Shown: one piece after another, positions 1-39,261 of the stretch
Layout of the letters: each line of letters opens with the position of its first letter
Numbering within the stretch: the first letter of the stretch is position 1
Assembly (NCBI GenBank): GCA_964655825.1
Contig: CAZZPW010000002.1
Coordinates: 6,813-46,073 of the forward strand
DNA from: an uncultured Candidatus Saccharibacteria bacterium
GTDB lineage: Bacteria; Patescibacteriota; Minisyncoccia; Phycocordibacterales; UBA918
Length of the DNA stretch: 39,261 nucleotides
Reading direction: 5' to 3'
Position numbers and translations under genes: made by a program
Notes under the pieces: model-generated
The model's database searches: none
The model's input: the letters and a program-made list of their open reading frames with translations, nothing else
Told to the model about the DNA's origin: nothing

Positions 1-24
1 GGGCTTGCCACCAACCCAACCTTT

Positions 25-33
25 TGCTACTAT
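25..33 (+). promoter_or_regulatory. candidate extended -10 element (TGcTACTAT) for secG
   Basis: TGCTACTAT sits at 25..33, 9 nt before the secG ATG at 43. The same TGnTAnnAT pattern recurs before other operon-head genes in this window. Confidence 0.35.
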
Positions 34-42
34 CGAAGGCAC

Positions 43-285
43 ATGGAATTCTTACGAACGGTCGTAGCGCCGCTACTACCTTACATTCAGATTATTTTGT
101 CTGTCCTCCTCGTGGCAGCCATTCTCCTCCAGCAACGTGGTTCGAGTCTTGGCGGTGCCTTTGGTGGCGACAACTTTAGCGCAGCCTTCAATAAGCGACG
201 CGGTGGTGAACTATTCCTGTTTCGCCTCTCAATCGGGCTCGCTATAGCATTTGCGCTCGCAGCACTGCTCAACCTGTTCGTGTAG
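43..285 (+). CDS. secG: preprotein translocase subunit SecG
   Basis: 80-aa protein with two TM helices joined by a SecG-type Gly-rich loop (LLQQRGSSLGGAFGGDNF). ATG start. Confidence 0.8.
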   Translation: MEFLRTVVAPLLPYIQIILSVLLVAAILLQQRGSSLGGAFGGDNFSAAFNKRRGGELFLFRLSIGLAIAFALAALLNLFV

Positions 286-373
286 ATACGTGCGGTCAGC
301 GATTGGTAGCCCTTTCGCCATACCACCGCCCCTCCATACTCGTCTTTGATTGATTTTTCTCTATTGAAACTCT

Positions 374-2113
374 ATGAAACCGCTGCGCCGAAATCGCGCC
401 GACGGCTCACAACCGAGCCTACTCCACCACTACTTTGGCTACCTCTATCGCCGAAGCTCGTTTGATAGGGCGGTCTTGGCAACTGTTTTGTGTATCTTTG
501 TGGTAAGCGGTGCCATTTGGCTTTGGCAGTATGGTACCAACAACCAAACCATCGTACCGACCCGTGGTGGGACACTGCACGAAGGGATTATTGGCGCACC
601 GCGATTTGTAAACCCTGTGCTGGCGATTACGCGGGCTGACCAAGATATGGTTAATCTGATATACCGCGGACTCTACACAGTTGACGCTGACGGCACGTTG
701 GTGCCTGATCTGGCTGAATCGCTAACCATCTCAGAAGACGGACGCGTCTATAACCTCACCCTAAAGACCGACCAATACTGGCACGATGCTACCCCAATCA
801 CGGCAGAGGACGTGATGTACACCATTGCAATGGTACAAAACCCAGAACTAAAAAGTCCGGTGCGCGGTAATTGGAATGACGTCACGGTGGAACTCATAGA
901 TACCCACGAACTCAACCTGGTGTTGGAAGAGCCTTACACGCCATTTATCGAAAACCTCACCCTCGGCATCGTGCCGCGACACCTCTGGGGAAGTTTATCC
1001 ACTGACGAATTTCCATTTAGCCAGTACAATACAATGCCGGTGGGAAGCGGGCCATTTCGAATCAGTGAAGTCATTCGAGGCGATACTGGATTAATCGAAC
1101 GATATACCTTTGAAGTATTTCCCGAATTTTCACCCAGCCCAGCGATTAGCGGCCTCGCGATTCACTTCTTTGCGGATGAGGTAGAGGTTCGTCGGGCACT
1201 TGAGTCTGGCGACATTACGCATACGGCTGCCCTCGATAATCAGAGTGTGGCAGCATTGGCCGAAAACTACACCGTGTATACCCGGCCACTACCACGAGTA
1301 TTTGCTTTGTACCCCAACCAAAATCGCAACCCAGCGCTTCGCGACGTAGCGGCTCGACGAGCACTGAGCGACACGATAGATCGCGCAACGCTGATTGAGG
1401 AGGTATTAGCTGGGTACGGTGAGTCGACCGCACTCCCGGTGCCGCGCGGGTATGGTTTGGCTACCACGACCAGCTCGAGTAGTCTGGCCCGTGCAACCGA
1501 AACCCTGCTCGCTGGCGGCTGGCAACAAACCGACGCGGGCGGTTGGGAGAAAACCATTGATGACGTTACAGTTCCACTGGCAGTGACGGTTACTACCGCC
1601 AATGTCGCTCCGTTTGAGGCAACTGCAGAATTTGTTGCAGACGCCTGGGAGGCACTCGGCGTCGATGTGAGTCTGGCTCTCTACGAGCAAAGCGACTTAG
1701 TACAGGCAGTTATTCGTCCCCGCGATTACGAGCTCTTGCTCTTCGGTACCGACATTGGCCGTCAGCTCGACTTCTATCCGTTTTGGCACTCAAGTCAGCG
1801 AGAAGATCCAGGGCTCAACGTTGCTCTGTACACGAACATAACCGTCGACGAAACACTTGAGGCGTACCGCACTACGCAAGATACGTCCGAACAAGTGGCC
1901 TTACTGGAAGATTTTATTGCCGAGATTCGTACCGACCAACCAGCTATCTTCCTCTTCAATCCCCAATTTACATACGTCACCCGGAGTGACATTCCGATTA
2001 CCATTCCAGCCCAACTGACGCGCCCCAGCGAGCGGTTTGCAACGCTTCCAGCGTGGCACATACAGTCAGAGTCATTATGGCCAATGGTTATTAATCGATT
2101 AGAAAATCAGTAA
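374..2113 (+). CDS. ABC-transporter substrate-binding protein, family 5 (peptide/nickel type), membrane anchored
   Basis: 579 aa with an N-terminal TM anchor followed by the block RGGTLHEGIIGAPRFVNPVLA. Length and layout are typical of DppA/OppA-like SBP_bac_5 proteins. No permease or ATPase genes are adjacent. Confidence 0.75.
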   Translation: MKPLRRNRADGSQPSLLHHYFGYLYRRSSFDRAVLATVLCIFVVSGAIWLWQYGTNNQTIVPTRGGTLHEGIIGAPRFVNPVLAITRADQDMVNLIYRGLYTVDADGTLVPDLAESLTISEDGRVYNLTLKTDQYWHDATPITAEDVMYTIAMVQNPELKSPVRGNWNDVTVELIDTHELNLVLEEPYTPFIENLTLGIVPRHLWGSLSTDEFPFSQYNTMPVGSGPFRISEVIRGDTGLIERYTFEVFPEFSPSPAISGLAIHFFADEVEVRRALESGDITHTAALDNQSVAALAENYTVYTRPLPRVFALYPNQNRNPALRDVAARRALSDTIDRATLIEEVLAGYGESTALPVPRGYGLATTTSSSSLARATETLLAGGWQQTDAGGWEKTIDDVTVPLAVTVTTANVAPFEATAEFVADAWEALGVDVSLALYEQSDLVQAVIRPRDYELLLFGTDIGRQLDFYPFWHSSQREDPGLNVALYTNITVDETLEAYRTTQDTSEQVALLEDFIAEIRTDQPAIFLFNPQFTYVTRSDIPITIPAQLTRPSERFATLPAWHIQSESLWPMVINRLENQ

Positions 2114-2129
2114 ACAACGTACACGAACT

Positions 2130-4073
2130 ATGAACGAATCAGCAGCTTCAGCGAGCCCCCGCCGCCGACCCCAACACGCTCGCCCCCGCAGCCGTGCGCA
2201 GCACAGCAGTACCCACAAACGGCCGAACGGCAATCGTGGTCACGAGCGACCGCGCGGCGCCAAAAAAACCACAAAAAAGACCAGTCGAAAGCGAAATGGT
2301 GGCCGCGGACAGCGTCGTCGCAGTATGACGAGTCCGGCCCTCAAGCACCGACTCGCTACGACCGACACCAAAGGACCGCAACTGCCCGAGGTAACGGACG
2401 AGAACACCATTCGCGTCATTCCCATCTCTGGCGTTGAAGAAATTGGTCGCAACATGATTGTGTTTGAGAGTAAAGACGACATCGTGGTATTTGATGCTGG
2501 TTTTCAGTTTGTTTCTGAAGGTTCGCATGCCCCGGGTATCAACTACATCTTGCCGAACACGCAGTACCTCGAGGAGCGTAAGCACAAAATTCGCGCGCTC
2601 GTGATTACCCACGGTCACCTCGACCACATTGGTGGCATCCCCTTCGTAATGGAACGGATTGGTAATCCACCTATCTATACCCAACACCTGACGTCGCTCA
2701 TGATTAAAAAGCGACAAGAGGAGTTCCCACACATGGACCCGCTTACCATCAACGAAGTTAAGGAGGGTGAAGGATTTACCGTCGGCTCAACGAAAATTAA
2801 GACGTTCCCCGTTACGCACTCGATTCCCGATGCAATGGGGGTCTCGGTGGAGACAAAGTTTGGTGATGTCGTAGTCACTGGTGACATTCGTCTCACCCAC
2901 GAAAACGGTGACGTCGTGCCCGAAGAGAAAAAGAGCTGGGAAGGTGTTGGTAAAAACAACAACCTGGTGATGCTGGCTGACTCCACGAACGCCGACCGCG
3001 ACGGTTTCTCCTCGCCGGAGAGTGTTGTCTTTGAGTCGCTCGAGCGCCTGATTCGCGACACGAAAGGGCGCATGGTTATCGGTACCTTTGCCTCGCAGTT
3101 TGAACGACTCATCCACATCATTAAAATGGCCGAAAAGTATGGCAAGTATGTGGTACCAGAGGGGCGTAGTATCAAAACGCACATCGACATTGCGATTAAG
3201 TCAAAAATGCTTGAAGTAAAACCCGGTGTACTTATTACAGCCCCCCAAATGGAGGACTACCCCAGCGATAAAATTGTCGTACTCGCCACCGGCGCCCAGG
3301 GTGAAGAGTTTGCCGCCCTGATGCGGATGGCGACCGACAAACATAAATACGTCACCCTAAATGAACGCGACACACTCGTACTCTCCTCTTCGGTTATTCC
3401 GGGTAACGAAATTGCCGTGCAAAAGCTCAAGGATAATATTTACCGTAAGAATGTTCGTGTCGTGAACTACAAGAGTGACGCAGTGCACGCCTCGGGGCAC
3501 GGTAATGCCGGCGAACTCTGTTGGGTACGCCAACAGGTTAAGCCCAAGTTCTTGGTACCGGTCCATGGTCATCACTTCCATCTCAAGAGCCACAAGTACG
3601 CGGCTATCGACACTGGTTTCCCGAAAGAGAATATTGTCGTGCCCGATAATGGCTCACTCATCGATATTGTAAATGGTGAAGAGATCATAGTGCACAAGCA
3701 AAAAGCCCCTACCGAGCTCATCATGGTGGATGGCTTTACCGTTGGCGCTAAACAAGAGGTCGTCTTGCGCGATCGTGAGACGCTGGCCAACGACGGTATG
3801 TTTGTGATTATCGCCACGGTAAGCACTAAGAACGGCAAGTTGCGCAAGTCACCCGACATCATCTCGCGTGGGTTTGTCTACCTCCGAGAAAACCAACAGT
3901 TGCTCTCCGAGGCCCGAGTATTGGTTAAACGAACTATCGAGAAGCACACGCAGGGTATGCACCCTCTCGACCTTGACTACGTCAAAGACCAGGTGACCGA
4001 CACCCTCAACGGCTTCCTGCTACAAAAAACACATAAGAACCCGATGGTCATCCCCGTCCTCATCGGTATCTAA
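2130..4073 (+). CDS. rnj: ribonuclease J (metallo-beta-lactamase/beta-CASP) with an Arg/Lys-rich N-terminal extension
   Basis: Contains the VITHGHLDHIGG metallo-beta-lactamase motif. The ~555-aa core has an RNase J layout (IRVIPISGVEEIGRNM start, HASGHG, VPVHGH). The first ~90 aa are low-complexity and basic. An internal Met (MTSPALKH) is an alternative start. Confidence 0.9.
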   Translation: MNESAASASPRRRPQHARPRSRAQHSSTHKRPNGNRGHERPRGAKKTTKKTSRKRNGGRGQRRRSMTSPALKHRLATTDTKGPQLPEVTDENTIRVIPISGVEEIGRNMIVFESKDDIVVFDAGFQFVSEGSHAPGINYILPNTQYLEERKHKIRALVITHGHLDHIGGIPFVMERIGNPPIYTQHLTSLMIKKRQEEFPHMDPLTINEVKEGEGFTVGSTKIKTFPVTHSIPDAMGVSVETKFGDVVVTGDIRLTHENGDVVPEEKKSWEGVGKNNNLVMLADSTNADRDGFSSPESVVFESLERLIRDTKGRMVIGTFASQFERLIHIIKMAEKYGKYVVPEGRSIKTHIDIAIKSKMLEVKPGVLITAPQMEDYPSDKIVVLATGAQGEEFAALMRMATDKHKYVTLNERDTLVLSSSVIPGNEIAVQKLKDNIYRKNVRVVNYKSDAVHASGHGNAGELCWVRQQVKPKFLVPVHGHHFHLKSHKYAAIDTGFPKENIVVPDNGSLIDIVNGEEIIVHKQKAPTELIMVDGFTVGAKQEVVLRDRETLANDGMFVIIATVSTKNGKLRKSPDIISRGFVYLRENQQLLSEARVLVKRTIEKHTQGMHPLDLDYVKDQVTDTLNGFLLQKTHKNPMVIPVLIGI

Positions 4074-4079
4074 GAAAAA

Positions 4080-4102
4080 CCCCGCCATCTGGCGGGGTTT
4101 TT
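4080..4102 (+). terminator. rho-independent terminator after rnj
   Basis: Stem CCCCGCC (4080..4086), loop ATCT, stem GGCGGGG (4091..4097), then TTTTT (4098..4102). Confidence 0.8.
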
Positions 4103-4134
4103 CAACGCTTCAGAAGCGGCACAGTGAGTGAACT

Positions 4135-4143
4135 TGCTACAAT
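4135..4143 (+). promoter_or_regulatory. extended -10 promoter element (TGcTACAAT), leaderless-type spacing
   Basis: TGCTACAAT ends 6 nt before the ATG at 4150. There is no Shine-Dalgarno sequence. Confidence 0.45.
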
Positions 4144-4149
4144 AGCTGT

Positions 4150-5349
4150 ATGTCTTTTCTCCACCGGCACCCTTTCTCGCGCCATAATGCACCACCCAAG
4201 TACTGGTTGGTGTATGTCTTGGCGATTCTCATCAACCTGCAGTCGTTCTTAGTCGCGTACACTAACTCAACCTACCTTGAGCAATTTGCGAGCCCTGAGG
4301 TGATTGGTCTGCTGTACACCGTCGGCTCGGCGCTGGCGATATTGGTTTTTTTGTTTATCTCCCGCGTGCTGCGAAAAGTTGGTAACACAAAATTCACCCT
4401 CGGTATTGCTGGAGCAATCATTTGTGCACTTGCCGTTATGGGGACGAGCACCTTCCCTCCCCTCATTATTACGTTTTTTGTGGTGTTGTTGGTAGCCGGG
4501 CCACTCATGTATATGTCACTCGATGTCTTCTCCGAGGCGTTAATTGGCAATAACGAAGCGAGTACCGGCAGCAAACGCGGTCTGGCGCTCTCACTCATGA
4601 GTGTGGCTGGCGCATCGGGGCCGCTATTAGTAGCCCTTATCGTGGGTGACAATGATGCCAACTTAACCCAAACGTACCTCTTGGCCAGCTTCGTAGGACT
4701 CCTCTTTTTGGCTTTGGTTCTTATTCACTTTCGGCACTTCCACGACCCAGCTTATAAAGAGGTACGAATCATGCGTACCCTACGCACATTCTACGAGTCA
4801 GCAGCGCTGCGGACGGGATTTTTAACCCATTTCTCGCTGCAAATGTTCTTTGCCTGGACCATTATTTATATGCCCCTCTATCTTGCTACCGAGATTGGTC
4901 TGCACTGGGACAAAATTGGCACCATCCTTGGTGTCGGTCTCTTAGCCTACGTATTCTTCGAGTGGCCAATTGGCTGGTTGGCGGACAACCGCTGGGGTGA
5001 GAAAGAGATGATGGCGGTTGGGTTCTTAATCCTCGCGACCACCGTAGGGGCTATTGCCTTTATGAGCACGACTAGTATTTGGCCCTGGATTGCACTGATG
5101 TTTGTTAACCGTATTGGCGCTGCGCTCATTGAAGTAACAACCGAAAGCTACTTCTTTAAACATACCAAAGGTACCGATGCTAACCTGATTAGCTTCTTCC
5201 GCCTCACGCGACCGCTAGGCCTGATTGTTGGGTCACTCATTGGAAGCGCAGCGTTACTCTACCTCCCGTTCAACCTCATATTCATCGTATTTGCGTTAGC
5301 ACTCATTCCTGGCATGTTGTTAACCAGCACCCTCCACGATACCCGGTAA
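4150..5349 (+). CDS. MFS-type transporter
   Basis: 399 aa, very hydrophobic, about 12 TM segments arranged as two six-helix halves. Confidence 0.7.
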   Translation: MSFLHRHPFSRHNAPPKYWLVYVLAILINLQSFLVAYTNSTYLEQFASPEVIGLLYTVGSALAILVFLFISRVLRKVGNTKFTLGIAGAIICALAVMGTSTFPPLIITFFVVLLVAGPLMYMSLDVFSEALIGNNEASTGSKRGLALSLMSVAGASGPLLVALIVGDNDANLTQTYLLASFVGLLFLALVLIHFRHFHDPAYKEVRIMRTLRTFYESAALRTGFLTHFSLQMFFAWTIIYMPLYLATEIGLHWDKIGTILGVGLLAYVFFEWPIGWLADNRWGEKEMMAVGFLILATTVGAIAFMSTTSIWPWIALMFVNRIGAALIEVTTESYFFKHTKGTDANLISFFRLTRPLGLIVGSLIGSAALLYLPFNLIFIVFALALIPGMLLTSTLHDTR

Positions 5350-5397
5350 TGCTGCGTCTATGTCGCTAACGTAATTCCGAGAATAAACTGCAATAAA

Positions 5398-5423
5398 AAT
5401 AGCTTACTATATAGTAAGCTATT
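5398..5423. terminator. bidirectional terminator hairpin between convergent genes
   Basis: Perfect 26-bp palindrome AATAGCTTACTATATAGTAAGCTATT, flanked by A/T runs, between the MFS gene (+) and the glycosylase gene (-). Confidence 0.65.
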
Positions 5424-5460
5424 ATATTCGGTGATTTAGGTTACTCGGCAACACTATTAC

Positions 5461-6279
5461 TTACGATGGCAAGTGATACGTCTGTTTGGTTTTGCTGATA
5501 AGCGCCTCTCTAAGCAGTCGGTCCAGCTGGACATCAATAGTCATCTCGTTGAGGTGGCTAAGTCGTTTTTTGAGAGCACTGTCAGTACCGGCTGCTTCAC
5601 TCAACGTCCGAATAATTGCTCCTCGCACTTGACGGTCACTACCCTTAAAGGTCGATTGCTTGGTGTAGTTTCTGGCGCGGCTATTGGGGTTACCATGAGT
5701 TTTTTTGAGGTGCGTACCATAATCCATGAGAGCAGCGTACCAACAGCGGGCACTGTCGATATGTTCTAGATGTCGCGTTACGAGCACGAGTATCTCAGCG
5801 TCAGTCACATCGGTATCGTCGGCAAAAAAGTGGTGTAGATAGACCGTGCGCACATTTGTTTCTATCAGTGGCACTGCCTCGTTGTACGCAAACGCCAATA
5901 CCGCTGCAGCAGTATACGGGCCGACCCCGGGTAGCTGCTGCAGCTCGGTATACGTCTTCGACCAGCGACCACTCCGTTCGCTCGTAATCACCTGCGCACA
6001 TTGCCAGAGTAATTTGGCTCGACGGTTGTAGCCCAATCCTTGCCACAGGGTGAGTACGTCTCCCAACGTGGCTGCGGCCAGCCGTTTTGCATTGGGAAAC
6101 GCTCGAATAAATGCTTGATATTTGGGTATAACTCGGTCGACCTGAGTTTGCTGGAGCATTACTTCCGAGACGAGAATACGATACGGGTTGGTGGTTTTGC
6201 GCCACGGCAAATGCTGTCGACCCTGTTGGTCGTAATGGTTTTTTACCGTGGTAATAAAAGCTCTATCTCGTTTTTGCAT
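5461..6279 (-). CDS. HhH-GPD DNA glycosylase, MutY-like, lacking Fe-S cluster cysteines and the NUDIX-like C-terminal domain
   Basis: LPWRKTTNPYRILVSEVMLQQTQVDRVIPKY, WQGLGYNRRA and LPGVGPYTAAAV closely match the MutY N-terminal domain. Only 272 aa long. The start overlaps the photolyase stop by 17 nt. Confidence 0.75.
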   Translation of the reverse strand: MQKRDRAFITTVKNHYDQQGRQHLPWRKTTNPYRILVSEVMLQQTQVDRVIPKYQAFIRAFPNAKRLAAATLGDVLTLWQGLGYNRRAKLLWQCAQVITSERSGRWSKTYTELQQLPGVGPYTAAAVLAFAYNEAVPLIETNVRTVYLHHFFADDTDVTDAEILVLVTRHLEHIDSARCWYAALMDYGTHLKKTHGNPNSRARNYTKQSTFKGSDRQVRGAIIRTLSEAAGTDSALKKRLSHLNEMTIDVQLDRLLREALISKTKQTYHLPS

Positions 6280-7657
6280 CGAATAAATCAGTCGTACCAG
6301 TGTATCGTTCTACAAAGGCTTCCACGTCAAACTTTCGCTTAGCACCATTGAAATTCATATAGCGAATTTTGCCAAAGACTGGTCGCTCCGTCCAGGCGCG
6401 GTCATGCACCCCCGCAATCGACCACATCACCCCCACTACACCATTACTGTCGCGCCCATCAAGCTCGTAGCGGTCGTTTAAGGTGAGTGCAACCTCAATG
6501 GCGTACTCCGGGGTATTTGTCCATTCGAGTATCTTCTTAGCCCAGTACATACGACACCAGCCGTGCATCTTCCCTTCCCGGACCATCTGCAACTGCATCG
6601 CGTTCCAAAGCGGGTCGTGTGTTTCAGCCGCTTCGAATTCCTTAAAGGTGTATACGTACTCACGCTCATCTTCACGGTGCTCGGCCAAGGTCTTTTGTGC
6701 CCACTCGTGGGCACCATTAAGAGTATCGTACCCCTCGGTGTAGTAGACGTAATTATCGGTTAGTTCACGTCGGACAATCAGTTCCTCCAGAAACGCGTCT
6801 TTGTCCTCTCGGCGCGTACCCCGTTTCGCTTCCACCAGCAGTGCTACACGCTGCGCTGAGATGTTCCCCCAGCGTAAATACGGCGAGAGATTAGACAATA
6901 CCGACTCATTGGGGTCGTTACGTTTAGCGGCGTAATCGTTGATGCGGTCGCTCAGGAATTGCTCTAACACGCGGTGCGCAGCGGCTTCGCCGGGTGATAT
7001 CCAATCGGGGAGCGGCGCCTCGACCGAGACATTCCGAAACGACGCAATGGTTGCCCAATTATGGTCGGGTTTGGGGCCAGTATAGGCCGTCACAGGTTTT
7101 TGCAACGTGGGGTACTCCTGCAGAAATTCTTCTAAAACTTTGTGTACTTTGGGACGAAACGTATGGGCCGCAAATTCGGCTTTCGGGCTGGCTACCCAGC
7201 ACGGTATGATGTTGTGCGCGTCGACTTCCTCAGCCCGAATTGGTAGCCGCTCTGCGACTGCCGTGCGCCAATCTCGCACCGGTTGCAACGGATTAAAGTC
7301 AAAGACGACCCGGCCGGCCTGGTGTGTTTTACAAAACTCAGGAATAACCAATTCCCACTCGCCGCATACTACGTAAAAAGGGATATCTCGATTACGTACG
7401 TTTTGTTCGACCTCTTGCAACGACGCAATCATCCATTCGTTGTGGCGCCGAGAACCCTCGTTAAACATTGGACCGACCGCGAAGAGTACGAGCAAAGCTA
7501 CTCCCTGCTCCGCGGCTTGTTCGGCAGCGTGCAGGAGTGCCCAGTTATCTTGCACTCGCTGTTCACGAGCCATAACATATACCACCGGACCGTCACCACT
7601 CGACTGGTCATTGAGACACCGTACGCGTCTGGCATCAACGTTACTCATTGACGACAT
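6263..7657 (-). CDS. phr: deoxyribodipyrimidine photolyase, class II
   Basis: GPVVYVMAREQRVQDNWALLHA, VVFDFNPLQPVR and VDAHNIIPCW are class II CPD-photolyase blocks. 464 aa. An alternative start lies at 7648. Confidence 0.85.
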   Translation of the reverse strand: MSSMSNVDARRVRCLNDQSSGDGPVVYVMAREQRVQDNWALLHAAEQAAEQGVALLVLFAVGPMFNEGSRRHNEWMIASLQEVEQNVRNRDIPFYVVCGEWELVIPEFCKTHQAGRVVFDFNPLQPVRDWRTAVAERLPIRAEEVDAHNIIPCWVASPKAEFAAHTFRPKVHKVLEEFLQEYPTLQKPVTAYTGPKPDHNWATIASFRNVSVEAPLPDWISPGEAAAHRVLEQFLSDRINDYAAKRNDPNESVLSNLSPYLRWGNISAQRVALLVEAKRGTRREDKDAFLEELIVRRELTDNYVYYTEGYDTLNGAHEWAQKTLAEHREDEREYVYTFKEFEAAETHDPLWNAMQLQMVREGKMHGWCRMYWAKKILEWTNTPEYAIEVALTLNDRYELDGRDSNGVVGVMWSIAGVHDRAWTERPVFGKIRYMNFNGAKRKFDVEAFVERYTGTTDLFDAKTR

Positions 7658-7865
7658 ACTCTACGTCTCGCACACCATCCTCGGGTGGCATAATAATCCA
7701 CGCTAAGATATAAAACAGTATACCCGGTACAAAACCGGAGACAATCGTCACCAACACAAACGCTAAACGCCACAGTGTTACGTCATGACCAAAATACTTA
7801 GCCATACCAGCAATGACACCGGCTACCAGTTGATTAGATACATCTCGAGTTAATTTCTTTTCCAT
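7641..7865 (-). CDS. PspC domain-containing membrane protein
   Basis: KLTRDVSNQLVAGVIAGMAKYFGHDVTLWRLAFVL followed by one TM helix. The ORF track starts at a TTG (7880), but I prefer the ATG at 7865 (MEKKL). Confidence 0.7.
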   Translation of the reverse strand: MEKKLTRDVSNQLVAGVIAGMAKYFGHDVTLWRLAFVLVTIVSGFVPGILFYILAWIIMPPEDGVRDVEYVVNE

Positions 7866-7871
7866 ACATTC

Positions 7872-7877
7872 ATTATA
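7872..7877 (-). promoter_or_regulatory. -10 box TATAAT, 6 nt upstream of the pspC-like ATG
   Basis: The minus strand reads TTGTATAATGAATGTATG. A perfect TATAAT is followed by 6 nt and then the ATG at 7865. Confidence 0.4.
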
Positions 7878-8024
7878 CAAAAAATAACAACCATCATCAC
7901 TTTAGCTAATTTTATGAGCTTTAGGATGACGGAGATGCAAGGCGTGCAAGGAAAACTGAAGGAGACGTATCTCTATACGGTGACTAAAGTTTTACCGTAG
8001 CACAACGCAGCAGATTCGTTATAT

Positions 8025-8711
8025 CTAAAGCTCATAAATGACGTCTTTACGTTCGACGACCACCTTCCACCCCATCCGCTTTGCATGCTGAAACAGGGTA
8101 TTGTTAGGATTAAAACAAATCGGCATGGCCACCATATCGAGCATAGAAATGTCACTTTCCGTATCTCCGACCGCTACTGAGTTGTCGATTGTAAAATCCT
8201 CGCTCTCGAGTACGCGTTTAATAACATTAGCTTTGTTAGCGACTATCTCCTCATCATTAACCGCCCCCGTAAAGCGATCGGTGGGGCCAATTTCGTACAA
8301 TCGACCATACACCTTATCGAAACCGTACTCTGCACAAAAATCATCTAAAATGGTTTTAGGTGACTGCGAAATAGCAACCACATAGTAGTTCTGTTTCTTA
8401 AGCTTACTGATGAGGTCTCGAGTATACCGATACACGCGCTTCTGGTTATCAATTACAACCGACCGACCGGTATCGGCAAAATCACCGTAATGGACGCCTT
8501 TTATATGCTCCAAAAAAACCTGCACCATCGCTTCCAGATAGGCTTCGTAGGTGCCTTCGCGATTGTGCCACGCGCGATACTGCTTTTGATACCCTTCCCG
8601 AGCTTGTTCTGGAAAGAGCTCAGCGGCAATGAGAGCCTCTACCAACTCCACTAACAAACTAGAGCGAAAGACGGTTCCGTCTATATCAAGAAAGGCCACT
8701 TTCTGCTGCAT
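8025..8711 (-). CDS. HAD-superfamily hydrolase (subfamily IB, SerB-like)
   Basis: Motif I FLDIDGTVF and motif IV VAVGDTESDISML. The ATG at 8711 (MQQKVAF) is preferred over the GTG at 8729. Confidence 0.75.
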   Translation of the reverse strand: MQQKVAFLDIDGTVFRSSLLVELVEALIAAELFPEQAREGYQKQYRAWHNREGTYEAYLEAMVQVFLEHIKGVHYGDFADTGRSVVIDNQKRVYRYTRDLISKLKKQNYYVVAISQSPKTILDDFCAEYGFDKVYGRLYEIGPTDRFTGAVNDEEIVANKANVIKRVLESEDFTIDNSVAVGDTESDISMLDMVAMPICFNPNNTLFQHAKRMGWKVVVERKDVIYEL

Positions 8712-8753
8712 ACAGCTCAAGTGTACCACCCTTTATAAAATCTACCAGCAAAG

Positions 8754-9863
8754 TTACCGACTTCGTAAACGCCGTACCGCCACCTCAGCCAAGGCACCGG
8801 CAGCGATAACACTAAGCGCGAACACCACCATCAGCCCTACCACCGGTAGTAGCAAGAGTACCTGTAAGACCACTACACCGAGTAAAATTGCAAAGGGTTG
8901 CAGGGTGGGCGCGCCTCCGAGTAACCGCCACAATAGTACACCAAGTATCATTGGTGCAATACTGTAGCTTAACGCGAGCACAACTAACAGGAGACCGAGA
9001 CCACTCAGGCCGACCACCAAGCCAAGGACCGTCGCCAACAGAAAGACGGCTACCAACGGGCCGGCAAACACTATCGCAACACCAATAAACGAGGCGCGCA
9101 CACTCTGCGTCAGCGCTTGGCTCACGACCGCGCTCATAAAACTACGACCCAGTAAGTACAGAACGAGACTACCGAAGAGCATTATTAAAAGCGGCAGTAC
9201 TCGTTCGGTCACGTTCACCGAATCCTCTAGTATAGGGAGTGAGCTGGCCACCAGCTCGCCATCAATTACGGCGTCGGGCGCCCGCACCAGTTCGTTTGCA
9301 CTACGGTACGTGACATCTCCACGCACTGACGCGCGTGCACCCAACGTAAGTCCCTGGCGGGCCGTCACTTGTACCACCTCACCCACCGTGGTATCGATGC
9401 GCAACCGTTCAGACTGTCCGAGCACCGACCCGCCAACCGGCCCATTAATCTCCCCTTCTCCACCGAAGAAGTACACATCGCCAGCAATCGTCGCTGAGGG
9501 TAATACGGTGAGCATGCCGCCAATCACAAACACATCTCCACCCACGTCCCCGGCTACTTGCATCTCTCCACCGATAATACGTAGGTCGTCACCAATATCA
9601 CCATCGACATCAACCCGACCCCCTAAGACGGTTAAATCAGCATCTACGTTGCCCTGGGCCGTTACATCACCGCCAACGGCATACATATCACCCGCAATAC
9701 GCCCGGTATGCACGATACTACCACCGAGGGCATAGAAATCGCTCTCTACTACCTGGTCGGTAGCAATTACTACTGACTCACCGGTCCGAACTACCGTCTC
9801 TGCCTGCACGGCTACCGGTACAAAAACGGAGTATAGGAAGATGAGGAGAATACCGCGCCGCAT
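8754..9863 (-). CDS. secreted bactofilin-like (polymer-forming, beta-helical repeat) protein with a C-terminal multi-TM domain
   Basis: Signal peptide MRRGILLIFLYSVFVPVAVQA, then degenerate GGxVxVxGxVxGDL repeats (GGDVTAQGNVDADLTVLGGRVDVDGDIGDDLRIIGGEMQVAGDVGGDV), then 4-5 TM helices. The start at 9863 lies 4 nt after the upstream stop. The 9974 extension is rejected. Confidence 0.55.
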   Translation of the reverse strand: MRRGILLIFLYSVFVPVAVQAETVVRTGESVVIATDQVVESDFYALGGSIVHTGRIAGDMYAVGGDVTAQGNVDADLTVLGGRVDVDGDIGDDLRIIGGEMQVAGDVGGDVFVIGGMLTVLPSATIAGDVYFFGGEGEINGPVGGSVLGQSERLRIDTTVGEVVQVTARQGLTLGARASVRGDVTYRSANELVRAPDAVIDGELVASSLPILEDSVNVTERVLPLLIMLFGSLVLYLLGRSFMSAVVSQALTQSVRASFIGVAIVFAGPLVAVFLLATVLGLVVGLSGLGLLLVVLALSYSIAPMILGVLLWRLLGGAPTLQPFAILLGVVVLQVLLLLPVVGLMVVFALSVIAAGALAEVAVRRLRSR

Positions 9864-9867
9864 AGTC

Positions 9868-10647
9868 TTATGAGTGTTCGGTCGCGCCGTTACCTGTAAT
9901 TTCTTCGGTGTGTTCTTTGTAACTCTCGTCAGCCGCTGCGATAGCCTCGTTTTCGCGCTCAATCCGTTCCTCAACTTTTTTGATAGTTGACTCGGCGATG
10001 TGCTGTTTTTCGTAGAGATTCATTAATGAGAACGTAACAAACGCAGAAAAAATAATACCGAAAAAGTTCAGGAGGAGAAGTATCAGCGAACCGCCAATCA
10101 CTTGAAGGTTTAATTGCGCAATACCAATGCCAACCACTGCCAGTGGTGGGATTAGCGCTACCGAGATAGCAATACCAGGCAAGGTTTCACTCCATTCAGG
10201 CTGTCCGAGCACAAACGATACCGCCGCGCCAGCAACCAACGCCACAAAAAAATATAAGATGCCGGGCTCAATTCGATGCTGAATTTCATTGGTGAGAACA
10301 AATCCGCCAGCATCAATCTGACTAAAAATAATGGTAGCAACTGTGGCTAAGGCAATACCGATACCAAACGACTTGGTAAGGGTGACCATAGAGCGACCTA
10401 ACACACTCGGGTTACTCATAACCAGCCCGAGCGCAATACCCAGAACCGGGTACAGTACCGGAGCAATCAACATACTACCTATTACCACAGCGGGGCTATC
10501 AAGCAGAAGGCCGAAGGTAGCCATCAAAACCGCTAAGCCAGTAATATAGAAAAAATCAAAGTCGGGGGTGCTGTTCTCCATCAGTTTACGGACCACAGCT
10601 GCTTTATCGTTCTCTTCAATACTCTGAAAACGGGCAAAAATTGACAT
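9868..10647 (-). CDS. DUF389-family integral membrane protein
   Basis: DFDFFYITGLAVLMATFGLLLDSPAVVIGSMLIAPVLYPVLG and the overall multi-TM layout resemble the DUF389/TIGR00341 family. Confidence 0.6.
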   Translation of the reverse strand: MSIFARFQSIEENDKAAVVRKLMENSTPDFDFFYITGLAVLMATFGLLLDSPAVVIGSMLIAPVLYPVLGIALGLVMSNPSVLGRSMVTLTKSFGIGIALATVATIIFSQIDAGGFVLTNEIQHRIEPGILYFFVALVAGAAVSFVLGQPEWSETLPGIAISVALIPPLAVVGIGIAQLNLQVIGGSLILLLLNFFGIIFSAFVTFSLMNLYEKQHIAESTIKKVEERIERENEAIAAADESYKEHTEEITGNGATEHS

Positions 10648-10682
10648 AACAGAAACAATTACAGTATGTGCATACTAGCATA

Positions 10683-11096
10683 TTACCGACCCACACAGGG
10701 CAACAGACGAGCAGTTTCGAGCAGGGTGGGTGTATCTCCGGCCAAGACTGCCTGGTAGCGAGATTCGCCCAGCGTCTCGCGGGCACACGTGATTAAAGCT
10801 GGACTTAACACCATCTGCTCAACGTCAAACCCTAGAGCTTCGGCGGCCTGACGTTGTTCGGTGGTGAGTGGCAAGTCCCGTACTGGCACTCCGGACGTAG
10901 TGGGTGTCGCTGCCTGAGTGGGTACGGTGGTGGTACTGGTGACAATCTCAGCGGTAGTACTGGACGTCACCGAAGGCGATGACAACTCGTCGACCGCTGG
11001 CGCGTATAATGAGCGCTGCAAGTACCACCACACAATGACAACACACATAAGTGCGCCGAGCATTCCAATTAATCCACCCAAAATAAATTTTTTCAT
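10683..11096 (-). CDS. hypothetical membrane-anchored protein with a Thr/Ser-rich linker
   Basis: N-terminal TM helix, TSSTTAEIVTSTTTVPTQAATPTTS linker, and a ~70-aa C-terminal domain with 2 Cys. The ATG at 11096 is preferred over the GTG at 11102. Confidence 0.5.
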   Translation of the reverse strand: MKKFILGGLIGMLGALMCVVIVWWYLQRSLYAPAVDELSSPSVTSSTTAEIVTSTTTVPTQAATPTTSGVPVRDLPLTTEQRQAAEALGFDVEQMVLSPALITCARETLGESRYQAVLAGDTPTLLETARLLPCVGR

Positions 11097-11102
11097 ACGC
11101 AC

Positions 11103-11273
11103 CTACTGTTGCGCCACATATTCGACTGGTTGATGCAAGATAGTAATGAGCACCAGGGCAAACATCAGCAAGAACACCGCACCCGCCACTAATGCCACTC
11201 GCGGTCGCGAAATTTCATGTTCTCCGGTATACCAATTGCGAACAAAGAACCAGCCAAAAATTAATCGCCACAT
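11103..11273 (-). CDS. possible 56-aa single-TM protein (below the ORF-track cutoff)
   Basis: The minus strand encodes ATG..TAG: MWRLIFGWFFVRNWYTGEHEISRPRVALVAGAVFLLMFALVLITILHQPVEYVAQQ. It exactly fills the gap between two genes, 12 nt after the upstream stop and abutting the next gene. Confidence 0.35.
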   Translation of the reverse strand: MWRLIFGWFFVRNWYTGEHEISRPRVALVAGAVFLLMFALVLITILHQPVEYVAQQ

Positions 11274-11285
11274 AATCGTACTCTC

Positions 11286-12308
11286 TTATTCTACCGTAAA
11301 AAGTGCTTTACCGCGCTCCCACAACTCTGGATGACCGCGGTCAATTAACCAGTACCACCACTCTCCGCCCCACAAATACTGGCGATCAAACCGAGTTGCT
11401 TCGGCGTAGGTCAAAATATCTTCAAACTTTGCCAGGTCCATACGTGAAAATTGCGTATCGATATCAGTCTCAACGATAGGTGCAATCAGCCATGGTTCGG
11501 CCGACAGCTCAATTAAAAGGGTGTCCTGAGTGCCGTAGCGAAGTGCCATAAGACCCTCTTTAAGGCGGTAAAACCAGGGCGGTAGGATTGTCCGAAACTG
11601 GCCTAACTCTGGGTTCCAAAAGTGTACGTACACACTGGTACCAAACACATCACCATTACGCCAGGCCCCAGCCCACGTACCAAGATTGCCACTGTCGGTA
11701 ACTAAAATCGGACGCGAGTCATCGAGGCTGCGCACCAGGGCGACTTCTTCTCGGAGAAACGCCTCGTCTGTTTCTCCACAGTGCTCAAACGCAAATACTT
11801 CTAGGAATGGCTCGTTCTCAACTTGCCAGAGCGTAATAGCCGGACTGTCCTGATACCGTTGGACTACCACTTCAATGTACTCCAGAATCTCTGCTTGTTG
11901 CTCTGCCCACGTCATATCACGTGCCCACGTAGGAATATGACACTCCGGCCAGCGCGGTAGACGACGCCCAACCGCCAAGACCACCTCTGCACCAACTGCT
12001 TCTGCCCGGGCCACTTGGTAGTCAAGTTCTTCGAAGTTATACACATCATTACGTGGTTCCACCATCGGCCAGTGTGCCGCCAAGCGTAGGTGGCGAACAC
12101 CTAGGTCGTCTAAAAAGGCATCGTACACTTCTTGCCAATCGAGGCCGAGCTCGCGAGCGTAGGGAGTATTAAACGACATACCATAGGTAATCTGAGCAGG
12201 TATCGGTTTTTGGATAAGCCACAGTACCGCGACAATGCTCGCCAACGCAATACATACAAGCATGAGTACGGTCCAAAAAATATACGGATGTCGCTGGCGC
12301 CAACTCAT
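11286..12308 (-). CDS. membrane-anchored glycoside hydrolase, clan GH-A (GH5/GH42-like TIM barrel)
   Basis: N-terminal TM helix; HLRLAAHWPMVEP; acid/base-type motif WQVENEPF; candidate nucleophile in LLIELSAEPW. The ATG at 12308 forms an ATGA overlap with the upstream stop. Confidence 0.6.
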   Translation of the reverse strand: MSWRQRHPYIFWTVLMLVCIALASIVAVLWLIQKPIPAQITYGMSFNTPYARELGLDWQEVYDAFLDDLGVRHLRLAAHWPMVEPRNDVYNFEELDYQVARAEAVGAEVVLAVGRRLPRWPECHIPTWARDMTWAEQQAEILEYIEVVVQRYQDSPAITLWQVENEPFLEVFAFEHCGETDEAFLREEVALVRSLDDSRPILVTDSGNLGTWAGAWRNGDVFGTSVYVHFWNPELGQFRTILPPWFYRLKEGLMALRYGTQDTLLIELSAEPWLIAPIVETDIDTQFSRMDLAKFEDILTYAEATRFDRQYLWGGEWWYWLIDRGHPELWERGKALFTVE

Positions 12309-13237
12309 ACAAACAAGAACGCAAAACCGATACAAATGATAATCACGTAGGCAGTCTTGCGGACGATGGTCTTGGTGGCAAAATCACGCTCACCAACCAC
12401 CACCGGTAGGTAGCGACCAAATAGTAAGGTGAGGAAAATGATAAAGACAAACTTAAGCCCATCGAGCGCTTGCACCACTGCCACACTTCCCCAATCGGTC
12501 GCTTTAAGGAGCATAAACGCAGCAATCCCAGCGAGTATCTTCGCCAATAAGACAAGCGCCCCACCACGGGCATTGGCCTGTTTCGTTTGCTCACGAATTT
12601 TGTTCCAGTACACCGGCACCAACAGGAGCGAGAGCGCAAACAGTACAAAGCCAACGCGCGACCAAAAGAAACCATCGTCAAACGATGTCTCCAGGAAGAG
12701 TCCTTTGAGCGTAATGTAGTGGAGCGAGAAGAAAATCCCACTCTGTAGCGAAAGCATCACGGTGGTCCCCCGCAGGCGCATCTCTGAGACCAAAAACGTA
12801 CCTATCGACAGTAATACGATACCCCAGATGAAGTTCGCAGAGAGCGCACCGTCAAGAAACAGGTACGACATGCCAAAGGTTGATAGTGCTGATATAGCCC
12901 CAATGACCGGTAACACATCTGAAGCATCGGCTTTCTTAAGCGCGCTGTACATACCTACCAACGCCATAAAGAAGGTGTACCCTGCCAAAAAGGCCATTCC
13001 GACCACTTGGATACTCGGGGTTTGGATATTTGCAAACTGTGGCACGCCGAGGGCGGACATGCCGGGAATGAGACCAAGTAGAAACACAAACACCCATCCG
13101 CCCGTGATGAGGCACGAGTAAAACGCGTAGACAAACGGCTTCGGCAAAACCCGTTCATCAGACACGATATACTTGTCGAGAATTGCGACTATGGCATTAA
13201 TAAATTGCCCCGCCGCTGCGACTAGAATCCAGGCCAT
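12305..13237 (-). CDS. DMT-superfamily (EamA-like) membrane protein
   Basis: 310 aa with about 10 TM helices arranged as two 5-TM halves. Confidence 0.5.
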   Translation of the reverse strand: MAWILVAAAGQFINAIVAILDKYIVSDERVLPKPFVYAFYSCLITGGWVFVFLLGLIPGMSALGVPQFANIQTPSIQVVGMAFLAGYTFFMALVGMYSALKKADASDVLPVIGAISALSTFGMSYLFLDGALSANFIWGIVLLSIGTFLVSEMRLRGTTVMLSLQSGIFFSLHYITLKGLFLETSFDDGFFWSRVGFVLFALSLLLVPVYWNKIREQTKQANARGGALVLLAKILAGIAAFMLLKATDWGSVAVVQALDGLKFVFIIFLTLLFGRYLPVVVGERDFATKTIVRKTAYVIIICIGFAFLFV

Positions 13238-13273
13238 TACCGTAATTATGGCATTTTGTAGATTTCGTGCGGC

Positions 13274-14509
13274 CTACTTTCCCCCACTATCGGGAATACC
13301 GTTGGCGTCTATAATGTCTTTGTATACCCACGCACTCGGGCGAATCGTTCGCTCGAGCGTGTCGTAGTTAATGGCGACCAACCCAAAGCACTTCTGGGTG
13401 CCTAAGGCCCACTCATAGTTGTCGATCAGGCTCCAGTACATATGCCCCCGCACATCAATGCCGTCATCAAGCGCGCGTTTGGTGGCTCGTATTTGTTCGG
13501 TGATGTAGGCCGCCCGTCGCGTATCCGTTCGGTCAGCCAAACCTGCTTCAGAGATAAATATCGGCTTACGGTAGCGTGTTAGTAATTTGAGCGAGCCGTA
13601 TATGCCTTCAGGATATATATCCCAATCCATATCAGTCTTATCATATTCAGCTCGATCACCGAACTTTTTATGGAAGTAGTAATTTAAGCCGATTGAATCG
13701 ATTGTATGTCGTACCCGTCGCATATATACATGCGTCCACATCCGGTTTGCCACCCACGCACGAAGCATATTGTAGGGATTCCAGTTCGCATGAAAATAAA
13801 TCACATGCTTTACAACGCCCACATCAAGATTAGGTTGACTGGCTTTAATCAATGTATACGCTTCGTTGTGGGCACGTGCCAGGTTACGGAGTACGCGTCG
13901 GTAGAGAAATAGCGGGCGAATGCCACGATTTGCTCGGGATTCGTATGTTCGACCCGAGTTTGTGATCGAAACGAAGTCGGTAGCGGCAAAACGTTTAAAT
14001 GGAGGCCAACTACCTCGCAGCCACCCATTACTGGCATACACATTTGGCTCGTTCATAGTCGAGAAGTGCGTACAGAGGTCGCCCAACTCCTTAGCCACAA
14101 AGGCACAGTAGCGAGCGAAGACTTGTGGCGCGTCGGCCCGTTCAAATCCACCCCGTTTGGCAAACCACTGGGGCAGCGTAAAGTGCCAGAGCGTTACAAA
14201 CGGTTCAATATTGCGAGCCCGCAAGGCTTTCAAGACTGCTCGGTAGTGCTCAATTTCGGCAAAATCCCACTTCCCTTCTTCTGGCTCAATGCGCGCCCAT
14301 TCAATCGAAAACCGGTGGGCATTATGACCAAGCTCTTTAGCAATATCAAAATCTTCTTCGTACCGGTGGTAGTGATCGGCTAAACGGCCAGCCGGTGGCA
14401 CCTTCCCATCCCGTGCGGCTTGCGCCCAATCGGTATTCTCGTTCCAGCCTTCGACTTGGTACGAGGCGGTGGCGGCACCCCAATAAAAATTTTTTGGAAA
14501 TGATTTCAT
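13274..14509 (-). CDS. GH1 beta-glucosidase
   Basis: FPKNFYWGAATASYQVEGW N-terminal signature, acid/base TMNEPNVY, nucleophile region FISEAGLAD. The ATG at 14509 is preferred over the TTG at 14515. Confidence 0.9.
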   Translation of the reverse strand: MKSFPKNFYWGAATASYQVEGWNENTDWAQAARDGKVPPAGRLADHYHRYEEDFDIAKELGHNAHRFSIEWARIEPEEGKWDFAEIEHYRAVLKALRARNIEPFVTLWHFTLPQWFAKRGGFERADAPQVFARYCAFVAKELGDLCTHFSTMNEPNVYASNGWLRGSWPPFKRFAATDFVSITNSGRTYESRANRGIRPLFLYRRVLRNLARAHNEAYTLIKASQPNLDVGVVKHVIYFHANWNPYNMLRAWVANRMWTHVYMRRVRHTIDSIGLNYYFHKKFGDRAEYDKTDMDWDIYPEGIYGSLKLLTRYRKPIFISEAGLADRTDTRRAAYITEQIRATKRALDDGIDVRGHMYWSLIDNYEWALGTQKCFGLVAINYDTLERTIRPSAWVYKDIIDANGIPDSGGK

Positions 14510-14640
14510 ACACAATTTTTATTGGCTCTTACAGAGGCAGTACACCCTGTCATCATTTTCTGCGAAAATGCTAGGCACGGTCTTGCAAAAGCGTCCCACG
14601 CTTTCTCACCCCACAAGAATCCTTCAGGAAATTTGTTCAT
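14506..14640 (-). CDS. doubtful 44-codon upstream ORF starting with a GH1-like N-terminal module
   Basis: MNKFPEGFLWGEKAWDAFARPCLAFSQKMMTGCTASVRANKNCV. Its TGA overlaps the GH1 ATG (ATGA), and its ATG overlaps the TGA of the upstream repeat ORF (ATGA). Confidence 0.25.
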   Translation of the reverse strand: MNKFPEGFLWGEKAWDAFARPCLAFSQKMMTGCTASVRANKNCV

Positions 14641-14963
14641 ACATTGTTGTCTTTAGGAGGTGCCGGCTGATTACAGCAGCGGTTCAGGTTATCAATATTT
14701 TTATTCAAAAACAGTAGGCAACCTCTTGCGACAGTCCCCCGCTGTCTCTGCTTACAGCAGCGGTTCAGGTTGTCGCTACTATTGCTCGTTACCTCGCATA
14801 GTAGCAGGCAACCTCTTGCGACAGTCCCCCGCTGTCTCTGCTTACAGCAGCGGTTCAGGTTGTCGCTACTATTGCTCGTTACCTCGCATAGTAGCAGGCA
14901 ACCTCTTGCGACAGTCCCCCGGACTGTCTCACCCCAGTAAAAATTTTCAGGGTACGTAGTCAT
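14637..14963 (-). CDS. doubtful 108-codon ORF running through the tandem repeats (Cys-rich 30-aa units)
   Basis: MTTYPENFYWGETV followed by 2 x RGTVARGCLLLCEVTSNSSDNLNRCCKQRQ and a 27-aa variant unit. The repeat periods of 81 and 90 nt keep the frame. A -10 box lies 6 nt upstream of the ATG. It could equally be a structured RNA leader. Confidence 0.3.
   Translation of the reverse strand: MTTYPENFYWGETVRGTVARGCLLLCEVTSNSSDNLNRCCKQRQRGTVARGCLLLCEVTSNSSDNLNRCCKQRQRGTVARGCLLFLNKNIDNLNRCCNQPAPPKDNNV
14671..14931. repeat. tandem repeat, three units (81, 90, ~90 nt) with internal hairpins
   Basis: TTACAGCAGCGGTTCAGGTT occurs at 14671, 14752 and 14842. The stretch 14716..14831 is identical to 14806..14921. 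Hairpins lie at 14768..14813 and 14820..14836 in unit 2, and again 90 nt further on. Confidence 0.95.
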
Positions 14964-14969
14964 GTCTTC

Positions 14970-14997
14970 AGTATAGCTTACCAAATTAGGGTACCAA
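14970..14997 (-). promoter_or_regulatory. candidate sigma70-type promoter inside the 3' end of the upstream gene
   Basis: On the minus strand: TTGGTA (14997..14992), a 16-nt spacer, TATACT (14975..14970), 6 nt, then the ATG at 14963. Confidence 0.4.
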
Positions 14998-15613
14998 TAG
15001 CGGCTGTACACGCTACACCAAAGAGTATGTACTCTACTCCCGACACCCAATTCAAATTGTAATACCAATACGGAACCCAATCATCAACACCCCACCGTGT
15101 GATGTATTGCGGCAGTTCATCTGCCGACCAGCTTATGATGGGTCGCAACCGACGCTCTTCAACCGACAATCGCTCCCAATCTCCGTCTACTTGTAATAGG
15201 TGTTTTAAACGATTTACACGCCGACCAAGTACCTTATAGTTTCGGTTTGAGAGTGGCCATAATACCTTTAGTCCCCAGCCTGTTCCGTATAAATCATTTA
15301 TCAAATGAAGTAAGACAGCGAAGGTTAGTACCCAGCCCCAGTATCCAACAAACCAGACTGCTAGAGCCATAAGACCCACCGCAAAAACTGGGTAGTGCAA
15401 AAAGGTTCTATGGTCAGCACTATGCACTGCTGAAGCAGCAACTCGACCTCGTCGCAATAGCTCAGGTAAAGCATCAATGTCTGGTACGTGCGAAAGGAGA
15501 AGACCAATTAGAAAATGCCACCACAGGACGTCGACACCGGTCACCCAACTCGCGAGCAATACTGCAAATATGCCGTTTGCCCAGTCAGCGAGTAATACAA
15601 CAACCTGCTTCAT
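14978..15613 (-). CDS. membrane-bound metal-dependent hydrolase, YdjM/DUF457-like
   Basis: 211 aa, multi-TM, with conserved-looking His/Asp positions (LLLSHVPDIDAL, ADHRTFLHYP, LLHLINDLYGTGWG). Confidence 0.6.
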   Translation of the reverse strand: MKQVVVLLADWANGIFAVLLASWVTGVDVLWWHFLIGLLLSHVPDIDALPELLRRGRVAASAVHSADHRTFLHYPVFAVGLMALAVWFVGYWGWVLTFAVLLHLINDLYGTGWGLKVLWPLSNRNYKVLGRRVNRLKHLLQVDGDWERLSVEERRLRPIISWSADELPQYITRWGVDDWVPYWYYNLNWVSGVEYILFGVACTAAIGTLIW

Positions 15614-15615
15614 AG

Positions 15616-16407
15616 CTATGACGATGCTGGCACTCCGGCGTAGCAGGCAAGTATAAATGATTCACTCAAGCGCACATGATACTGATACTGTCCAGCAACG
15701 TACTGCCCACCGCACTCATCAAGCACAGCCTCATCGGCTACCGGACCATAGACAGAAAATCCATCTCGGGTGTAGCCAATCACTTGTGTCATCGATACAT
15801 TGGCATATCGCGCAGCGTCACTATTCAGTAAGGGTTGTCCGGCAGTTGTTATCCCAATTAATGTATCGGGTAGACAGCTCGTAAAGGTTGAGCGGACCGT
15901 GCGCACCGGCAGGGAGAGAAAAAGCTCCTCACGCACGACTGTTTCCGTGGTCGACCCAGTTTGCACCATCTCGGTTACTCGTTCGGTGACAACCCGCTGC
16001 CCTTCAACCATTTCGAGCTGCGCTTGTGCTGGCCAGTTAGCTAACAGCCTGGAGGGTTGTGGTCCAGTGCACCACGTCACGGTGCGTGTACCGGTAAAAG
16101 TTGGCGTATTGGTTGCTGCTTCTGCTTGCAGTTGCTGCGCGGTTTGGTCAACCGAAGTAAACACAGGTGGCGCATCGTCCAAGTACCCGTCACCGGCGGC
16201 GAGTCGCGCCCGCAATTCGGCCCATCGAGTCGAGCGCTCATCAGAGGCGGACGGTGTAATAGCAGTGCTCTCCACCGGTGCACTCGACGTGAAAAACAGC
16301 TCCTGCACCTCGGCAACCGCCCGCCCGGAGAAACCCGTGTAGCTGGCACCAATCACGACAAAGCTTAGAACAAGAATATATAACAAAAAATCCCGCGTCC
16401 GTATCAT
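15616..16407 (-). CDS. membrane-anchored hypothetical protein, possibly a degenerate YHYH-domain protein
   Basis: N-terminal TM helix. The C-terminal LDECGGQYVAGQYQYHVRL resembles the D-x-CGGH...YHYH motif, with GGH changed to GGQ and YHYH to YQYH. The ATG at 16407 is preferred over the GTG at 16413. Confidence 0.4.
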   Translation of the reverse strand: MIRTRDFLLYILVLSFVVIGASYTGFSGRAVAEVQELFFTSSAPVESTAITPSASDERSTRWAELRARLAAGDGYLDDAPPVFTSVDQTAQQLQAEAATNTPTFTGTRTVTWCTGPQPSRLLANWPAQAQLEMVEGQRVVTERVTEMVQTGSTTETVVREELFLSLPVRTVRSTFTSCLPDTLIGITTAGQPLLNSDAARYANVSMTQVIGYTRDGFSVYGPVADEAVLDECGGQYVAGQYQYHVRLSESFILACYAGVPASS

Positions 16408-16446
16408 ACCCACATCATAGCATTGACGCTTGCGAGCAGTATACGA

Positions 16447-17733
16447 CTACCGCACAGTTACCCCTTCGGGTACCTTTTCTGGGTCGACCAAAAAACCTTT
16501 TAAGTCGCGACGACCAATAATGATAGGGAACCGGAGGTGACTTCGTTCCGTGTAGCTTGCAATCGTTTTAATGGTCTTACCTTTCATTTTGAACGCAAAC
16601 TTTGCGGTCTTACGCTTTTGTCGACCACTCCCAGAGCGAACGTGGACGAGCTTGTCGTGTTCGTCTAAGCCAAGCTCGTGCACCAAATCGACGTCGATTG
16701 ATGAGCGAAACGCTCCGGTGTCGATTTTCGCACGGACACTTTTCTTTTTATTTGGTCCCATAATAGTAATACGTTCGATGACACCAAGCGTGCGGTCAGC
16801 GACATCAACCGCTTCAAGTGAACTATCAGCAAACAATTGTTGGGCCAACTGAATAGCTCGCTCCGTGGTCGGCACCTCAAGATTCGACACACGCTCTAAG
16901 CGCGTCCGTAACGATGAGCGATTCGCAACCTGAATGGAAAGCCCAGGCCGAGCGTTAACCTCGAGCACTAGCGGTCCTCGCTCCTCATCGAGAATAATAT
17001 CAATGCCGACAAACCCGAGACGCGAGGCTCGTTGCGCCTCGATTGAAACCCGTAAGATTTCTTCCCACTGCGGTAATTTAATACCGTGCAACTTAAGTTT
17101 TGTGCCCGGAACGTACCGGACAGTATCGTTATGAGCTGCCGCGTAGGTAGTGATACCAGTCCGCATATCGATACCAACGCCGAGGGCACCAAGGTGCAGA
17201 TTGGCTTTACCATCAGACTGTTTTGTCGGTAAGCGAAGCATCGCCATCACGGGAATACCATTACAGACAATCACCCGTACATCGGGCACACCACCGTGCG
17301 TGTACTTCTTAAACATAGAGTGCACCCGCACCCGCTCTTCCACAAAAGCGTTATCAGGTAAGTTGTCGAGTGAGTGTGCCCCATCGAGAATACCGAAGAT
17401 TTCTGACTCAAGGTCGGCTACTCCAAAATCTCGCTTAGCTGAACGCCCACTGGTACCATCCCACTTGCCGACTATCGTAATTCCACGGCCACCATAACCA
17501 TGCGCTGGCTTTAACACAAACGCGCGTGGGAGTGTCTCCCAGTTGTAGTGACGCGCGGTGTCGAATGAGGTAAATGCGGCAATCAGCCCGGTGGTCGGCA
17601 CACCTGCATCTAATAAGACTTGCTTGGTGGCTAATTTATCATCGGCACGCAGCTTATACGTACGCCGATTAAATTTGCGAATGTAGAGGTAGTTACGGGC
17701 ATTGAGACCCAACACTGTCTGACTGAGTGCCAT
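16447..17733 (-). CDS. RimK-like ATP-grasp amidoligase (alpha-L-glutamate ligase-like) fused to a C-terminal retropepsin-like domain
   Basis: LGLNARNYLYIRKFNRRTYKLRADDKLATKQVL, VLKPAHGYGGRGITIV and GIDIILDEERGPLVLEVNARPG are ATP-grasp features. The C-terminal ~110 aa carry VRAKIDTGAFRSSID (the D-T-G-A signature). Confidence 0.8.
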   Translation of the reverse strand: MALSQTVLGLNARNYLYIRKFNRRTYKLRADDKLATKQVLLDAGVPTTGLIAAFTSFDTARHYNWETLPRAFVLKPAHGYGGRGITIVGKWDGTSGRSAKRDFGVADLESEIFGILDGAHSLDNLPDNAFVEERVRVHSMFKKYTHGGVPDVRVIVCNGIPVMAMLRLPTKQSDGKANLHLGALGVGIDMRTGITTYAAAHNDTVRYVPGTKLKLHGIKLPQWEEILRVSIEAQRASRLGFVGIDIILDEERGPLVLEVNARPGLSIQVANRSSLRTRLERVSNLEVPTTERAIQLAQQLFADSSLEAVDVADRTLGVIERITIMGPNKKKSVRAKIDTGAFRSSIDVDLVHELGLDEHDKLVHVRSGSGRQKRKTAKFAFKMKGKTIKTIASYTERSHLRFPIIIGRRDLKGFLVDPEKVPEGVTVR

Positions 17734-17742
17734 AGTACAATA

Positions 17743-18663
17743 CTAATCTGTTACAAACTCCCGAAACCGAAAGACCTCAGTTAAGCGCAGGCCAAAGTAT
17801 CGACCAATCATAATATTCAGTGGTATGACGAGTAACACTAACTCGGGATAGACAATCAGGTAATTGCGCACCACTTCGCTCGTTGCTAAGAAGTACCCGA
17901 GTAAACCGAGCATCAGTGTCGTTGAAGTAATCGTCAGTGTTTCCGTTAAACTCTTGTGCAGTTGTACCGATACGATAGAGTCACCGAGCAAAATCAGAAT
18001 TAGAATCGGGAAAATTGACAAACTTAAGACTTGCTCGTACTCAAAGAAGAGGGCTGCCGTTAGAGCGGCAAAGACAAAAATGGAGAGGATCAAGAGCGAC
18101 AGCGAGCGTTTCGGGTAGAACATCATCCGGACATTAGAGACCAGCATTTTGGCTACGTACGACGCGAGTACGACCGCTCCCAAGATAAACAGACCTACCC
18201 CCACACCAACCGACACGAAGGCAAATGCTAAAGCAATCGGGACGAGCATGTCGACCGTTGGAAGGCCAATCACCACCCGGGTAAAACTAATACAGAGCGC
18301 CAGTATCGGCGTAAGCAGAATCAAGAATATTGTATTTGCAGGAATACCCACAAAAATTGCCTCCTGGACCCAGTACGCGAAGAAATTAAAAAACGTGAGT
18401 TCCGGCAGCGGTCGTTTCTCAAGCTCAGCAAAAATCGCCTGCTGTGCCTCTTCTCGTTCGGGCTGCGTAGGGTCGTTAGCTTGTGTGGTTACCGCTTCAC
18501 GTTGCGAGGTAAGCTCGGCGGCAGTGTTAGATGCTGCGAGTACCGGCGAAGCGCTTGTTGCCGTACTGGTGGCTACCGATGAGGTCGCGGTCGTTGTTTG
18601 CGCGTATAGCGTTACCGCGCTCAAAAGAAAAAGGGCTACAGCCCCTCCGAATACATATTTCAT
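17743..18663 (-). CDS. 7TM membrane protein of the type associated with RimK-like ligases (no transglutaminase domain)
   Basis: Signal peptide MKYVFGGAVALFLLSAVTLYAQ, a Thr/Ser/Ala-rich spacer, about 7 TM helices, and a C-terminal GLRLTEVFRFREF. The ATG at 18663 lies 2 nt after the upstream stop. Confidence 0.55.
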   Translation of the reverse strand: MKYVFGGAVALFLLSAVTLYAQTTTATSSVATSTATSASPVLAASNTAAELTSQREAVTTQANDPTQPEREEAQQAIFAELEKRPLPELTFFNFFAYWVQEAIFVGIPANTIFLILLTPILALCISFTRVVIGLPTVDMLVPIALAFAFVSVGVGVGLFILGAVVLASYVAKMLVSNVRMMFYPKRSLSLLILSIFVFAALTAALFFEYEQVLSLSIFPILILILLGDSIVSVQLHKSLTETLTITSTTLMLGLLGYFLATSEVVRNYLIVYPELVLLVIPLNIMIGRYFGLRLTEVFRFREFVTD

Positions 18664-18665
18664 AA

Positions 18666-19937
18666 TTACCACTGTGGCAGAATTTCTAGAGTTTGTAAAG
18701 ACGTTACATGTCGGTTATTCAACGGGTCGAATTTACCTACGAACAGATGTGGGTACCGCTCGGGATGGTTAATCAGATACTCCCACATCTCCACGTTGCC
18801 TTCAAAGTACACCATACTCTTGGTGAGCACACAGCCCGTTGACTGCCCAGTAGTACCCCGAAAAATACGTCGACACACCTCCCAGGTCCGACGAATAATT
18901 GATTCCTCATCGGCATGTGGGTCGTGACTGTGGATTTGGTAGTAGGCTCGCATGAGTACAAATACCGAACGGAAATCACGTTCCTCACCATCAAGCCCGA
19001 GCGCGAGTCCGAGGGCAAGATAGCGGTCTTGTCCGTAGAATAAATCGGCTCCTTCAACTTGCTGCTGAGTATAACTCGCCAGCCCTTCTTCACCCTTAAG
19101 GTACCCGTCGAGCCCTATCGCTAATAACCGTAACGACTGCTGCGTACCGCGGTGTGCCCGAGTAGCATGGACACCAATTTCGTGAGCCGCAATAGCCTCT
19201 GTTGCTACGTGCGTCAGGGGTCGGTGTCGATTCGCCAGATGTTCATCGTTAGGCACATACACCTGTCGTTTTGAGGGATTAACCGAAAAAATCACGCGTC
19301 GACCGGTAGTATCAACCACCACTTGCCAGCCCTCGAGAGCGTGTTCAGCAATAATCTCTTCAAATACCTTTGCTACCTGCGTGCTGGTGAGAGCTGGTTC
19401 ATTACTCGCTCGTAGGGGTGGCAGCACCTCTGTTGGCAATGGCTCTGTTGGGCGTGCTACGTGCCCAAGTGTGTCGGAGAGTTTATCTAACGCCTGTTCG
19501 GCAGTACTATTGTTGGGGGTCTGTGCTAATGCGTGGTGTACAATTTGGGCAAAGTAGGTGGTATTAGGGCTCCCGTAAATCAGTTTTGACGTGGCGCAAA
19601 ACCGCTCGTCGTCCAATTGAGCAGCTGCGTCAAGCAATTCAAAACGCAACTGCTGGTTCTTCAGTTTAGCCCGGTACAATTGCACCACCACCTCGGGGGC
19701 AGAACTCGATTCGACCACATCCACGCACTCAGCCAGCGCGGCCGTCGCCGCCGACATGTCAAAAACCGCGGGTTCGAGTAAAAATTTTGGGTTTTCTACC
19801 TCATCAGTAATGAAGCGGACAAATTCCCGCCGGTCAACACTAATCATCGCCTGCAACACTTCCTCATCATTCACACTATCAAGTGCCGTGCGTAGTGACG
19901 CAAAAAGATCAGCATCGAGTACCGGATGTGCGCTCAT
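18666..19937 (-). CDS. DUF1704-family (QEGLA-motif / MATCAP-like) metallocarboxypeptidase
   Basis: HEIGVH (HExxxH) at AIAAHEIGVHATRAH, and a QEGLA-like LKGEEGLASY motif. 423 aa. Confidence 0.7.
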   Translation of the reverse strand: MSAHPVLDADLFASLRTALDSVNDEEVLQAMISVDRREFVRFITDEVENPKFLLEPAVFDMSAATAALAECVDVVESSSAPEVVVQLYRAKLKNQQLRFELLDAAAQLDDERFCATSKLIYGSPNTTYFAQIVHHALAQTPNNSTAEQALDKLSDTLGHVARPTEPLPTEVLPPLRASNEPALTSTQVAKVFEEIIAEHALEGWQVVVDTTGRRVIFSVNPSKRQVYVPNDEHLANRHRPLTHVATEAIAAHEIGVHATRAHRGTQQSLRLLAIGLDGYLKGEEGLASYTQQQVEGADLFYGQDRYLALGLALGLDGEERDFRSVFVLMRAYYQIHSHDPHADEESIIRRTWEVCRRIFRGTTGQSTGCVLTKSMVYFEGNVEMWEYLINHPERYPHLFVGKFDPLNNRHVTSLQTLEILPQW

Positions 19938-19946
19938 ACCTACAAC

Positions 19947-20660
19947 CTAGATACCAAACTGAACACCAACATCGGCGGCCGTCGTTGGCGTACCGGTTGC
20001 TGTTGAGGTACTGGTCGGCGTCACGGGCGAACCATTAGCTGCAGCAATCGCAGCGATAATTTGGCTGGCAAAGTCATCATATGATTCAAAGGCCATTCGT
20101 TCTCCGTTAAGGGTAAACGTAGGAGTGCCCGTAAAGCCTGCGTCGCGCGCTTCGGCAAACTGGGCACGTACATGCTCTTCAATCACAGATGCCCCCAGAT
20201 GGCGGCGGAAGGTCGGTACATCGAGTCCAAGTTCTTCGGCGTACCCAATAAAAAAGGCGGTGGCGTTCGGGGCACTCGACCACGCTTGTTGGTTTGCAAA
20301 CAGGAGGTCGTGCATGCCCCAGAAGGCATCCTGTTGAGCAGCTGCTTCAGTAGCCCGGGCAGCCGGAATAGCCATCGGGTGAATGGTTACCAATGGGAAG
20401 TGACGATACTCAACCCGAATATCATCGCCGTACTCCGCTACTAACGTATCAACCACGGTTGCTGCGGCAGCACAGGCAGGGCACTGAAAGTCACTGTACT
20501 TGATGAGTTCGACGGCTGCGTCAGGATTACCCTTCACGTTGGGTTCGATAACGACACCCTCGTTTGCCTCCTCAGCCGCTTGATTCGATAACCAAAAGGC
20601 TCCAGCAAACACCGCTATAATCGCTAGCACAATGAGCACCCCTTTGTTCTTCTTTAGCAT
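19947..20660 (-). CDS. DsbA-family thiol:disulfide oxidoreductase, membrane anchored
   Basis: N-terminal TM anchor, CxxC active site in YSDFQCPACA, and GTPTFTLNG, the cis-Pro loop region typical of the DsbA/thioredoxin fold. Confidence 0.8.
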   Translation of the reverse strand: MLKKNKGVLIVLAIIAVFAGAFWLSNQAAEEANEGVVIEPNVKGNPDAAVELIKYSDFQCPACAAAATVVDTLVAEYGDDIRVEYRHFPLVTIHPMAIPAARATEAAAQQDAFWGMHDLLFANQQAWSSAPNATAFFIGYAEELGLDVPTFRRHLGASVIEEHVRAQFAEARDAGFTGTPTFTLNGERMAFESYDDFASQIIAAIAAANGSPVTPTSTSTATGTPTTAADVGVQFGI

Positions 20661-20766
20661 ACCTCCATTCTTACGTTAGGTGTAACATCGGGTATTGTAG
20701 CAGAGGGTACGTCAGCTATTTGGTTGCGCCTCTGGAAAGCGTGTGCTCTAATGCTAAAACTGATAT

Positions 20767-21501
20767 ATGGCCAAGCGCCCCTTCAAACGAAAAATCAAAC
20801 GTAAGCGTCACGGCGCCAGCTTTTGGGACCATGAGTACACCGAGGGTGGGCACCTCAAGTTGTCTGACGAAGCCGCCGAAGACCTCAAGAAATTCTGCCG
20901 CTGGCTCCTCCGGCAACACGGTAATGCGTACCTTAATCCCACCACACAGGTAGCTGACTTCGGCTGTGGCAATGGCCGCAACCTTGTCTACCTGGCCGAA
21001 ACCTTTGGTGTCCACGGTGTGGGGTACGACGTCTCAGCCGCGGCTATAAAGATTGCTCAATCCGCGTCAACTGCATATACCCTCAGCTACGAAGCGCGGA
21101 GTATTGCTGGCACCTTCCCCGCTATACCCGATGAATCACAAAGTATCGTGCTCGATATGATGACATCACATTTTCTCTCTGCAGCACAGCGAAAAACCCT
21201 CAAATCAGAGCTGCTGCGGGTCCTTAAACCGGGTGGCTACCTGTTTATGAAAACACACCTCGGTGATGGTGACTTGCACACCAAACGGCTCCTGGCAGAA
21301 GCTCCAGCGAAAGAGCCGCAGACCTACATCCACCCAGTTATGGGAGTGCCCGAACACGTCTATTTCGAAGCTGACCTACGCGACTTCCTCGAACCTGACT
21401 TCACGATTGAAAAAGTGTATCGCTCACACAAGCACATTAGCCGCGGTCGAGCTCGTAAACGTCGGACCATCACCGTCTACGCCCGTAAACCAGAGTTTTA
21501 G
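20767..21501 (+). CDS. class I SAM-dependent methyltransferase with basic termini
   Basis: Motif I VADFGCGNGRNLVYLA. Lys/Arg-rich N-terminus (MAKRPFKRKIKRKRHG) and C-terminus (SRGRARKRR). Confidence 0.75.
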   Translation: MAKRPFKRKIKRKRHGASFWDHEYTEGGHLKLSDEAAEDLKKFCRWLLRQHGNAYLNPTTQVADFGCGNGRNLVYLAETFGVHGVGYDVSAAAIKIAQSASTAYTLSYEARSIAGTFPAIPDESQSIVLDMMTSHFLSAAQRKTLKSELLRVLKPGGYLFMKTHLGDGDLHTKRLLAEAPAKEPQTYIHPVMGVPEHVYFEADLRDFLEPDFTIEKVYRSHKHISRGRARKRRTITVYARKPEF

Positions 21502-22775
21502 GCTAGTGGAATGGTGACCGTAAACGTTGTCCCTGCATCTTGGCGCGACTGGACCGTAATCTGTCCACCAAGCATCTCGACTGACTGTTTAACGATATAT
21601 AACCCGAGACCGGTCCCCTGCGCTCGCTCTTTGCGGGCATTACTTGCCCGATAAAATTTACTGAACAGGTTTTCAAGTTCATTACTTGGAATACCAATAC
21701 CCGAGTCAGCAACCCAAAACGTTAGTGTTCGGCCGTTTATATTGTACCCAACGTGCAGACGCCCGTTAGCTGGGGTGTACTTAGCTGCATTGGAGACTAA
21801 GTTGCTCGTAACAATATGCAGCAGTCGGCGATCAGTTTGCCACACCAATGGTTGCGGTGGTGTCTCGAGGGCAACCTGAAGCTGTTTTTGTGCAATTGTA
21901 CCCTCAAATTCATCAATAATTTCTTGCAGGTACTGACTGAGATCAATTTCCTGCATATCAGCCTGGAACGTCCCTGTCTCCAGCTGAGAGACGCTCAAGA
22001 AATCATCAATGAGCGCCTTCATTCGCTGCGCATTTGCCGTAATCTTATCTGCGTACCGAAGTTGTTTCTCGGTAAAGCCGCTCGTATCACCGTGCGTCAT
22101 CAACTCGGCATTCCAAGTAATAGCGGCAATTGGCGTGCGTAGTTGGTGCGACGCCAAGGCGACGAATTCGGACTTGGCCTGGTCGATTTTCTTTTGTTGC
22201 GTGATATCAACCAAGGTTACTAATGCCTCTTCATCACTGACGCCACTGACAAAGACCGATAGTCGAACCCACCGCTGGTGTCCGTCAACCGTCACTAAGA
22301 TACTCTCTTGGTCCTGTATAGAGACGCCTTGGAGTACCTTTGAGCGCACCATTTGCCACTCGTCAGTGCCCGCAGCATCAAATAGCTGGTAGAGATTGAG
22401 GGTAGTGACCCGGTCGGTCTGAGTCGCCAATAGACGAATCGCTGCTAGGTTAGCTTTAGTGATGCTGCCATCGCTCGTCACTTTAACGTACGGTACGGGG
22501 CTGTGTTCAAACAAGTGCGCAAATTCGGCTTGTGACGCCTGGAGTGCATCGGCTGCGTGCAGCTTAGCTGCGTAACGCTTGGGAAGAGCCTGTAGTCGAA
22601 ACCACAGGTACCCCATCATACCCGTGAGACAAAGGGCGAGCGTGAGCGCCGGCGGAAATACTGTTAACTCAATACTCAATAGCCACCATACCCCAAACAG
22701 AAGTGCTGGGAGTAGCACAAAAAGCCACGCAACGCGGAGCCAGTACAGGAGATACGGGGGTAGGAACAGCTGCAC
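21498..22775 (-). CDS. sensor histidine kinase (2 TM, PAS-like, HisKA, HATPase_c)
   Basis: H-box FVALASHQLRTPIAAI, N-box NLVSNAAKYT, G-boxes VADSGIGI and GTGLGLYIVK. GTG start at 22775. The 3' end overlaps the convergent methyltransferase gene by 4 nt. Confidence 0.85.
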   Translation of the reverse strand: MQLFLPPYLLYWLRVAWLFVLLPALLFGVWWLLSIELTVFPPALTLALCLTGMMGYLWFRLQALPKRYAAKLHAADALQASQAEFAHLFEHSPVPYVKVTSDGSITKANLAAIRLLATQTDRVTTLNLYQLFDAAGTDEWQMVRSKVLQGVSIQDQESILVTVDGHQRWVRLSVFVSGVSDEEALVTLVDITQQKKIDQAKSEFVALASHQLRTPIAAITWNAELMTHGDTSGFTEKQLRYADKITANAQRMKALIDDFLSVSQLETGTFQADMQEIDLSQYLQEIIDEFEGTIAQKQLQVALETPPQPLVWQTDRRLLHIVTSNLVSNAAKYTPANGRLHVGYNINGRTLTFWVADSGIGIPSNELENLFSKFYRASNARKERAQGTGLGLYIVKQSVEMLGGQITVQSRQDAGTTFTVTIPLA

Positions 22776-22781
22776 ATCTCT

Positions 22782-22790
22782 ATCATAGCA
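22782..22790 (-). promoter_or_regulatory. extended -10 element (TGcTATGAT), 6 nt before the kinase GTG
   Basis: The minus strand reads GCTGCTATGATAGAGATGTG. Confidence 0.4.
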
Positions 22791-22845
22791 GCTCCCCTTC
22801 TCCCCGCGACTCGACTACGCACAATAGCCGATGGCGGATAGCCTG

Positions 22846-22854
22846 TGGTACTAT
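22846..22854 (+). promoter_or_regulatory. extended -10 element (TGgTACTAT), 9 nt before the response-regulator ATG
   Basis: TGGTACTATACACGTACTATG. It is divergent from the kinase promoter, and the two -10 boxes are about 55 nt apart. Confidence 0.4.
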
Positions 22855-22863
22855 ACACGTACT

Positions 22864-23241
22864 ATGAAAAAGACTGTGCTTATTATTGAAGACGAGGCTG
22901 ATATTCGCGAGGCGATGGTTGATTACCTCAGCGAGAGTGACTATAAAGTGCTCGCAGCTAGTGATGGTATTACCGGGCTCCAGACTGCCTTGGCCGAACA
23001 CCCGGACCTCATACTACTCGATTTAATGCTCCCCGCGATGAATGGCCAGGAAGTGCTGCGCAAACTCCGCGAAGACCGCTGGGGTAAAAATGCGGTCGTG
23101 ATTATCATGAGTGCACAAGACGATCTTTCCAATATTGGGATGGCCTACGAAAGCGGTGTGACCGAATACATCATGAAATCTAATGCCTCACTCGAGGAAC
23201 TCTCTAAAAAAGTCCGCGAAACGCTCTTGGCTAACAGCTAA
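22864..23241 (+). CDS. single-domain response regulator (CheY-like receiver)
   Basis: MKKTVLIIEDEADIRE, phospho-acceptor region DLILLDLMLPAMNG, and conserved Lys region YIMKS. No output domain. The ATG at 22864 is preferred over 22831. Confidence 0.85.
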   Translation: MKKTVLIIEDEADIREAMVDYLSESDYKVLAASDGITGLQTALAEHPDLILLDLMLPAMNGQEVLRKLREDRWGKNAVVIIMSAQDDLSNIGMAYESGVTEYIMKSNASLEELSKKVRETLLANS

Positions 23242-23242
23242 A

Positions 23243-24451
23243 CTACTCTGGCATCGTCGTGAGTGTGACTGGTATCACTAACGATTCACCATTACGCCAC
23301 ACCGTCAGACTGGTGGTATCACCAGGCCTATAGGCACGCATGACCGTAGCAAGCTGTCGACCGTCGCGTAACGCCTCGTCATCAATCGCTGTAATAATGT
23401 CGTTCTCGCGCAAACCAGCCTGCGCCGCGGGCGAGCCGGGAATAACCGCAAGGTCTGTCATACGCTCACCGCGCACCACCAACACGCCGTAATCGATGGG
23501 TAGATTATTGCGTTCGACTATGGCATCGGTAATCGGGACATACCGAACACCGAGGTACGGCCGGGCAATAGCTCCGGTCGCTAAGACACTGTCGAGCACT
23601 TCTGCTACCACCTGACCTGGGAGGGCAAACCCAATATTTTCACTGTTACCAGCCACTGCCACATTTACTCCAACCACTTCTCCCGAACTATTTAAAAGTG
23701 GGCCACCAGAATTACCCTGGTTAATTGCCGCATCGGTTTGAATCAGACCGTCAAGTGTCTCGAAGCGCAACCCTGCTTGCGCCGTAATATTACGGGCAAG
23801 ACCAGACACCACCCCTACCGAAACACTGTTAGGAAACTCCGCCAGCGCATTGCCAATCGCAATCACCGGTTCACCCAACACTGGTTCCTTACGAGCAAAC
23901 GCTAAGTGCGTGAACGTAGTTGCTGGCGCGGTAACTTGTAACACAGCGATATCGAGCACTGGGTCACGCGCGATAACCTCGACCGGGTACGTGGTACCGT
24001 CGTTGGTAACGACGGTGTACTCCACCCCGGTCTGGTCTACCACGTGGCGGTTGGTAATGAGGTGACCCGATTCACTCACAAAAAAACCCGTCCCGCCGCC
24101 AATCTCACGTTCTTCGGTACCAACCTGTCGCTGCCGGGGCACGTTAAAAGCGCCCCAAAACGAACCAAATGGACTCACCTGTTCGAGGTAGCGCTCGTAG
24201 AGGGGCACCTCAGCAGTAATCACAATCGAGGCTACGGCCGGTAGTGCCTCAGCAACGACACTCGGTATATCATTCTCCGGCGCAGCGGGCGCGGTCAACC
24301 GGTCGATATTAGACGAGACCGCCGCCGCTTGCTGATTTTCAAATTGCGGTACGTACGCCATTTGAAACCACCACAAACCTGCCACCAGTACGATAGCGGA
24401 AACAGCAATAGTAATACCTATATTAAGCAATAAAAATCTTATGCCGGTCAT
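23243..24451 (-). CDS. HtrA/DegP-family serine protease with a PDZ domain
   Basis: N-terminal TM helix. Catalytic triad contexts ITNRHVV, DIAVLQV and GNSGGPLLN. C-terminal PDZ-like region (GSPAAQAGLRENDIITAID). Confidence 0.85.
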   Translation of the reverse strand: MTGIRFLLLNIGITIAVSAIVLVAGLWWFQMAYVPQFENQQAAAVSSNIDRLTAPAAPENDIPSVVAEALPAVASIVITAEVPLYERYLEQVSPFGSFWGAFNVPRQRQVGTEEREIGGGTGFFVSESGHLITNRHVVDQTGVEYTVVTNDGTTYPVEVIARDPVLDIAVLQVTAPATTFTHLAFARKEPVLGEPVIAIGNALAEFPNSVSVGVVSGLARNITAQAGLRFETLDGLIQTDAAINQGNSGGPLLNSSGEVVGVNVAVAGNSENIGFALPGQVVAEVLDSVLATGAIARPYLGVRYVPITDAIVERNNLPIDYGVLVVRGERMTDLAVIPGSPAAQAGLRENDIITAIDDEALRDGRQLATVMRAYRPGDTTSLTVWRNGESLVIPVTLTTMPE

Positions 24452-24491
24452 ACATAATACCTATACGAAAAGATGATCCGCTCTCTTTCAG

Positions 24492-25742
24492 TTAGCCCAC
24501 CACAAGCAGTCCCGGAGCGGCGACGAGCAGGAGGCCGAGCAGCAACATTAGCAAACCACCGATCAGGAGTGACAGCTGCGCGTATTTTTGGCCGTGGGCG
24601 TGCAGTTTACCAAAGCCCCAAATAGCTAACCCGTAAACGACCACATCGTCAAACATATAGCCCAAGGTAAAGAGCATAATATACCACTGTCGCTCGATAA
24701 AAGTCAGGGCGTTTAATTCGAGAATTTTGGTGTACGCCTGTGGAATACCCACTGAACACGCAAACTCAATAATGTTCACCGAGAAGGCAATCGCCAAAAT
24801 TGCAAACACCGAGGCAATGGTAATAGGCTGACTAGCTACAGCCTTAAAGCGATTCACCGTCTTGGCCTGGGTTTCAATATCGCTAATATCACAGACGAGT
24901 GCAGCATCGCGGTTCTTCCACCAACGATACAAGAAAAAGGCGCCACCCCCAAGAGCAATTAAGCCAACCAGCGGAGTCACAATCTCATCTAAGGCAATAA
25001 AATCCCACGTCTGATACCAGACATTTAGGATCAGGTTATACATGATTCCCTGCGCCAAGATAAACAAGCCAGCCAAAAAGACCATTTTGCGGCGACTTCC
25101 TGCCTGCGAAAGAAAGACGAGGAAGGTAACTAGCACCCACATGGCACACGGGTTAAAGCCATCAATTACTCCCAACACCACAGATAACGTGGTAAGCGAA
25201 AACGTTTGTAAATCGACGAGTCCCAGAAACGGTAGGTTAAAAACGTACTGCTGCCCTTCTCCAGCATCACACGCAGTACCTGAGCAACCACCACCCAGAA
25301 TGACATCTTGTTCTGGTGCCCGTGCGAGGTGGTCGTCGATGGTACGTATAGTGCCACTAGCTGCCTGCGTTATAGCTGTCTTAATACTCGCACCAGTCGT
25401 TTCCGGACCGTTAAAACCAGCGATTACGTACTCACCGACTACCGTAACAGGGGTGACTTTAGGGACGGTATGCTTTGCTGTCACCGCATCGTACAGCTCA
25501 CGCGCGCCGTCGTTAGTCACGATATTAAGATACTCGTAGGTAATGCCTTCGGCTTCCATCCAAGCGAATTGTTGCGTACAGAAGCCACAGTCATCCCGCC
25601 CAAACATATATACCACCGGCTGCTGGACAGCCGTATCTACAGCATCAGTCATTTGGGCGGCTACGCTACCGTCGCCAAATTGCCAACCAAACGTCAATAC
25701 ACCGATACATACCCACAAGCTCCAAGCAAACATCCTAAACAT
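24492..25742 (-). CDS. fusion of a secreted glutaredoxin/thioredoxin-like domain (CGFC) with a CcdA/DsbD-like multi-TM thiol-transfer domain
   Basis: Signal or anchor sequence; VVYMFGRDDCGFCTQQ glutaredoxin-like site; CSGTAC pair; TM domain with GFNPCAMWVL and IEFACSVG cysteines, as in DsbD/CcdA-type membrane domains. Confidence 0.6.
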   Translation of the reverse strand: MFRMFAWSLWVCIGVLTFGWQFGDGSVAAQMTDAVDTAVQQPVVYMFGRDDCGFCTQQFAWMEAEGITYEYLNIVTNDGARELYDAVTAKHTVPKVTPVTVVGEYVIAGFNGPETTGASIKTAITQAASGTIRTIDDHLARAPEQDVILGGGCSGTACDAGEGQQYVFNLPFLGLVDLQTFSLTTLSVVLGVIDGFNPCAMWVLVTFLVFLSQAGSRRKMVFLAGLFILAQGIMYNLILNVWYQTWDFIALDEIVTPLVGLIALGGGAFFLYRWWKNRDAALVCDISDIETQAKTVNRFKAVASQPITIASVFAILAIAFSVNIIEFACSVGIPQAYTKILELNALTFIERQWYIMLFTLGYMFDDVVVYGLAIWGFGKLHAHGQKYAQLSLLIGGLLMLLLGLLLVAAPGLLVVG

Positions 25743-25787
25743 AGAAAAACGTGATTTCGGTACTATACCGTATATGTCGCTACCAGA

Positions 25788-26990
25788 CTATGTAGCCGCA
25801 GCCGTAATATCGAGCAGACGCTGGTACTTAGCCAGTCGCTCTTTAGCAGTTGGTGCACCGGCCTTAAGTCCAAACGCTTTTGTACCATACGCTAAATCGG
25901 CAATAAAATCATCCATCGTCTCGCCACTGCGGTGTGAGACAATACAGCGGACGTTGTGTTGGTAGGCTAGTCGCATCGTTGCTAGCGTATCGGAGACAGT
26001 GCCAATTTGATTCGGTTTGATAATAATACCCGATACTGCCTGCACATCGATTGCCGCCTGCAGAGAGTCATGGTTGGTAGTCGTGAGATCGTCACCAATC
26101 ACGGTTGCGTCTGGGTTGGCTGCCAAAAAACTACTAAAACCTGACATATCAGACTCACCAGCTGGATCTTCGAGGTACGTCAAACGCGGAAACTCAGCCC
26201 GCAGTGCCGTCAACAGCGATACCAATTCTTCGCTACTGAGCGATTGCTCAGTAAGGGTATAGCCCCGAGCGTCACCAAATGAGCTGGCTGCTACATCGGT
26301 GCCAATTGCTACCGCACAACTTGGCTCAGCAGCTACTATAGCCTCGTTAATATAGGCAAAGGGTGCAGCAGTAGTGTCGGTAGGTACCATAAAGCCACCC
26401 TCGTCTCCAATCCCTATCTCGGCTTCAGAGAAGTCGTTGGTCAAAATATCCCCTAGTTCTCGCTGCACTGCACTCGCCACCCGGAAGGCTTCGTGCACAT
26501 TGTCGGTCTCAGGAATAATCTGATGCTCTTGAATCTGACTGCCCCGGTCGGCGTGCGCGCCGCCGTTGATGAGGTTTACAAACAACCGTGGAGCTTTGGC
26601 TTGGGCTGGCTCAGTGAATAATTGCGCGATGTATTGCCATACTTCCACACCACGTACCGCAGCGGCTGCTTTGAGAGCTGCGACACTCACTCCCAGCGCA
26701 GTGTTTCCGCCAATCGTAGCAAAATTTTCACTCGTATCGAGGTCATGTAACGCGGCATCGATCCCTGCCTGATCAGTCACATCCCGGCCCACCAATGTGG
26801 GCGCGACAACAGTCTCAAGCTGCGCGGCGGCTGCGTCTGCTGGTAACGCACGCACCTCGCGCTCGCCGGTACTGGCGCCACTCGGTACGCTAAAGGTGCC
26901 GGTATGTTCGCCAACCATGACGGTCACCGAAATGGTGGGTTTTCCGCGTGAATCAGTAACAATATCAGCCGTGATGTGTTCAATATTCAT
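25788..26990 (-). CDS. eno: enolase (phosphopyruvate hydratase), short divergent form
   Basis: DSRGKPTISVTV, VPSGASTGERE, IGDDLTTTN, IIKPNQIGTVSDT, VSHRSGETMDDFIADLA. Confidence 0.85.
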   Translation of the reverse strand: MNIEHITADIVTDSRGKPTISVTVMVGEHTGTFSVPSGASTGEREVRALPADAAAAQLETVVAPTLVGRDVTDQAGIDAALHDLDTSENFATIGGNTALGVSVAALKAAAAVRGVEVWQYIAQLFTEPAQAKAPRLFVNLINGGAHADRGSQIQEHQIIPETDNVHEAFRVASAVQRELGDILTNDFSEAEIGIGDEGGFMVPTDTTAAPFAYINEAIVAAEPSCAVAIGTDVAASSFGDARGYTLTEQSLSSEELVSLLTALRAEFPRLTYLEDPAGESDMSGFSSFLAANPDATVIGDDLTTTNHDSLQAAIDVQAVSGIIIKPNQIGTVSDTLATMRLAYQHNVRCIVSHRSGETMDDFIADLAYGTKAFGLKAGAPTAKERLAKYQRLLDITAAAT

Positions 26991-26992
26991 AC

Positions 26993-28003
26993 TTAGACGG
27001 TAACAACGTGCTGAGGTGATCCTGCACCAAAAGCACGAAGGTTATCAATAGTAATTTCGGTAATCTCTCTTTTAGCTTCTTTTGTATTAAAGGCAATGTG
27101 TGGGGTCACAATCACATTCGGCATATCAATCAACGAATGGTCGGCGACAAGCGTTGCCCACAATTCCGGGTCGACCGTACCGTGCGTCAGTAGATCGACT
27201 TCCTCGCGGAGCGCATGCTCCCCTTCTAAAACATCGAGTCCGGCACCAGCAAGGTGACCAGACTCTAACGCCGCCACGAGCGCGCGAGTGTCCACGACTT
27301 CACCTCGGGCGGTGTTAATCAGGTACGCGCCGGGCTTCATTTCGGCTAGGCGCTCAGCGTTGATAAGGTGATGAGTTGCCGGCATCGACGGTACGTGTAA
27401 CGTCACAATATCGCTCGCTGCCAACAGACTCTCAATCGAGTCATAGGTTATTCCGGTAGCGCTCGCAAAGGCCTGGTCAGCTGCTACATCATAGGCGATT
27501 ACATGCATGCCTATACCACGAGCGATTTGACAAACACTGCGACCGATCGCTCCGGTTCCAATTACACCTAAGGTTTTTCCTGCCAGGTCAAAGCCCTCGT
27601 ACTGCTCGAGATTAGCGAGCGTCGTGCGTTGCAGCATATCGGTGTAGGCGCGAAACGCGTTGCGCGAGAGCGCAAACATGAGCGCGATAGCAAACTCCGC
27701 CACCGTTCGGGTACCATAGTGCGGTACGCGAGAGATGGTAATACCCCGCTCAGCTGCTGCCGCCACATCAATGTGGTCGTAGCCAGCTGAACGTGTAGCA
27801 ATACACTGGAGATTCGGCAACCAACGCAGGGTTTCAGCTCGTAATTCGTAATCGACGAATACTGAAATAACATCGAATTGGGCTCGATCTGATTCTGGTA
27901 TAGCTTCGATGCCATCAGCAAAGGTTACGGTGCAATCGGCTGATAGCAGCTCACGGACGATGACGTCTTCGCCGGTGTACGGGCGGATATAAAGTAACTT
28001 CAT
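26993..28003 (-). CDS. D-isomer-specific 2-hydroxyacid dehydrogenase (D-lactate dehydrogenase-like)
   Basis: NAD site GKTLGVIGTGAIGRSV. Catalytic Arg/Glu/His contexts NTARGEVVD, LDVLEGE and VIVTPHIAF. Confidence 0.85.
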   Translation of the reverse strand: MKLLYIRPYTGEDVIVRELLSADCTVTFADGIEAIPESDRAQFDVISVFVDYELRAETLRWLPNLQCIATRSAGYDHIDVAAAAERGITISRVPHYGTRTVAEFAIALMFALSRNAFRAYTDMLQRTTLANLEQYEGFDLAGKTLGVIGTGAIGRSVCQIARGIGMHVIAYDVAADQAFASATGITYDSIESLLAASDIVTLHVPSMPATHHLINAERLAEMKPGAYLINTARGEVVDTRALVAALESGHLAGAGLDVLEGEHALREEVDLLTHGTVDPELWATLVADHSLIDMPNVIVTPHIAFNTKEAKREITEITIDNLRAFGAGSPQHVVTV

Positions 28004-28054
28004 ACCGGTATGGTAGCACCTATACGTGTGTCGTGCCGAGTAGCTACCAACACC

Positions 28055-28975
28055 TTAGCGCGCCATTAGTGTATCCGTTCCGTAGTAGGTTAACCACGAC
28101 TCAACTCCAGCACGATTACGCTCCCATTCAACCGCGTTAAAGTTCTCGAGCTCGACGGTCACCGCTGGAATACCAATTGAAGCCAGCCACCCTTCGACGT
28201 CGCCCGTAATTGGGTACGCGTCAAAGAGTTCGACAAACCCGTAGTCACCGGCCGTTGCATAAGCGGCACCCAGGGTTGTTGTGAGCGGTAAGACACCACT
28301 ATTACACGCCGAGCCATAGACGTTGTTGGCTTGACTGTGCCAGAACGCAGCGGCTTCTGGTTGTGTTTGCGTCACGTAGTCACGCAAAGCGGCCGCTTCT
28401 GGTTCTGAGAACGGCGCGGTACCCGCACTAACCACCTGCCCCCGCCACGTACTCTCAGACTCCCAATTACAATCAAAGTTACGATTAAGGTCGACCCCAT
28501 TAGCGTTGAATCGCCCGGCAGCAACGCGTGTGCCCGGGTTGGGTACGTCACTGAGAGTAAAGCGACTACTCGTACCAACCACCAGCGCGAGTCCGTCTGG
28601 GTTTAGCGTCGGAATAATATGCAGCGTTACCGTATCGGGTACTCTTTCTGGAGTGGCGGTGTAGTAATCAATCATTTCCCAGGCTAGTACGCTACTGTTC
28701 CATTCGTAGCCACCGTGGATGCCGCCAACCAATAATATGTCTCTCGGACCAGTACCAATTTCGTACACTTCGATTGCTCGCCCTTCGACCGATTGACCAA
28801 TCACCGCTTGCCGCACAACGGATAGTTCTGGCTCAGGTTCTGGCTCCAGGGTTGGTCTGGGAGCCGATTCTGGCGGGGCGCTTAGAAAATTCTGAACCAG
28901 TAACCATACCACCACGCCAATTGCGACAAGGAGTGCGCCAGCAACCCCAATAAGTATTTTAGAGCGTGTAAACAT
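28055..28975 (-). CDS. M14-family zinc carboxypeptidase, membrane anchored
   Basis: GGIHGGYEWN, VDLNRNF, FSEPEAAAL, FWHSQ and TVELEN match the Zn-ligand, substrate-binding and catalytic-Glu positions of M14 peptidases. Confidence 0.75.
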   Translation of the reverse strand: MFTRSKILIGVAGALLVAIGVVVWLLVQNFLSAPPESAPRPTLEPEPEPELSVVRQAVIGQSVEGRAIEVYEIGTGPRDILLVGGIHGGYEWNSSVLAWEMIDYYTATPERVPDTVTLHIIPTLNPDGLALVVGTSSRFTLSDVPNPGTRVAAGRFNANGVDLNRNFDCNWESESTWRGQVVSAGTAPFSEPEAAALRDYVTQTQPEAAAFWHSQANNVYGSACNSGVLPLTTTLGAAYATAGDYGFVELFDAYPITGDVEGWLASIGIPAVTVELENFNAVEWERNRAGVESWLTYYGTDTLMAR

Positions 28976-28981
28976 TGCGGG

Positions 28982-29869
28982 TTATTGGGTGAAGACGTCC
29001 ATGATAGCAGTCAACCCAGCCCGGTTTTGTTCCCACTCGATATCCTCGTAGCCGGAGAGTAAAACACTAATGGCAGGGATATTTTCGCTCGCCATCCAGT
29101 TTACCGCATCTCCGGTAATAAGGTAGAAGTCGAACTCCTCATTAGCGGTGTAATCCGACGCATCGGCGTAGGTATTGGTTAGCTCAAGTGTAGCCGCATT
29201 TACACCATTACGACAGTTAGAGGCGTACACACCACCATCGGCTGCGTAGTAGACAATTGCTGCGTCAGGCTCGACTTCGTTTACGTAGTCGCGCAGAGCA
29301 GCGGCTTCCGGCTCGGAGAATGGTGCGCTACCCCCAGAGACTGCTTCGCTCCGCCACATACCTTCTGCCTGCCACTCACAATCAAAGTTGCGGTTAAGAT
29401 CGACATCGTTGGCATTGAAGCGTCCAGCCGGGCTTTGGCCCGTTGCTAAGCCATCGGGGTTAAGGTTAGGTACCACGTGCAAGGTTACCCCTTGGGGTAC
29501 AAAGTTGGGGTTCTGCCGCGCCTCCAGGACGATTCGGTCGGCTAACGCATTGGTGTTTGGCGAGTACGCGCCATGAATACCACCGACAACCAGGATATCG
29601 GCTTCACCGGTACCAAAGCGGTAGGCCTCGATTGATGAACCATTTACCGATTGACCAATGGTTACTACCGGTACGGGACCAGCCCCATCTCCAATCCCAC
29701 CATCAGGCTCAACCGGAATCTGTGTTTCGTCGTCTGGCGTAGGTACGTCGGTAGTTGGTTCGGTGGTATCAGTTGGCTGCGTCACTTCAGTAGTGCTTGG
29801 CCGCATAAAGAAGTACCAACTGGCTCCCAGGATAATTGCTAAAACAACAACAATGATCAAATTTTTCAT
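28982..29869 (-). CDS. M14-like paralogue, predicted catalytically inactive
   Basis: Collinear with the neighbouring M14 gene (GGIHGAY, VDLNRNFDC, FSEPEAAALRDYV). The Zn-ligand Glu is replaced by Ser (HGAYS), the second His is lost (VYYAADGG), and the catalytic Glu by Leu (SVLLSG). Confidence 0.7.
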   Translation of the reverse strand: MKNLIIVVVLAIILGASWYFFMRPSTTEVTQPTDTTEPTTDVPTPDDETQIPVEPDGGIGDGAGPVPVVTIGQSVNGSSIEAYRFGTGEADILVVGGIHGAYSPNTNALADRIVLEARQNPNFVPQGVTLHVVPNLNPDGLATGQSPAGRFNANDVDLNRNFDCEWQAEGMWRSEAVSGGSAPFSEPEAAALRDYVNEVEPDAAIVYYAADGGVYASNCRNGVNAATLELTNTYADASDYTANEEFDFYLITGDAVNWMASENIPAISVLLSGYEDIEWEQNRAGLTAIMDVFTQ

Positions 29870-29967
29870 AGTTTCAAGATATAACCTAGTTCATTACCTC
29901 GGGTAATTACTTTCTATTGTACGCTATTGCGCCCCAGGAGGCTAATAGCGGTATCGGCAGTCTGACA

Positions 29968-30201
29968 TCACTTTGGGTGCCATTGCTCGTCCTCTCCTTT
30001 TTTGTATTGCTGTTTTACCGCCGACCATGCGACTGCGTGGGCAGTCTCTTCGCGACTACTGTCGTCTTGGCGGTCTGCTGGGTTAGCGTACTGTTCCCAC
30101 GCGCTGTTGTAAGCCTCACGGTAAATATCTTGTGCGTGTGGCACATTACGTAGGACATTTTGTACGTCGTCGGGTAGTTGGTCTCGAGTAGAATATGGCA
30201 T
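29968..30201 (-). CDS. ChaB-family protein
   Basis: 77 aa. LPDDVQNVLRNVPHAQDIYREAYNSAWEQY ... AHAVAWSAVKQQYKK matches the ChaB fold signature. Confidence 0.7.
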   Translation of the reverse strand: MPYSTRDQLPDDVQNVLRNVPHAQDIYREAYNSAWEQYANPADRQDDSSREETAHAVAWSAVKQQYKKGEDEQWHPK

Positions 30202-30204
30202 AAG

Positions 30205-31161
30205 CTACTGCAATGTAACGGTTATTTCTAACGCAGCGTCGTTCTCAGGCAACCCCGATGGATTGGCTTTCTGGAGGATAACTGCGCCACGGTCACTCAC
30301 CCCATCGGTGGGTGCGGTAAAACTGACCTCACCTGAGAATGGCACGAACGACTCAGTCATCCAATTATCTTCAGCTTCGACGAAGCCTTCGCCAATAATT
30401 CGACCGTCCCAATCGGTAATAACTACTGGGGCACTAGCCTCAAAAAACCAGGTACCTCGAGCCTCGCCAGTAATCTGAACCGGTGATGCGATCGCTGCTC
30501 CTTCAGTGGGAGTACTAACTCTAATGACATCAGGAATCGTTGCTCCTGCACTGTCAGCGTTCTCAGTTTCGAGTGCTGTCTGCACACTCAAGGTGTCTAT
30601 GATTTGAGCTATCGTCTGACGGTATCGCTCAGAGGAAGCGCCCGCTACGGTCACGCCCACGTCGAGCAGCTGCTCATCGCCCAAGTCGATAAGGTAATGC
30701 GTAACGCTCGTACCTAACTCGCTCTCGCGCGTGAATTGCGTAGCTGAGAAACCAGCAATACGTGTCGCCGTAGTTGTGGAAATTGATTGCTCAGCCAGGT
30801 AGCTTGGCAGTGTGCCCGTAGCAAACTGCCAGCTAAGGAAGTAGCCGTCAGTGATTTCTGTGGCCGGCTCACTGTTTGGACCAACGTAGGTTACTTCAAA
30901 TATATTGGGTTGCACTTGCGCGACCCGAGCGCTCGGTGGGTGGGCGATAGTAAATTGTACTCCAGTACGAGCCTCATCCTGGTACTGCACCCACGAATCA
31001 GGCACGGAATCAATATTTGCTGGTACGGTACTAGTATCGTCTGTAGTGGTAGTCGCTGCATTTCTATTGGTTGGGACGTTTTGGTTGGTGGTATCGCTGC
31101 TGATAAACCACCACCCGATACCAATCACTACTACCACAATAATAAGCGAAAGATACTTCAT
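30205..31161 (-). CDS. membrane-anchored protein with a C-terminal Gmad2 immunoglobulin-like domain
   Basis: TM anchor. The C-terminal SPVQITGEARGTWFFEASAPVVITDWDGRIIGEGFVEAEDNWMTESFVPFSGEVSF is typical of Gmad2 domains. Confidence 0.6.
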   Translation of the reverse strand: MKYLSLIIVVVVIGIGWWFISSDTTNQNVPTNRNAATTTTDDTSTVPANIDSVPDSWVQYQDEARTGVQFTIAHPPSARVAQVQPNIFEVTYVGPNSEPATEITDGYFLSWQFATGTLPSYLAEQSISTTTATRIAGFSATQFTRESELGTSVTHYLIDLGDEQLLDVGVTVAGASSERYRQTIAQIIDTLSVQTALETENADSAGATIPDVIRVSTPTEGAAIASPVQITGEARGTWFFEASAPVVITDWDGRIIGEGFVEAEDNWMTESFVPFSGEVSFTAPTDGVSDRGAVILQKANPSGLPENDAALEITVTLQ

Positions 31162-31254
31162 ATTCTATGTATCGTATTTGGTTGTTAAGCGACAGCAGAA
31201 TACCATCACGACCTTCATACCTACCCTACCAGACTCACACCGTTTGTAAACCCA

Positions 31255-31908
31255 TCAGACGGAAGCAATGACTTTGTGGTTCCCGAACAAAGATGTCCAG
31301 CTCGTTTCAATCTGCCACCCGGTTTCATTAAGCAGAGCACAAAATTCATCGTAGGTGTATACACAAAGCGGCGCAGCGAGTGAAAATTGCTCCCGCACTG
31401 GAGGCGGGAGGCGGGCAAACCGCTCAAAGAGCGGTGCTTGTAATCGTGGGTGGTGCTGCCCGATATCACTTTCAGCACCCGTAACTGAAATAAATAGCCG
31501 CTGTGTACATTGCCGCAGACTACGGAGCAGTTCGATAGCCTCGAGGTACGACAAGTAGTGCAGCATGCGCTGACACCCCACACTTCCATATAGGGAAGTA
31601 TTTTGTTGGCAAAACGTCAACACATCTGCCAGTCTAAAATCAATTGGAACTGCAGTAGCAGGCATAGATGCATTGCGGGCTGCAATATCGGCATGATAAT
31701 CAGTCGTATCAACCGCCGTTACACGGGCGCCTGCCGTGGCTAACTGCTCCGCCAACGCCCCGCTCCCGCAGCCAAGGTCAAGTACGGTGGGTTGCTGGCC
31801 GCGGGCTACGTCTGCGGTCACCGCTGCGAGGAGCTGCGTATCCAAATCATCCAACCGCTTCGCGGCCACATCAACCCCATAACGATCGCGAGCAGTGGAA
31901 TCATTCAT
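31255..31908 (-). CDS. class I SAM-dependent methyltransferase
   Basis: Motif I VLDLGCGSGALAEQLATAGARVTAVD. The ATG at 31908 (MNDSTARD) lies 4 nt after the upstream stop. The 32175 extension overlaps the SGNH gene and is rejected. Confidence 0.75.
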   Translation of the reverse strand: MNDSTARDRYGVDVAAKRLDDLDTQLLAAVTADVARGQQPTVLDLGCGSGALAEQLATAGARVTAVDTTDYHADIAARNASMPATAVPIDFRLADVLTFCQQNTSLYGSVGCQRMLHYLSYLEAIELLRSLRQCTQRLFISVTGAESDIGQHHPRLQAPLFERFARLPPPVREQFSLAAPLCVYTYDEFCALLNETGWQIETSWTSLFGNHKVIASV

Positions 31909-31912
31909 ACTG

Positions 31913-32641
31913 TTACTCACCCAAGGCGGCCTGAAAAGCTGGTTCGGCTTTCTGGAACCACACCGCGTACCCAGCCTTCGTCGGATGTAACCCATCCCAG
32001 GCCATGTACACCTCTGGCTCTGCCACAAAAGGGTCATCGGCAGGGTCATCATAGAGCGAGACGAACCATACGTCCGCTTCCCCACTCGCGTACGCTCGCA
32101 TACGCACGTCGTACGCCTCGGAAACGGTTCGATACTGCGCAGCCTGTTCACCCGTAAAGCGGGGCGGGCCACCAACGTTACCGGCGGTCATAATGACCAC
32201 CCGTGTGGCGTGCGATTTTACGGCTGTCACAAGCTGCTGCATATCGCTAGCTACCGCATCAGCACTGCGTCCACCAATAATATCGTTGGCGCCCATTTGC
32301 AACACAATGAGGTCGTACTGCCCACTCAACTCCTCAACCGCCGCCTGCGCACCAGCGATACGACGACCGTTTACGCTGTTATTCTCAATGCGGTACGCGG
32401 GGTACGCGTGCCCGAGTCGACCCGCAACAGACTCGGTACTCGCGCGCGTTCCGGTACCATAGCCAGTACTGTCACCAAGTACTAGAATCGTACCGGCGCC
32501 ACTACCCGCTTGCTCATACGGACTGGTGAGGAGTATGAGCCACCCCGTCTTAGCGTACGCACCAGCAGGGGTAAATAGGAGTATTCCTAGTATACCTGCC
32601 ACCACCACTGTAATACCAAACCAAATGTACATACTCCTCAT
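31913..32641 (-). CDS. SGNH/GDSL-family hydrolase, membrane anchored
   Basis: Block I ILVLGDSTGYG, block III QMGANDI, block V WDGLHPT. Confidence 0.75.
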   Translation of the reverse strand: MRSMYIWFGITVVVAGILGILLFTPAGAYAKTGWLILLTSPYEQAGSGAGTILVLGDSTGYGTGTRASTESVAGRLGHAYPAYRIENNSVNGRRIAGAQAAVEELSGQYDLIVLQMGANDIIGGRSADAVASDMQQLVTAVKSHATRVVIMTAGNVGGPPRFTGEQAAQYRTVSEAYDVRMRAYASGEADVWFVSLYDDPADDPFVAEPEVYMAWDGLHPTKAGYAVWFQKAEPAFQAALGE

Positions 32642-32979
32642 TAGGCCAATCGGTCACCGAGCGCCACATTAGTCTTACTAGCGGTAGCTACGATATGCCC
32701 GCCGCCAGCAGTGTTTCTAAACCCCAAGGTGAGTACCTCCGACATAAACGGCCCCACCTGCCTTGGAGGGAAATTAACGACACAGAGCACCAACATCCCC
32801 TCAAGCTCCTCCTTGGTGTGCGCCCTCACCAATTGCGCACTCGACCTTTTAATACCAATCTCTGGCCCGAGGTCGATAGTGAGTTTATACGCCGGTTTCC
32901 ACGCTTCGGGAAAATCCTCCGCCGTTACGACCTTCCCCAGGCGAATATCAACCTTCTCAAAATCTTCTATCGTAATCAT
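32641..32979 (-). CDS. tRNA-binding OB-fold protein (CsaA/YgjH-like)
   Basis: 112 aa. IEDFEKVDIRLGKVVTAEDFPEAWKPAYKLTIDLG ... VVNFPPRQVGPFMSEVL. Its TAA shares one base with the next gene's ATG. Confidence 0.75.
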   Translation of the reverse strand: MITIEDFEKVDIRLGKVVTAEDFPEAWKPAYKLTIDLGPEIGIKRSSAQLVRAHTKEELEGMLVLCVVNFPPRQVGPFMSEVLTLGFRNTAGGGHIVATASKTNVALGDRLA

Positions 32980-33042
32980 TCATGGAGTATAGCAAACCAA
33001 CGTAAAAGTCATGAGAGAAGCAGTTTTATTTCAATCCTGATA

Positions 33043-34830
33043 CTACTTCTGCAAGTGGCGCTTGCGCTCGGCTTCTTTGAGCTTTTGCTTGCGAAGGCGA
33101 ATGCTCTCCGGGCAGACCTCAAGGTACTCATCGGCCTGCATAATTTCGAGTCCGAGCTCAATTGAGAGCGGGCGGTGTGGGGTAAGCGCAATGGCGTCGT
33201 CTGAGCCGCTGGCGCGGACGTTGGTGAGCTGCTTGCCCTTAGTCGGGTTAACCACCATCTCCTCCCCTTTACTAGTGTTACCAATCACCATTCCCTCGTA
33301 TACTTCGGTACCGGGGCCAATGTAGAGCTCACCACGATCTTGCAAGCCATAGAGCGCGAACCCGAGCGCTTTGCCCGTGGCCATACTGGTCATGCTGCCG
33401 GCGTGCCGCTTCTTAATCTCACCAGCGTACGGTCGAAACTCCAAAAAGCGCGAGGCGAGAATTCCCTCCCCTTTCGTATCGATAATAAATTGGTTCTTGT
33501 AGCCTAAGAGGCCGCGGGTCGGGCCTTCAAACAAGAGGCGTACCTGGTTTTCGTGCGGGACCATATTCTGCATAATAAAGCCACGGTTGCTGAGGCGCTC
33601 GATAACCGCCCCTTGAAATTCTGAAGGAATATCAATCGTCACCTCCTCAAACGGTTCGTGTTTCTGGCCGTCGATTTCTTTGATAATAACCTGCGGCTGC
33701 GAGACCGATAGCTCGTACCCTTCCCGGCGCATATTTTCGAGCAAAATAGCAATGTGCATCTCGCCCCGGCCTTTAACCGCAAAGGTATCGCCCTCGCTCT
33801 CAACTTGCAGGCCGACGTTAATCTCCAGCTCTTTATCGAGTCGGTCGCCAATTTGGCGACTGGTAACGTACTTGCCCTCTCGTCCCGCAAACGGCGAGCT
33901 GTTGACTAAGAACGTCATAGCCACTGTTGGCTCATCAACATTAATAGCCGGTAGCGGCTCGGCGTCTTCGCTGTCGGTTACCGTGTCGCCGATATTGATT
34001 TTCTCGAGTCCGGCCACCAGTACGATATCTCCCGCATAGGCGGTTTCGGTCTCTACCTGCTGTACTCCCGTAAACGTCGAAAGTTTAACCACCTTGCCTT
34101 GGTACGTATCCGCACCACTATGCTTAATCAGTACTGTCTGTCCTTTACTCAGCTTACCGTCGTAAATACGCGCTACTGCTAGACGCCCGAGAAAGTTGTC
34201 GTACCCCAGGTTAAATACCTGGGCGCGCAAAGCGTCGCCCTCGGCGTAGCCTTTCGCGGCCGGCACGTGCTCGAGTACAGTATCTAAAATCGGCGCTAAG
34301 TCAGTCAACTCGTCGTCTTGATTGCGCTTGGCCACGCCATCGCGCCCAATGGCATACACCACCGGAAAATCGCACTGCTCGTCGTCGGCCCCAAGCTCCC
34401 AAAAGAGCTCCAGCACTTGGTCGGTGACTCGATCGGGGTCGGCGGCTGGTTTGTCGATTTTATTAATTACGACAATTGGCCGATGACCCAACTCCAGTGA
34501 TTTCTTAAGGACAAAGCGGGTCTGGGGCATGGGCCCCTCTTGCGCATCGACGACCAAGAGCACACAGTCGATACTGCGTAGCACCCGCTCTACCTCCGAG
34601 CCAAAATCGGCGTGACCAGGGGTATCAACGATGTTAATCTTCGTGTCCTTGTACTCGACCGAGGTATTCTTGGCGTAGATGGTAATCCCTCGCTCTTGCT
34701 CGAGCTGATTACTATCCATCGAGTTTTGTCCCTCGCGGGCACCGGTAAAGTCCATCAACCCGTCAGTTAAAGTGGTCTTGCCGTGGTCTACGTGCGCAAT
34801 AATAGCGATGTTTCGAATGGGTTGGCTCAT
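33043..34830 (-). CDS. typA: translational GTPase TypA/BipA
   Basis: [26 protein letters not shown] and NKIDK G-motifs. 595 aa, collinear with BipA. Confidence 0.92.
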
Positions 34831-34878
34831 GAGGTTTCTTACTTAGGTCCGCAGCATACTGGGTTTTTACGCGTCTGT

Positions 34879-35814
34879 CTATGCCAAATGTGTACTGAGT
34901 ACACGCGCTGCGTTTTTCCAAGCCAACAAGTCAATCATTTCGTCTGTGTATCCTAACTCGTACAAGTCGTCAAACAGAGCTGGCATATCACGCACGTGCG
35001 ACAATCCCTTTACACAACCAGATACAATCCCACCAAAGTCACTCCCAATAGCAATGTGTTCAATACCAATTAAGTGACGAATGTACTCTATCTGGTTAAT
35101 CACTGCGCTACGAGTGGTGTCACCGCCTTTGGGGACAGTAAATGTCTTAGGGAAAAATACCCCAATCAATCCTCCTGATTCTGCGATAGCGTACAGTTGC
35201 GCATCAGTGTAGTTTCGGAGGTGCGGGCAAACTGCGTCTGCGTTACCGTGACTCACGTAGAGTGGTCGAGTAGACTGCTTGGCCGCATCCCACCACGTGG
35301 CTCGCCCCATGTGAGCCATATCAAATATAATATTGTTTGTTTCAAGGTAGGAAATTACCTCTACCCCGAGCGGTGTAAGCGGTAGCTCAGGCTGCAACGT
35401 ACCACCACCCAATGCGTTCGCAATATTCCAATGCGTACCCACTGAACGTACTCCCTCGATAACCCAATTATGTAGCGTTTGCCAAGAAGCAGTCGTGTCG
35501 GCAAACACATTTAAGCCCTCAATGTGGAGTAGAAGTTTTTTCTTTGGTGCTCGTAAATCCTCTACTTCACGCACAATGAGCCAATCGGTGCTTTCTGATA
35601 CATATTCTCGATACAACGTTAATTCTTCTTCAATGAGCTCGAGTGCGCTAGAATCACGCTGGTCTTCACTGGCCGGCAACGGAAAGGCAGTGGCGACAAC
35701 GAGCGCCACCGGACTTTCTTCAAGCGCATTAAAGTCAGTCTGCGGCGCCTGCCCCATAGCGTCACGAAAACGCATATGTGTCATAAGGTCTTGATGAAGG
35801 TCAAAAATTTTCAT
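34879..35814 (-). CDS. membrane dipeptidase (peptidase family M19)
   Basis: FDLHQDL, FDMAHMG, YVSHGNADAVCPHLRNYTDAQL and IGSDFGG correspond to M19 metal-binding blocks. Confidence 0.75.
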   Translation of the reverse strand: MKIFDLHQDLMTHMRFRDAMGQAPQTDFNALEESPVALVVATAFPLPASEDQRDSSALELIEEELTLYREYVSESTDWLIVREVEDLRAPKKKLLLHIEGLNVFADTTASWQTLHNWVIEGVRSVGTHWNIANALGGGTLQPELPLTPLGVEVISYLETNNIIFDMAHMGRATWWDAAKQSTRPLYVSHGNADAVCPHLRNYTDAQLYAIAESGGLIGVFFPKTFTVPKGGDTTRSAVINQIEYIRHLIGIEHIAIGSDFGGIVSGCVKGLSHVRDMPALFDDLYELGYTDEMIDLLAWKNAARVLSTHLA

Positions 35815-35820
35815 ACATCA

Positions 35821-35826
35821 TATATA
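35821..35826 (-). promoter_or_regulatory. candidate -10 box (TATATA), 6 nt upstream of the dipeptidase ATG
   Basis: The minus strand reads ACGTATATATGATGTATG. A second TATACT lies 14 nt further upstream. Confidence 0.3.
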
Positions 35827-35864
35827 CGTTGAGTATAATTTAGTAATACCTCTAGGATAGAAAT

Positions 35865-35888
35865 CCAGCGCAGTTCGCACCGCGCTGG
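35865..35888 (-). terminator. possible terminator hairpin after the orphan gene
   Basis: CCAGCGC (35865..35871) pairs with GCGCTGG (35882..35888) around a 10-nt loop. On the minus strand it is followed by ATTTCTAT, a weak T tract. Confidence 0.35.
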
Positions 35889-35901
35889 AGGAGTGAGGAG
35901 A

Positions 35902-36936
35902 TTATTCCGGCGCTTTTGTTCTGGTTACCCGCTCGAGGCGATTATATACGTCAATCACCTCGGACAACGGTGCGGTCAGCATCCAGTGGTCAATCGCTAA
36001 ATCGTCAGCGCTCAGTAAATCATACTGAGAAAGACACTGGGCTGACTCAATCGGAAGCGTCAATTCCGGTAACTCAGCACTCAGTTCACCATACCAAGCC
36101 TCGTGTACCTTGACCGTTTGCAACGTTGATACCATCTCACAAATACTCCGTAACCGTGAGGCATTGCTCCGAAGCGTCACAAACCGCGCTGCTGCCACAG
36201 GAACAATTCGTACCCGTAACGTGAGTGGTAAATCTGGAATTCGCTGCCGAACTGCATCGTACAGCGTATTCAAGGCAGCCGTATGATCCACTATGTACTC
36301 GACCATCTGCGGCCCAGAGAGGTGATAAATGGTGTCGCGACCAGAACTAAGGGCCTGATAGATAAAATCAAACACCATATGGACGCGATTGGGCACAACC
36401 CAACCAGAGTGCTGGCTGCTAAACTGGAACACCTCAGTCTCAAGCTCAAGCTGACGCAATCGCTTTACCGACTGGTGTTGCACTTCACCAGTAGTAGACA
36501 CCCAACGGTACCAAAGACCCGATACCGCTTGGTTGGTCGCTGCCAGCACGGCAGCTCCCAGGGCCGGGTGCAGGTTCATACGCTGCATATCAGTGCACAC
36601 TTCTGTCAAGGGAAACACCCGATGAACTGACTGCTGATGAAACTCCGTAGCAGAACGTCCGTTGTGAAGTGTGGCAAAGGGCGTATATAGGTGTGGATCG
36701 AACAGCTGCGTACTTTTCCCACCACTAATACGTACGTGCGGGTGGAAGTTGGTATCTCGCACCCCTTGAGTAAAACTCACCATCTCGAGTGGAATACCCA
36801 ACGCGGCACACACCAAATTACTTGGGTGCTGATTACCAACGTGGGGCGATTTCAACACCGAGTACCCGGCGTCTCGTCGCCGCAGTAGCTCACAGAGCGA
36901 TAGGTTAGTAACGTTATTTTCGATCGTGAGTGGCAT
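35902..36936 (-). CDS. hypothetical protein (344 aa), no recognisable family
   Basis: Long uninterrupted ORF with an ATG start. It is preceded by a clear SD-like GAGGAG 7-8 nt upstream, which is unusual in this window. I recognise no motif. Confidence 0.6.
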   Translation of the reverse strand: MPLTIENNVTNLSLCELLRRRDAGYSVLKSPHVGNQHPSNLVCAALGIPLEMVSFTQGVRDTNFHPHVRISGGKSTQLFDPHLYTPFATLHNGRSATEFHQQSVHRVFPLTEVCTDMQRMNLHPALGAAVLAATNQAVSGLWYRWVSTTGEVQHQSVKRLRQLELETEVFQFSSQHSGWVVPNRVHMVFDFIYQALSSGRDTIYHLSGPQMVEYIVDHTAALNTLYDAVRQRIPDLPLTLRVRIVPVAAARFVTLRSNASRLRSICEMVSTLQTVKVHEAWYGELSAELPELTLPIESAQCLSQYDLLSADDLAIDHWMLTAPLSEVIDVYNRLERVTRTKAPE

Positions 36937-36982
36937 CGCTGCTCTCCTCGTTGTGAAAGATCAATGGCGCCCCGCTGGCGCC

Positions 36983-37012
36983 AGGCTGGTGGATTCTAGA
37001 CGCCACCAGCCT
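36983..37012. other. hairpin (10-bp stem, 10-nt loop) in the 5' region of the orphan gene
   Basis: AGGCTGGTGG (36983..36992) pairs with CCACCAGCCT (37003..37012). It is preceded by the palindromic GGCGCC-N5-GGCGCC at 36967..36983. Confidence 0.6.
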
Positions 37013-37024
37013 ACCGACAACGAG

Positions 37025-37078
37025 TACCAGAGCCAAAAATGCCCTTCTCGTACGAGAAGGGCATTTTTGGCTCTGGTA
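37025..37078. repeat. 54-bp perfect palindrome (27-bp arms with no spacer); probable terminator core with an unusually long stem
   Basis: TACCAGAGCCAAAAATGCCCTTCTCGTACGAGAAGGGCATTTTTGGCTCTGGTA. The inner GCCCTTCTCG/CGAGAAGGGC stem is flanked by A5 and T5. Confidence 0.9.
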
Positions 37079-37239
37079 GTTCAATTATCTATTATGACAC
37101 TACACCAACAAAACACACCTTCTCAATCGAAGTACGACGAAACATGTGCTTTGTCCAACAATACGTGTAATTCATATAGTTATTCATTGAATATACCTGA
37201 TTCGTTTTTTACGTCAACTATTCTACCCACACGTTCACC

Positions 37240-38517
37240 TTATGCTGGGACAAACGTCAGAGCTTGGCCTTTCTCTACGCCGCGGCCCGTCCGGCCGATA
37301 CGGTGCACGTAATCGGCGAAGGTGTGTGGTAACTCGTAGTTAATTACGTGCGATACATTGTCGACGTGAATACCACGGGCGGCGACATCAGTCGCTACCA
37401 GGGCGCGCACTTGCCCGCTCTTAAAGCGGTTCAGTGCTCGTTGCCGTTGGCCGTGGTTTTTGTTGCCGTGAATCGATTCGGCCGGAATTCCCGCCTCAGA
37501 GAGAGCTTTACCGAGCTTCTCGACACTGTGCTTCATTTCACCAAAGATGATGACGCGCTTGTACGTTTCAGTATCTTGTAGCATTTCTACCAACGTCTCA
37601 AACTTATGGGTATGCCCATACCGCACTACGTCTTGGGCAATACTATTCGTGACATCTTTCTTCTTCACATTAATTACGACCGGGTCTTGCATAAACTCGC
37701 TAGTCAGGGCTGAACACTTGTCATCCATCGTTGCCGAGAAAAAGAGCGTCTGACGCACCGCTGGGGTGGTCGCTAAGATGTAGCGCATATCGTGGATGAA
37801 GCCCATATCGAGCATTCGGTCGGCCTCATCGAGCACCACCGCGTCGACTAGGTTAGTCTTCAAAATACCTCGATCGATAAGGTCTTTAATACGGCCTGGT
37901 GTCCCAATTACAAACTGGTTTTGGCGCTTAAGTTGGCGAATCTGCGGGCCAATACTAGTGCCCCCCACACAGATAGTAGAGTAGAACCGGAAGTTCTTAG
38001 CGAGCTTCTTGAGCTCAGCATCAACTTGCATAGCTAACTCACGGGTAGGAGTTAGGATGAGCGTCATCGCGCGCGTATTTTGCTTTTTACGATCAATCAA
38101 CGGTAGGAGAAACGCAGCAGTTTTACCACTACCGGTTTCCGCTAGACCTATAACATCCTGCCCCTCGAGCGCTGGTGGGATAGCTTGATCTTGAATGGGC
38201 GATGGGGTCGTGAGATTGTGGGCGGCAAGCGTTTTTACCAACCGGCCATCGAGACCAAAGTCGGCAAAGGTATGCTTCGGCACATACACCTCTTCTGCAA
38301 CTTCGACCGGGTTCTTATTGATAAATTGCGTCGGGTCAAAGCTTGGCATCTTGCGGGGTGCACGACGTCCACCACCGGACCGAGGTCGATTGCCACTATT
38401 ACGACGATCACCGCCACTACTAAAGTTACGTCGCGGACGGGCCGAACGGCCACCACTACGACTATCACTACTGAAGCGCCGACGGCTTCCGCCACGGCGA
38501 GTTTGGGTTGTACTCAT
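37240..38517 (-). CDS. DEAD-box ATP-dependent RNA helicase with an Arg/Gly/Ser-rich N-terminal tail
   Basis: Motifs AETGSGKT, PTRELA, VLDEAD, SAT and HRIGRTGR. The first ~60 aa are RGG/RS-rich. Confidence 0.9.
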   Translation of the reverse strand: MSTTQTRRGGSRRRFSSDSRSGGRSARPRRNFSSGGDRRNSGNRPRSGGGRRAPRKMPSFDPTQFINKNPVEVAEEVYVPKHTFADFGLDGRLVKTLAAHNLTTPSPIQDQAIPPALEGQDVIGLAETGSGKTAAFLLPLIDRKKQNTRAMTLILTPTRELAMQVDAELKKLAKNFRFYSTICVGGTSIGPQIRQLKRQNQFVIGTPGRIKDLIDRGILKTNLVDAVVLDEADRMLDMGFIHDMRYILATTPAVRQTLFFSATMDDKCSALTSEFMQDPVVINVKKKDVTNSIAQDVVRYGHTHKFETLVEMLQDTETYKRVIIFGEMKHSVEKLGKALSEAGIPAESIHGNKNHGQRQRALNRFKSGQVRALVATDVAARGIHVDNVSHVINYELPHTFADYVHRIGRTGRGVEKGQALTFVPA

Positions 38518-38695
38518 TTAGAATTATTTTTATGAGCAAGCAGAGTGCTCACTCGGGGCGTGCAGGTGTCAATATCTGGAAAGTAGAGCAATCGGTATCT
38601 GCCGGTTTTCCGTCACCTCAGAGGCCCACACAGCAATCAAAGGTAGCTACAAAGTAACACGTACCAGGATTTTGTCAATAAATCTATACACACCG

Positions 38696-39259
38696 CTAGA
38701 CGACCACCGACTCGCGAGCCGAGCGACGAAGGTGGAGATAGAGCACAATCAAGAAAATGAACAGTACGCCGGAGAGAAACGGAAAGGTCACAAAGCCAAA
38801 CACCTCCATCACCGTCTTGCTGCAATCGGCTGAACCATCGGCCAGACACGGCAATGCACCACTCTCGCGCACTGCGTCTGGGATGGCCTGGTAAATGTAT
38901 TGGTATATGGCCACCACCAGGCCAAAGCCCGAAAGCACAATACCGTAGAGTGGGAAAAATAAAGCGTCTCTAGTGCGCCAGGCCACTACACTCATCAGGG
39001 CTTGCGAGTAGAGTGCCACCCGCTGCAGCCAGCAGAGTGAGCACGGTAAAAAACCGAATACTTCCGAGTACAAAAGAGTCGTTCCTACCCCGCCCCAAGC
39101 CGTGAGCATAATGAGCCACCAGACGTACGGCGCCACGTACTTTAGGTACAATCGCTGGTTATTGGCTTTGTAGTCCCACAGCAAAACCGCCGTCAGGGCA
39201 AGTAAACCCAAACCACCGAGCGCAAAGAGTAAATTAATAGTGTGAATATAGAAAATCAT
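38696..39259 (-). CDS. disulfide bond formation protein B (DsbB/BdbC-like)
   Basis: Four TM helices, first loop FLPCSLCWLQR (CxxC), second loop LPCLADGSADCSK. The ATG lies 2 nt from the window edge, so the true start could lie outside the window. Confidence 0.7.
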   Translation of the reverse strand: MIFYIHTINLLFALGGLGLLALTAVLLWDYKANNQRLYLKYVAPYVWWLIMLTAWGGVGTTLLYSEVFGFLPCSLCWLQRVALYSQALMSVVAWRTRDALFFPLYGIVLSGFGLVVAIYQYIYQAIPDAVRESGALPCLADGSADCSKTVMEVFGFVTFPFLSGVLFIFLIVLYLHLRRSARESVVV

Positions 39260-39261
39260 TA

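Follow-up and report, generated by a model that had tools for sequence, protein, structure and literature searches.

The three GH1 starts that follow one another on the minus strand of the window, the 39,261-nucleotide stretch of Candidatus Saccharibacteria DNA analysed here, are one instance of a family of structured repeats termed element E. The region is best explained, with good but not full confidence, as two nested partial GH1 5' ends bearing E that precede an intact, natively leaderless GH1 gene, with coupling to that gene probably kept. As part of the same explanation, E is probably a non-autonomous selfish mobile element of Patescibacteria.

The GH1 start region

An earlier note on this DNA had described a triplicated GH1 start with overlapping stop and start codons, and every detail of it proved correct on re-examination of the window. 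All three start modules are present in the sequence on the minus strand, with ATG codons at 14963, 14640 and 14509 (Table 1). Both ATGA stop/start overlaps (14640..14637 and 14509..14506) are found in the sequence and in the list of open reading frames. The intact GH1 protein is 100% identical to the 411-aa protein P0001, which is named as a Candidatus Paceibacterota GH1. Module 1 occupies the ancestral GH1 start position and matches the start in L174, a relative with an empty site. The only module of L007 is the orthologue of module 2, and the two match at 27 of 33 nt. Upstream ORF 1, the length of which was counted from the ATG at 14963 inside a longer listed ORF ending at 14637, reads through three copies of E before it stops at the ATGA at 14640..14637.

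A promoter-like site had also been proposed ahead of the first ATG, and a consensus scan confirmed it (TTGGTA, 16 nt, TATACT, 6 nt, ATG; 14997..14970). In the same type of scan, the number of promoter-like sites in the region was not above that in shuffles. Five lineages, namely the window, L007, L016, L174 and L176, keep a TATACT 6-7 nt ahead of the first ATG at the GH1 locus. Other gene heads of the window do have similar spacing, as had been claimed, with TACAAT, CATAAT, TAGTAT and TATGAT 6-7 nt before the start. The spacing between TATACT and ATG would place the start of a leaderless or near-leaderless transcript at about 14963.

Table 1. Features of the GH1 start region, in coordinates of the window.
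Feature	Position	Strand	Description
Promoter-like TTGGTA-16 nt-TATACT	14970..14997	-	Consensus scan; 6 nt 5' of first ATG
GH1 start module 1 (MTTYPENFYWG)	14931..14963	-	ATGACTACGTACCCTGAAAATTTTTACTGGGGT; 5' part of partial GH1 copy 1
E copy 1, E1-type	14835..14932	-	P2 = GGUUG/CAACC; R1 98.4 bits, E-value 6.7e-28
E copy 2	14745..14842	-	Period-90 repeat, exact pattern matches; coordinates of copy 1 minus 90 nt
E copy 3	14664..14750	-	R1 54.8 bits, E-value 1.7e-14
Tail after E copy 3	14641..14663	-	CCGGCACCTCCTAAAGACAACAATGT
Upstream ORF 1	14637..14963	-	108 codons from ATG 14963; TGA overlaps module 2 ATG
GH1 start module 2 (MNKFPEGFLWG)	14608..14640	-	ATGAACAAATTTCCTGAAGGATTCTTGTGGGGT; 5' part of partial GH1 copy 2
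E copy 4, E4-type	14522..14609	-	P2 = CCGUG/CAGGG; R1 75.8 bits
Tail segment CCAATAAAAATT	14514..14525	-	Exact reverse complement of GH1 codons 6-10
Upstream ORF 2	14506..14640	-	44 codons (44-aa ORF); TGA overlaps GH1 ATG
GH1 start module 3	14509..14477	-	ATGAAATCATTTCCAAAAAATTTTTATTGGGGT; first 33 nt of intact GH1
Intact GH1 gene	13274..14509	-	411 aa; Pfam PF00232 Glyco_hydro_1, E-value 6.8e-70

Element E, a structured repeat family

E comprises 86-105 nt, begins with UGAGA and contains four helices, P1 to P4. The helices are joined by invariant, single-stranded boxes, namely GCAAGA, UGCC, GACA and CUGUAAG. Its consensus ends, 5' GTGAGAAAG and 3' CTGTAAGGAG, are not complementary. In a pattern scan of metagenomes, at least 120 contigs matched E, and 130 copies across 100 loci were recovered with a covariance model. 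Saline ponds and groundwater are among the sources of such contigs. Several of these loci carry two or three copies, with up to three inside 400 nt. A diverged variant of E at L019 falls below detection by the covariance model at an E-value of 1 or less.

The structure is established by the alignment of these copies. Helix cells are paired in 92% of cases, where shuffles reach 74% and slid controls about 45%, and cells with both sides changed number 491 in the E alignment versus 148 in shuffles. G-U pairs in P1 are frequent on the gene-sense strand. The conservation of the single-stranded boxes suggests that the E RNA may have some role, which a purely selfish reading would leave unexplained.

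A permissive search of window positions 14300..15200 against Rfam 15 returned nothing below an E-value of 3. The weakest match in this interval was a spurious flavivirus frameshift site. At the Rfam gathering thresholds, ten E-bearing loci yielded rRNA, tRNA and group I introns only, none of them at E. No match to E was obtained in viral and phage collections (pattern scan of IMG/VR and blastn against phage records), and literature searches, including searches with exact sequence strings, found no description of it. E is apparently an undescribed, widespread structured-repeat family of Patescibacteria (CPR).

Element copies and tails at the GH1 locus

Tandem Repeats Finder reports a repeat at 14716..14930 with a period of 90, 2.4 copies and 98% matches. 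Copy 2 of E is the same as copy 1 in the 90-nt register; the two stand head to tail, and the first bases of copy 2 are shared with P4 of copy 1. Copy 3 has a different P3 hairpin (UUUUUGAAUAAAAA), and its loop is CUGUAAU. The degenerate fourth repeat unit that the earlier note had recognised is real, as covariance model R1, which was built from metagenome copies of E unrelated to the window, detects it with an E-value of 5.8e-21. This copy 4 is orthologous to the single E copies of L007 and L173, and compared with L007 it shows compensatory differences in three helices. A functional peptide encoded by the upstream ORF was rejected, because the substitutions in P1, P2 and P3 between the window and L007 keep the pairing and alter the amino acids.

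Tails follow copies 3 and 4. Taken together with the P4-closing GC of copy 3, the start of CCGGCACCTCCTAAAGACAACAATGT resembles GH1 after the insertion site (GCCGCCACCGCC) at 10 of 12 positions. The copy-3 tail resembles the reverse complement nearly equally, and its orientation in the window is ambiguous. L177 has a tail akin to it (GCCGGCTACCCAGT), which agrees with ACTGGGGAGCCGCC in reverse complement at 12 of 14 positions. The target of the antisense segment CCAATAAAAATT is AATTTTTATTGG at 14480..14491, a match that was reached in none of the shuffles (p = 0/200). A 12-bp hairpin with the arms CCAAUAAAAAUU/AAUUUUUAUUGG is predicted to hold the GH1 AUG in its loop. An MFE hairpin around this AUG is predicted in the window, L007 and L173, and its covariation amounts to a single compensatory change (A-U to G-C) among these three sequences. 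The tail length is 17 nt in the window, L007 and L173 alike.

The same module-element-module-element-GH1 order is found in six assemblies of one species (L001-L006), deposited at ENA, NCBI and JGI. Some of them carry two 90-nt units rather than three.

Partial gene copies and junctions

The host genes of E are GH1, MsrA, RNase HII-like and P-loop kinase genes, tRNAs and 5S rRNA. Where the host is an MsrA, RNase HII-like, P-loop kinase or GH1 gene, E comes after a fragment of its 5' end, with the frame GGT GAG every time. Fragments of tRNAs also precede E, and beside 5S rRNA, as in one tRNA case, E lies antisense. E is always joined after a target G, usually GG. Where a flank is duplicated, its two versions agree exactly up to the G directly before TGAGA, which defines a precise 5' junction. 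Microhomology at this junction was considered and rejected, as the join after G is precise and without excess overlap.

In this partial-copy architecture, E lies inside a truncated copy of a gene end with the intact gene adjacent, and both 5' and 3' gene ends are used. For 36 of 107 E copies, the upstream flank recurs 6-140 nt downstream with a score above every reversed control, and for about 60% of copies a flank duplication is undetectable within 300 nt. The duplicated flanks measure 15 to 71 nt, and E is inside one of the two copies. At L059, E is located in a tRNA T-loop with both flanks contiguous, the host being only a 3' tRNA fragment. Excision of E restored no tRNA in 7000 trials. No long ORF spans an E junction, deletion of E restored none, and E was never found inside a complete ORF or tRNA. 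Clustering of the ORFs flanking E (1017 ORFs from 120 loci) returned housekeeping families and target genes only, and no recurrent recombinase or mobilising enzyme was found in the 705 kb of DNA flanking E.

The tails of E were compared with their targets in 29 mapped-target cases. A sense piece of the target is present in 8 of the 29, and an antisense piece likewise in 8 (p <= 0.05). The tail was also evaluated as a guide RNA. In the exact-match test, all copies together did not rise above the reversed control, and 7-8 of the 29 mapped targets were significant. A guide role is not adopted, because antisense matches occur in only 7-8 of the 29 mapped cases and a sense copy occurs in 8. The tails are treated as what seem to be heterogeneous, target-derived footprints rather than as a proven guide.

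The GH1 locus in relatives and its proposed history

When relatives were compared for the triplication, the outcome was divided. L174 and L176 carry neither modules nor E, and other relatives (L007, L016 and L173) have a single module with a single E. L174 has the YdjM-GH1 synteny of the window and an empty site consisting of TATACT, 7 nt and ATG; L176 is also empty, with a different upstream gene. In L177, an E1-type copy lies directly before GH1. Modules are found solely where E is found, and E is absent from most of the 40 genome loci.

In one of the two explanations offered in the earlier note, the GH1 5' end had been partly duplicated, repeatedly, around an inserted element. This explanation is strongly supported, since the repeat unit is the widespread, multi-copy E, located in partial gene-end copies at many unrelated genes, and since two relatives have empty sites. 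In the history proposed here, E would have landed after codon 11 of GH1 (TGG GG/), and GH1 would have survived its arrival because a second start copy (ATG to GGT) sits downstream. A further partial copy may then have been stacked by a second event or by recombination between E1-type and E4-type lineages. Unequal exchange may then have multiplied the E1-type copy into two or three units of 90 nt. E itself probably acts through a sense-strand RNA or a single-stranded form.

Stop/start overlaps and a proposed translational relay

The second explanation had been a deliberate relay of short coupled ORFs. It does not hold as the origin or purpose of the structure, because the modules occur only where E occurs; a weaker form of it, as a later adaptation, is supported, the overlaps apparently having been kept. 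The ATGA overlap is conserved at six of nine GH1 junctions (twice in the window, and in L007, L016, L019 and L173). The upstream ORF has 44 codons in three lineages, the window, L007 and L016. The upstream stop codon of L177 begins 14 nt past the A of the GH1 ATG, and the junction gaps of L163 are 3 and 20 nt. By hand count, all of the GH1-linked E copies (about 10) are open in the GGT GAG frame, compared with 37 of 98 overall. At several MsrA and RNase HII-like loci, the upstream ORF stops within E, and coupling is no general property of E loci. The ATGA-bearing GH1 junctions may descend from three or four independent events only, and the overlap statistics are therefore modest.

The real GH1 AUG is without an obvious Shine-Dalgarno sequence and would now be internal in the transcript. 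Ribosomes could begin at the 5'-terminal AUG of module 1, translate across the E copies and terminate at ATGA. They would then reinitiate at module 2, stop at the second ATGA and reinitiate once more on GH1. Judging from its conservation among the loci compared, the stop/start overlap appears to have been maintained by selection after E split the leaderless start from the gene body. The short frames created by E probably now hand ribosomes on to GH1.

Alternative explanations

In one alternative, modules and repeats form a purpose-built regulatory leader, in which a coupled relay or a tandem riboswitch sets GH1 expression. ATGA overlaps conserved across several GH1 lineages, a well-folded E between promoter-like site and gene, and a predicted hairpin enclosing the GH1 AUG would all suit such a leader. 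However, E also accompanies genes of unrelated function as well as tRNAs and 5S rRNA, in some cases antisense, and the syntenic L174 as well as L176 lack both modules and E. In addition, the modules are present solely together with E, and the unit number may vary between two and three inside one species. As an account of the origin, a GH1 leader is largely refuted already and is regarded as quite improbable. Assignment of E to the class of GH1 riboswitches or leaders was also rejected, as it is not tied to one gene class and is absent at orthologous loci of relatives. A benefit to the host might instead come from a cis-acting RNA at transcript ends, acting in processing, stability, self-cleavage or protein binding and spread by recombination, with the gene-end fragments as by-products. 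The persistence of the invariant boxes and the 5' UGAGA across very diverged copies fits this proposal; the G-U pairs point to a sense-strand RNA, and E is found close to where transcripts of highly expressed genes, for instance tRNAs and 5S rRNA, begin or end. Such an RNA is nevertheless considered unlikely, given the lack of an Rfam match, host genes that share no function, presence or absence that differs among close relatives, and a clustering in tandem and inverted order that is usual for repeats.

An assembly or binning artefact, either a chimeric join or a collapsed repeat, has a negligible probability. Two contigs of the same species (L005 and L006) do break within the repeat, and assemblies differ in having two or three units, but six independent assemblies from ENA, NCBI and JGI share one order and homologous arrangements occur in different species. 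Splicing is hardly more credible as an explanation. It would make E an intron-like element, self- or enzyme-spliced, and the upstream modules alternative 5' exons, in keeping with a precise 5' junction (G/GUGAGA) that resembles a 5' splice site, with the fixed frame in which E follows a Gly codon in protein genes, and with the contiguous flanks of E in the T-loop of L059. Yet what lies downstream of E is in every case a complete copy that has an ATG or a tRNA 5' end of its own, and removal of E restored no complete tRNA or long ORF. The host at L059 is only a 3' tRNA fragment, group I and group II models give no match at E, and E is antisense in one tRNA case and wherever it accompanies 5S rRNA. 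A more speculative possibility, held only tentatively, is that E represents a new RNA-based mobile element. Its ends, the 5' UGAGA and the P4 hairpin, would be those of an RNA molecule that becomes attached behind G(G), close to the ends of strongly transcribed genes, and spreads with a replacement gene end. E might then be a small catalytic or protein-assisted RNA, the replacement gene end would let the host gene survive, and the sense and antisense tails could be guides or footprints of the insertion chemistry. If true, this mobility would be unlike that of introns, inteins, transposons with short target duplications, and integrase-borne islands.

Significance

E resides in ultra-small CPR bacteria, which are thought to have minimal, streamlined genomes. 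The places that it occupies in essential genes are conserved ones, among them tRNAs, 5S rRNA and conserved N-terminal motifs. E is tolerated there because it is located in truncated duplicates beside the intact gene, a form of coexistence that differs from splicing. The GH1 locus bears on how a leaderless gene stays expressed after displacement of its start, for which a two-step termination-reinitiation relay is the proposed route. In metagenome assemblies of CPR bacteria, the covariance model of E can be used to recognise small ORFs that are spurious, as well as pseudo-tRNAs and contig breaks. Furthermore, the conserved core could represent a new functional RNA or a ribozyme.

Comparison with known systems

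E has features in common with the small non-autonomous structured repeats REP/BIME, Correia/NEMIS and Rickettsia palindromic elements (RPE), and with att-site islands. Like the first three, it occurs as many short (about 90 nt), non-coding copies with stable helices. As in REP/RPE-type repeats, it has no adjacent transposase and is enriched in small-genome, host-dependent bacteria; being multi-copy, short, structured and without an enzyme of its own, E falls within this type. RPE are tolerated in frame within functional genes, and E can similarly sit within reading frames and be read through. In contrast to RPE, E is found only in truncated gene-end copies beside an intact gene, never within a complete functional gene. 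Unlike REP/BIME, Correia and RPE, it has neither terminal inverted repeats nor a fixed-length target duplication. Its complex four-helix core with invariant joins is nearer to a functional RNA than to the palindrome of REP/RPE, and its 5' junction after G(G) is precise. Two further classes were rejected. E is not a MITE, as its ends are not complementary and the duplicated flanks of 15 to 71 nt are no fixed target-site duplication. The repeat is not a CRISPR array either, as the units abut head to tail at a period of 90 and the variable part is the P3 helix with compensatory changes.

The miniature elements of IS200/IS605 (PATEs) and the guide RNAs of TnpB/IscB are strand-specific and hairpin-rich like E, and insertion takes place 3' of a short motif. 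These systems likewise produce no target duplication, and flanking target sequence can act as guide. The 3' junction of E, however, is ragged, partial gene copies are foreign to IS200/IS605 insertion, and E resembles no Rfam family. TnpA, TnpB and IscB are absent from the recurrent protein clusters in the 705 kb around E, a survey of the flanks rather than of whole genomes.

A replacement gene end is carried by integrative elements, examples being phage 21 and e14 in icd and the islands found in tRNA 3' ends. E shares with these att-site duplications the intact gene accompanied by a displaced partial end copy, the stacking of copies by repeated events and the targeting of conserved segments. 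It differs from att-site islands in that the insert is only about 100-330 nt, without integrase or cargo; between the flank copies there is only E plus 6-140 nt. Moreover, E lies inside the partial copy and not simply between two att sites.

With the ATGA termination-reinitiation known from operons and leaderless mRNAs, the window shares the stop/start overlap, the lack of an evident Shine-Dalgarno sequence and a predicted hairpin at the start, which a ribosome arriving from upstream would have to open. In contrast to known ATGA coupling, the upstream ORFs of the window are not genes but appear to be gene-start fossils fused to a mobile element, which would together form a two-step relay.

The GH1 locus in the window and in relatives

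The region upstream of GH1 is as the earlier note had described it, with three start modules (33-nt copies of the GH1 5' end, ATG to GGT), two TGA/ATG overlaps and repeat units. The actual GH1 protein (411 aa, Pfam 6.8e-70) starts at the third module and matches a protein named Candidatus Paceibacterota GH1 with 100% identity. In modules 1 and 2, GH1 homology ends directly past TGGGGT and is followed by GAGA and repeat sequence, and the TGA of both upstream ORFs overlaps the next ATG. A chimera is excluded because six independent assemblies of the same species share the identical order of modules and units. Four other assemblies of the species have two 90-nt units instead of three, and two further contigs break within the array; the difference comes either from polymorphism in copy number or from a perfect 90-nt repeat collapsed by the assembler.

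Positions of features in the window and in other loci (L numbers: relatives or metagenome loci; L001: the window's own species)
Feature	Position	Strand	Details
YdjM-like gene, end	14978	minus	
Promoter-like TTGGTA-16-TATACT-6-ATG	after YdjM-like gene	minus	consensus scan
Three modules encoding M-x-x-(F/Y)-P-x-x-F-x-W-G	14963, 14640, 14509	minus	sequence
Repeat, period 90 nt	14716..14930		2.4 copies, 98% matches (Tandem Repeats Finder)
310-aa membrane protein and GH42/GH10-like TIM-barrel protein	11286-13237	minus	follow GH1
Cluster upstream of YdjM/GH1	16447-19937	minus	ATP-grasp protein (ATPgrasp_ST) with C-terminal aspartyl/Zn-protease-like region; 7TM_transglut membrane protein; MATCAP-like carboxypeptidase
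Gene heads with -10-like hexamers	4150, 13237, 17733, 22775		TACAAT, CATAAT, TAGTAT, TATGAT
Two-unit array compared	L001:2660-2840		
Module and larger variant element	L019:2343-2500		module MSEKELKQFPKNFYWG
Inverted E copies beside tRNA-Met	L021:2040-2420	plus, minus	2184-2256 plus, 2257-2333 minus
Second element behind tRNA-Thr 5' fragments	L062:100-310	minus	GTAAATAGTCCGGGGGACTGTTTACCACTTGTCACAAGTGAGTTGC...
23S rRNA gene with two group I introns	L125:1045-3290		Rfam Intron_gpI, 89.9 and 51.9 bits

Relatives with the same operon but no modules, named as a refuting condition in the earlier note, do exist. L174 (GH1 77% identical to that of the window) shares the ATP-grasp/YHYH/YdjM/GH1 synteny, and its TATACT-GACTTTG-ATG directly before GH1 is an empty site with neither module nor E, the folded multi-copy element of 86-105 nt to which the repeat units belong. 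L176 (75%) has an empty site too (TATACT-ATTTTC-ATG). Two variants of E are told apart by helix P2, which is GGUUG/CAACC in the E1-type and CCGUG/CAGGG in the E4-type. L007 (82%) and L173 (81%) have one E4-type copy each, L177 (84%) has one E1-type copy immediately before GH1, L016 (74%) has a single copy of its own type, and L163 has two modules with two different E copies. In L019 (70%), the module is followed by a larger, diverged variant (GTGAGA, a P1 hairpin, CCCUAAG and a multi-hairpin domain), which retains the ATGA overlap with GH1 and is missed by R1, the covariance model of E, at an E-value <= 1. In the window, two partial copies occur together, one of the E1-type that has expanded to three units and one of the E4-type. 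Recombination in the shared module would fit this, as would a second insertion event. GH1 start modules are found only where E occurs.

The cluster upstream of YdjM/GH1 is conserved and syntenic in L174, and may be a peptide-ligation or peptide-trimming system. The order of GH1, membrane protein and TIM-barrel protein is kept in all close relatives and suggests a small sugar-utilisation operon; the membrane protein has no Pfam match in the window and a faint EamA match in relatives.

E as a folded family

L007, from Tara Oceans, has a single module and a single unit with the same ATGA overlap. Three helices of this unit differ from those of window unit 4 by compensatory substitutions: AAAGCGU/ACGCUUU in the window is GAAGUGCU/AGCACUUC in L007, ACCGUG/CAGGGU is ACCUUG/CAAGGU, and CAUUUUC/GAAAAUG is GUAUUUUC/GAAAAUAC. 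The encoded amino acids change with these substitutions, so what is constrained in E is pairing, not the peptide.

A pattern of the invariant boxes (GCAAGA-N3-TGCC ... GACA-N3-T-N9-CTGTAAG), which leaves the helices free, matches at least 120 metagenome contigs. Alignment of 98 distinct copies yielded a four-helix structure, with 92% of cells paired versus 74% in column shuffles and ~45% with slid partners. Cells changed on both sides number 491, compared with 148 in shuffles, and 34-49 double changes fall at each of three P4 and two P2 pairs. G-U pairs are frequent in P1 on the gene-sense strand, which speaks for a sense-strand RNA, or at a minimum for a single-stranded form that is strand-specific.

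R1, built from the aligned metagenome copies, scores window units 1, 3 and 4 at 98.4, 54.8 and 75.8 bits, respectively, and finds no E in the 39-kb window outside the GH1 upstream units. Unit 4, previously taken for a degenerate repeat unit, is thus a true member of the family. In 100 metagenome loci, R1 detects 130 copies, often two to three per few hundred bases, tandem or inverted. E has no match in Rfam, IMG/VR or phage records, and a literature search, exact sequence strings included, found no description of it.

Targets and junctions

E is not tied to GH1. In metagenome loci it lies directly behind the first codons of several gene families, always in the frame ...GGT|GAG...: after F-Y-W-G in GH1, A-G-G-C-F-W-G in MsrA, I-G-I-D-E-A-G in RNase HII-like genes and G-I-T-G-x-x-G-x-G-K-G in a P-loop kinase. 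It is also preceded by 5' tRNA gene fragments. In L083, a tRNA-Cys fragment reaching the T-arm is followed by E and a complete tRNA-Cys; in L062, the first 24 nt of tRNA-Thr are present three times, only the last copy being the whole gene. In L059, E lies in the T-loop of a tRNA-Ile 3' fragment downstream of the intact gene, and antisense copies are found within partial 3'-end copies beside 5S rRNA (three loci) and one tRNA.

Of 107 distinct copies, 36 have the flank that ends at the E 5' end repeated behind E, at a distance of 6-140 nt and with a score above every reversed control. At mappable targets, the two flank copies agree fully as far as the G that precedes TGAGA. This makes UGAGA the first bases of E and places its join after a G, usually GG; microhomology is not in excess at this join. 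On its 3' side, E is followed by a sense copy, in decayed form, of the other target flank in 8/29 cases (p <= 0.05) and by an antisense copy of the target site in another eight. Deletion of E in silico restores no tRNA (7000 trials) and no long ORF. These systematic tests give a general anatomy in which the intact gene is preceded by a partial copy of its end, and E lies inside that copy. The GH1 start modules are explained by this anatomy. Of the two readings offered in the earlier note, partial duplication of the GH1 5' end around an inserted element is right.

Several loci carry further repeats. The second element of L062, which may belong to a sister family, has a P1-like hairpin resembling that of E and differs in its remainder; 13 nt of it are exactly antisense to the tRNA sequence immediately 3' of the junction (GCAACTCACTTGT). 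The E pair of L021, ~230 nt upstream of a GH1 gene without a start module, is accompanied by direct and inverted tRNA 3'-end copies and two terminator-like hairpins. In a 400-nt stretch, L092 has three E copies that alternate in orientation. Another short repeat (...TCATTGCGAGCG... and ...GCGAAGCAATCCA...) recurs beside E in L072, L092, L129, L157 and L162. Group I introns are typical of CPR rRNA genes, and those in the 23S rRNA gene beside the E-bearing 5S locus of L125 are unrelated to E.

Translation of GH1

With TATACT conserved 6-7 nt ahead of the first ATG, GH1 would seem to be natively leaderless. The hexamers at four other gene heads of the window also lie 6-7 nt before the start codon, where a Shine-Dalgarno motif is absent, and this organism may often use leaderless mRNAs. 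After the arrival of E, the 5'-terminal AUG would be that of the fossil module and the real GH1 AUG would be internal, with no Shine-Dalgarno-like motif in the sequence upstream of it (AATAAAAATTGTGT).

The second reading in the earlier note was a relay of short coupled ORFs controlling GH1 expression. ATGA overlaps occur at 6/9 GH1 junctions (twice in the window, and in L007, L016, L019 and L173), which may go back to no more than three or four events. The upstream stop codon of L177 begins 14 nt past the A of the GH1 ATG. The window shares an upstream ORF of 44 codons with L007 and L016 and, despite A-runs, a tail length of 17 nt with L007 and L173. The GGT|GAG frame is open in all ~10 GH1-linked copies (manual count), compared with only 37/98 overall. 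The tail CCAAUAAAAAUU is predicted to pair with GH1 codons 6-10, which would put the AUG into the loop of a hairpin; this hairpin is also the minimum-energy fold predicted for L007 and L173, and shows a single compensatory change (A-U to G-C). Together, overlaps, lengths, open frames and hairpin suggest selection for ribosome hand-over. Since upstream ORFs in other gene families also stop inside E, such coupling would be a local adaptation at GH1 and not a property of E; the chances of this adaptation are judged to be about even. The relay would be a secondary consequence only, the modules themselves being confined to sites with E.

Possible spread

The partial-copy architecture would be expected of a single crossover between a chromosomal gene end and a small molecule composed of a gene-end fragment and E. 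It resembles the att duplications of integrative elements that supply the replacement for a gene end. The two tRNA-Cys copies of L083 differ at nine positions in a stretch of 14 nt and at none of the following 35 nt, and this clustering is consistent with one copy being of heterologous origin. A single crossover would not be enough for new targets to be colonised de novo. Any mechanism has to account for the precise join after G(G) at the 5' end, a slightly ragged 3' junction, tails that contain pieces of the target in sense or antisense, positions no more than a few tens of bases from a gene end, and a bias towards highly conserved, probably highly transcribed targets. No recurrent candidate enzyme is encoded in the 705 kb flanking E copies; a possible mechanism is RNA-based.

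Relationship to known elements

The assignments of E as a MITE, an intron, a CRISPR array, a riboswitch or any Rfam family were each rejected on their defining tests. A new class of RNA-based element is considered an unlikely alternative to the grouping under which E is filed here, the small non-autonomous bacterial repeats. Within that grouping, E works like the selfish structured repeats REP, Correia and RPE, while leaving a footprint that looks like the att duplication of integrative elements.

Follow-up and report, generated by a model that had tools for sequence, protein, structure and literature searches.

Rickettsia palindromic elements (RPEs) and similar repeats of reduced genomes are, judged by description rather than by sequence, the nearest likeness to the element described here (E): hairpin-forming, interspersed sequences of ∼100 nt in small-genome, host-dependent bacteria, located inside or beside genes and RNA genes and tolerated as translatable. 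RPEs reportedly stand in frame inside functional proteins, and no gene end is duplicated with them. REP/BIME repeats and PATEs are, like E, short, hairpin-rich and multi-copy, sometimes tandem, with a strand-specific single-stranded fold. Integrative elements in tRNA and protein genes reach the same outcome as E: they lie between a truncated gene fragment and an intact gene, and direct repeats make precise loss possible. With a length of kilobases, they encode an integrase and bring along a replacement gene end, usually the 3′ end. SINE/LINE retroposons (TPRT) share with E a small, structured and non-autonomous nature, one precise end, variable flank duplications and truncated copies. To our knowledge, no SINE-like system is established in bacteria, and we know of no comparable small dispersed repeat in the tiny genomes of CPR bacteria (Patescibacteria). 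Group II introns resemble E in carrying a segment complementary to the target across the insertion point, and the bottom-strand cut of their endonuclease at +9/+10 recalls the +9 boundary of E described below. CPR rRNA genes are reported, in a passage of a source that refers to earlier work, to host group I and group II introns (PMC10714607, citing Tsurumaki 2022).

The window (the whole 39,261-nt stretch of DNA that was analysed) contains a single long-period tandem array, found by Tandem Repeats Finder at 14716–14930 with a period of 90, 2.4 copies and 98% matches. The array lies in the gap between an intact GH1 β-glucosidase gene (13274–14509, minus strand; 411 aa; Pfam PF00232, E = 7e-70), whose product is 100% identical to a Candidatus Paceibacterota protein, and the upstream gene for a YdjM-family membrane protein (14978–15613, minus strand; Pfam PF04307). 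It consists of two identical 90-nt units and an 81-nt variant, which are arranged head-to-tail and are rich in hairpins. The statements of the original prediction on the sequence of this repeat all hold. Direct comparison showed that 14716–14831 is identical to 14806–14921 over 116 nt; TTACAGCAGCGGTTCAGGTT recurs at 14671, 14752 and 14842; a GACAG-N7-CTGTC hairpin lies at 14820–14836; the 81-nt unit (14667–14747) keeps its flanks around an A/T-rich apex of the second hairpin (H2); both periods (81 and 90) are multiples of 3; and the minus-strand frame is open through the array, from the ATG at 14963 to the TGA at 14637 (108 codons). The 46-nt bipartite hairpin is present at 14768–14813 and also at 14858–14903, and its pattern had no match in dinucleotide shuffles of the window. 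The claim that nothing else in the window is repeated like this stands insofar as the array is the sole one of long period; it had overlooked that a fourth unit, diverged in sequence, lies at 14526–14608. Two extra copies of GH1 codons 1–11 and the dispersal of the unit in other genomes had likewise escaped notice.

Each unit is a copy of E, which has the form TGAGA-H1-GCAAGA-H2-TGNAC-H3 with three hairpins (H1–H3) and a median length of 88 nt; the full consensus reads G|TGAGA-H1-GCAAGA-H2-TG(T/A)AC-H3 with an H3 loop of UGUAA. A covariance model of the family (R1), run on the whole window, found four copies, all within 14521–14943 and all on the minus strand. The first, E-A1 (14838–14931, 94 nt), is built as TGAGA-H1-GCAAGA-H2-TGAAC-H3 with a long H2 apex and was matched at 14834–14943 with 94.5 bits (E = 2e-24). 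E-A2 (14748–14837, 90 nt), located by repeat and covariance-model searches, follows at the head-to-tail junction H3 ...GCAG|AGACAG... H1 and is without the ‘TG’ of TGAGA and 2 nt of H1. Both units fold much better than shuffled sequences do, with z = −4.9 for the first (94 nt) and z = −3.5 for the second (90 nt). In E-A3 (14667–14747, 81 nt; 47.9 bits), H1 and H3 equal those of E-A2 except for one H3 base, and the short, A/T-rich H2 apex resembles the family consensus. The fourth copy, E-B (14526–14608, 83 nt), matched at 14521–14620 with 78.9 bits (E = 4e-20), has an H2 of the ‘CC’ type and is orthologous to single copies in three relatives (L009, L012 and L018), relative to which it shows compensatory changes.

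Read along the minus strand, the gap contains a promoter-like site, the pseudo-start X1, the three E-A copies, tail A, the pseudo-start X2, E-B, tail B and the real GH1 gene. X1 (14932–14963), recognised from the repeat family and its translation, is a diverged copy of GH1 codons 1–11 that reads ATG ACT ACG TAC CCT GAA AAT TTT TAC TGG GG (MTTYPENFYWG); it lies 14 nt after the YdjM stop and occupies the position at which GH1 starts in the element-free relatives L014 and L016. X2 (14609–14640), found through the repeat family, is a second diverged copy of the same codons (MNKFPEGFLWG), and the segment is present a third time as the first 32 nt of GH1 itself (14478–14509). The promoter-like site, TTGGTA-16-TATACT (14970–14997), was found by a consensus scan; it overlaps the end of the YdjM gene and stops 6 nt before the ATG at 14963, and L014 has an identical TATACT box, placed 7 nt ahead of its GH1 ATG. 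From its sequence, this putative promoter predicts a leaderless or near-leaderless transcript. Tail A (14641–14666), identified by direct reading, is CCGGCACCTCCTAAAGACAACAATGT and has a counterpart, a matching variant, in the relative L013; its segment CCGGCACC (14659–14666) is the reverse complement of GGTGCCGG and fits the GH1 site GG|TGCCGC at 7 of 8 positions. Tail B (14510–14525), CCAATAAAAATTGTGT, was recognised as an inverted repeat: CCAATAAAAATT (14514–14525) is perfectly complementary to GH1 codons 7–10 (14480–14491), and the resulting 12-bp stem encloses a 22-nt loop holding the GH1 ATG. Both tails end in GTATGA, in which the stop of the preceding reading frame overlaps the next ATG. 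The first of these frames, uORF1 (14637–14963, 108 codons), runs from X1 through all three E-A units to a TGA overlapping the ATG at 14640; the second, uORF2 (14506–14640, 44 codons), runs from X2 through E-B to a TGA overlapping the GH1 ATG at 14509.

Presence and absence of the element differ among related genomes at this one site. L014, with a GH1 that is 77% identical and the same YdjM–GH1 order, has an empty site with 13 nt from YdjM to GH1, and in L016 (GH1 75% identical) another gene stands upstream, 7 nt from GH1. A pseudo-start together with E is present in L009, L012, L013, L018 and the window, and the YdjM gene order is kept in relatives. As part of the mobile-element explanation that we favour below, E has probably inserted at the GH1 Gly-11 codon at least twice in the window.

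Whether the unit is dispersed or unique to this locus proved to be the decisive check, and E is dispersed over many genomes. A degenerate family pattern, GCAAGANNNTGCC..GAYANNNTNNAC..CTGTAA, was run on GTDB genomes and found at least 118 E stretches (>118), often several per genome; among the matches listed, ∼63 of 80 records are named as CPR bacteria. On these sequences the family appears to be large, mostly confined to Patescibacteria and mainly to Paceibacteria-type lineages. Viral contigs scanned with the same pattern gave 0 matches. The R1 model covers 173 copies in 121 loci together with the window; the loci comprise a first set of 50, in part chosen by hand, and an unbiased second set. 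Both the sequence and the structure of E are strongly conserved across distant CPR lineages, with the single-stranded motifs GCAAGA, TGTAC and the UGUAA loop being nearly invariant. The covariation check on homologous loci likewise showed a conserved structure, in alignments fitted to the model: all pairs examined have changed on both sides (25/25), the covariation score is 0.62 versus 0.17, and pairing is kept in 95.3% of cells versus 70% in shuffles and ∼40% with slid partners, percentages that the fitting somewhat inflates. G·U pairs outnumber A·C pairs by 71 to 18, indicating that the minus strand of the window is the folding strand.

The ends of E are sharp, and no conserved sequence was found outside it. 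A G occupies position −1 at 147 of 158 copies (93%), a G preference extends to −2 and −3 (∼58%), and TGAGA comes next in 110 of 158. No positional −10 box indicative of a promoter of its own was found upstream of E, nor a terminator of its own. The tails contain no conserved 3′ domain, all-against-all BLAST returning shared downstream genes or neighbouring E copies only, and after H3 no composition is conserved beyond a slight G-richness. Elsewhere, E neighbours genes for a P-loop kinase, RNase HII and MsrA, many tRNA genes and the far side of convergent tRNAs; in the partly hand-picked set it is co-oriented with the downstream gene start in 38 cases versus 17. Truncated copies occur occasionally, one E is nested within another without a flank duplication, and the tandem junction H3-G|AGA lacking the ‘TG’ is found in four independent genomes (the window and three others).

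Duplications of the upstream flank that end exactly at the G|TGAGA junction were found at 26 of 158 copies (∼16%) versus 2 of 162 in the control. They vary in length from 12 to 77 nt and comprise parts of GH1, P-loop kinase, RNase HII, MsrA and many tRNA genes. The rate is lower in the unbiased second set (7/86), and ∼84% of copies carry no long flank duplication. Because most copies and the nested E lack it, the duplication is not an obligatory insertion product and may be a survivor effect or the outcome of a separate process. Several copies also possess an anti-target segment, in which positions −3 to +9 of the target are repeated as a 12-nt reverse complement. Anti-target scores of at least 16 were obtained for 35% of copies and 1.6% of null comparisons (p = 1.5e-5); the −3 to +9 geometry is fixed at loci L090, L076, L029, L078 and L134 and shorter at L119, L115 and L102. 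For a closing stem formed by the tail with the upstream flank the signal was weak (9% versus 2%, p = 0.036), and this complementarity emerges clearly only when the reconstructed intact site is used for comparison. The layout of X1, E, inverted 12-mer, spacer and X2 was considered under simple TPRT, hairpin-end and snap-back models, none of which yields all its features.

Compared with the systems introduced above, E has its own distinctions. Different from RPEs, it follows a truncated gene start and is itself followed by the regenerated, complete gene, and its fold consists of three hairpins with conserved linkers. At ∼90 nt it is far from an integrative element, and the piece duplicated with it matches the local gene. 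Y1 transposases occur in some of the genomes that carry E, as they do with REP/BIME repeats and PATEs; E is longer than these, has three different hairpins and conserved linkers, and is unlike the ends of the neighbouring IS200-like elements, with cognate end hairpins of the PATE/REP-RAYT kind being absent at both such loci. Its insertion sites are characterised by the G preference described above (93% at −1, ∼58% at −2 and −3) and by duplications in 16%, and for the flank duplications and the anti-target segment REP/BIME repeats and PATEs offer no counterpart. The variable duplications ending exactly at the junction (26/158, 12–77 nt) are SINE-like, the head-to-tail multimers are compatible with template jumping by a reverse transcriptase (RT), and an extra T at the 5′ junction could reflect non-templated addition; unlike SINE/LINE retroposons, E has no A-rich or simple-repeat 3′ tail after H3, mostly lacks a long duplication and has no RT identified near it, and an inverted target copy (−3 to +9) is foreign to SINEs. 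The GUGAGA start of E is close to the intron 5′ consensus GUGYG of group II introns. At ∼88–90 nt with three simple hairpins, however, E has no domains I–VI and matched no group I or II intron model in Rfam, its complementary segment lies outside the fold and consists of local-target sequence, and the gene is restored by duplication, complete downstream, rather than by splicing. Many dispersed, sharp-ended copies with presence/absence polymorphism are found, as in classical MITEs; terminal inverted repeats are absent, the 5′ TGAGA and the 3′ H3 being non-complementary and the hairpins internal only, and so is a fixed short target-site duplication, the duplications of E being 12–77 nt, variable and mostly undetectable.

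The original prediction had assigned the repeat to no known riboswitch, REP, CRISPR or leader class, which is borne out. Rfam 15 gave no match on the whole window at the gathering score and, for 14450–15050 at E up to 10, two chance-level matches (a plant miRNA and a flavivirus frameshift site); no description of E was found in the literature searched. The units contain no CRISPR spacers, abutting head-to-tail with 116 nt of identity. No GTTRRRY/RYYYAAC pair of an integron attC site was found in the consensus of 124 copies, and E does not lie at cassette boundaries. A toxI-like antitoxin of type III is not indicated, the downstream gene being a GH1 glycosidase rather than a ToxN-family gene and E being dispersed; nor is a retron ncRNA, the neighbours being YdjM and GH1 and RT-like ORFs being absent near 168 copies. 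ARAGORN found no tRNA or tmRNA in the window, and a tRNA-like origin of the repeat was dropped. Also dropped, on inspection of the consensus or the gene context, were hammerhead, HDV-like, pistol and hatchet ribozyme cores, K-turn and box C/D motifs and ribosomal bypassing, as well as a TIGR array (no Nop-domain protein nearby) and splicing (unneeded, since the gene downstream is complete and has its own ATG).

The array is a local head-to-tail trimer of E, and we consider it probable that E, which is dispersed, small and non-coding, is a non-autonomous element that is, or formerly was, mobile; most likely it represents a new kind of such element. Where E inserts shortly behind the beginning of a gene or tRNA gene, surviving alleles would carry a duplication of the upstream flank (12–77 nt) and an intact gene copy downstream of E. 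Because four independent genomes share the H3-G|AGA junction without ‘TG’, the trimer would most likely have originated from a multimeric intermediate or a template jump, and later unequal exchange would account for copy-number differences among assemblies. In a search for a mobilising enzyme, 899 ORFs in 8-kb pieces around each of 168 E copies were clustered; the clusters comprised target genes only (GH1, kinase, RNase HII, MsrA and others), and none of the ORFs was RT-like. No transposase, RT or integrase was found among the 30 ORFs of the window.

Of 16 copies at protein genes, 13 have an ORF that begins at the pseudo-start, reads through E and stops at −12 to +1 of the real ATG. Among gene-start copies, 12 of 15 keep the frame GGT-GAG open, versus 34 of 129 others (p = 7.5e-5), an enrichment that translational coupling explains best. 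Since 13 of the 16 uORFs stop at the downstream ATG, the frames suggest a translational relay rather than a conserved peptide. At the GH1 locus the predicted leaderless transcript would begin at X1; ribosomes would cross the hairpins over 108 codons, halt at the UGA overlapping the next AUG, translate 44 more codons and arrive at the UGA overlapping the true GH1 AUG. E is probably co-transcribed with GH1, whose expression the relay probably maintains.

The long open frame had also been taken as a possible Cys-rich repeat protein, and it could also be read as a multi-core peptide precursor. With 108 codons, 4 Cys per unit, two periods divisible by 3 and an open frame in gene-start copies, the ORF has the outward form of such a gene. 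The frame differs among copies, however, with only 26% of family copies having a length that is a multiple of 3, and H1 length differences shift it through the rest of E (L022 versus the window). Substitutions that compensate the hairpins alter the peptide (ETVRGTVARGC, EKAWDAFARPC and EKCWEHFARPC), so that neither frame nor peptide is kept across homologous loci as in a RiPP precursor or repeat small protein; moreover, the N-terminus is a truncated GH1 fragment, Pfam gave no match and gene callers left the ORF uncalled in 8 assemblies. A functional peptide is very improbable. Equally improbable is that the array is an assembly artefact with one real unit, the outcome that the original prediction had named as its own refutation. 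Four other short-read assemblies of the same organism contain one full unit fewer each and four further contigs break inside the array, as the artefact reading would have it; yet even the shortest allele has two units (one full, one variant) and a separate E-B, and tandem E junctions of like form exist in three other genomes. At least two full units are independently supported by the JGI contig L004, which opens with an H1 of internal type and then has a full H2, explicable only as a second full unit. The 206-nt periodic stretch contains no repeated 141-mer, and k141 assemblies would not need to collapse it. A metagenome scan for the unit–unit junction found two contigs, both ending in the array, which inform on copy number alone. 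A structured RNA leader of the GH1 operon, as once suggested, is superficially right, as to the structure and the probable co-transcription; the same E stands by unrelated genes and tRNAs and is thus no GH1-specific regulator. Its more specific form, tandem sugar-sensing aptamers of a riboswitch-like leader, draws on the highly structured array lying directly upstream of a glycoside-hydrolase operon, and tandem aptamers are known in some riboswitch classes. The gene contexts already contradict it, the downstream genes forming no functionally coherent set, and GH1 orthologues of 75–77% identity lack any E, Rfam gave no match and no expression platform or terminator is present; we hold it to be most unlikely. 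The array may be a protein-binding DNA array, although the excess of G·U over A·C (71 versus 18) points to a single-stranded fold.

A structured RNA module selected for a benefit to the host (processing, stability, translation control or protein binding), with the array as a dosage variant tuning the GH1 operon, would account for the strong conservation across distant CPR lineages, the nearly invariant single-stranded motifs, the co-orientation with downstream gene starts and the pairing of tail B with GH1 codons 7–10 around the start codon. The 38 versus 17 of the co-orientation, however, comes from a partly hand-picked set, and the associated genes (GH1, kinase, RNase HII, MsrA, tRNAs and the far sides of convergent tRNAs) have no common function. 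Precise empty sites in close relatives, nesting of E copies, the lack of an own promoter or terminator and the unrelated neighbours are traits typical of selfish repeats, and we consider a host module improbable. Somewhat less doubtful, though still unlikely, is that E moves as DNA, as a REP/PATE-like single-stranded element mobilised in trans by an HUH transposase (IS200/IS605-type or RAYT-like) or another DNA enzyme. Its hairpins would then form in ssDNA, where G·T wobbles are tolerated too, and repair of a staggered cleavage at −3/+9 would have left the flank duplications and inverted 12-mers as scars, the fixed boundaries suggesting a 12-nt stagger. Small hairpin-rich repeats with a fixed preceding base are typical of IS200/IS605 derivatives, no RT lies near E, and L028 and L082 each have an IS200-type TnpA gene (Y1, PF01797) no more than 1 kb from an E copy. 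A total of two such genes over 121 loci is, however, close to chance expectation, and the LE/RE hairpins beside them, CACCGGC..GCCGGTG and CCACCAGC..GCTGGTGG, have no similarity to E at either locus; with such unrelated ends, the two were dropped as partners of E. Elements of the IS200/IS605 group integrate without duplications, on the 3′ side of a tetra- or pentanucleotide, and the conserved single-stranded linkers and internal loops of E look more like a folded RNA.

We lean towards the view that the putative movement of E is RNA-templated rather than DNA-based. A tentative scheme, possible but far from secure, is that E forms a hitherto undescribed class of bacterial mobile element with a new route of movement: a small structured RNA, perhaps able to process itself at its 5′ G|UGAGA end, would be converted back to DNA or integrate in some other way. 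Processing of the target at the fixed positions −3 and +9 would leave the inverted 12-nt copy, the 5′ end of the gene or tRNA struck would be rebuilt, and the host promoter would be hijacked while ribosomes are relayed to the real start.

An abundant, lineage-wide structured element located in the starts of genes and tRNA genes would constitute a new factor in CPR genome evolution. It breaks short-read assemblies, as in eight contigs of the source organism, and creates false gene starts, its partial tRNA and protein pseudo-starts being bound to mislead annotation pipelines. If the relay is true, it would provide a way for a leaderless gene to survive insertion, and the fixed −3 to +9 inverted target copy, if it reflects insertion chemistry, would point to an integration mechanism without a described bacterial counterpart.

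All genes at the locus lie on the minus strand, with the membrane-protein gene YdjM (15613–14978) separated by a 468-nt gap from the beta-glucosidase gene GH1 (14509–13274). Tandem Repeats Finder detected a single long-period array in the window (14716–14930, period 90, 2.4 copies, 98% identity) and no further array with a period above 11. The tandem repeat of the original prediction is thus real and correctly placed; its 116-nt identity (14716–14831 and 14806–14921, every base), the recurrence of a 20-mer at 14671, 14752 and 14842, and the two hairpins in each full unit were also reproduced. Two features of the gap had gone unseen. The first 11 codons of GH1 (MKSFPKNFYWG, start at 14509) are present in two additional, diverged minus-strand copies, the pseudo-starts X1 (ATG 14963, MTTYPENFYWG) and X2 (ATG 14640, MNKFPEGFLWG), both of which end in ...TGGGG and run into TGAGA and a structured unit. 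X1 is followed by the array (94 + 90 + 81 nt), and X2 by a single diverged 83-nt unit (14608–14526) in which the three hairpins of the array are rebuilt from other bases. The window repeat is securely a trimer (E-A1, E-A2, E-A3) of an element, E, of about 90 nt with the architecture TGAGA-H1-GCAAGA-H2-TGNAC-H3, where H1 to H3 are hairpins; the diverged unit is a fourth copy, E-B. The order in the gap is X1, E-A1, E-A2, E-A3, tail A, X2, E-B, tail B and GH1. Upstream of YdjM, a cluster kept in relatives (16447–19937) encodes an ATP-grasp protein (ATPgrasp_ST; weak TTL and aspartyl-protease matches), a 7TM_transglut membrane protein and a MATCAP-family (tyrosine carboxypeptidase-like) protein, and may be a peptide-ligase/carboxypeptidase system.

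The gap fold scored z = −4.2 (minus strand) and −4.9 (plus strand) against shuffled sequences, and full units folded singly gave −4.9 and −3.5. The internal units (14748–14837 and 14667–14747) have lost 2 nt of H1, which creates a long-range CAGCGG/CCGCUG pairing, the alternative fold between units that had been proposed; this pairing and the family fold are competitors in minimum-free-energy prediction. Compared with E-A2, E-A3 has its H2 apex swapped and one H3 base changed, so that it likely originated by recombination, or by a template switch, at the conserved H2 base. Eight other contigs with an identical GH1, from ENA, JGI, NCBI (GCA_035311865.1) and Logan, were compared; in four the gap measures 378 nt, short of the window by exactly one full unit, and the other four end within the array. 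An independent assembly (L004) begins with an H1 of the internal type that leads into a full H2, and therefore holds at least two full units. The tandem array is thus real, its length being either polymorphic or at times collapsed by assemblers.

The window GH1 shows 100% identity to a protein labelled Candidatus Paceibacterota, a member of the CPR (Patescibacteria, ultra-small bacteria). Four GH1 orthologues of 81–86% identity (L018, L013, L009 and L012) are each accompanied by a pseudo-start and one E, whose hairpins show compensatory differences. H1 occurs as GACAGTC/GACTGTC, AAAGCG/CGCTTT or GAAGTGC/GCACTTC, the H2 base as AGGTTG/CAACCT, ACCGTG/CACGGT or ACCTTG/CAAGGT, and H3 as CTGCT-GTA-AGCAG or CCTCT-GTA-AGAG. 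Two more distant orthologues have no E: L014 (77% identical) keeps the YdjM–GH1 order with 13 nt between the genes, and L016 (75%) has another gene 7 nt ahead of GH1. X1 in the window occupies the position of the GH1 start in L014, and a TATACT box precedes both.

E is dispersed rather than unique to this locus, the two outcomes that the original prediction had left open, with many copies in other, mainly CPR, genomes. A degenerate pattern derived from six copies matched more than 118 stretches of GTDB species genomes, multiple matches per genome being common, and no viral contig. Among the matches listed, about 63 of 80 records are Paceibacteria/Parcubacteria, Kaiserbacteria, Nomurabacteria, Zambryskibacteria, Patescibacteria or 'Saccharibacteria' by name, nine are titled just 'bacterium', and eight (L026, L045, L046, L055, L085, L088, L096 and L097) bear other names (Acidimicrobiales, Azotimanducaceae, Patiriisocius, Bdellovibrionales). 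Since CPR-like GH1 genes are also found under Patiriisocius sp. and Acidimicrobiales MAGs, the non-CPR names probably reflect mis-binned CPR contigs. A covariance model trained on 124 copies identified 173 copies in 121 loci plus the window, at densities of up to seven in ~2 kb; the 39-kb window has four, all at the GH1 locus. Dense clusters were seen in L109 (700–2250, seven copies on both strands) and L133 (530–890 and 4200–4490, six copies). The pattern missed a third subfamily (H2 base CTCATTG/CAATGAG), and the family is therefore larger than counted.

The three-hairpin structure is strongly maintained. In a model-fitted alignment of 78 copies, 95.3% of cells are paired, compared with 70.2% after shuffling and 37–48% with slid partners; both sides change at 25 of 25 pairs, and the covariation score is 0.62 versus 0.17. 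RNAalifold on a plain MAFFT alignment independently recovered H2 and H3 with heavy covariation (for example CG 72 and GC 49 at one H2 pair). The unpaired motifs GCAAGA, the CC(A/T)G/CGA internal loop, TG(T/A)AC and the UGUAA loop hardly vary between copies. G·U pairs outnumber A·C pairs by 71 to 18, indicating that the folding strand is the one reading TGAGA..., the minus strand of the window; this asymmetry fits an RNA fold and is also compatible with single-stranded DNA.

The ends of E are sharply defined. G occupies position −1 in 147 of 158 copies and positions −2 and −3 in ~58%, and 110 of the 158 start with TGAGA; beyond this −3..TGAGA signature the flanks are unrelated between copies on both sides and contain no fixed promoter box. 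The element has a median length of 88 nt (range 62–118). In 26 of 158 copies, at least 8 nt of the flank running right up to the junction are found again no more than 350 nt downstream, compared with 2 of 162 paired with a foreign downstream region; these flank duplications have a median length of 34 nt (range 12–77). Gapped alignment of a first, partly hand-picked set gave an end-gap-0 duplication in ~29 of 75 copies. The duplicated pieces comprise GH1 starts in at least three lineages, the starts of a P-loop kinase (MIIGITGTxGAGKG, PF13238), RNase HII and MsrA, the 5' parts of many tRNA genes and, for convergent tRNAs, the 3' end plus terminator. An intact gene lies downstream of E in all duplication cases, and in protein genes the junction comes directly after the GG of a Gly codon. 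A long duplication is missing from most copies, and also from an E nested behind GGG within the H1 loop of a third-subfamily copy (L131, ~7745–7870), so that long duplications may be the subset of events able to survive inside genes. The direct repeats would allow precise loss and could be a source of empty sites in close relatives. At two tRNA loci (L070, 1841–2100; L092, 850–1122), partial tRNA copies have accumulated to two or three, accompanied in L092 by a 3'-truncated E (H1 only), which suggests repeated events at one site. At a further tRNA locus (L029, ~3310–3480, with its orthologue in L028), the gene following E has the anticodon loop CTGTAGA, and directly after this loop it seems to run on into a long insertion, which may be a tRNA intron.

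Where a duplication is present, the bases just past H3 often include the reverse complement of the intact target spanning the insertion point (anti-target score ≥16 in 35% versus 1.6% of foreign tails; Mann-Whitney p = 1.5e-5). This segment covers −3 to +9 and lies 4–9 nt past H3 in L090, L076, L029, L078 and L134, and is shorter (−3/−4 to +5) in L119, L115 and L102; in four of these, a short linker repeats roughly +3 to +10 in the sense direction and pairs with the anti-target into a small hairpin. In the window, CCAATAAAAATT of tail B (14514–14525) perfectly complements GH1 codons 7–10 (14480–14491), forming a perfect 12-bp inverted repeat at 14480–14525 (CCAATAAAAATT / AATTTTTATTGG) with the GH1 start codon within the 22-nt loop; as RNA, this repeat would place the GH1 start region in a hairpin. 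In tail A, 7 of the 8 positions of CCGGCACC agree with the reverse complement of GG|TGCCGC, and L013 carries a tail variant matching its own GH1. The segment may be left over from a staggered cut of 12 nt, may act like a guide, or may reflect selection for the pairing; simple target-primed, hairpin-end and snap-back schemes could not derive its layout.

Head-to-tail E–E junctions in four genomes (the window, L024, L045 and L114) join the last G of H3 to the (A)GA of the next unit, and the 'TG' of ordinary junctions is missing from all of them. So uniform a junction points to a unit whose ends are fixed, (G)AGA ... H3-G, and which is joined to the next through an overlap of 1 nt. Such joins could arise by template jumping on RNA or from a multimeric intermediate; mainly on the indirect evidence of the junctions, we lean towards an RNA-templated route. 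No reverse transcriptase (RT)-like frame was found among 899 ORFs near E copies, clustering of neighbours returned target genes only, and the 30 window ORFs scanned are ordinary CPR genes. Group I and II introns have been reported in CPR rRNA genes (PMC10714607), and intron RTs may thus be present in CPR genomes. In L028 (3751–4185) and L082 (5127–5597), an IS200-type Y1 transposase gene (PF01797) is located no more than 1 kb from E, and the end hairpins of both genes are unrelated to E.

In 13 of the 16 cases at protein genes, the pseudo-start ORF spans the whole element and its stop falls at −12 to +1 relative to the downstream ATG; ATGA overlaps are present in both window modules, L009, L119 and L102. 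Of 15 protein-gene pseudo-start copies, 12 keep the GGT-GAG-A.. frame open, versus 34 of 129 others (odds ratio 11, p = 7.5e-5). The encoded peptide is not conserved, the frame across H2 and H3 varies by locus, and a leaderless promoter is predicted 6 nt ahead of ATG 14963. Taken together, these observations are most simply read as a translation relay, in which the frame from X1 (uORF1, 108 codons) would pass ribosomes to that from X2 (uORF2, 44 codons), and the latter to GH1.

Rfam 15 contains no family matching E, and a full-text literature search returned no description of it. That E is, or formerly was, mobile is well supported, and the family apparently represents undescribed, widespread structured interspersed elements of CPR bacteria, unusual in three respects: gene starts are regenerated through duplication of the flank, the target is present in inverted copy, and translation would read through the element.

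Follow-up and report, generated by a model that had tools for sequence, protein, structure and literature searches.

The three tightly spaced minus-strand genes described here, which lie in a window of 39,261 nt (the whole stretch of DNA analysed), are judged by homology to be a Patescibacteria variant of the rloABC operon, rearranged so that an RloC-type ligase carries an RloA-type retropepsin and stands next to an RloB-type 7TM membrane protein. Their probable role is to synthesise and shorten acidic peptides at the membrane of an ultra-small bacterium, and a probability of about 0.6 is assigned to the reading that this Rlo form is a membrane-associated machine making and processing an acidic peptide. 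The rloABC operon, linked to stress tolerance in Pseudomonas, was named and genetically dissected in 2025 (Lormand et al., mBio; PMC12239564), and proteolytic activity has been demonstrated for RimBK, a ligase-retropepsin hybrid (Little et al., J Biol Chem 2025; PMC11957791), so that an architecture which the sequence-only reading regarded as uncharacterised is in fact of a known kind. The features are as follows.

16447..17733, minus strand: fusion of RloC-type ligase and retropepsin, 428 aa (ORF list)
16885..17697, minus strand: ATP-grasp ligase domain, residues 13-283 (PF14397 ATPgrasp_ST)
16450..16788, minus strand: retropepsin-like aspartic protease domain, residues 316-428, strongly basic
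16714..16722, minus strand: catalytic Asp-Thr-Gly, D338-T339-G340 (from translation)
17743..18672, minus strand: 7TM protein from a GTG start; 306 aa from the ATG at 18663 (ORF list)
17764..17805, minus strand: cytoplasmic C-terminal tail motif of the 7TM protein, G-x3-G-L-R-x2-E-x2-R-F, GRYFGLRLTEVFRF (from translation and conservation)
18666..19937, minus strand: MATCAP/DUF1704-family metallopeptidase, 423 aa (ORF list)
19167..19184, minus strand: HEIGVH zinc-binding/catalytic motif, H252, E253, H257 (from translation)
19077..19091, minus strand: EEGLA motif, E283-A287 (from translation)
19947..20660, minus strand: DsbA-like thioredoxin-fold protein with an N-terminal anchor (Thioredoxin_4 and DSBA matches)
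15616..16413, minus strand: 265-aa Cys-containing exported protein with faint YHYH similarity; context, outside the module

The ORF list confirms the compact layout claimed earlier: 2 nt separate the metallopeptidase stop (18666) from the 7TM ATG (18663), 9 nt the 7TM stop (17743) from the ligase start (17733), and another 9 nt the DsbA-like stop (19947) from the metallopeptidase start (19937). The DsbA-like gene is probably co-transcribed with the cassette and belongs to its context, outside the module. Only in the closest clade is the 265-aa ORF found 3′ of the ligase; in loci L008 and L071 it accompanies DsbA at a spacing of ~60 nt, and some 4 kb separate the two from the intact trio. In L008 and L095 the trio is retained amid rearranged or unrelated flanks.

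Conservation was assessed in loci from 80 species-level genomes of Parcubacteria and Microgenomates lineages, whose ligases are 40-69% identical to that of the window. In 79 of them a 7TM homologue is the gene immediately upstream of the fused ligase, and on a plasmid of Halobacterium, a haloarchaeon, the 7TM module is itself fused to the ligase in Rosetta-stone fashion. The fused ligase-protease has more than 100 full-length homologues (59-100% identity), and its fusion was verified in hundreds of stretches of Patescibacteria genomes. The 7TM gene and the fused ligase-protease are therefore the conserved core and form one unit, and a gene order recurring in so many divergent genomes places the cassette far beyond chance. 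That unrelated genes were simply packed together by compaction of a small genome is next to inconceivable: CPR genomes are indeed gene-dense, and DsbA and the 265-aa ORF look like bystanders, but such packing would not produce the 79/80 adjacency, the natural ligase-protease and 7TM-ligase fusions, or the recruitment of MATCAP in two different positions.

The metallopeptidase is less constant. It stands directly beside the 7TM-ligase pair in 16/80 loci and ~5 kb away in a 17th, and is missing from the other 63, including the closest species-representative genome (L009). Among the 70 evaluable loci, 11 have it immediately upstream of the 7TM gene; another, canonical-type MATCAP lies directly downstream of the ligase in five loci (the match in L027 being weak, E 6.5e-4), and members of the subfamily to which the window's own enzyme belongs occur by themselves in L006 and L096. 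The earlier idea of the trio as a unit accordingly holds for the 7TM-ligase pair but not for the metallopeptidase, and this minority occurrence counts against the preferred reading. Counting the upstream and the downstream position and a triad of FGase, QEGLA protein and GshB-like ligase in Alpha- and Betaproteobacteria, there are three independent arrangements that link MATCAP with ATP-grasp ligases. Extra ATP-grasp ligases, one resembling the ATP-grasp region of cyanophycin synthetase, occur at many other CPR loci, so the product may be a more complex peptide than poly-Glu. Judged by eye from its sequence, a PBP-like gene is a recurrent neighbour in 29 loci.

The assignment of the ligase to the alpha-L-glutamate-ligase-like branch of ATP-grasp enzymes has held up. 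Its ligase domain matches PF14397 ATPgrasp_ST with 210.5 bits (E 3.8e-62), and the protein matches TIGR02291 with 264 bits (E 1.4e-78), which is below the cut-off of 314; the RimK family gives 59.9 bits, far under its cut-off of 143.4. Both shortfalls, and the Pfam name of PF14397, ‘sugar-transfer associated’, were counted against the acidic-peptide reading. Residues 7-302 are 36% identical to a Legionella ‘alpha-L-glutamate ligase-like protein’ (E 4e-68). All motifs quoted earlier are at their expected places on translation, including KPAHGYGGRGI, GKANLH and LEVNARPG in the ligase, where the block LEVNARPGL aligns with MEVNASPGL of RimK. The ATP-grasp signature residues are all invariant in 38 homologues (K75, E132, D151, R153, K176, N178, D245, E258 and N260), which argues for ligase competence.

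The fusion of a retropepsin-like domain to this ligase is upheld. Profile scores are barely over the cut-offs for Zn_protease/RimB-like (27.7 bits against 27) and Asp_protease_2 (24.6 against 24.3); the domain profile also finds RloA2 (9G59, E 2.6e-4), Lpg0085 (2PMA) and RloA (9G58), and hhalign against a Legionella RloA-type protein gives a probability of 95.7% (E 8.6e-9). In Foldseek, the AF2 model (pLDDT 74) ranks retropepsins first, among them Ddi1, the EIAV and foamy-virus proteases and RloA/RloA2, and pepsin-family proteases lower. K336, D338, T339, G340 and A341 are invariant in 38 homologues, as is a later block, R397...P403...G407-R408-x-D410; the two align with AK(M/L)DTGA and T(D/N)R...P(F/L)L(M/L)G of RloA2 and Lpg0085. 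The domain has a net charge of +12 (25 K/R in 113 residues), which matches the positively charged channel that allows RloA to bind poly-Glu; RloA cleaves runs of at least 8 Glu (PMC12239564). No hydrophobic segment was found in the fusion by hydropathy, and the protein is predicted to be cytoplasmic.

The 7TM protein matches Pfam 7TM_transglut (E 2.8e-22), and matches the NCBIfam RloB profile only at positions 312-508, its TM part; it is 26% identical to residues 312-501 of a Legionella RloB-type protein (E 7e-12). The view that it is a 7TM module lacking the transglutaminase is borne out, and by these matches it is an RloB-type protein without that domain. Hydropathy outlines an N-terminal signal/anchor, a Thr/Ser/Ala-rich acidic linker of ~70 aa and ~7 hydrophobic segments, and a basic cytoplasmic tail ends the protein. 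G287, G291, R293, E296, R299 and F300 of this tail are 95-100% conserved in 80 sequences, Legionella RloB included, and in the Halobacterium plasmid fusion the tail motif leads straight into the ligase; the motif is a candidate docking site for the ligase. The last residue is variable (K in 32, D in 9 and E in 7 of 80 sequences).

The 7TM homologues share an invariant TM core and cytoplasmic tail but differ in their ectodomains (transglutaminase-like, PKD or linker). This pattern would suit a receptor that responds to an external cue through its ectodomain and turns the cytoplasmic ligase and protease on or off, with an intracellular product such as an osmolyte or a glutamate store; the two peptidases of this cassette are in the cytoplasm, glutamate acts as an osmolyte and the phenotype linked to rlo is an osmotic one. 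Such a sensor is nevertheless very unlikely, since many CPR versions are ORFs of ~220 aa, that is, the 7TM module alone almost without an ectodomain, and the Pseudomonas proteases acting on the RloB/RloC-dependent product are periplasmic (PMC12239564). Variable ectodomains also suggest binding of envelope ligands, and the ligase might act on a wall precursor linked to a sugar or lipid, attaching a single amino acid or a short peptide to it; the 7TM protein would flip or place this precursor, and the peptidases would edit the product. The Pfam name of the ligase family, the cell-shape defects and sensitivity to cell-wall antibiotics of Pseudomonas rlo mutants (PMC12239564) and the PBP-like gene near 29 loci point that way. 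This proposal is distinctly unlikely, however: RloA and RimB are specific for Glu runs and the fused domain retains the basic character, no consistently adjacent glycosyltransferase was found at these loci, and the PBP-like gene lies several kb off, in one clade, near RuvC-, YebC- and RuvB-like ORFs, so that ordinary synteny is likely.

The third gene product matches PF08014 (MATCAP) at E 1.6e-21 (77 bits, cut-off 27), and a profile of 31 homologues finds human MATCAP (7Z5G/7Z6S) at E 1.7e-6, with the blocks HEIGxH, EEGLAS and RG.T...Y(L/F)xG aligned. H252, E253 and H257 are invariant in these homologues, HEIGVH aligning with human HEIGTH, and so are E283, E284, G285 and A287. The EEGLA motif probably supplies the third zinc ligand; its counterpart in TMCP1/MATCAP is the metal-binding ‘EEG’ motif (PMC10499314). 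Together with HEIGVH and EEGLA, these matches sustain the DUF1704/MATCAP assignment, and profile searches thereby upheld the family of each of the three proteins. Fold search did so for the retropepsin domain; the AF2 model of the metallopeptidase (pLDDT 92.6) retrieved neither MATCAP nor a significant metallopeptidase in Foldseek. No hydrophobic segment was found in this enzyme by hydropathy, and it is predicted to be cytoplasmic, as an accessory and not a core component. Both peptidases are thus placed in the cytoplasm and not in the envelope.

In the acidic-peptide reading, the ligase would dock on the invariant tail of the 7TM protein (G-x3-GLR-x2-E-x2-RF) and, using ATP, extend a carboxyl terminus stepwise with amino acids, most likely alpha-linked glutamate, as analogy with RimK and the poly-Glu specificity of RloA and RimB suggest; the product is probably poly-alpha-glutamate chains. 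The fused retropepsin, which needs another copy as partner for an active site, would cut long acidic chains internally and may stimulate the ligase, as RimB stimulates poly-alpha-Glu synthesis by RimK besides trimming poly-Glu (PMC11957791). The 7TM protein would export the product or present it at the cell surface, a role drawn from Pseudomonas genetics, where rloB or rloC deletion suppresses the loss of periplasmic proteases in an rloA triple mutant (PMC12239564). Where present, the MATCAP-type enzyme would be an optional third activity, a carboxypeptidase trimming acidic C-termini residue by residue and thereby recycling glutamate or resetting the acceptor. Since both peptidases lack a signal or TM segment, the ‘export then degrade’ scheme of Pseudomonas is not directly transferable.

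A ligase that adds and peptidases that remove, as proposed from the sequence alone, fit the relatives RimK/RimB, RloA and MATCAP/TMCP; the protein C-terminal tail named as their substrate is unsupported, and a peptide of poly-alpha-glutamate type, free or exported, is no less probable. It is rather unlikely that the ligase Glu-tails the C-terminus of one specific protein, which the retropepsin and the MATCAP-type enzyme would then regulate by removing the tail. RimK and RimB act in exactly this way, adding a Glu tail to ribosomal protein S6 at its C-terminus and removing it (PMC11957791), a RimBK hybrid exists, MATCAP relatives work on protein C-terminal tails, and both peptidases share the cytoplasm with the ligase. 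Yet this ligase is RloC-type and not RimK-type, its invariant partner is a membrane protein and no soluble target, and the 7TM C-terminus, the most obvious candidate acceptor, is not conserved; in Pseudomonas, moreover, the substrate has to enter the periplasm, and no poly-acidic substrate encoded in the genome was found there (PMC12239564).

Ligase, 7TM module and retropepsin are all homologous to those of canonical rloABC (Legionella, L092; Aeromonas, L094): the ligase is 36% identical across the full length of the RloC-type protein (43% to the Aeromonas copy by tblastn), the 7TM module shares the cytoplasmic tail motif, and the retropepsin shares DTG and basic character. In both systems one operon places the 7TM gene immediately upstream of the ligase. 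In rloABC, found in Pseudomonas aeruginosa and other Gammaproteobacteria, the protease is secreted, whereas in this Patescibacteria lineage it is fused to the ligase C-terminus without a signal peptide and would therefore be cytoplasmic; a low-complexity linker of ~70 aa replaces the inactive transglutaminase ectodomain, and a MATCAP-type metallopeptidase gene is added. RimK/RimB/RimBK likewise couple a cytoplasmic ATP-grasp Glu ligase physically to a retropepsin-like endopeptidase, but the protease is N-terminal in RimBK and C-terminal here, the ligase here belongs to the ATPgrasp_ST/TIGR02291 branch and a 7TM partner is obligatory, so the fusion looks independent of RimBK. Proteobacterial QEGLA (TIGR02421) loci, which comprise N-formylglutamate amidohydrolase, a QEGLA/MATCAP protein and a GshB-like ‘glutathione synthetase’, also place a MATCAP-family peptidase beside an ATP-grasp amide ligase. 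Their MATCAP subfamily is of 622-663 aa with an extra N-terminal region (matching FGase in Vibrio), their ligase is of the PRK12458 lineage, and they are without 7TM protein and retropepsin. Eukaryotic MATCAP/TMCP remove C-terminal Tyr and Glu from acidic tubulin tails and deglutamylate them, opposing the TTL/TTLL ATP-grasp ligases (PMC10499314; PDB 7Z5G, 7Z6S). Kinship with them is very distant, as only motif blocks align and Foldseek leaves the models unconnected, and the bacterial partners share one operon and have a substrate other than tubulin; the two systems nevertheless have in common the Pfam family, a zinc site of HExxxH plus EEG and, by analogy, a peptidase for acidic C-termini functionally paired with an ATP-grasp amino-acid ligase.

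The cassette consists of three minus-strand ORFs separated by spacers of 2 nt and, between the 7TM and ligase genes, 9 nt, just as the sequence-only reading had described, and every motif quoted there translates at the expected coordinates.

Genes of the cassette
16447..17733, minus strand, fused ligase-protease, 428 aa
17743..18663 (from ATG), minus strand, 7TM protein, 306 aa
18666..19937, minus strand, MATCAP-like protein, 423 aa

Starting the 7TM ORF at the alternative GTG (18672) would lengthen the protein by three residues. Upstream, 9 nt separate the cassette from the end of a DsbA-like gene; downstream, a 265-aa ORF begins after 33 nt. All genes from dsbA (20660) to ydjM (14978) run in one direction, none more than 33 nt from the next, and a methyltransferase gene on the opposite strand diverges from this run. 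A promoter scan gave 9 promoter-like sites against 9.0 expected, terminator-like matches fall inside genes, and no Rfam family or tRNA was found in the whole window. The gap between ydjM (14978..15613) and a GH1 glycosidase gene (13274..14515) holds 2.4 copies of a 90-nt unit with 98% identity (14716..14930), which yields spurious repetitive ORFs on both strands.

All parts of the cassette belong to recognizable families, and the catalytic motifs are intact. The ligase part of the fusion protein matches PF14397 (ATPgrasp_ST) over residues 13-283 (210.5 bits against a cut-off of 31.4, E 3.8e-62) and TIGR02291 ('alpha-L-glutamate ligase-like') over residues 5-302 (E 1.4e-78; 264 bits, under the cut-off of 314). 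RimK-family models match it weakly, the 59.9 bits for TIGR00768 staying below the membership cut-off of 143.4. The ATP-grasp signature residues K75, E132, D151, R153, K176, N178, D245, E258 and N260 are invariant in 38 homologues, and the LEVNARPGL block aligns with MEVNASPGL in RimK structures. In a single-sequence search of the PDB, the ligase matched only the last, C-terminal Mg/ATP block of RimK structures, and the MATCAP-like protein matched nothing; since such searches gave little, profiles were needed for structure matches.

The protease occupies residues 316-428 of the same polypeptide. A 20-sequence profile of residues 300-428 matches the crystal structures of RloA2 (9G59), Lpg0085 (2PMA) and RloA (9G58), with alignments spanning the AKxDTGA and T(x)R...P(x)(x)(x)G blocks, and the DTG is invariant in the 38 homologues. 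An AlphaFold model of the domain (pLDDT 74) has Ddi1, the EIAV and foamy-virus proteases, RloA and RloA2 as its top matches, and the two-lobed proteases of the pepsin family rank below retropepsins. The core, residues 316-428, is strongly basic with a net charge of +12.

The 7TM protein begins with a signal/anchor segment. A linker of ~70 aa, acidic and rich in Thr, Ser and Ala, connects this to about seven hydrophobic segments, after which the protein ends in a basic tail. It matches PF14402 (7TM_transglut, E 2.8e-22); of the NCBIfam RloB profile, its match covers the membrane half (positions 312-508) alone, and no transglutaminase domain was found in the protein by Pfam and NCBIfam profile search. 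The C-terminal motif G287-x3-G291-L-R293-x2-E296-x2-R299-F300 is 95-100% conserved in 80 sequences from Patescibacteria (CPR) to Legionella. The terminal residues themselves vary, so that the proposal of the 7TM C-terminus as the glutamylation acceptor is unsupported. Long 7TM proteins of ~495-534 aa also occur in CPR (L079 4358..5920, L083 4182..5804, L041 3627..5114 and L065 2199..3752, as translated; L086 4412..5959 is a further long ORF), and the two that were scanned, L079 and L083, have an N-terminal PKD domain and an unassigned region in place of the transglutaminase.

The third protein matches PF08014 over residues 46-420 with 77.2 bits against a gathering cut-off of 27 (E 1.6e-21). 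The MATCAP family is defined by a zinc-binding and catalytic motif, HExxxH with a downstream EEG (PMC10499314), and in the window protein the motifs are HEIGVH and EEGLA, with H252, E253, H257, E283, E284 and G285 invariant in 31 homologues. A profile of the MATCAP-like family matches human MATCAP (7Z5G) with E 1.7e-6, aligning the HEIGxH, EEGLAS and RG.T...Y(L/F)xG blocks. The protein scores 75.1 bits with the 'QEGLA' equivalog TIGR02421, where proteobacterial QEGLA members score 354-470 bits; because this is far under the cut-off of 338.65, a separate subfamily is indicated, and its motif reads EEGLA. An exhaustive search with the MATCAP-like profile returned 3278 representative clusters at E <= 1e-3 and 590 at E <= 1e-30. 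Although the full-length AF2 model has a pLDDT of 92.6, Foldseek matched it to no PDB structure at E <= 0.001, MATCAP itself included, the best weak matches being an M32 carboxypeptidase (E 0.01, TM 0.24) and minigluzincins (E about 1). Therefore, the assignment as a metallopeptidase rests on profiles and motifs. Each family that the sequence-only reading had named was thus recovered by profile search: an alpha-L-glutamate ligase-like ATP-grasp enzyme, a retropepsin-like domain fused to it, a 7TM_transglut module devoid of its transglutaminase, and a DUF1704/MATCAP peptidase. Neither the ligase-protease polypeptide nor the MATCAP-like protein has a hydrophobic segment, so that the ligase, its protease domain and the MATCAP-like enzyme are all predicted to be cytoplasmic.

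The fused ligase-protease has named homologues in Kaiserbacteria, Nomurabacteria, Pacebacteria and Paceibacterota. Two peptide patterns, both inside the retropepsin domain, were scanned against a single genome from each species and gave at least 600 matching stretches, 405 of which were confirmed by tblastn; as one gene can account for up to two stretches, these represent at least ~200 genomes. The 80 loci kept bear titles from both Parcubacteria (Kaiser-, Nomura-, Portnoy- and Andersenbacteria, Spechtbacterales) and Microgenomates (Roizman-, Levy-, Woese-, Shapiro- and Chisholmbacteria). This spread indicates a widespread protein of Patescibacteria rather than a local oddity. The fused ligase is also present in MAGs titled Gammaproteobacteria, Pseudomonadales or Bathyarchaeia (L029-L031, L050, L063, L070, L077); these could be mislabelled bins or could reflect horizontal transfer of the CPR-type gene. 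In the Paceibacterota MAG locus L008, gene calling split the ligase-protease (10211..11493) into two overlapping ORFs (181 and 248 aa); the cause could be a frameshift, decay to a pseudogene or an error in the assembly.

Pairing of the 7TM protein with the ligase is obligatory. In 79 of the 80 loci the gene immediately preceding the fused ligase encodes a 7TM_transglut protein, and the exception (L042) begins at a contig edge. Furthermore, the two are naturally fused in an archaeon: an unannotated 584-aa ORF among transposase genes on the Halobacterium sp. DL1 plasmid CP007061.1 (~106.1-107.85 kb; L093 5164..6918) has a Pfam 7TM match at residues 56-248, and the tail with the conserved C-terminal motif then runs straight into an ATPgrasp_ST ligase at residues 291-562, with no retropepsin found within the ORF. 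As a Rosetta stone, the fused ORF puts the ligase where the 7TM module ends on the cytoplasmic side, and it argues for a 7TM-ligase complex. An apparent triple fusion of 7TM, ligase and protease in L085 was rejected, as the ORF reads across a run of N.

MATCAP genes, on the other hand, are accessory and have been recruited repeatedly. A MATCAP-family gene is directly upstream of the 7TM gene in 11/70 evaluable loci, all with ligases at least 54% identical to that of the window. The trio is kept at MATCAP identities of 47% (L097) and 34% (L095, with unrelated flanks) and in L008, and lone members of the subfamily occur in L096 (35% identity) and L006 (31%). No MATCAP gene was found near the ligase of L009, the closest species-representative genome among the matches listed (69% identity), and one further locus has a MATCAP gene ~5 kb off. 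In five of 75 evaluable loci a MATCAP of a different kind lies directly downstream of the ligase (L027, L042, L046, L054 and L066); the match in L027 is weak (E 6.5e-4), and the copy in L046, the sole downstream one scanned, is much nearer the Pfam consensus (210 bits; HEIETH and TEEGLA). One or two extra ATP-grasp genes follow the ligase in 44 of the 80 loci. One encodes a ligase of ~338 aa resembling the ATP-grasp region of cyanophycin synthetase (TIGR02068, 259 bits, profile positions 204-473), and the second is PRK06524-like and about 503 aa long.

Extra ATP-grasp ORFs, one example
L036 7305..8819
L036 8823..9836

These genes hint at a multi-ligase peptide pathway in the lineages concerned. 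Taken together, the neighbourhoods define the unit as the 7TM protein plus the ligase-protease, with MATCAP and the extra ligases as lineage-specific accessories; the trio of neighbours proposed from the window therefore holds for the 7TM-ligase pair and not for MATCAP as a core member. Other neighbours were considered and rejected. The DsbA-like gene and the 265-aa ORF are not members of the cassette, since in L008, on the same contig as L071, they stand ~60 nt apart and ~4 kb from the intact trio; a DsbA-like gene does recur, however, in the distant L063, ~170 nt upstream of the 7TM gene. ORFs that by eye resemble RuvC, YebC, RuvB and a PBP probably reflect clade-level synteny, not functional partnership.

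The natural fusions point to the 7TM cytoplasmic tail as the site of ligase action and to the ligase as either the target or the partner of the protease. In a plausible scheme, the ligase would build an acidic chain at the membrane, probably alpha-linked poly-Glu. The fused retropepsin, as a dimer, would cut this chain and might also activate the ligase, the 7TM protein may export or present the product, and the MATCAP-type enzyme would shorten acidic C-termini. A minimal bacterial machine for a 'glutamylation code', with a membrane-docked ligase, a built-in retropepsin and a MATCAP exopeptidase, and with the operonic pairing of MATCAP and ATP-grasp enzymes as an antecedent of the eukaryotic TTL/TTLL-MATCAP system, is a tentative reading to which a probability of about one in four is given. 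If it were true, the CPR cassette would offer the least complex setting for identifying the product of RloB/RloC-type proteins and its export. The recurrent MATCAP/ATP-grasp pairing suggests that this family, known from tubulin biology alone, has a function in bacteria, and points to a possible origin of the eukaryotic writer/eraser pair. The main value lies in the fusions, which are compact constructs for biochemistry, and in the MATCAP-ligase pairing, as both constrain an unsolved mechanism in a testable way.

Several known systems bear comparison with the cassette. First, MATCAP-family genes meet ATP-grasp genes on proteobacterial plasmids and chromids, where an N-formylglutamate-amidohydrolase domain is fused to or precedes MATCAP/QEGLA proteins and, in Aminobacter and Roseateles, a GshB-like ATP-grasp ligase follows the MATCAP/QEGLA gene.

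Proteobacterial loci
L090 4460..8204, triad of N-formylglutamate amidohydrolase, QEGLA/MATCAP (622-663 aa) and GshB-like 'glutathione synthetase'
L091 4451..8213, the same triad
L089 5110..7101, listed among the triad loci; an amidohydrolase-MATCAP domain fusion is found in Vibrio sp. HDW18

With this triad, MATCAP-family proteins are paired with ATP-grasp ligases in a third, independent arrangement. Full-text literature searches, which did not reach Iyer et al. 2009, found no description of a MATCAP-ligase link; that paper (Mol Biosyst) probably holds the earliest prediction of such neighbourhoods. Eukaryotic MATCAP/TMCP enzymes act on acidic tails, from which they remove the C-terminal Tyr and Glu, and they also deglutamylate (PMC10499314).

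Second, RimB is a poly-Glu endopeptidase that raises the ATPase activity of RimK about fourfold and is required for poly-alpha-Glu synthesis, and a natural RimBK hybrid with an N-terminal protease (RimB residues 1-163) is proteolytically active (Little et al., 2025, PMC11957791). The window protease, by contrast, is C-terminal and attached to another ligase branch, and from this opposite domain order and different branch the window fusion probably arose independently of RimBK.

Third, and closest, NCBIfam matches named RloA2/RloA3 and RloB pointed to the rlo operon. P. aeruginosa rloABC encodes RloA, a secreted retropepsin that cuts stretches of eight or more Glu residues, RloB, in which an inactive transglutaminase is joined to a 7TM module, and RloC, a cytoplasmic ATP-grasp protein. 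A triple protease mutant dies in hypo-osmotic medium and is rescued by deletion of rloB or rloC, and these two genes influence how Pseudomonas tolerates antibiotics and forms biofilms as well as the shape of its cells (Lormand et al., 2025, PMC12239564). In Vibrio, rlo genes are under the control of a two-component system (PMC12239564). Just upstream of the cassette operon, the window has the following genes.

21498..22775, minus strand, PAS histidine kinase
22831..23241, plus strand, stand-alone response-regulator receiver protein
23243..24451, minus strand, HtrA-like PDZ protease

Compared with the rlo-type locus of a Legionella plasmid (L092), residues 7-302 of the window ligase align with the RloC-type protein (314 aa) over its whole length (36% identity, E 4e-68), and that protein stops where the linker of the window ligase starts; the counterpart of the 7TM protein is the stretch 312-501 of the RloB-type protein (508 aa), and the protease domain aligns with the 152-aa RloA-type protein (hhalign probability 95.7%). 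The order is identical in the Aeromonas locus (L094), where no MATCAP was found within 6 kb. The window thus shares with Rlo an RloC-type ligase, an RloB-type 7TM gene beside it, a DTG retropepsin and a basic domain. However, the Rlo 7TM protein carries an inactive transglutaminase ectodomain where the window protein has its linker, and the Rlo protease is encoded on its own and secreted by means of a signal peptide, whereas that of the window is the C-terminus of the ligase. Since the latter is predicted to lie on the cytoplasmic side of the membrane rather than outside it, the Pseudomonas model would apply differently here. The add/remove system for amino-acid tails proposed from the sequence was accordingly reasonable in direction, but a system of this kind is already named and partly characterised. 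The window cassette is a variant of it, and the Rlo core proves to be widespread in ultra-small Patescibacteria in a form that is both stripped, with no transglutaminase, and hard-wired, with the protease fused to the ligase.
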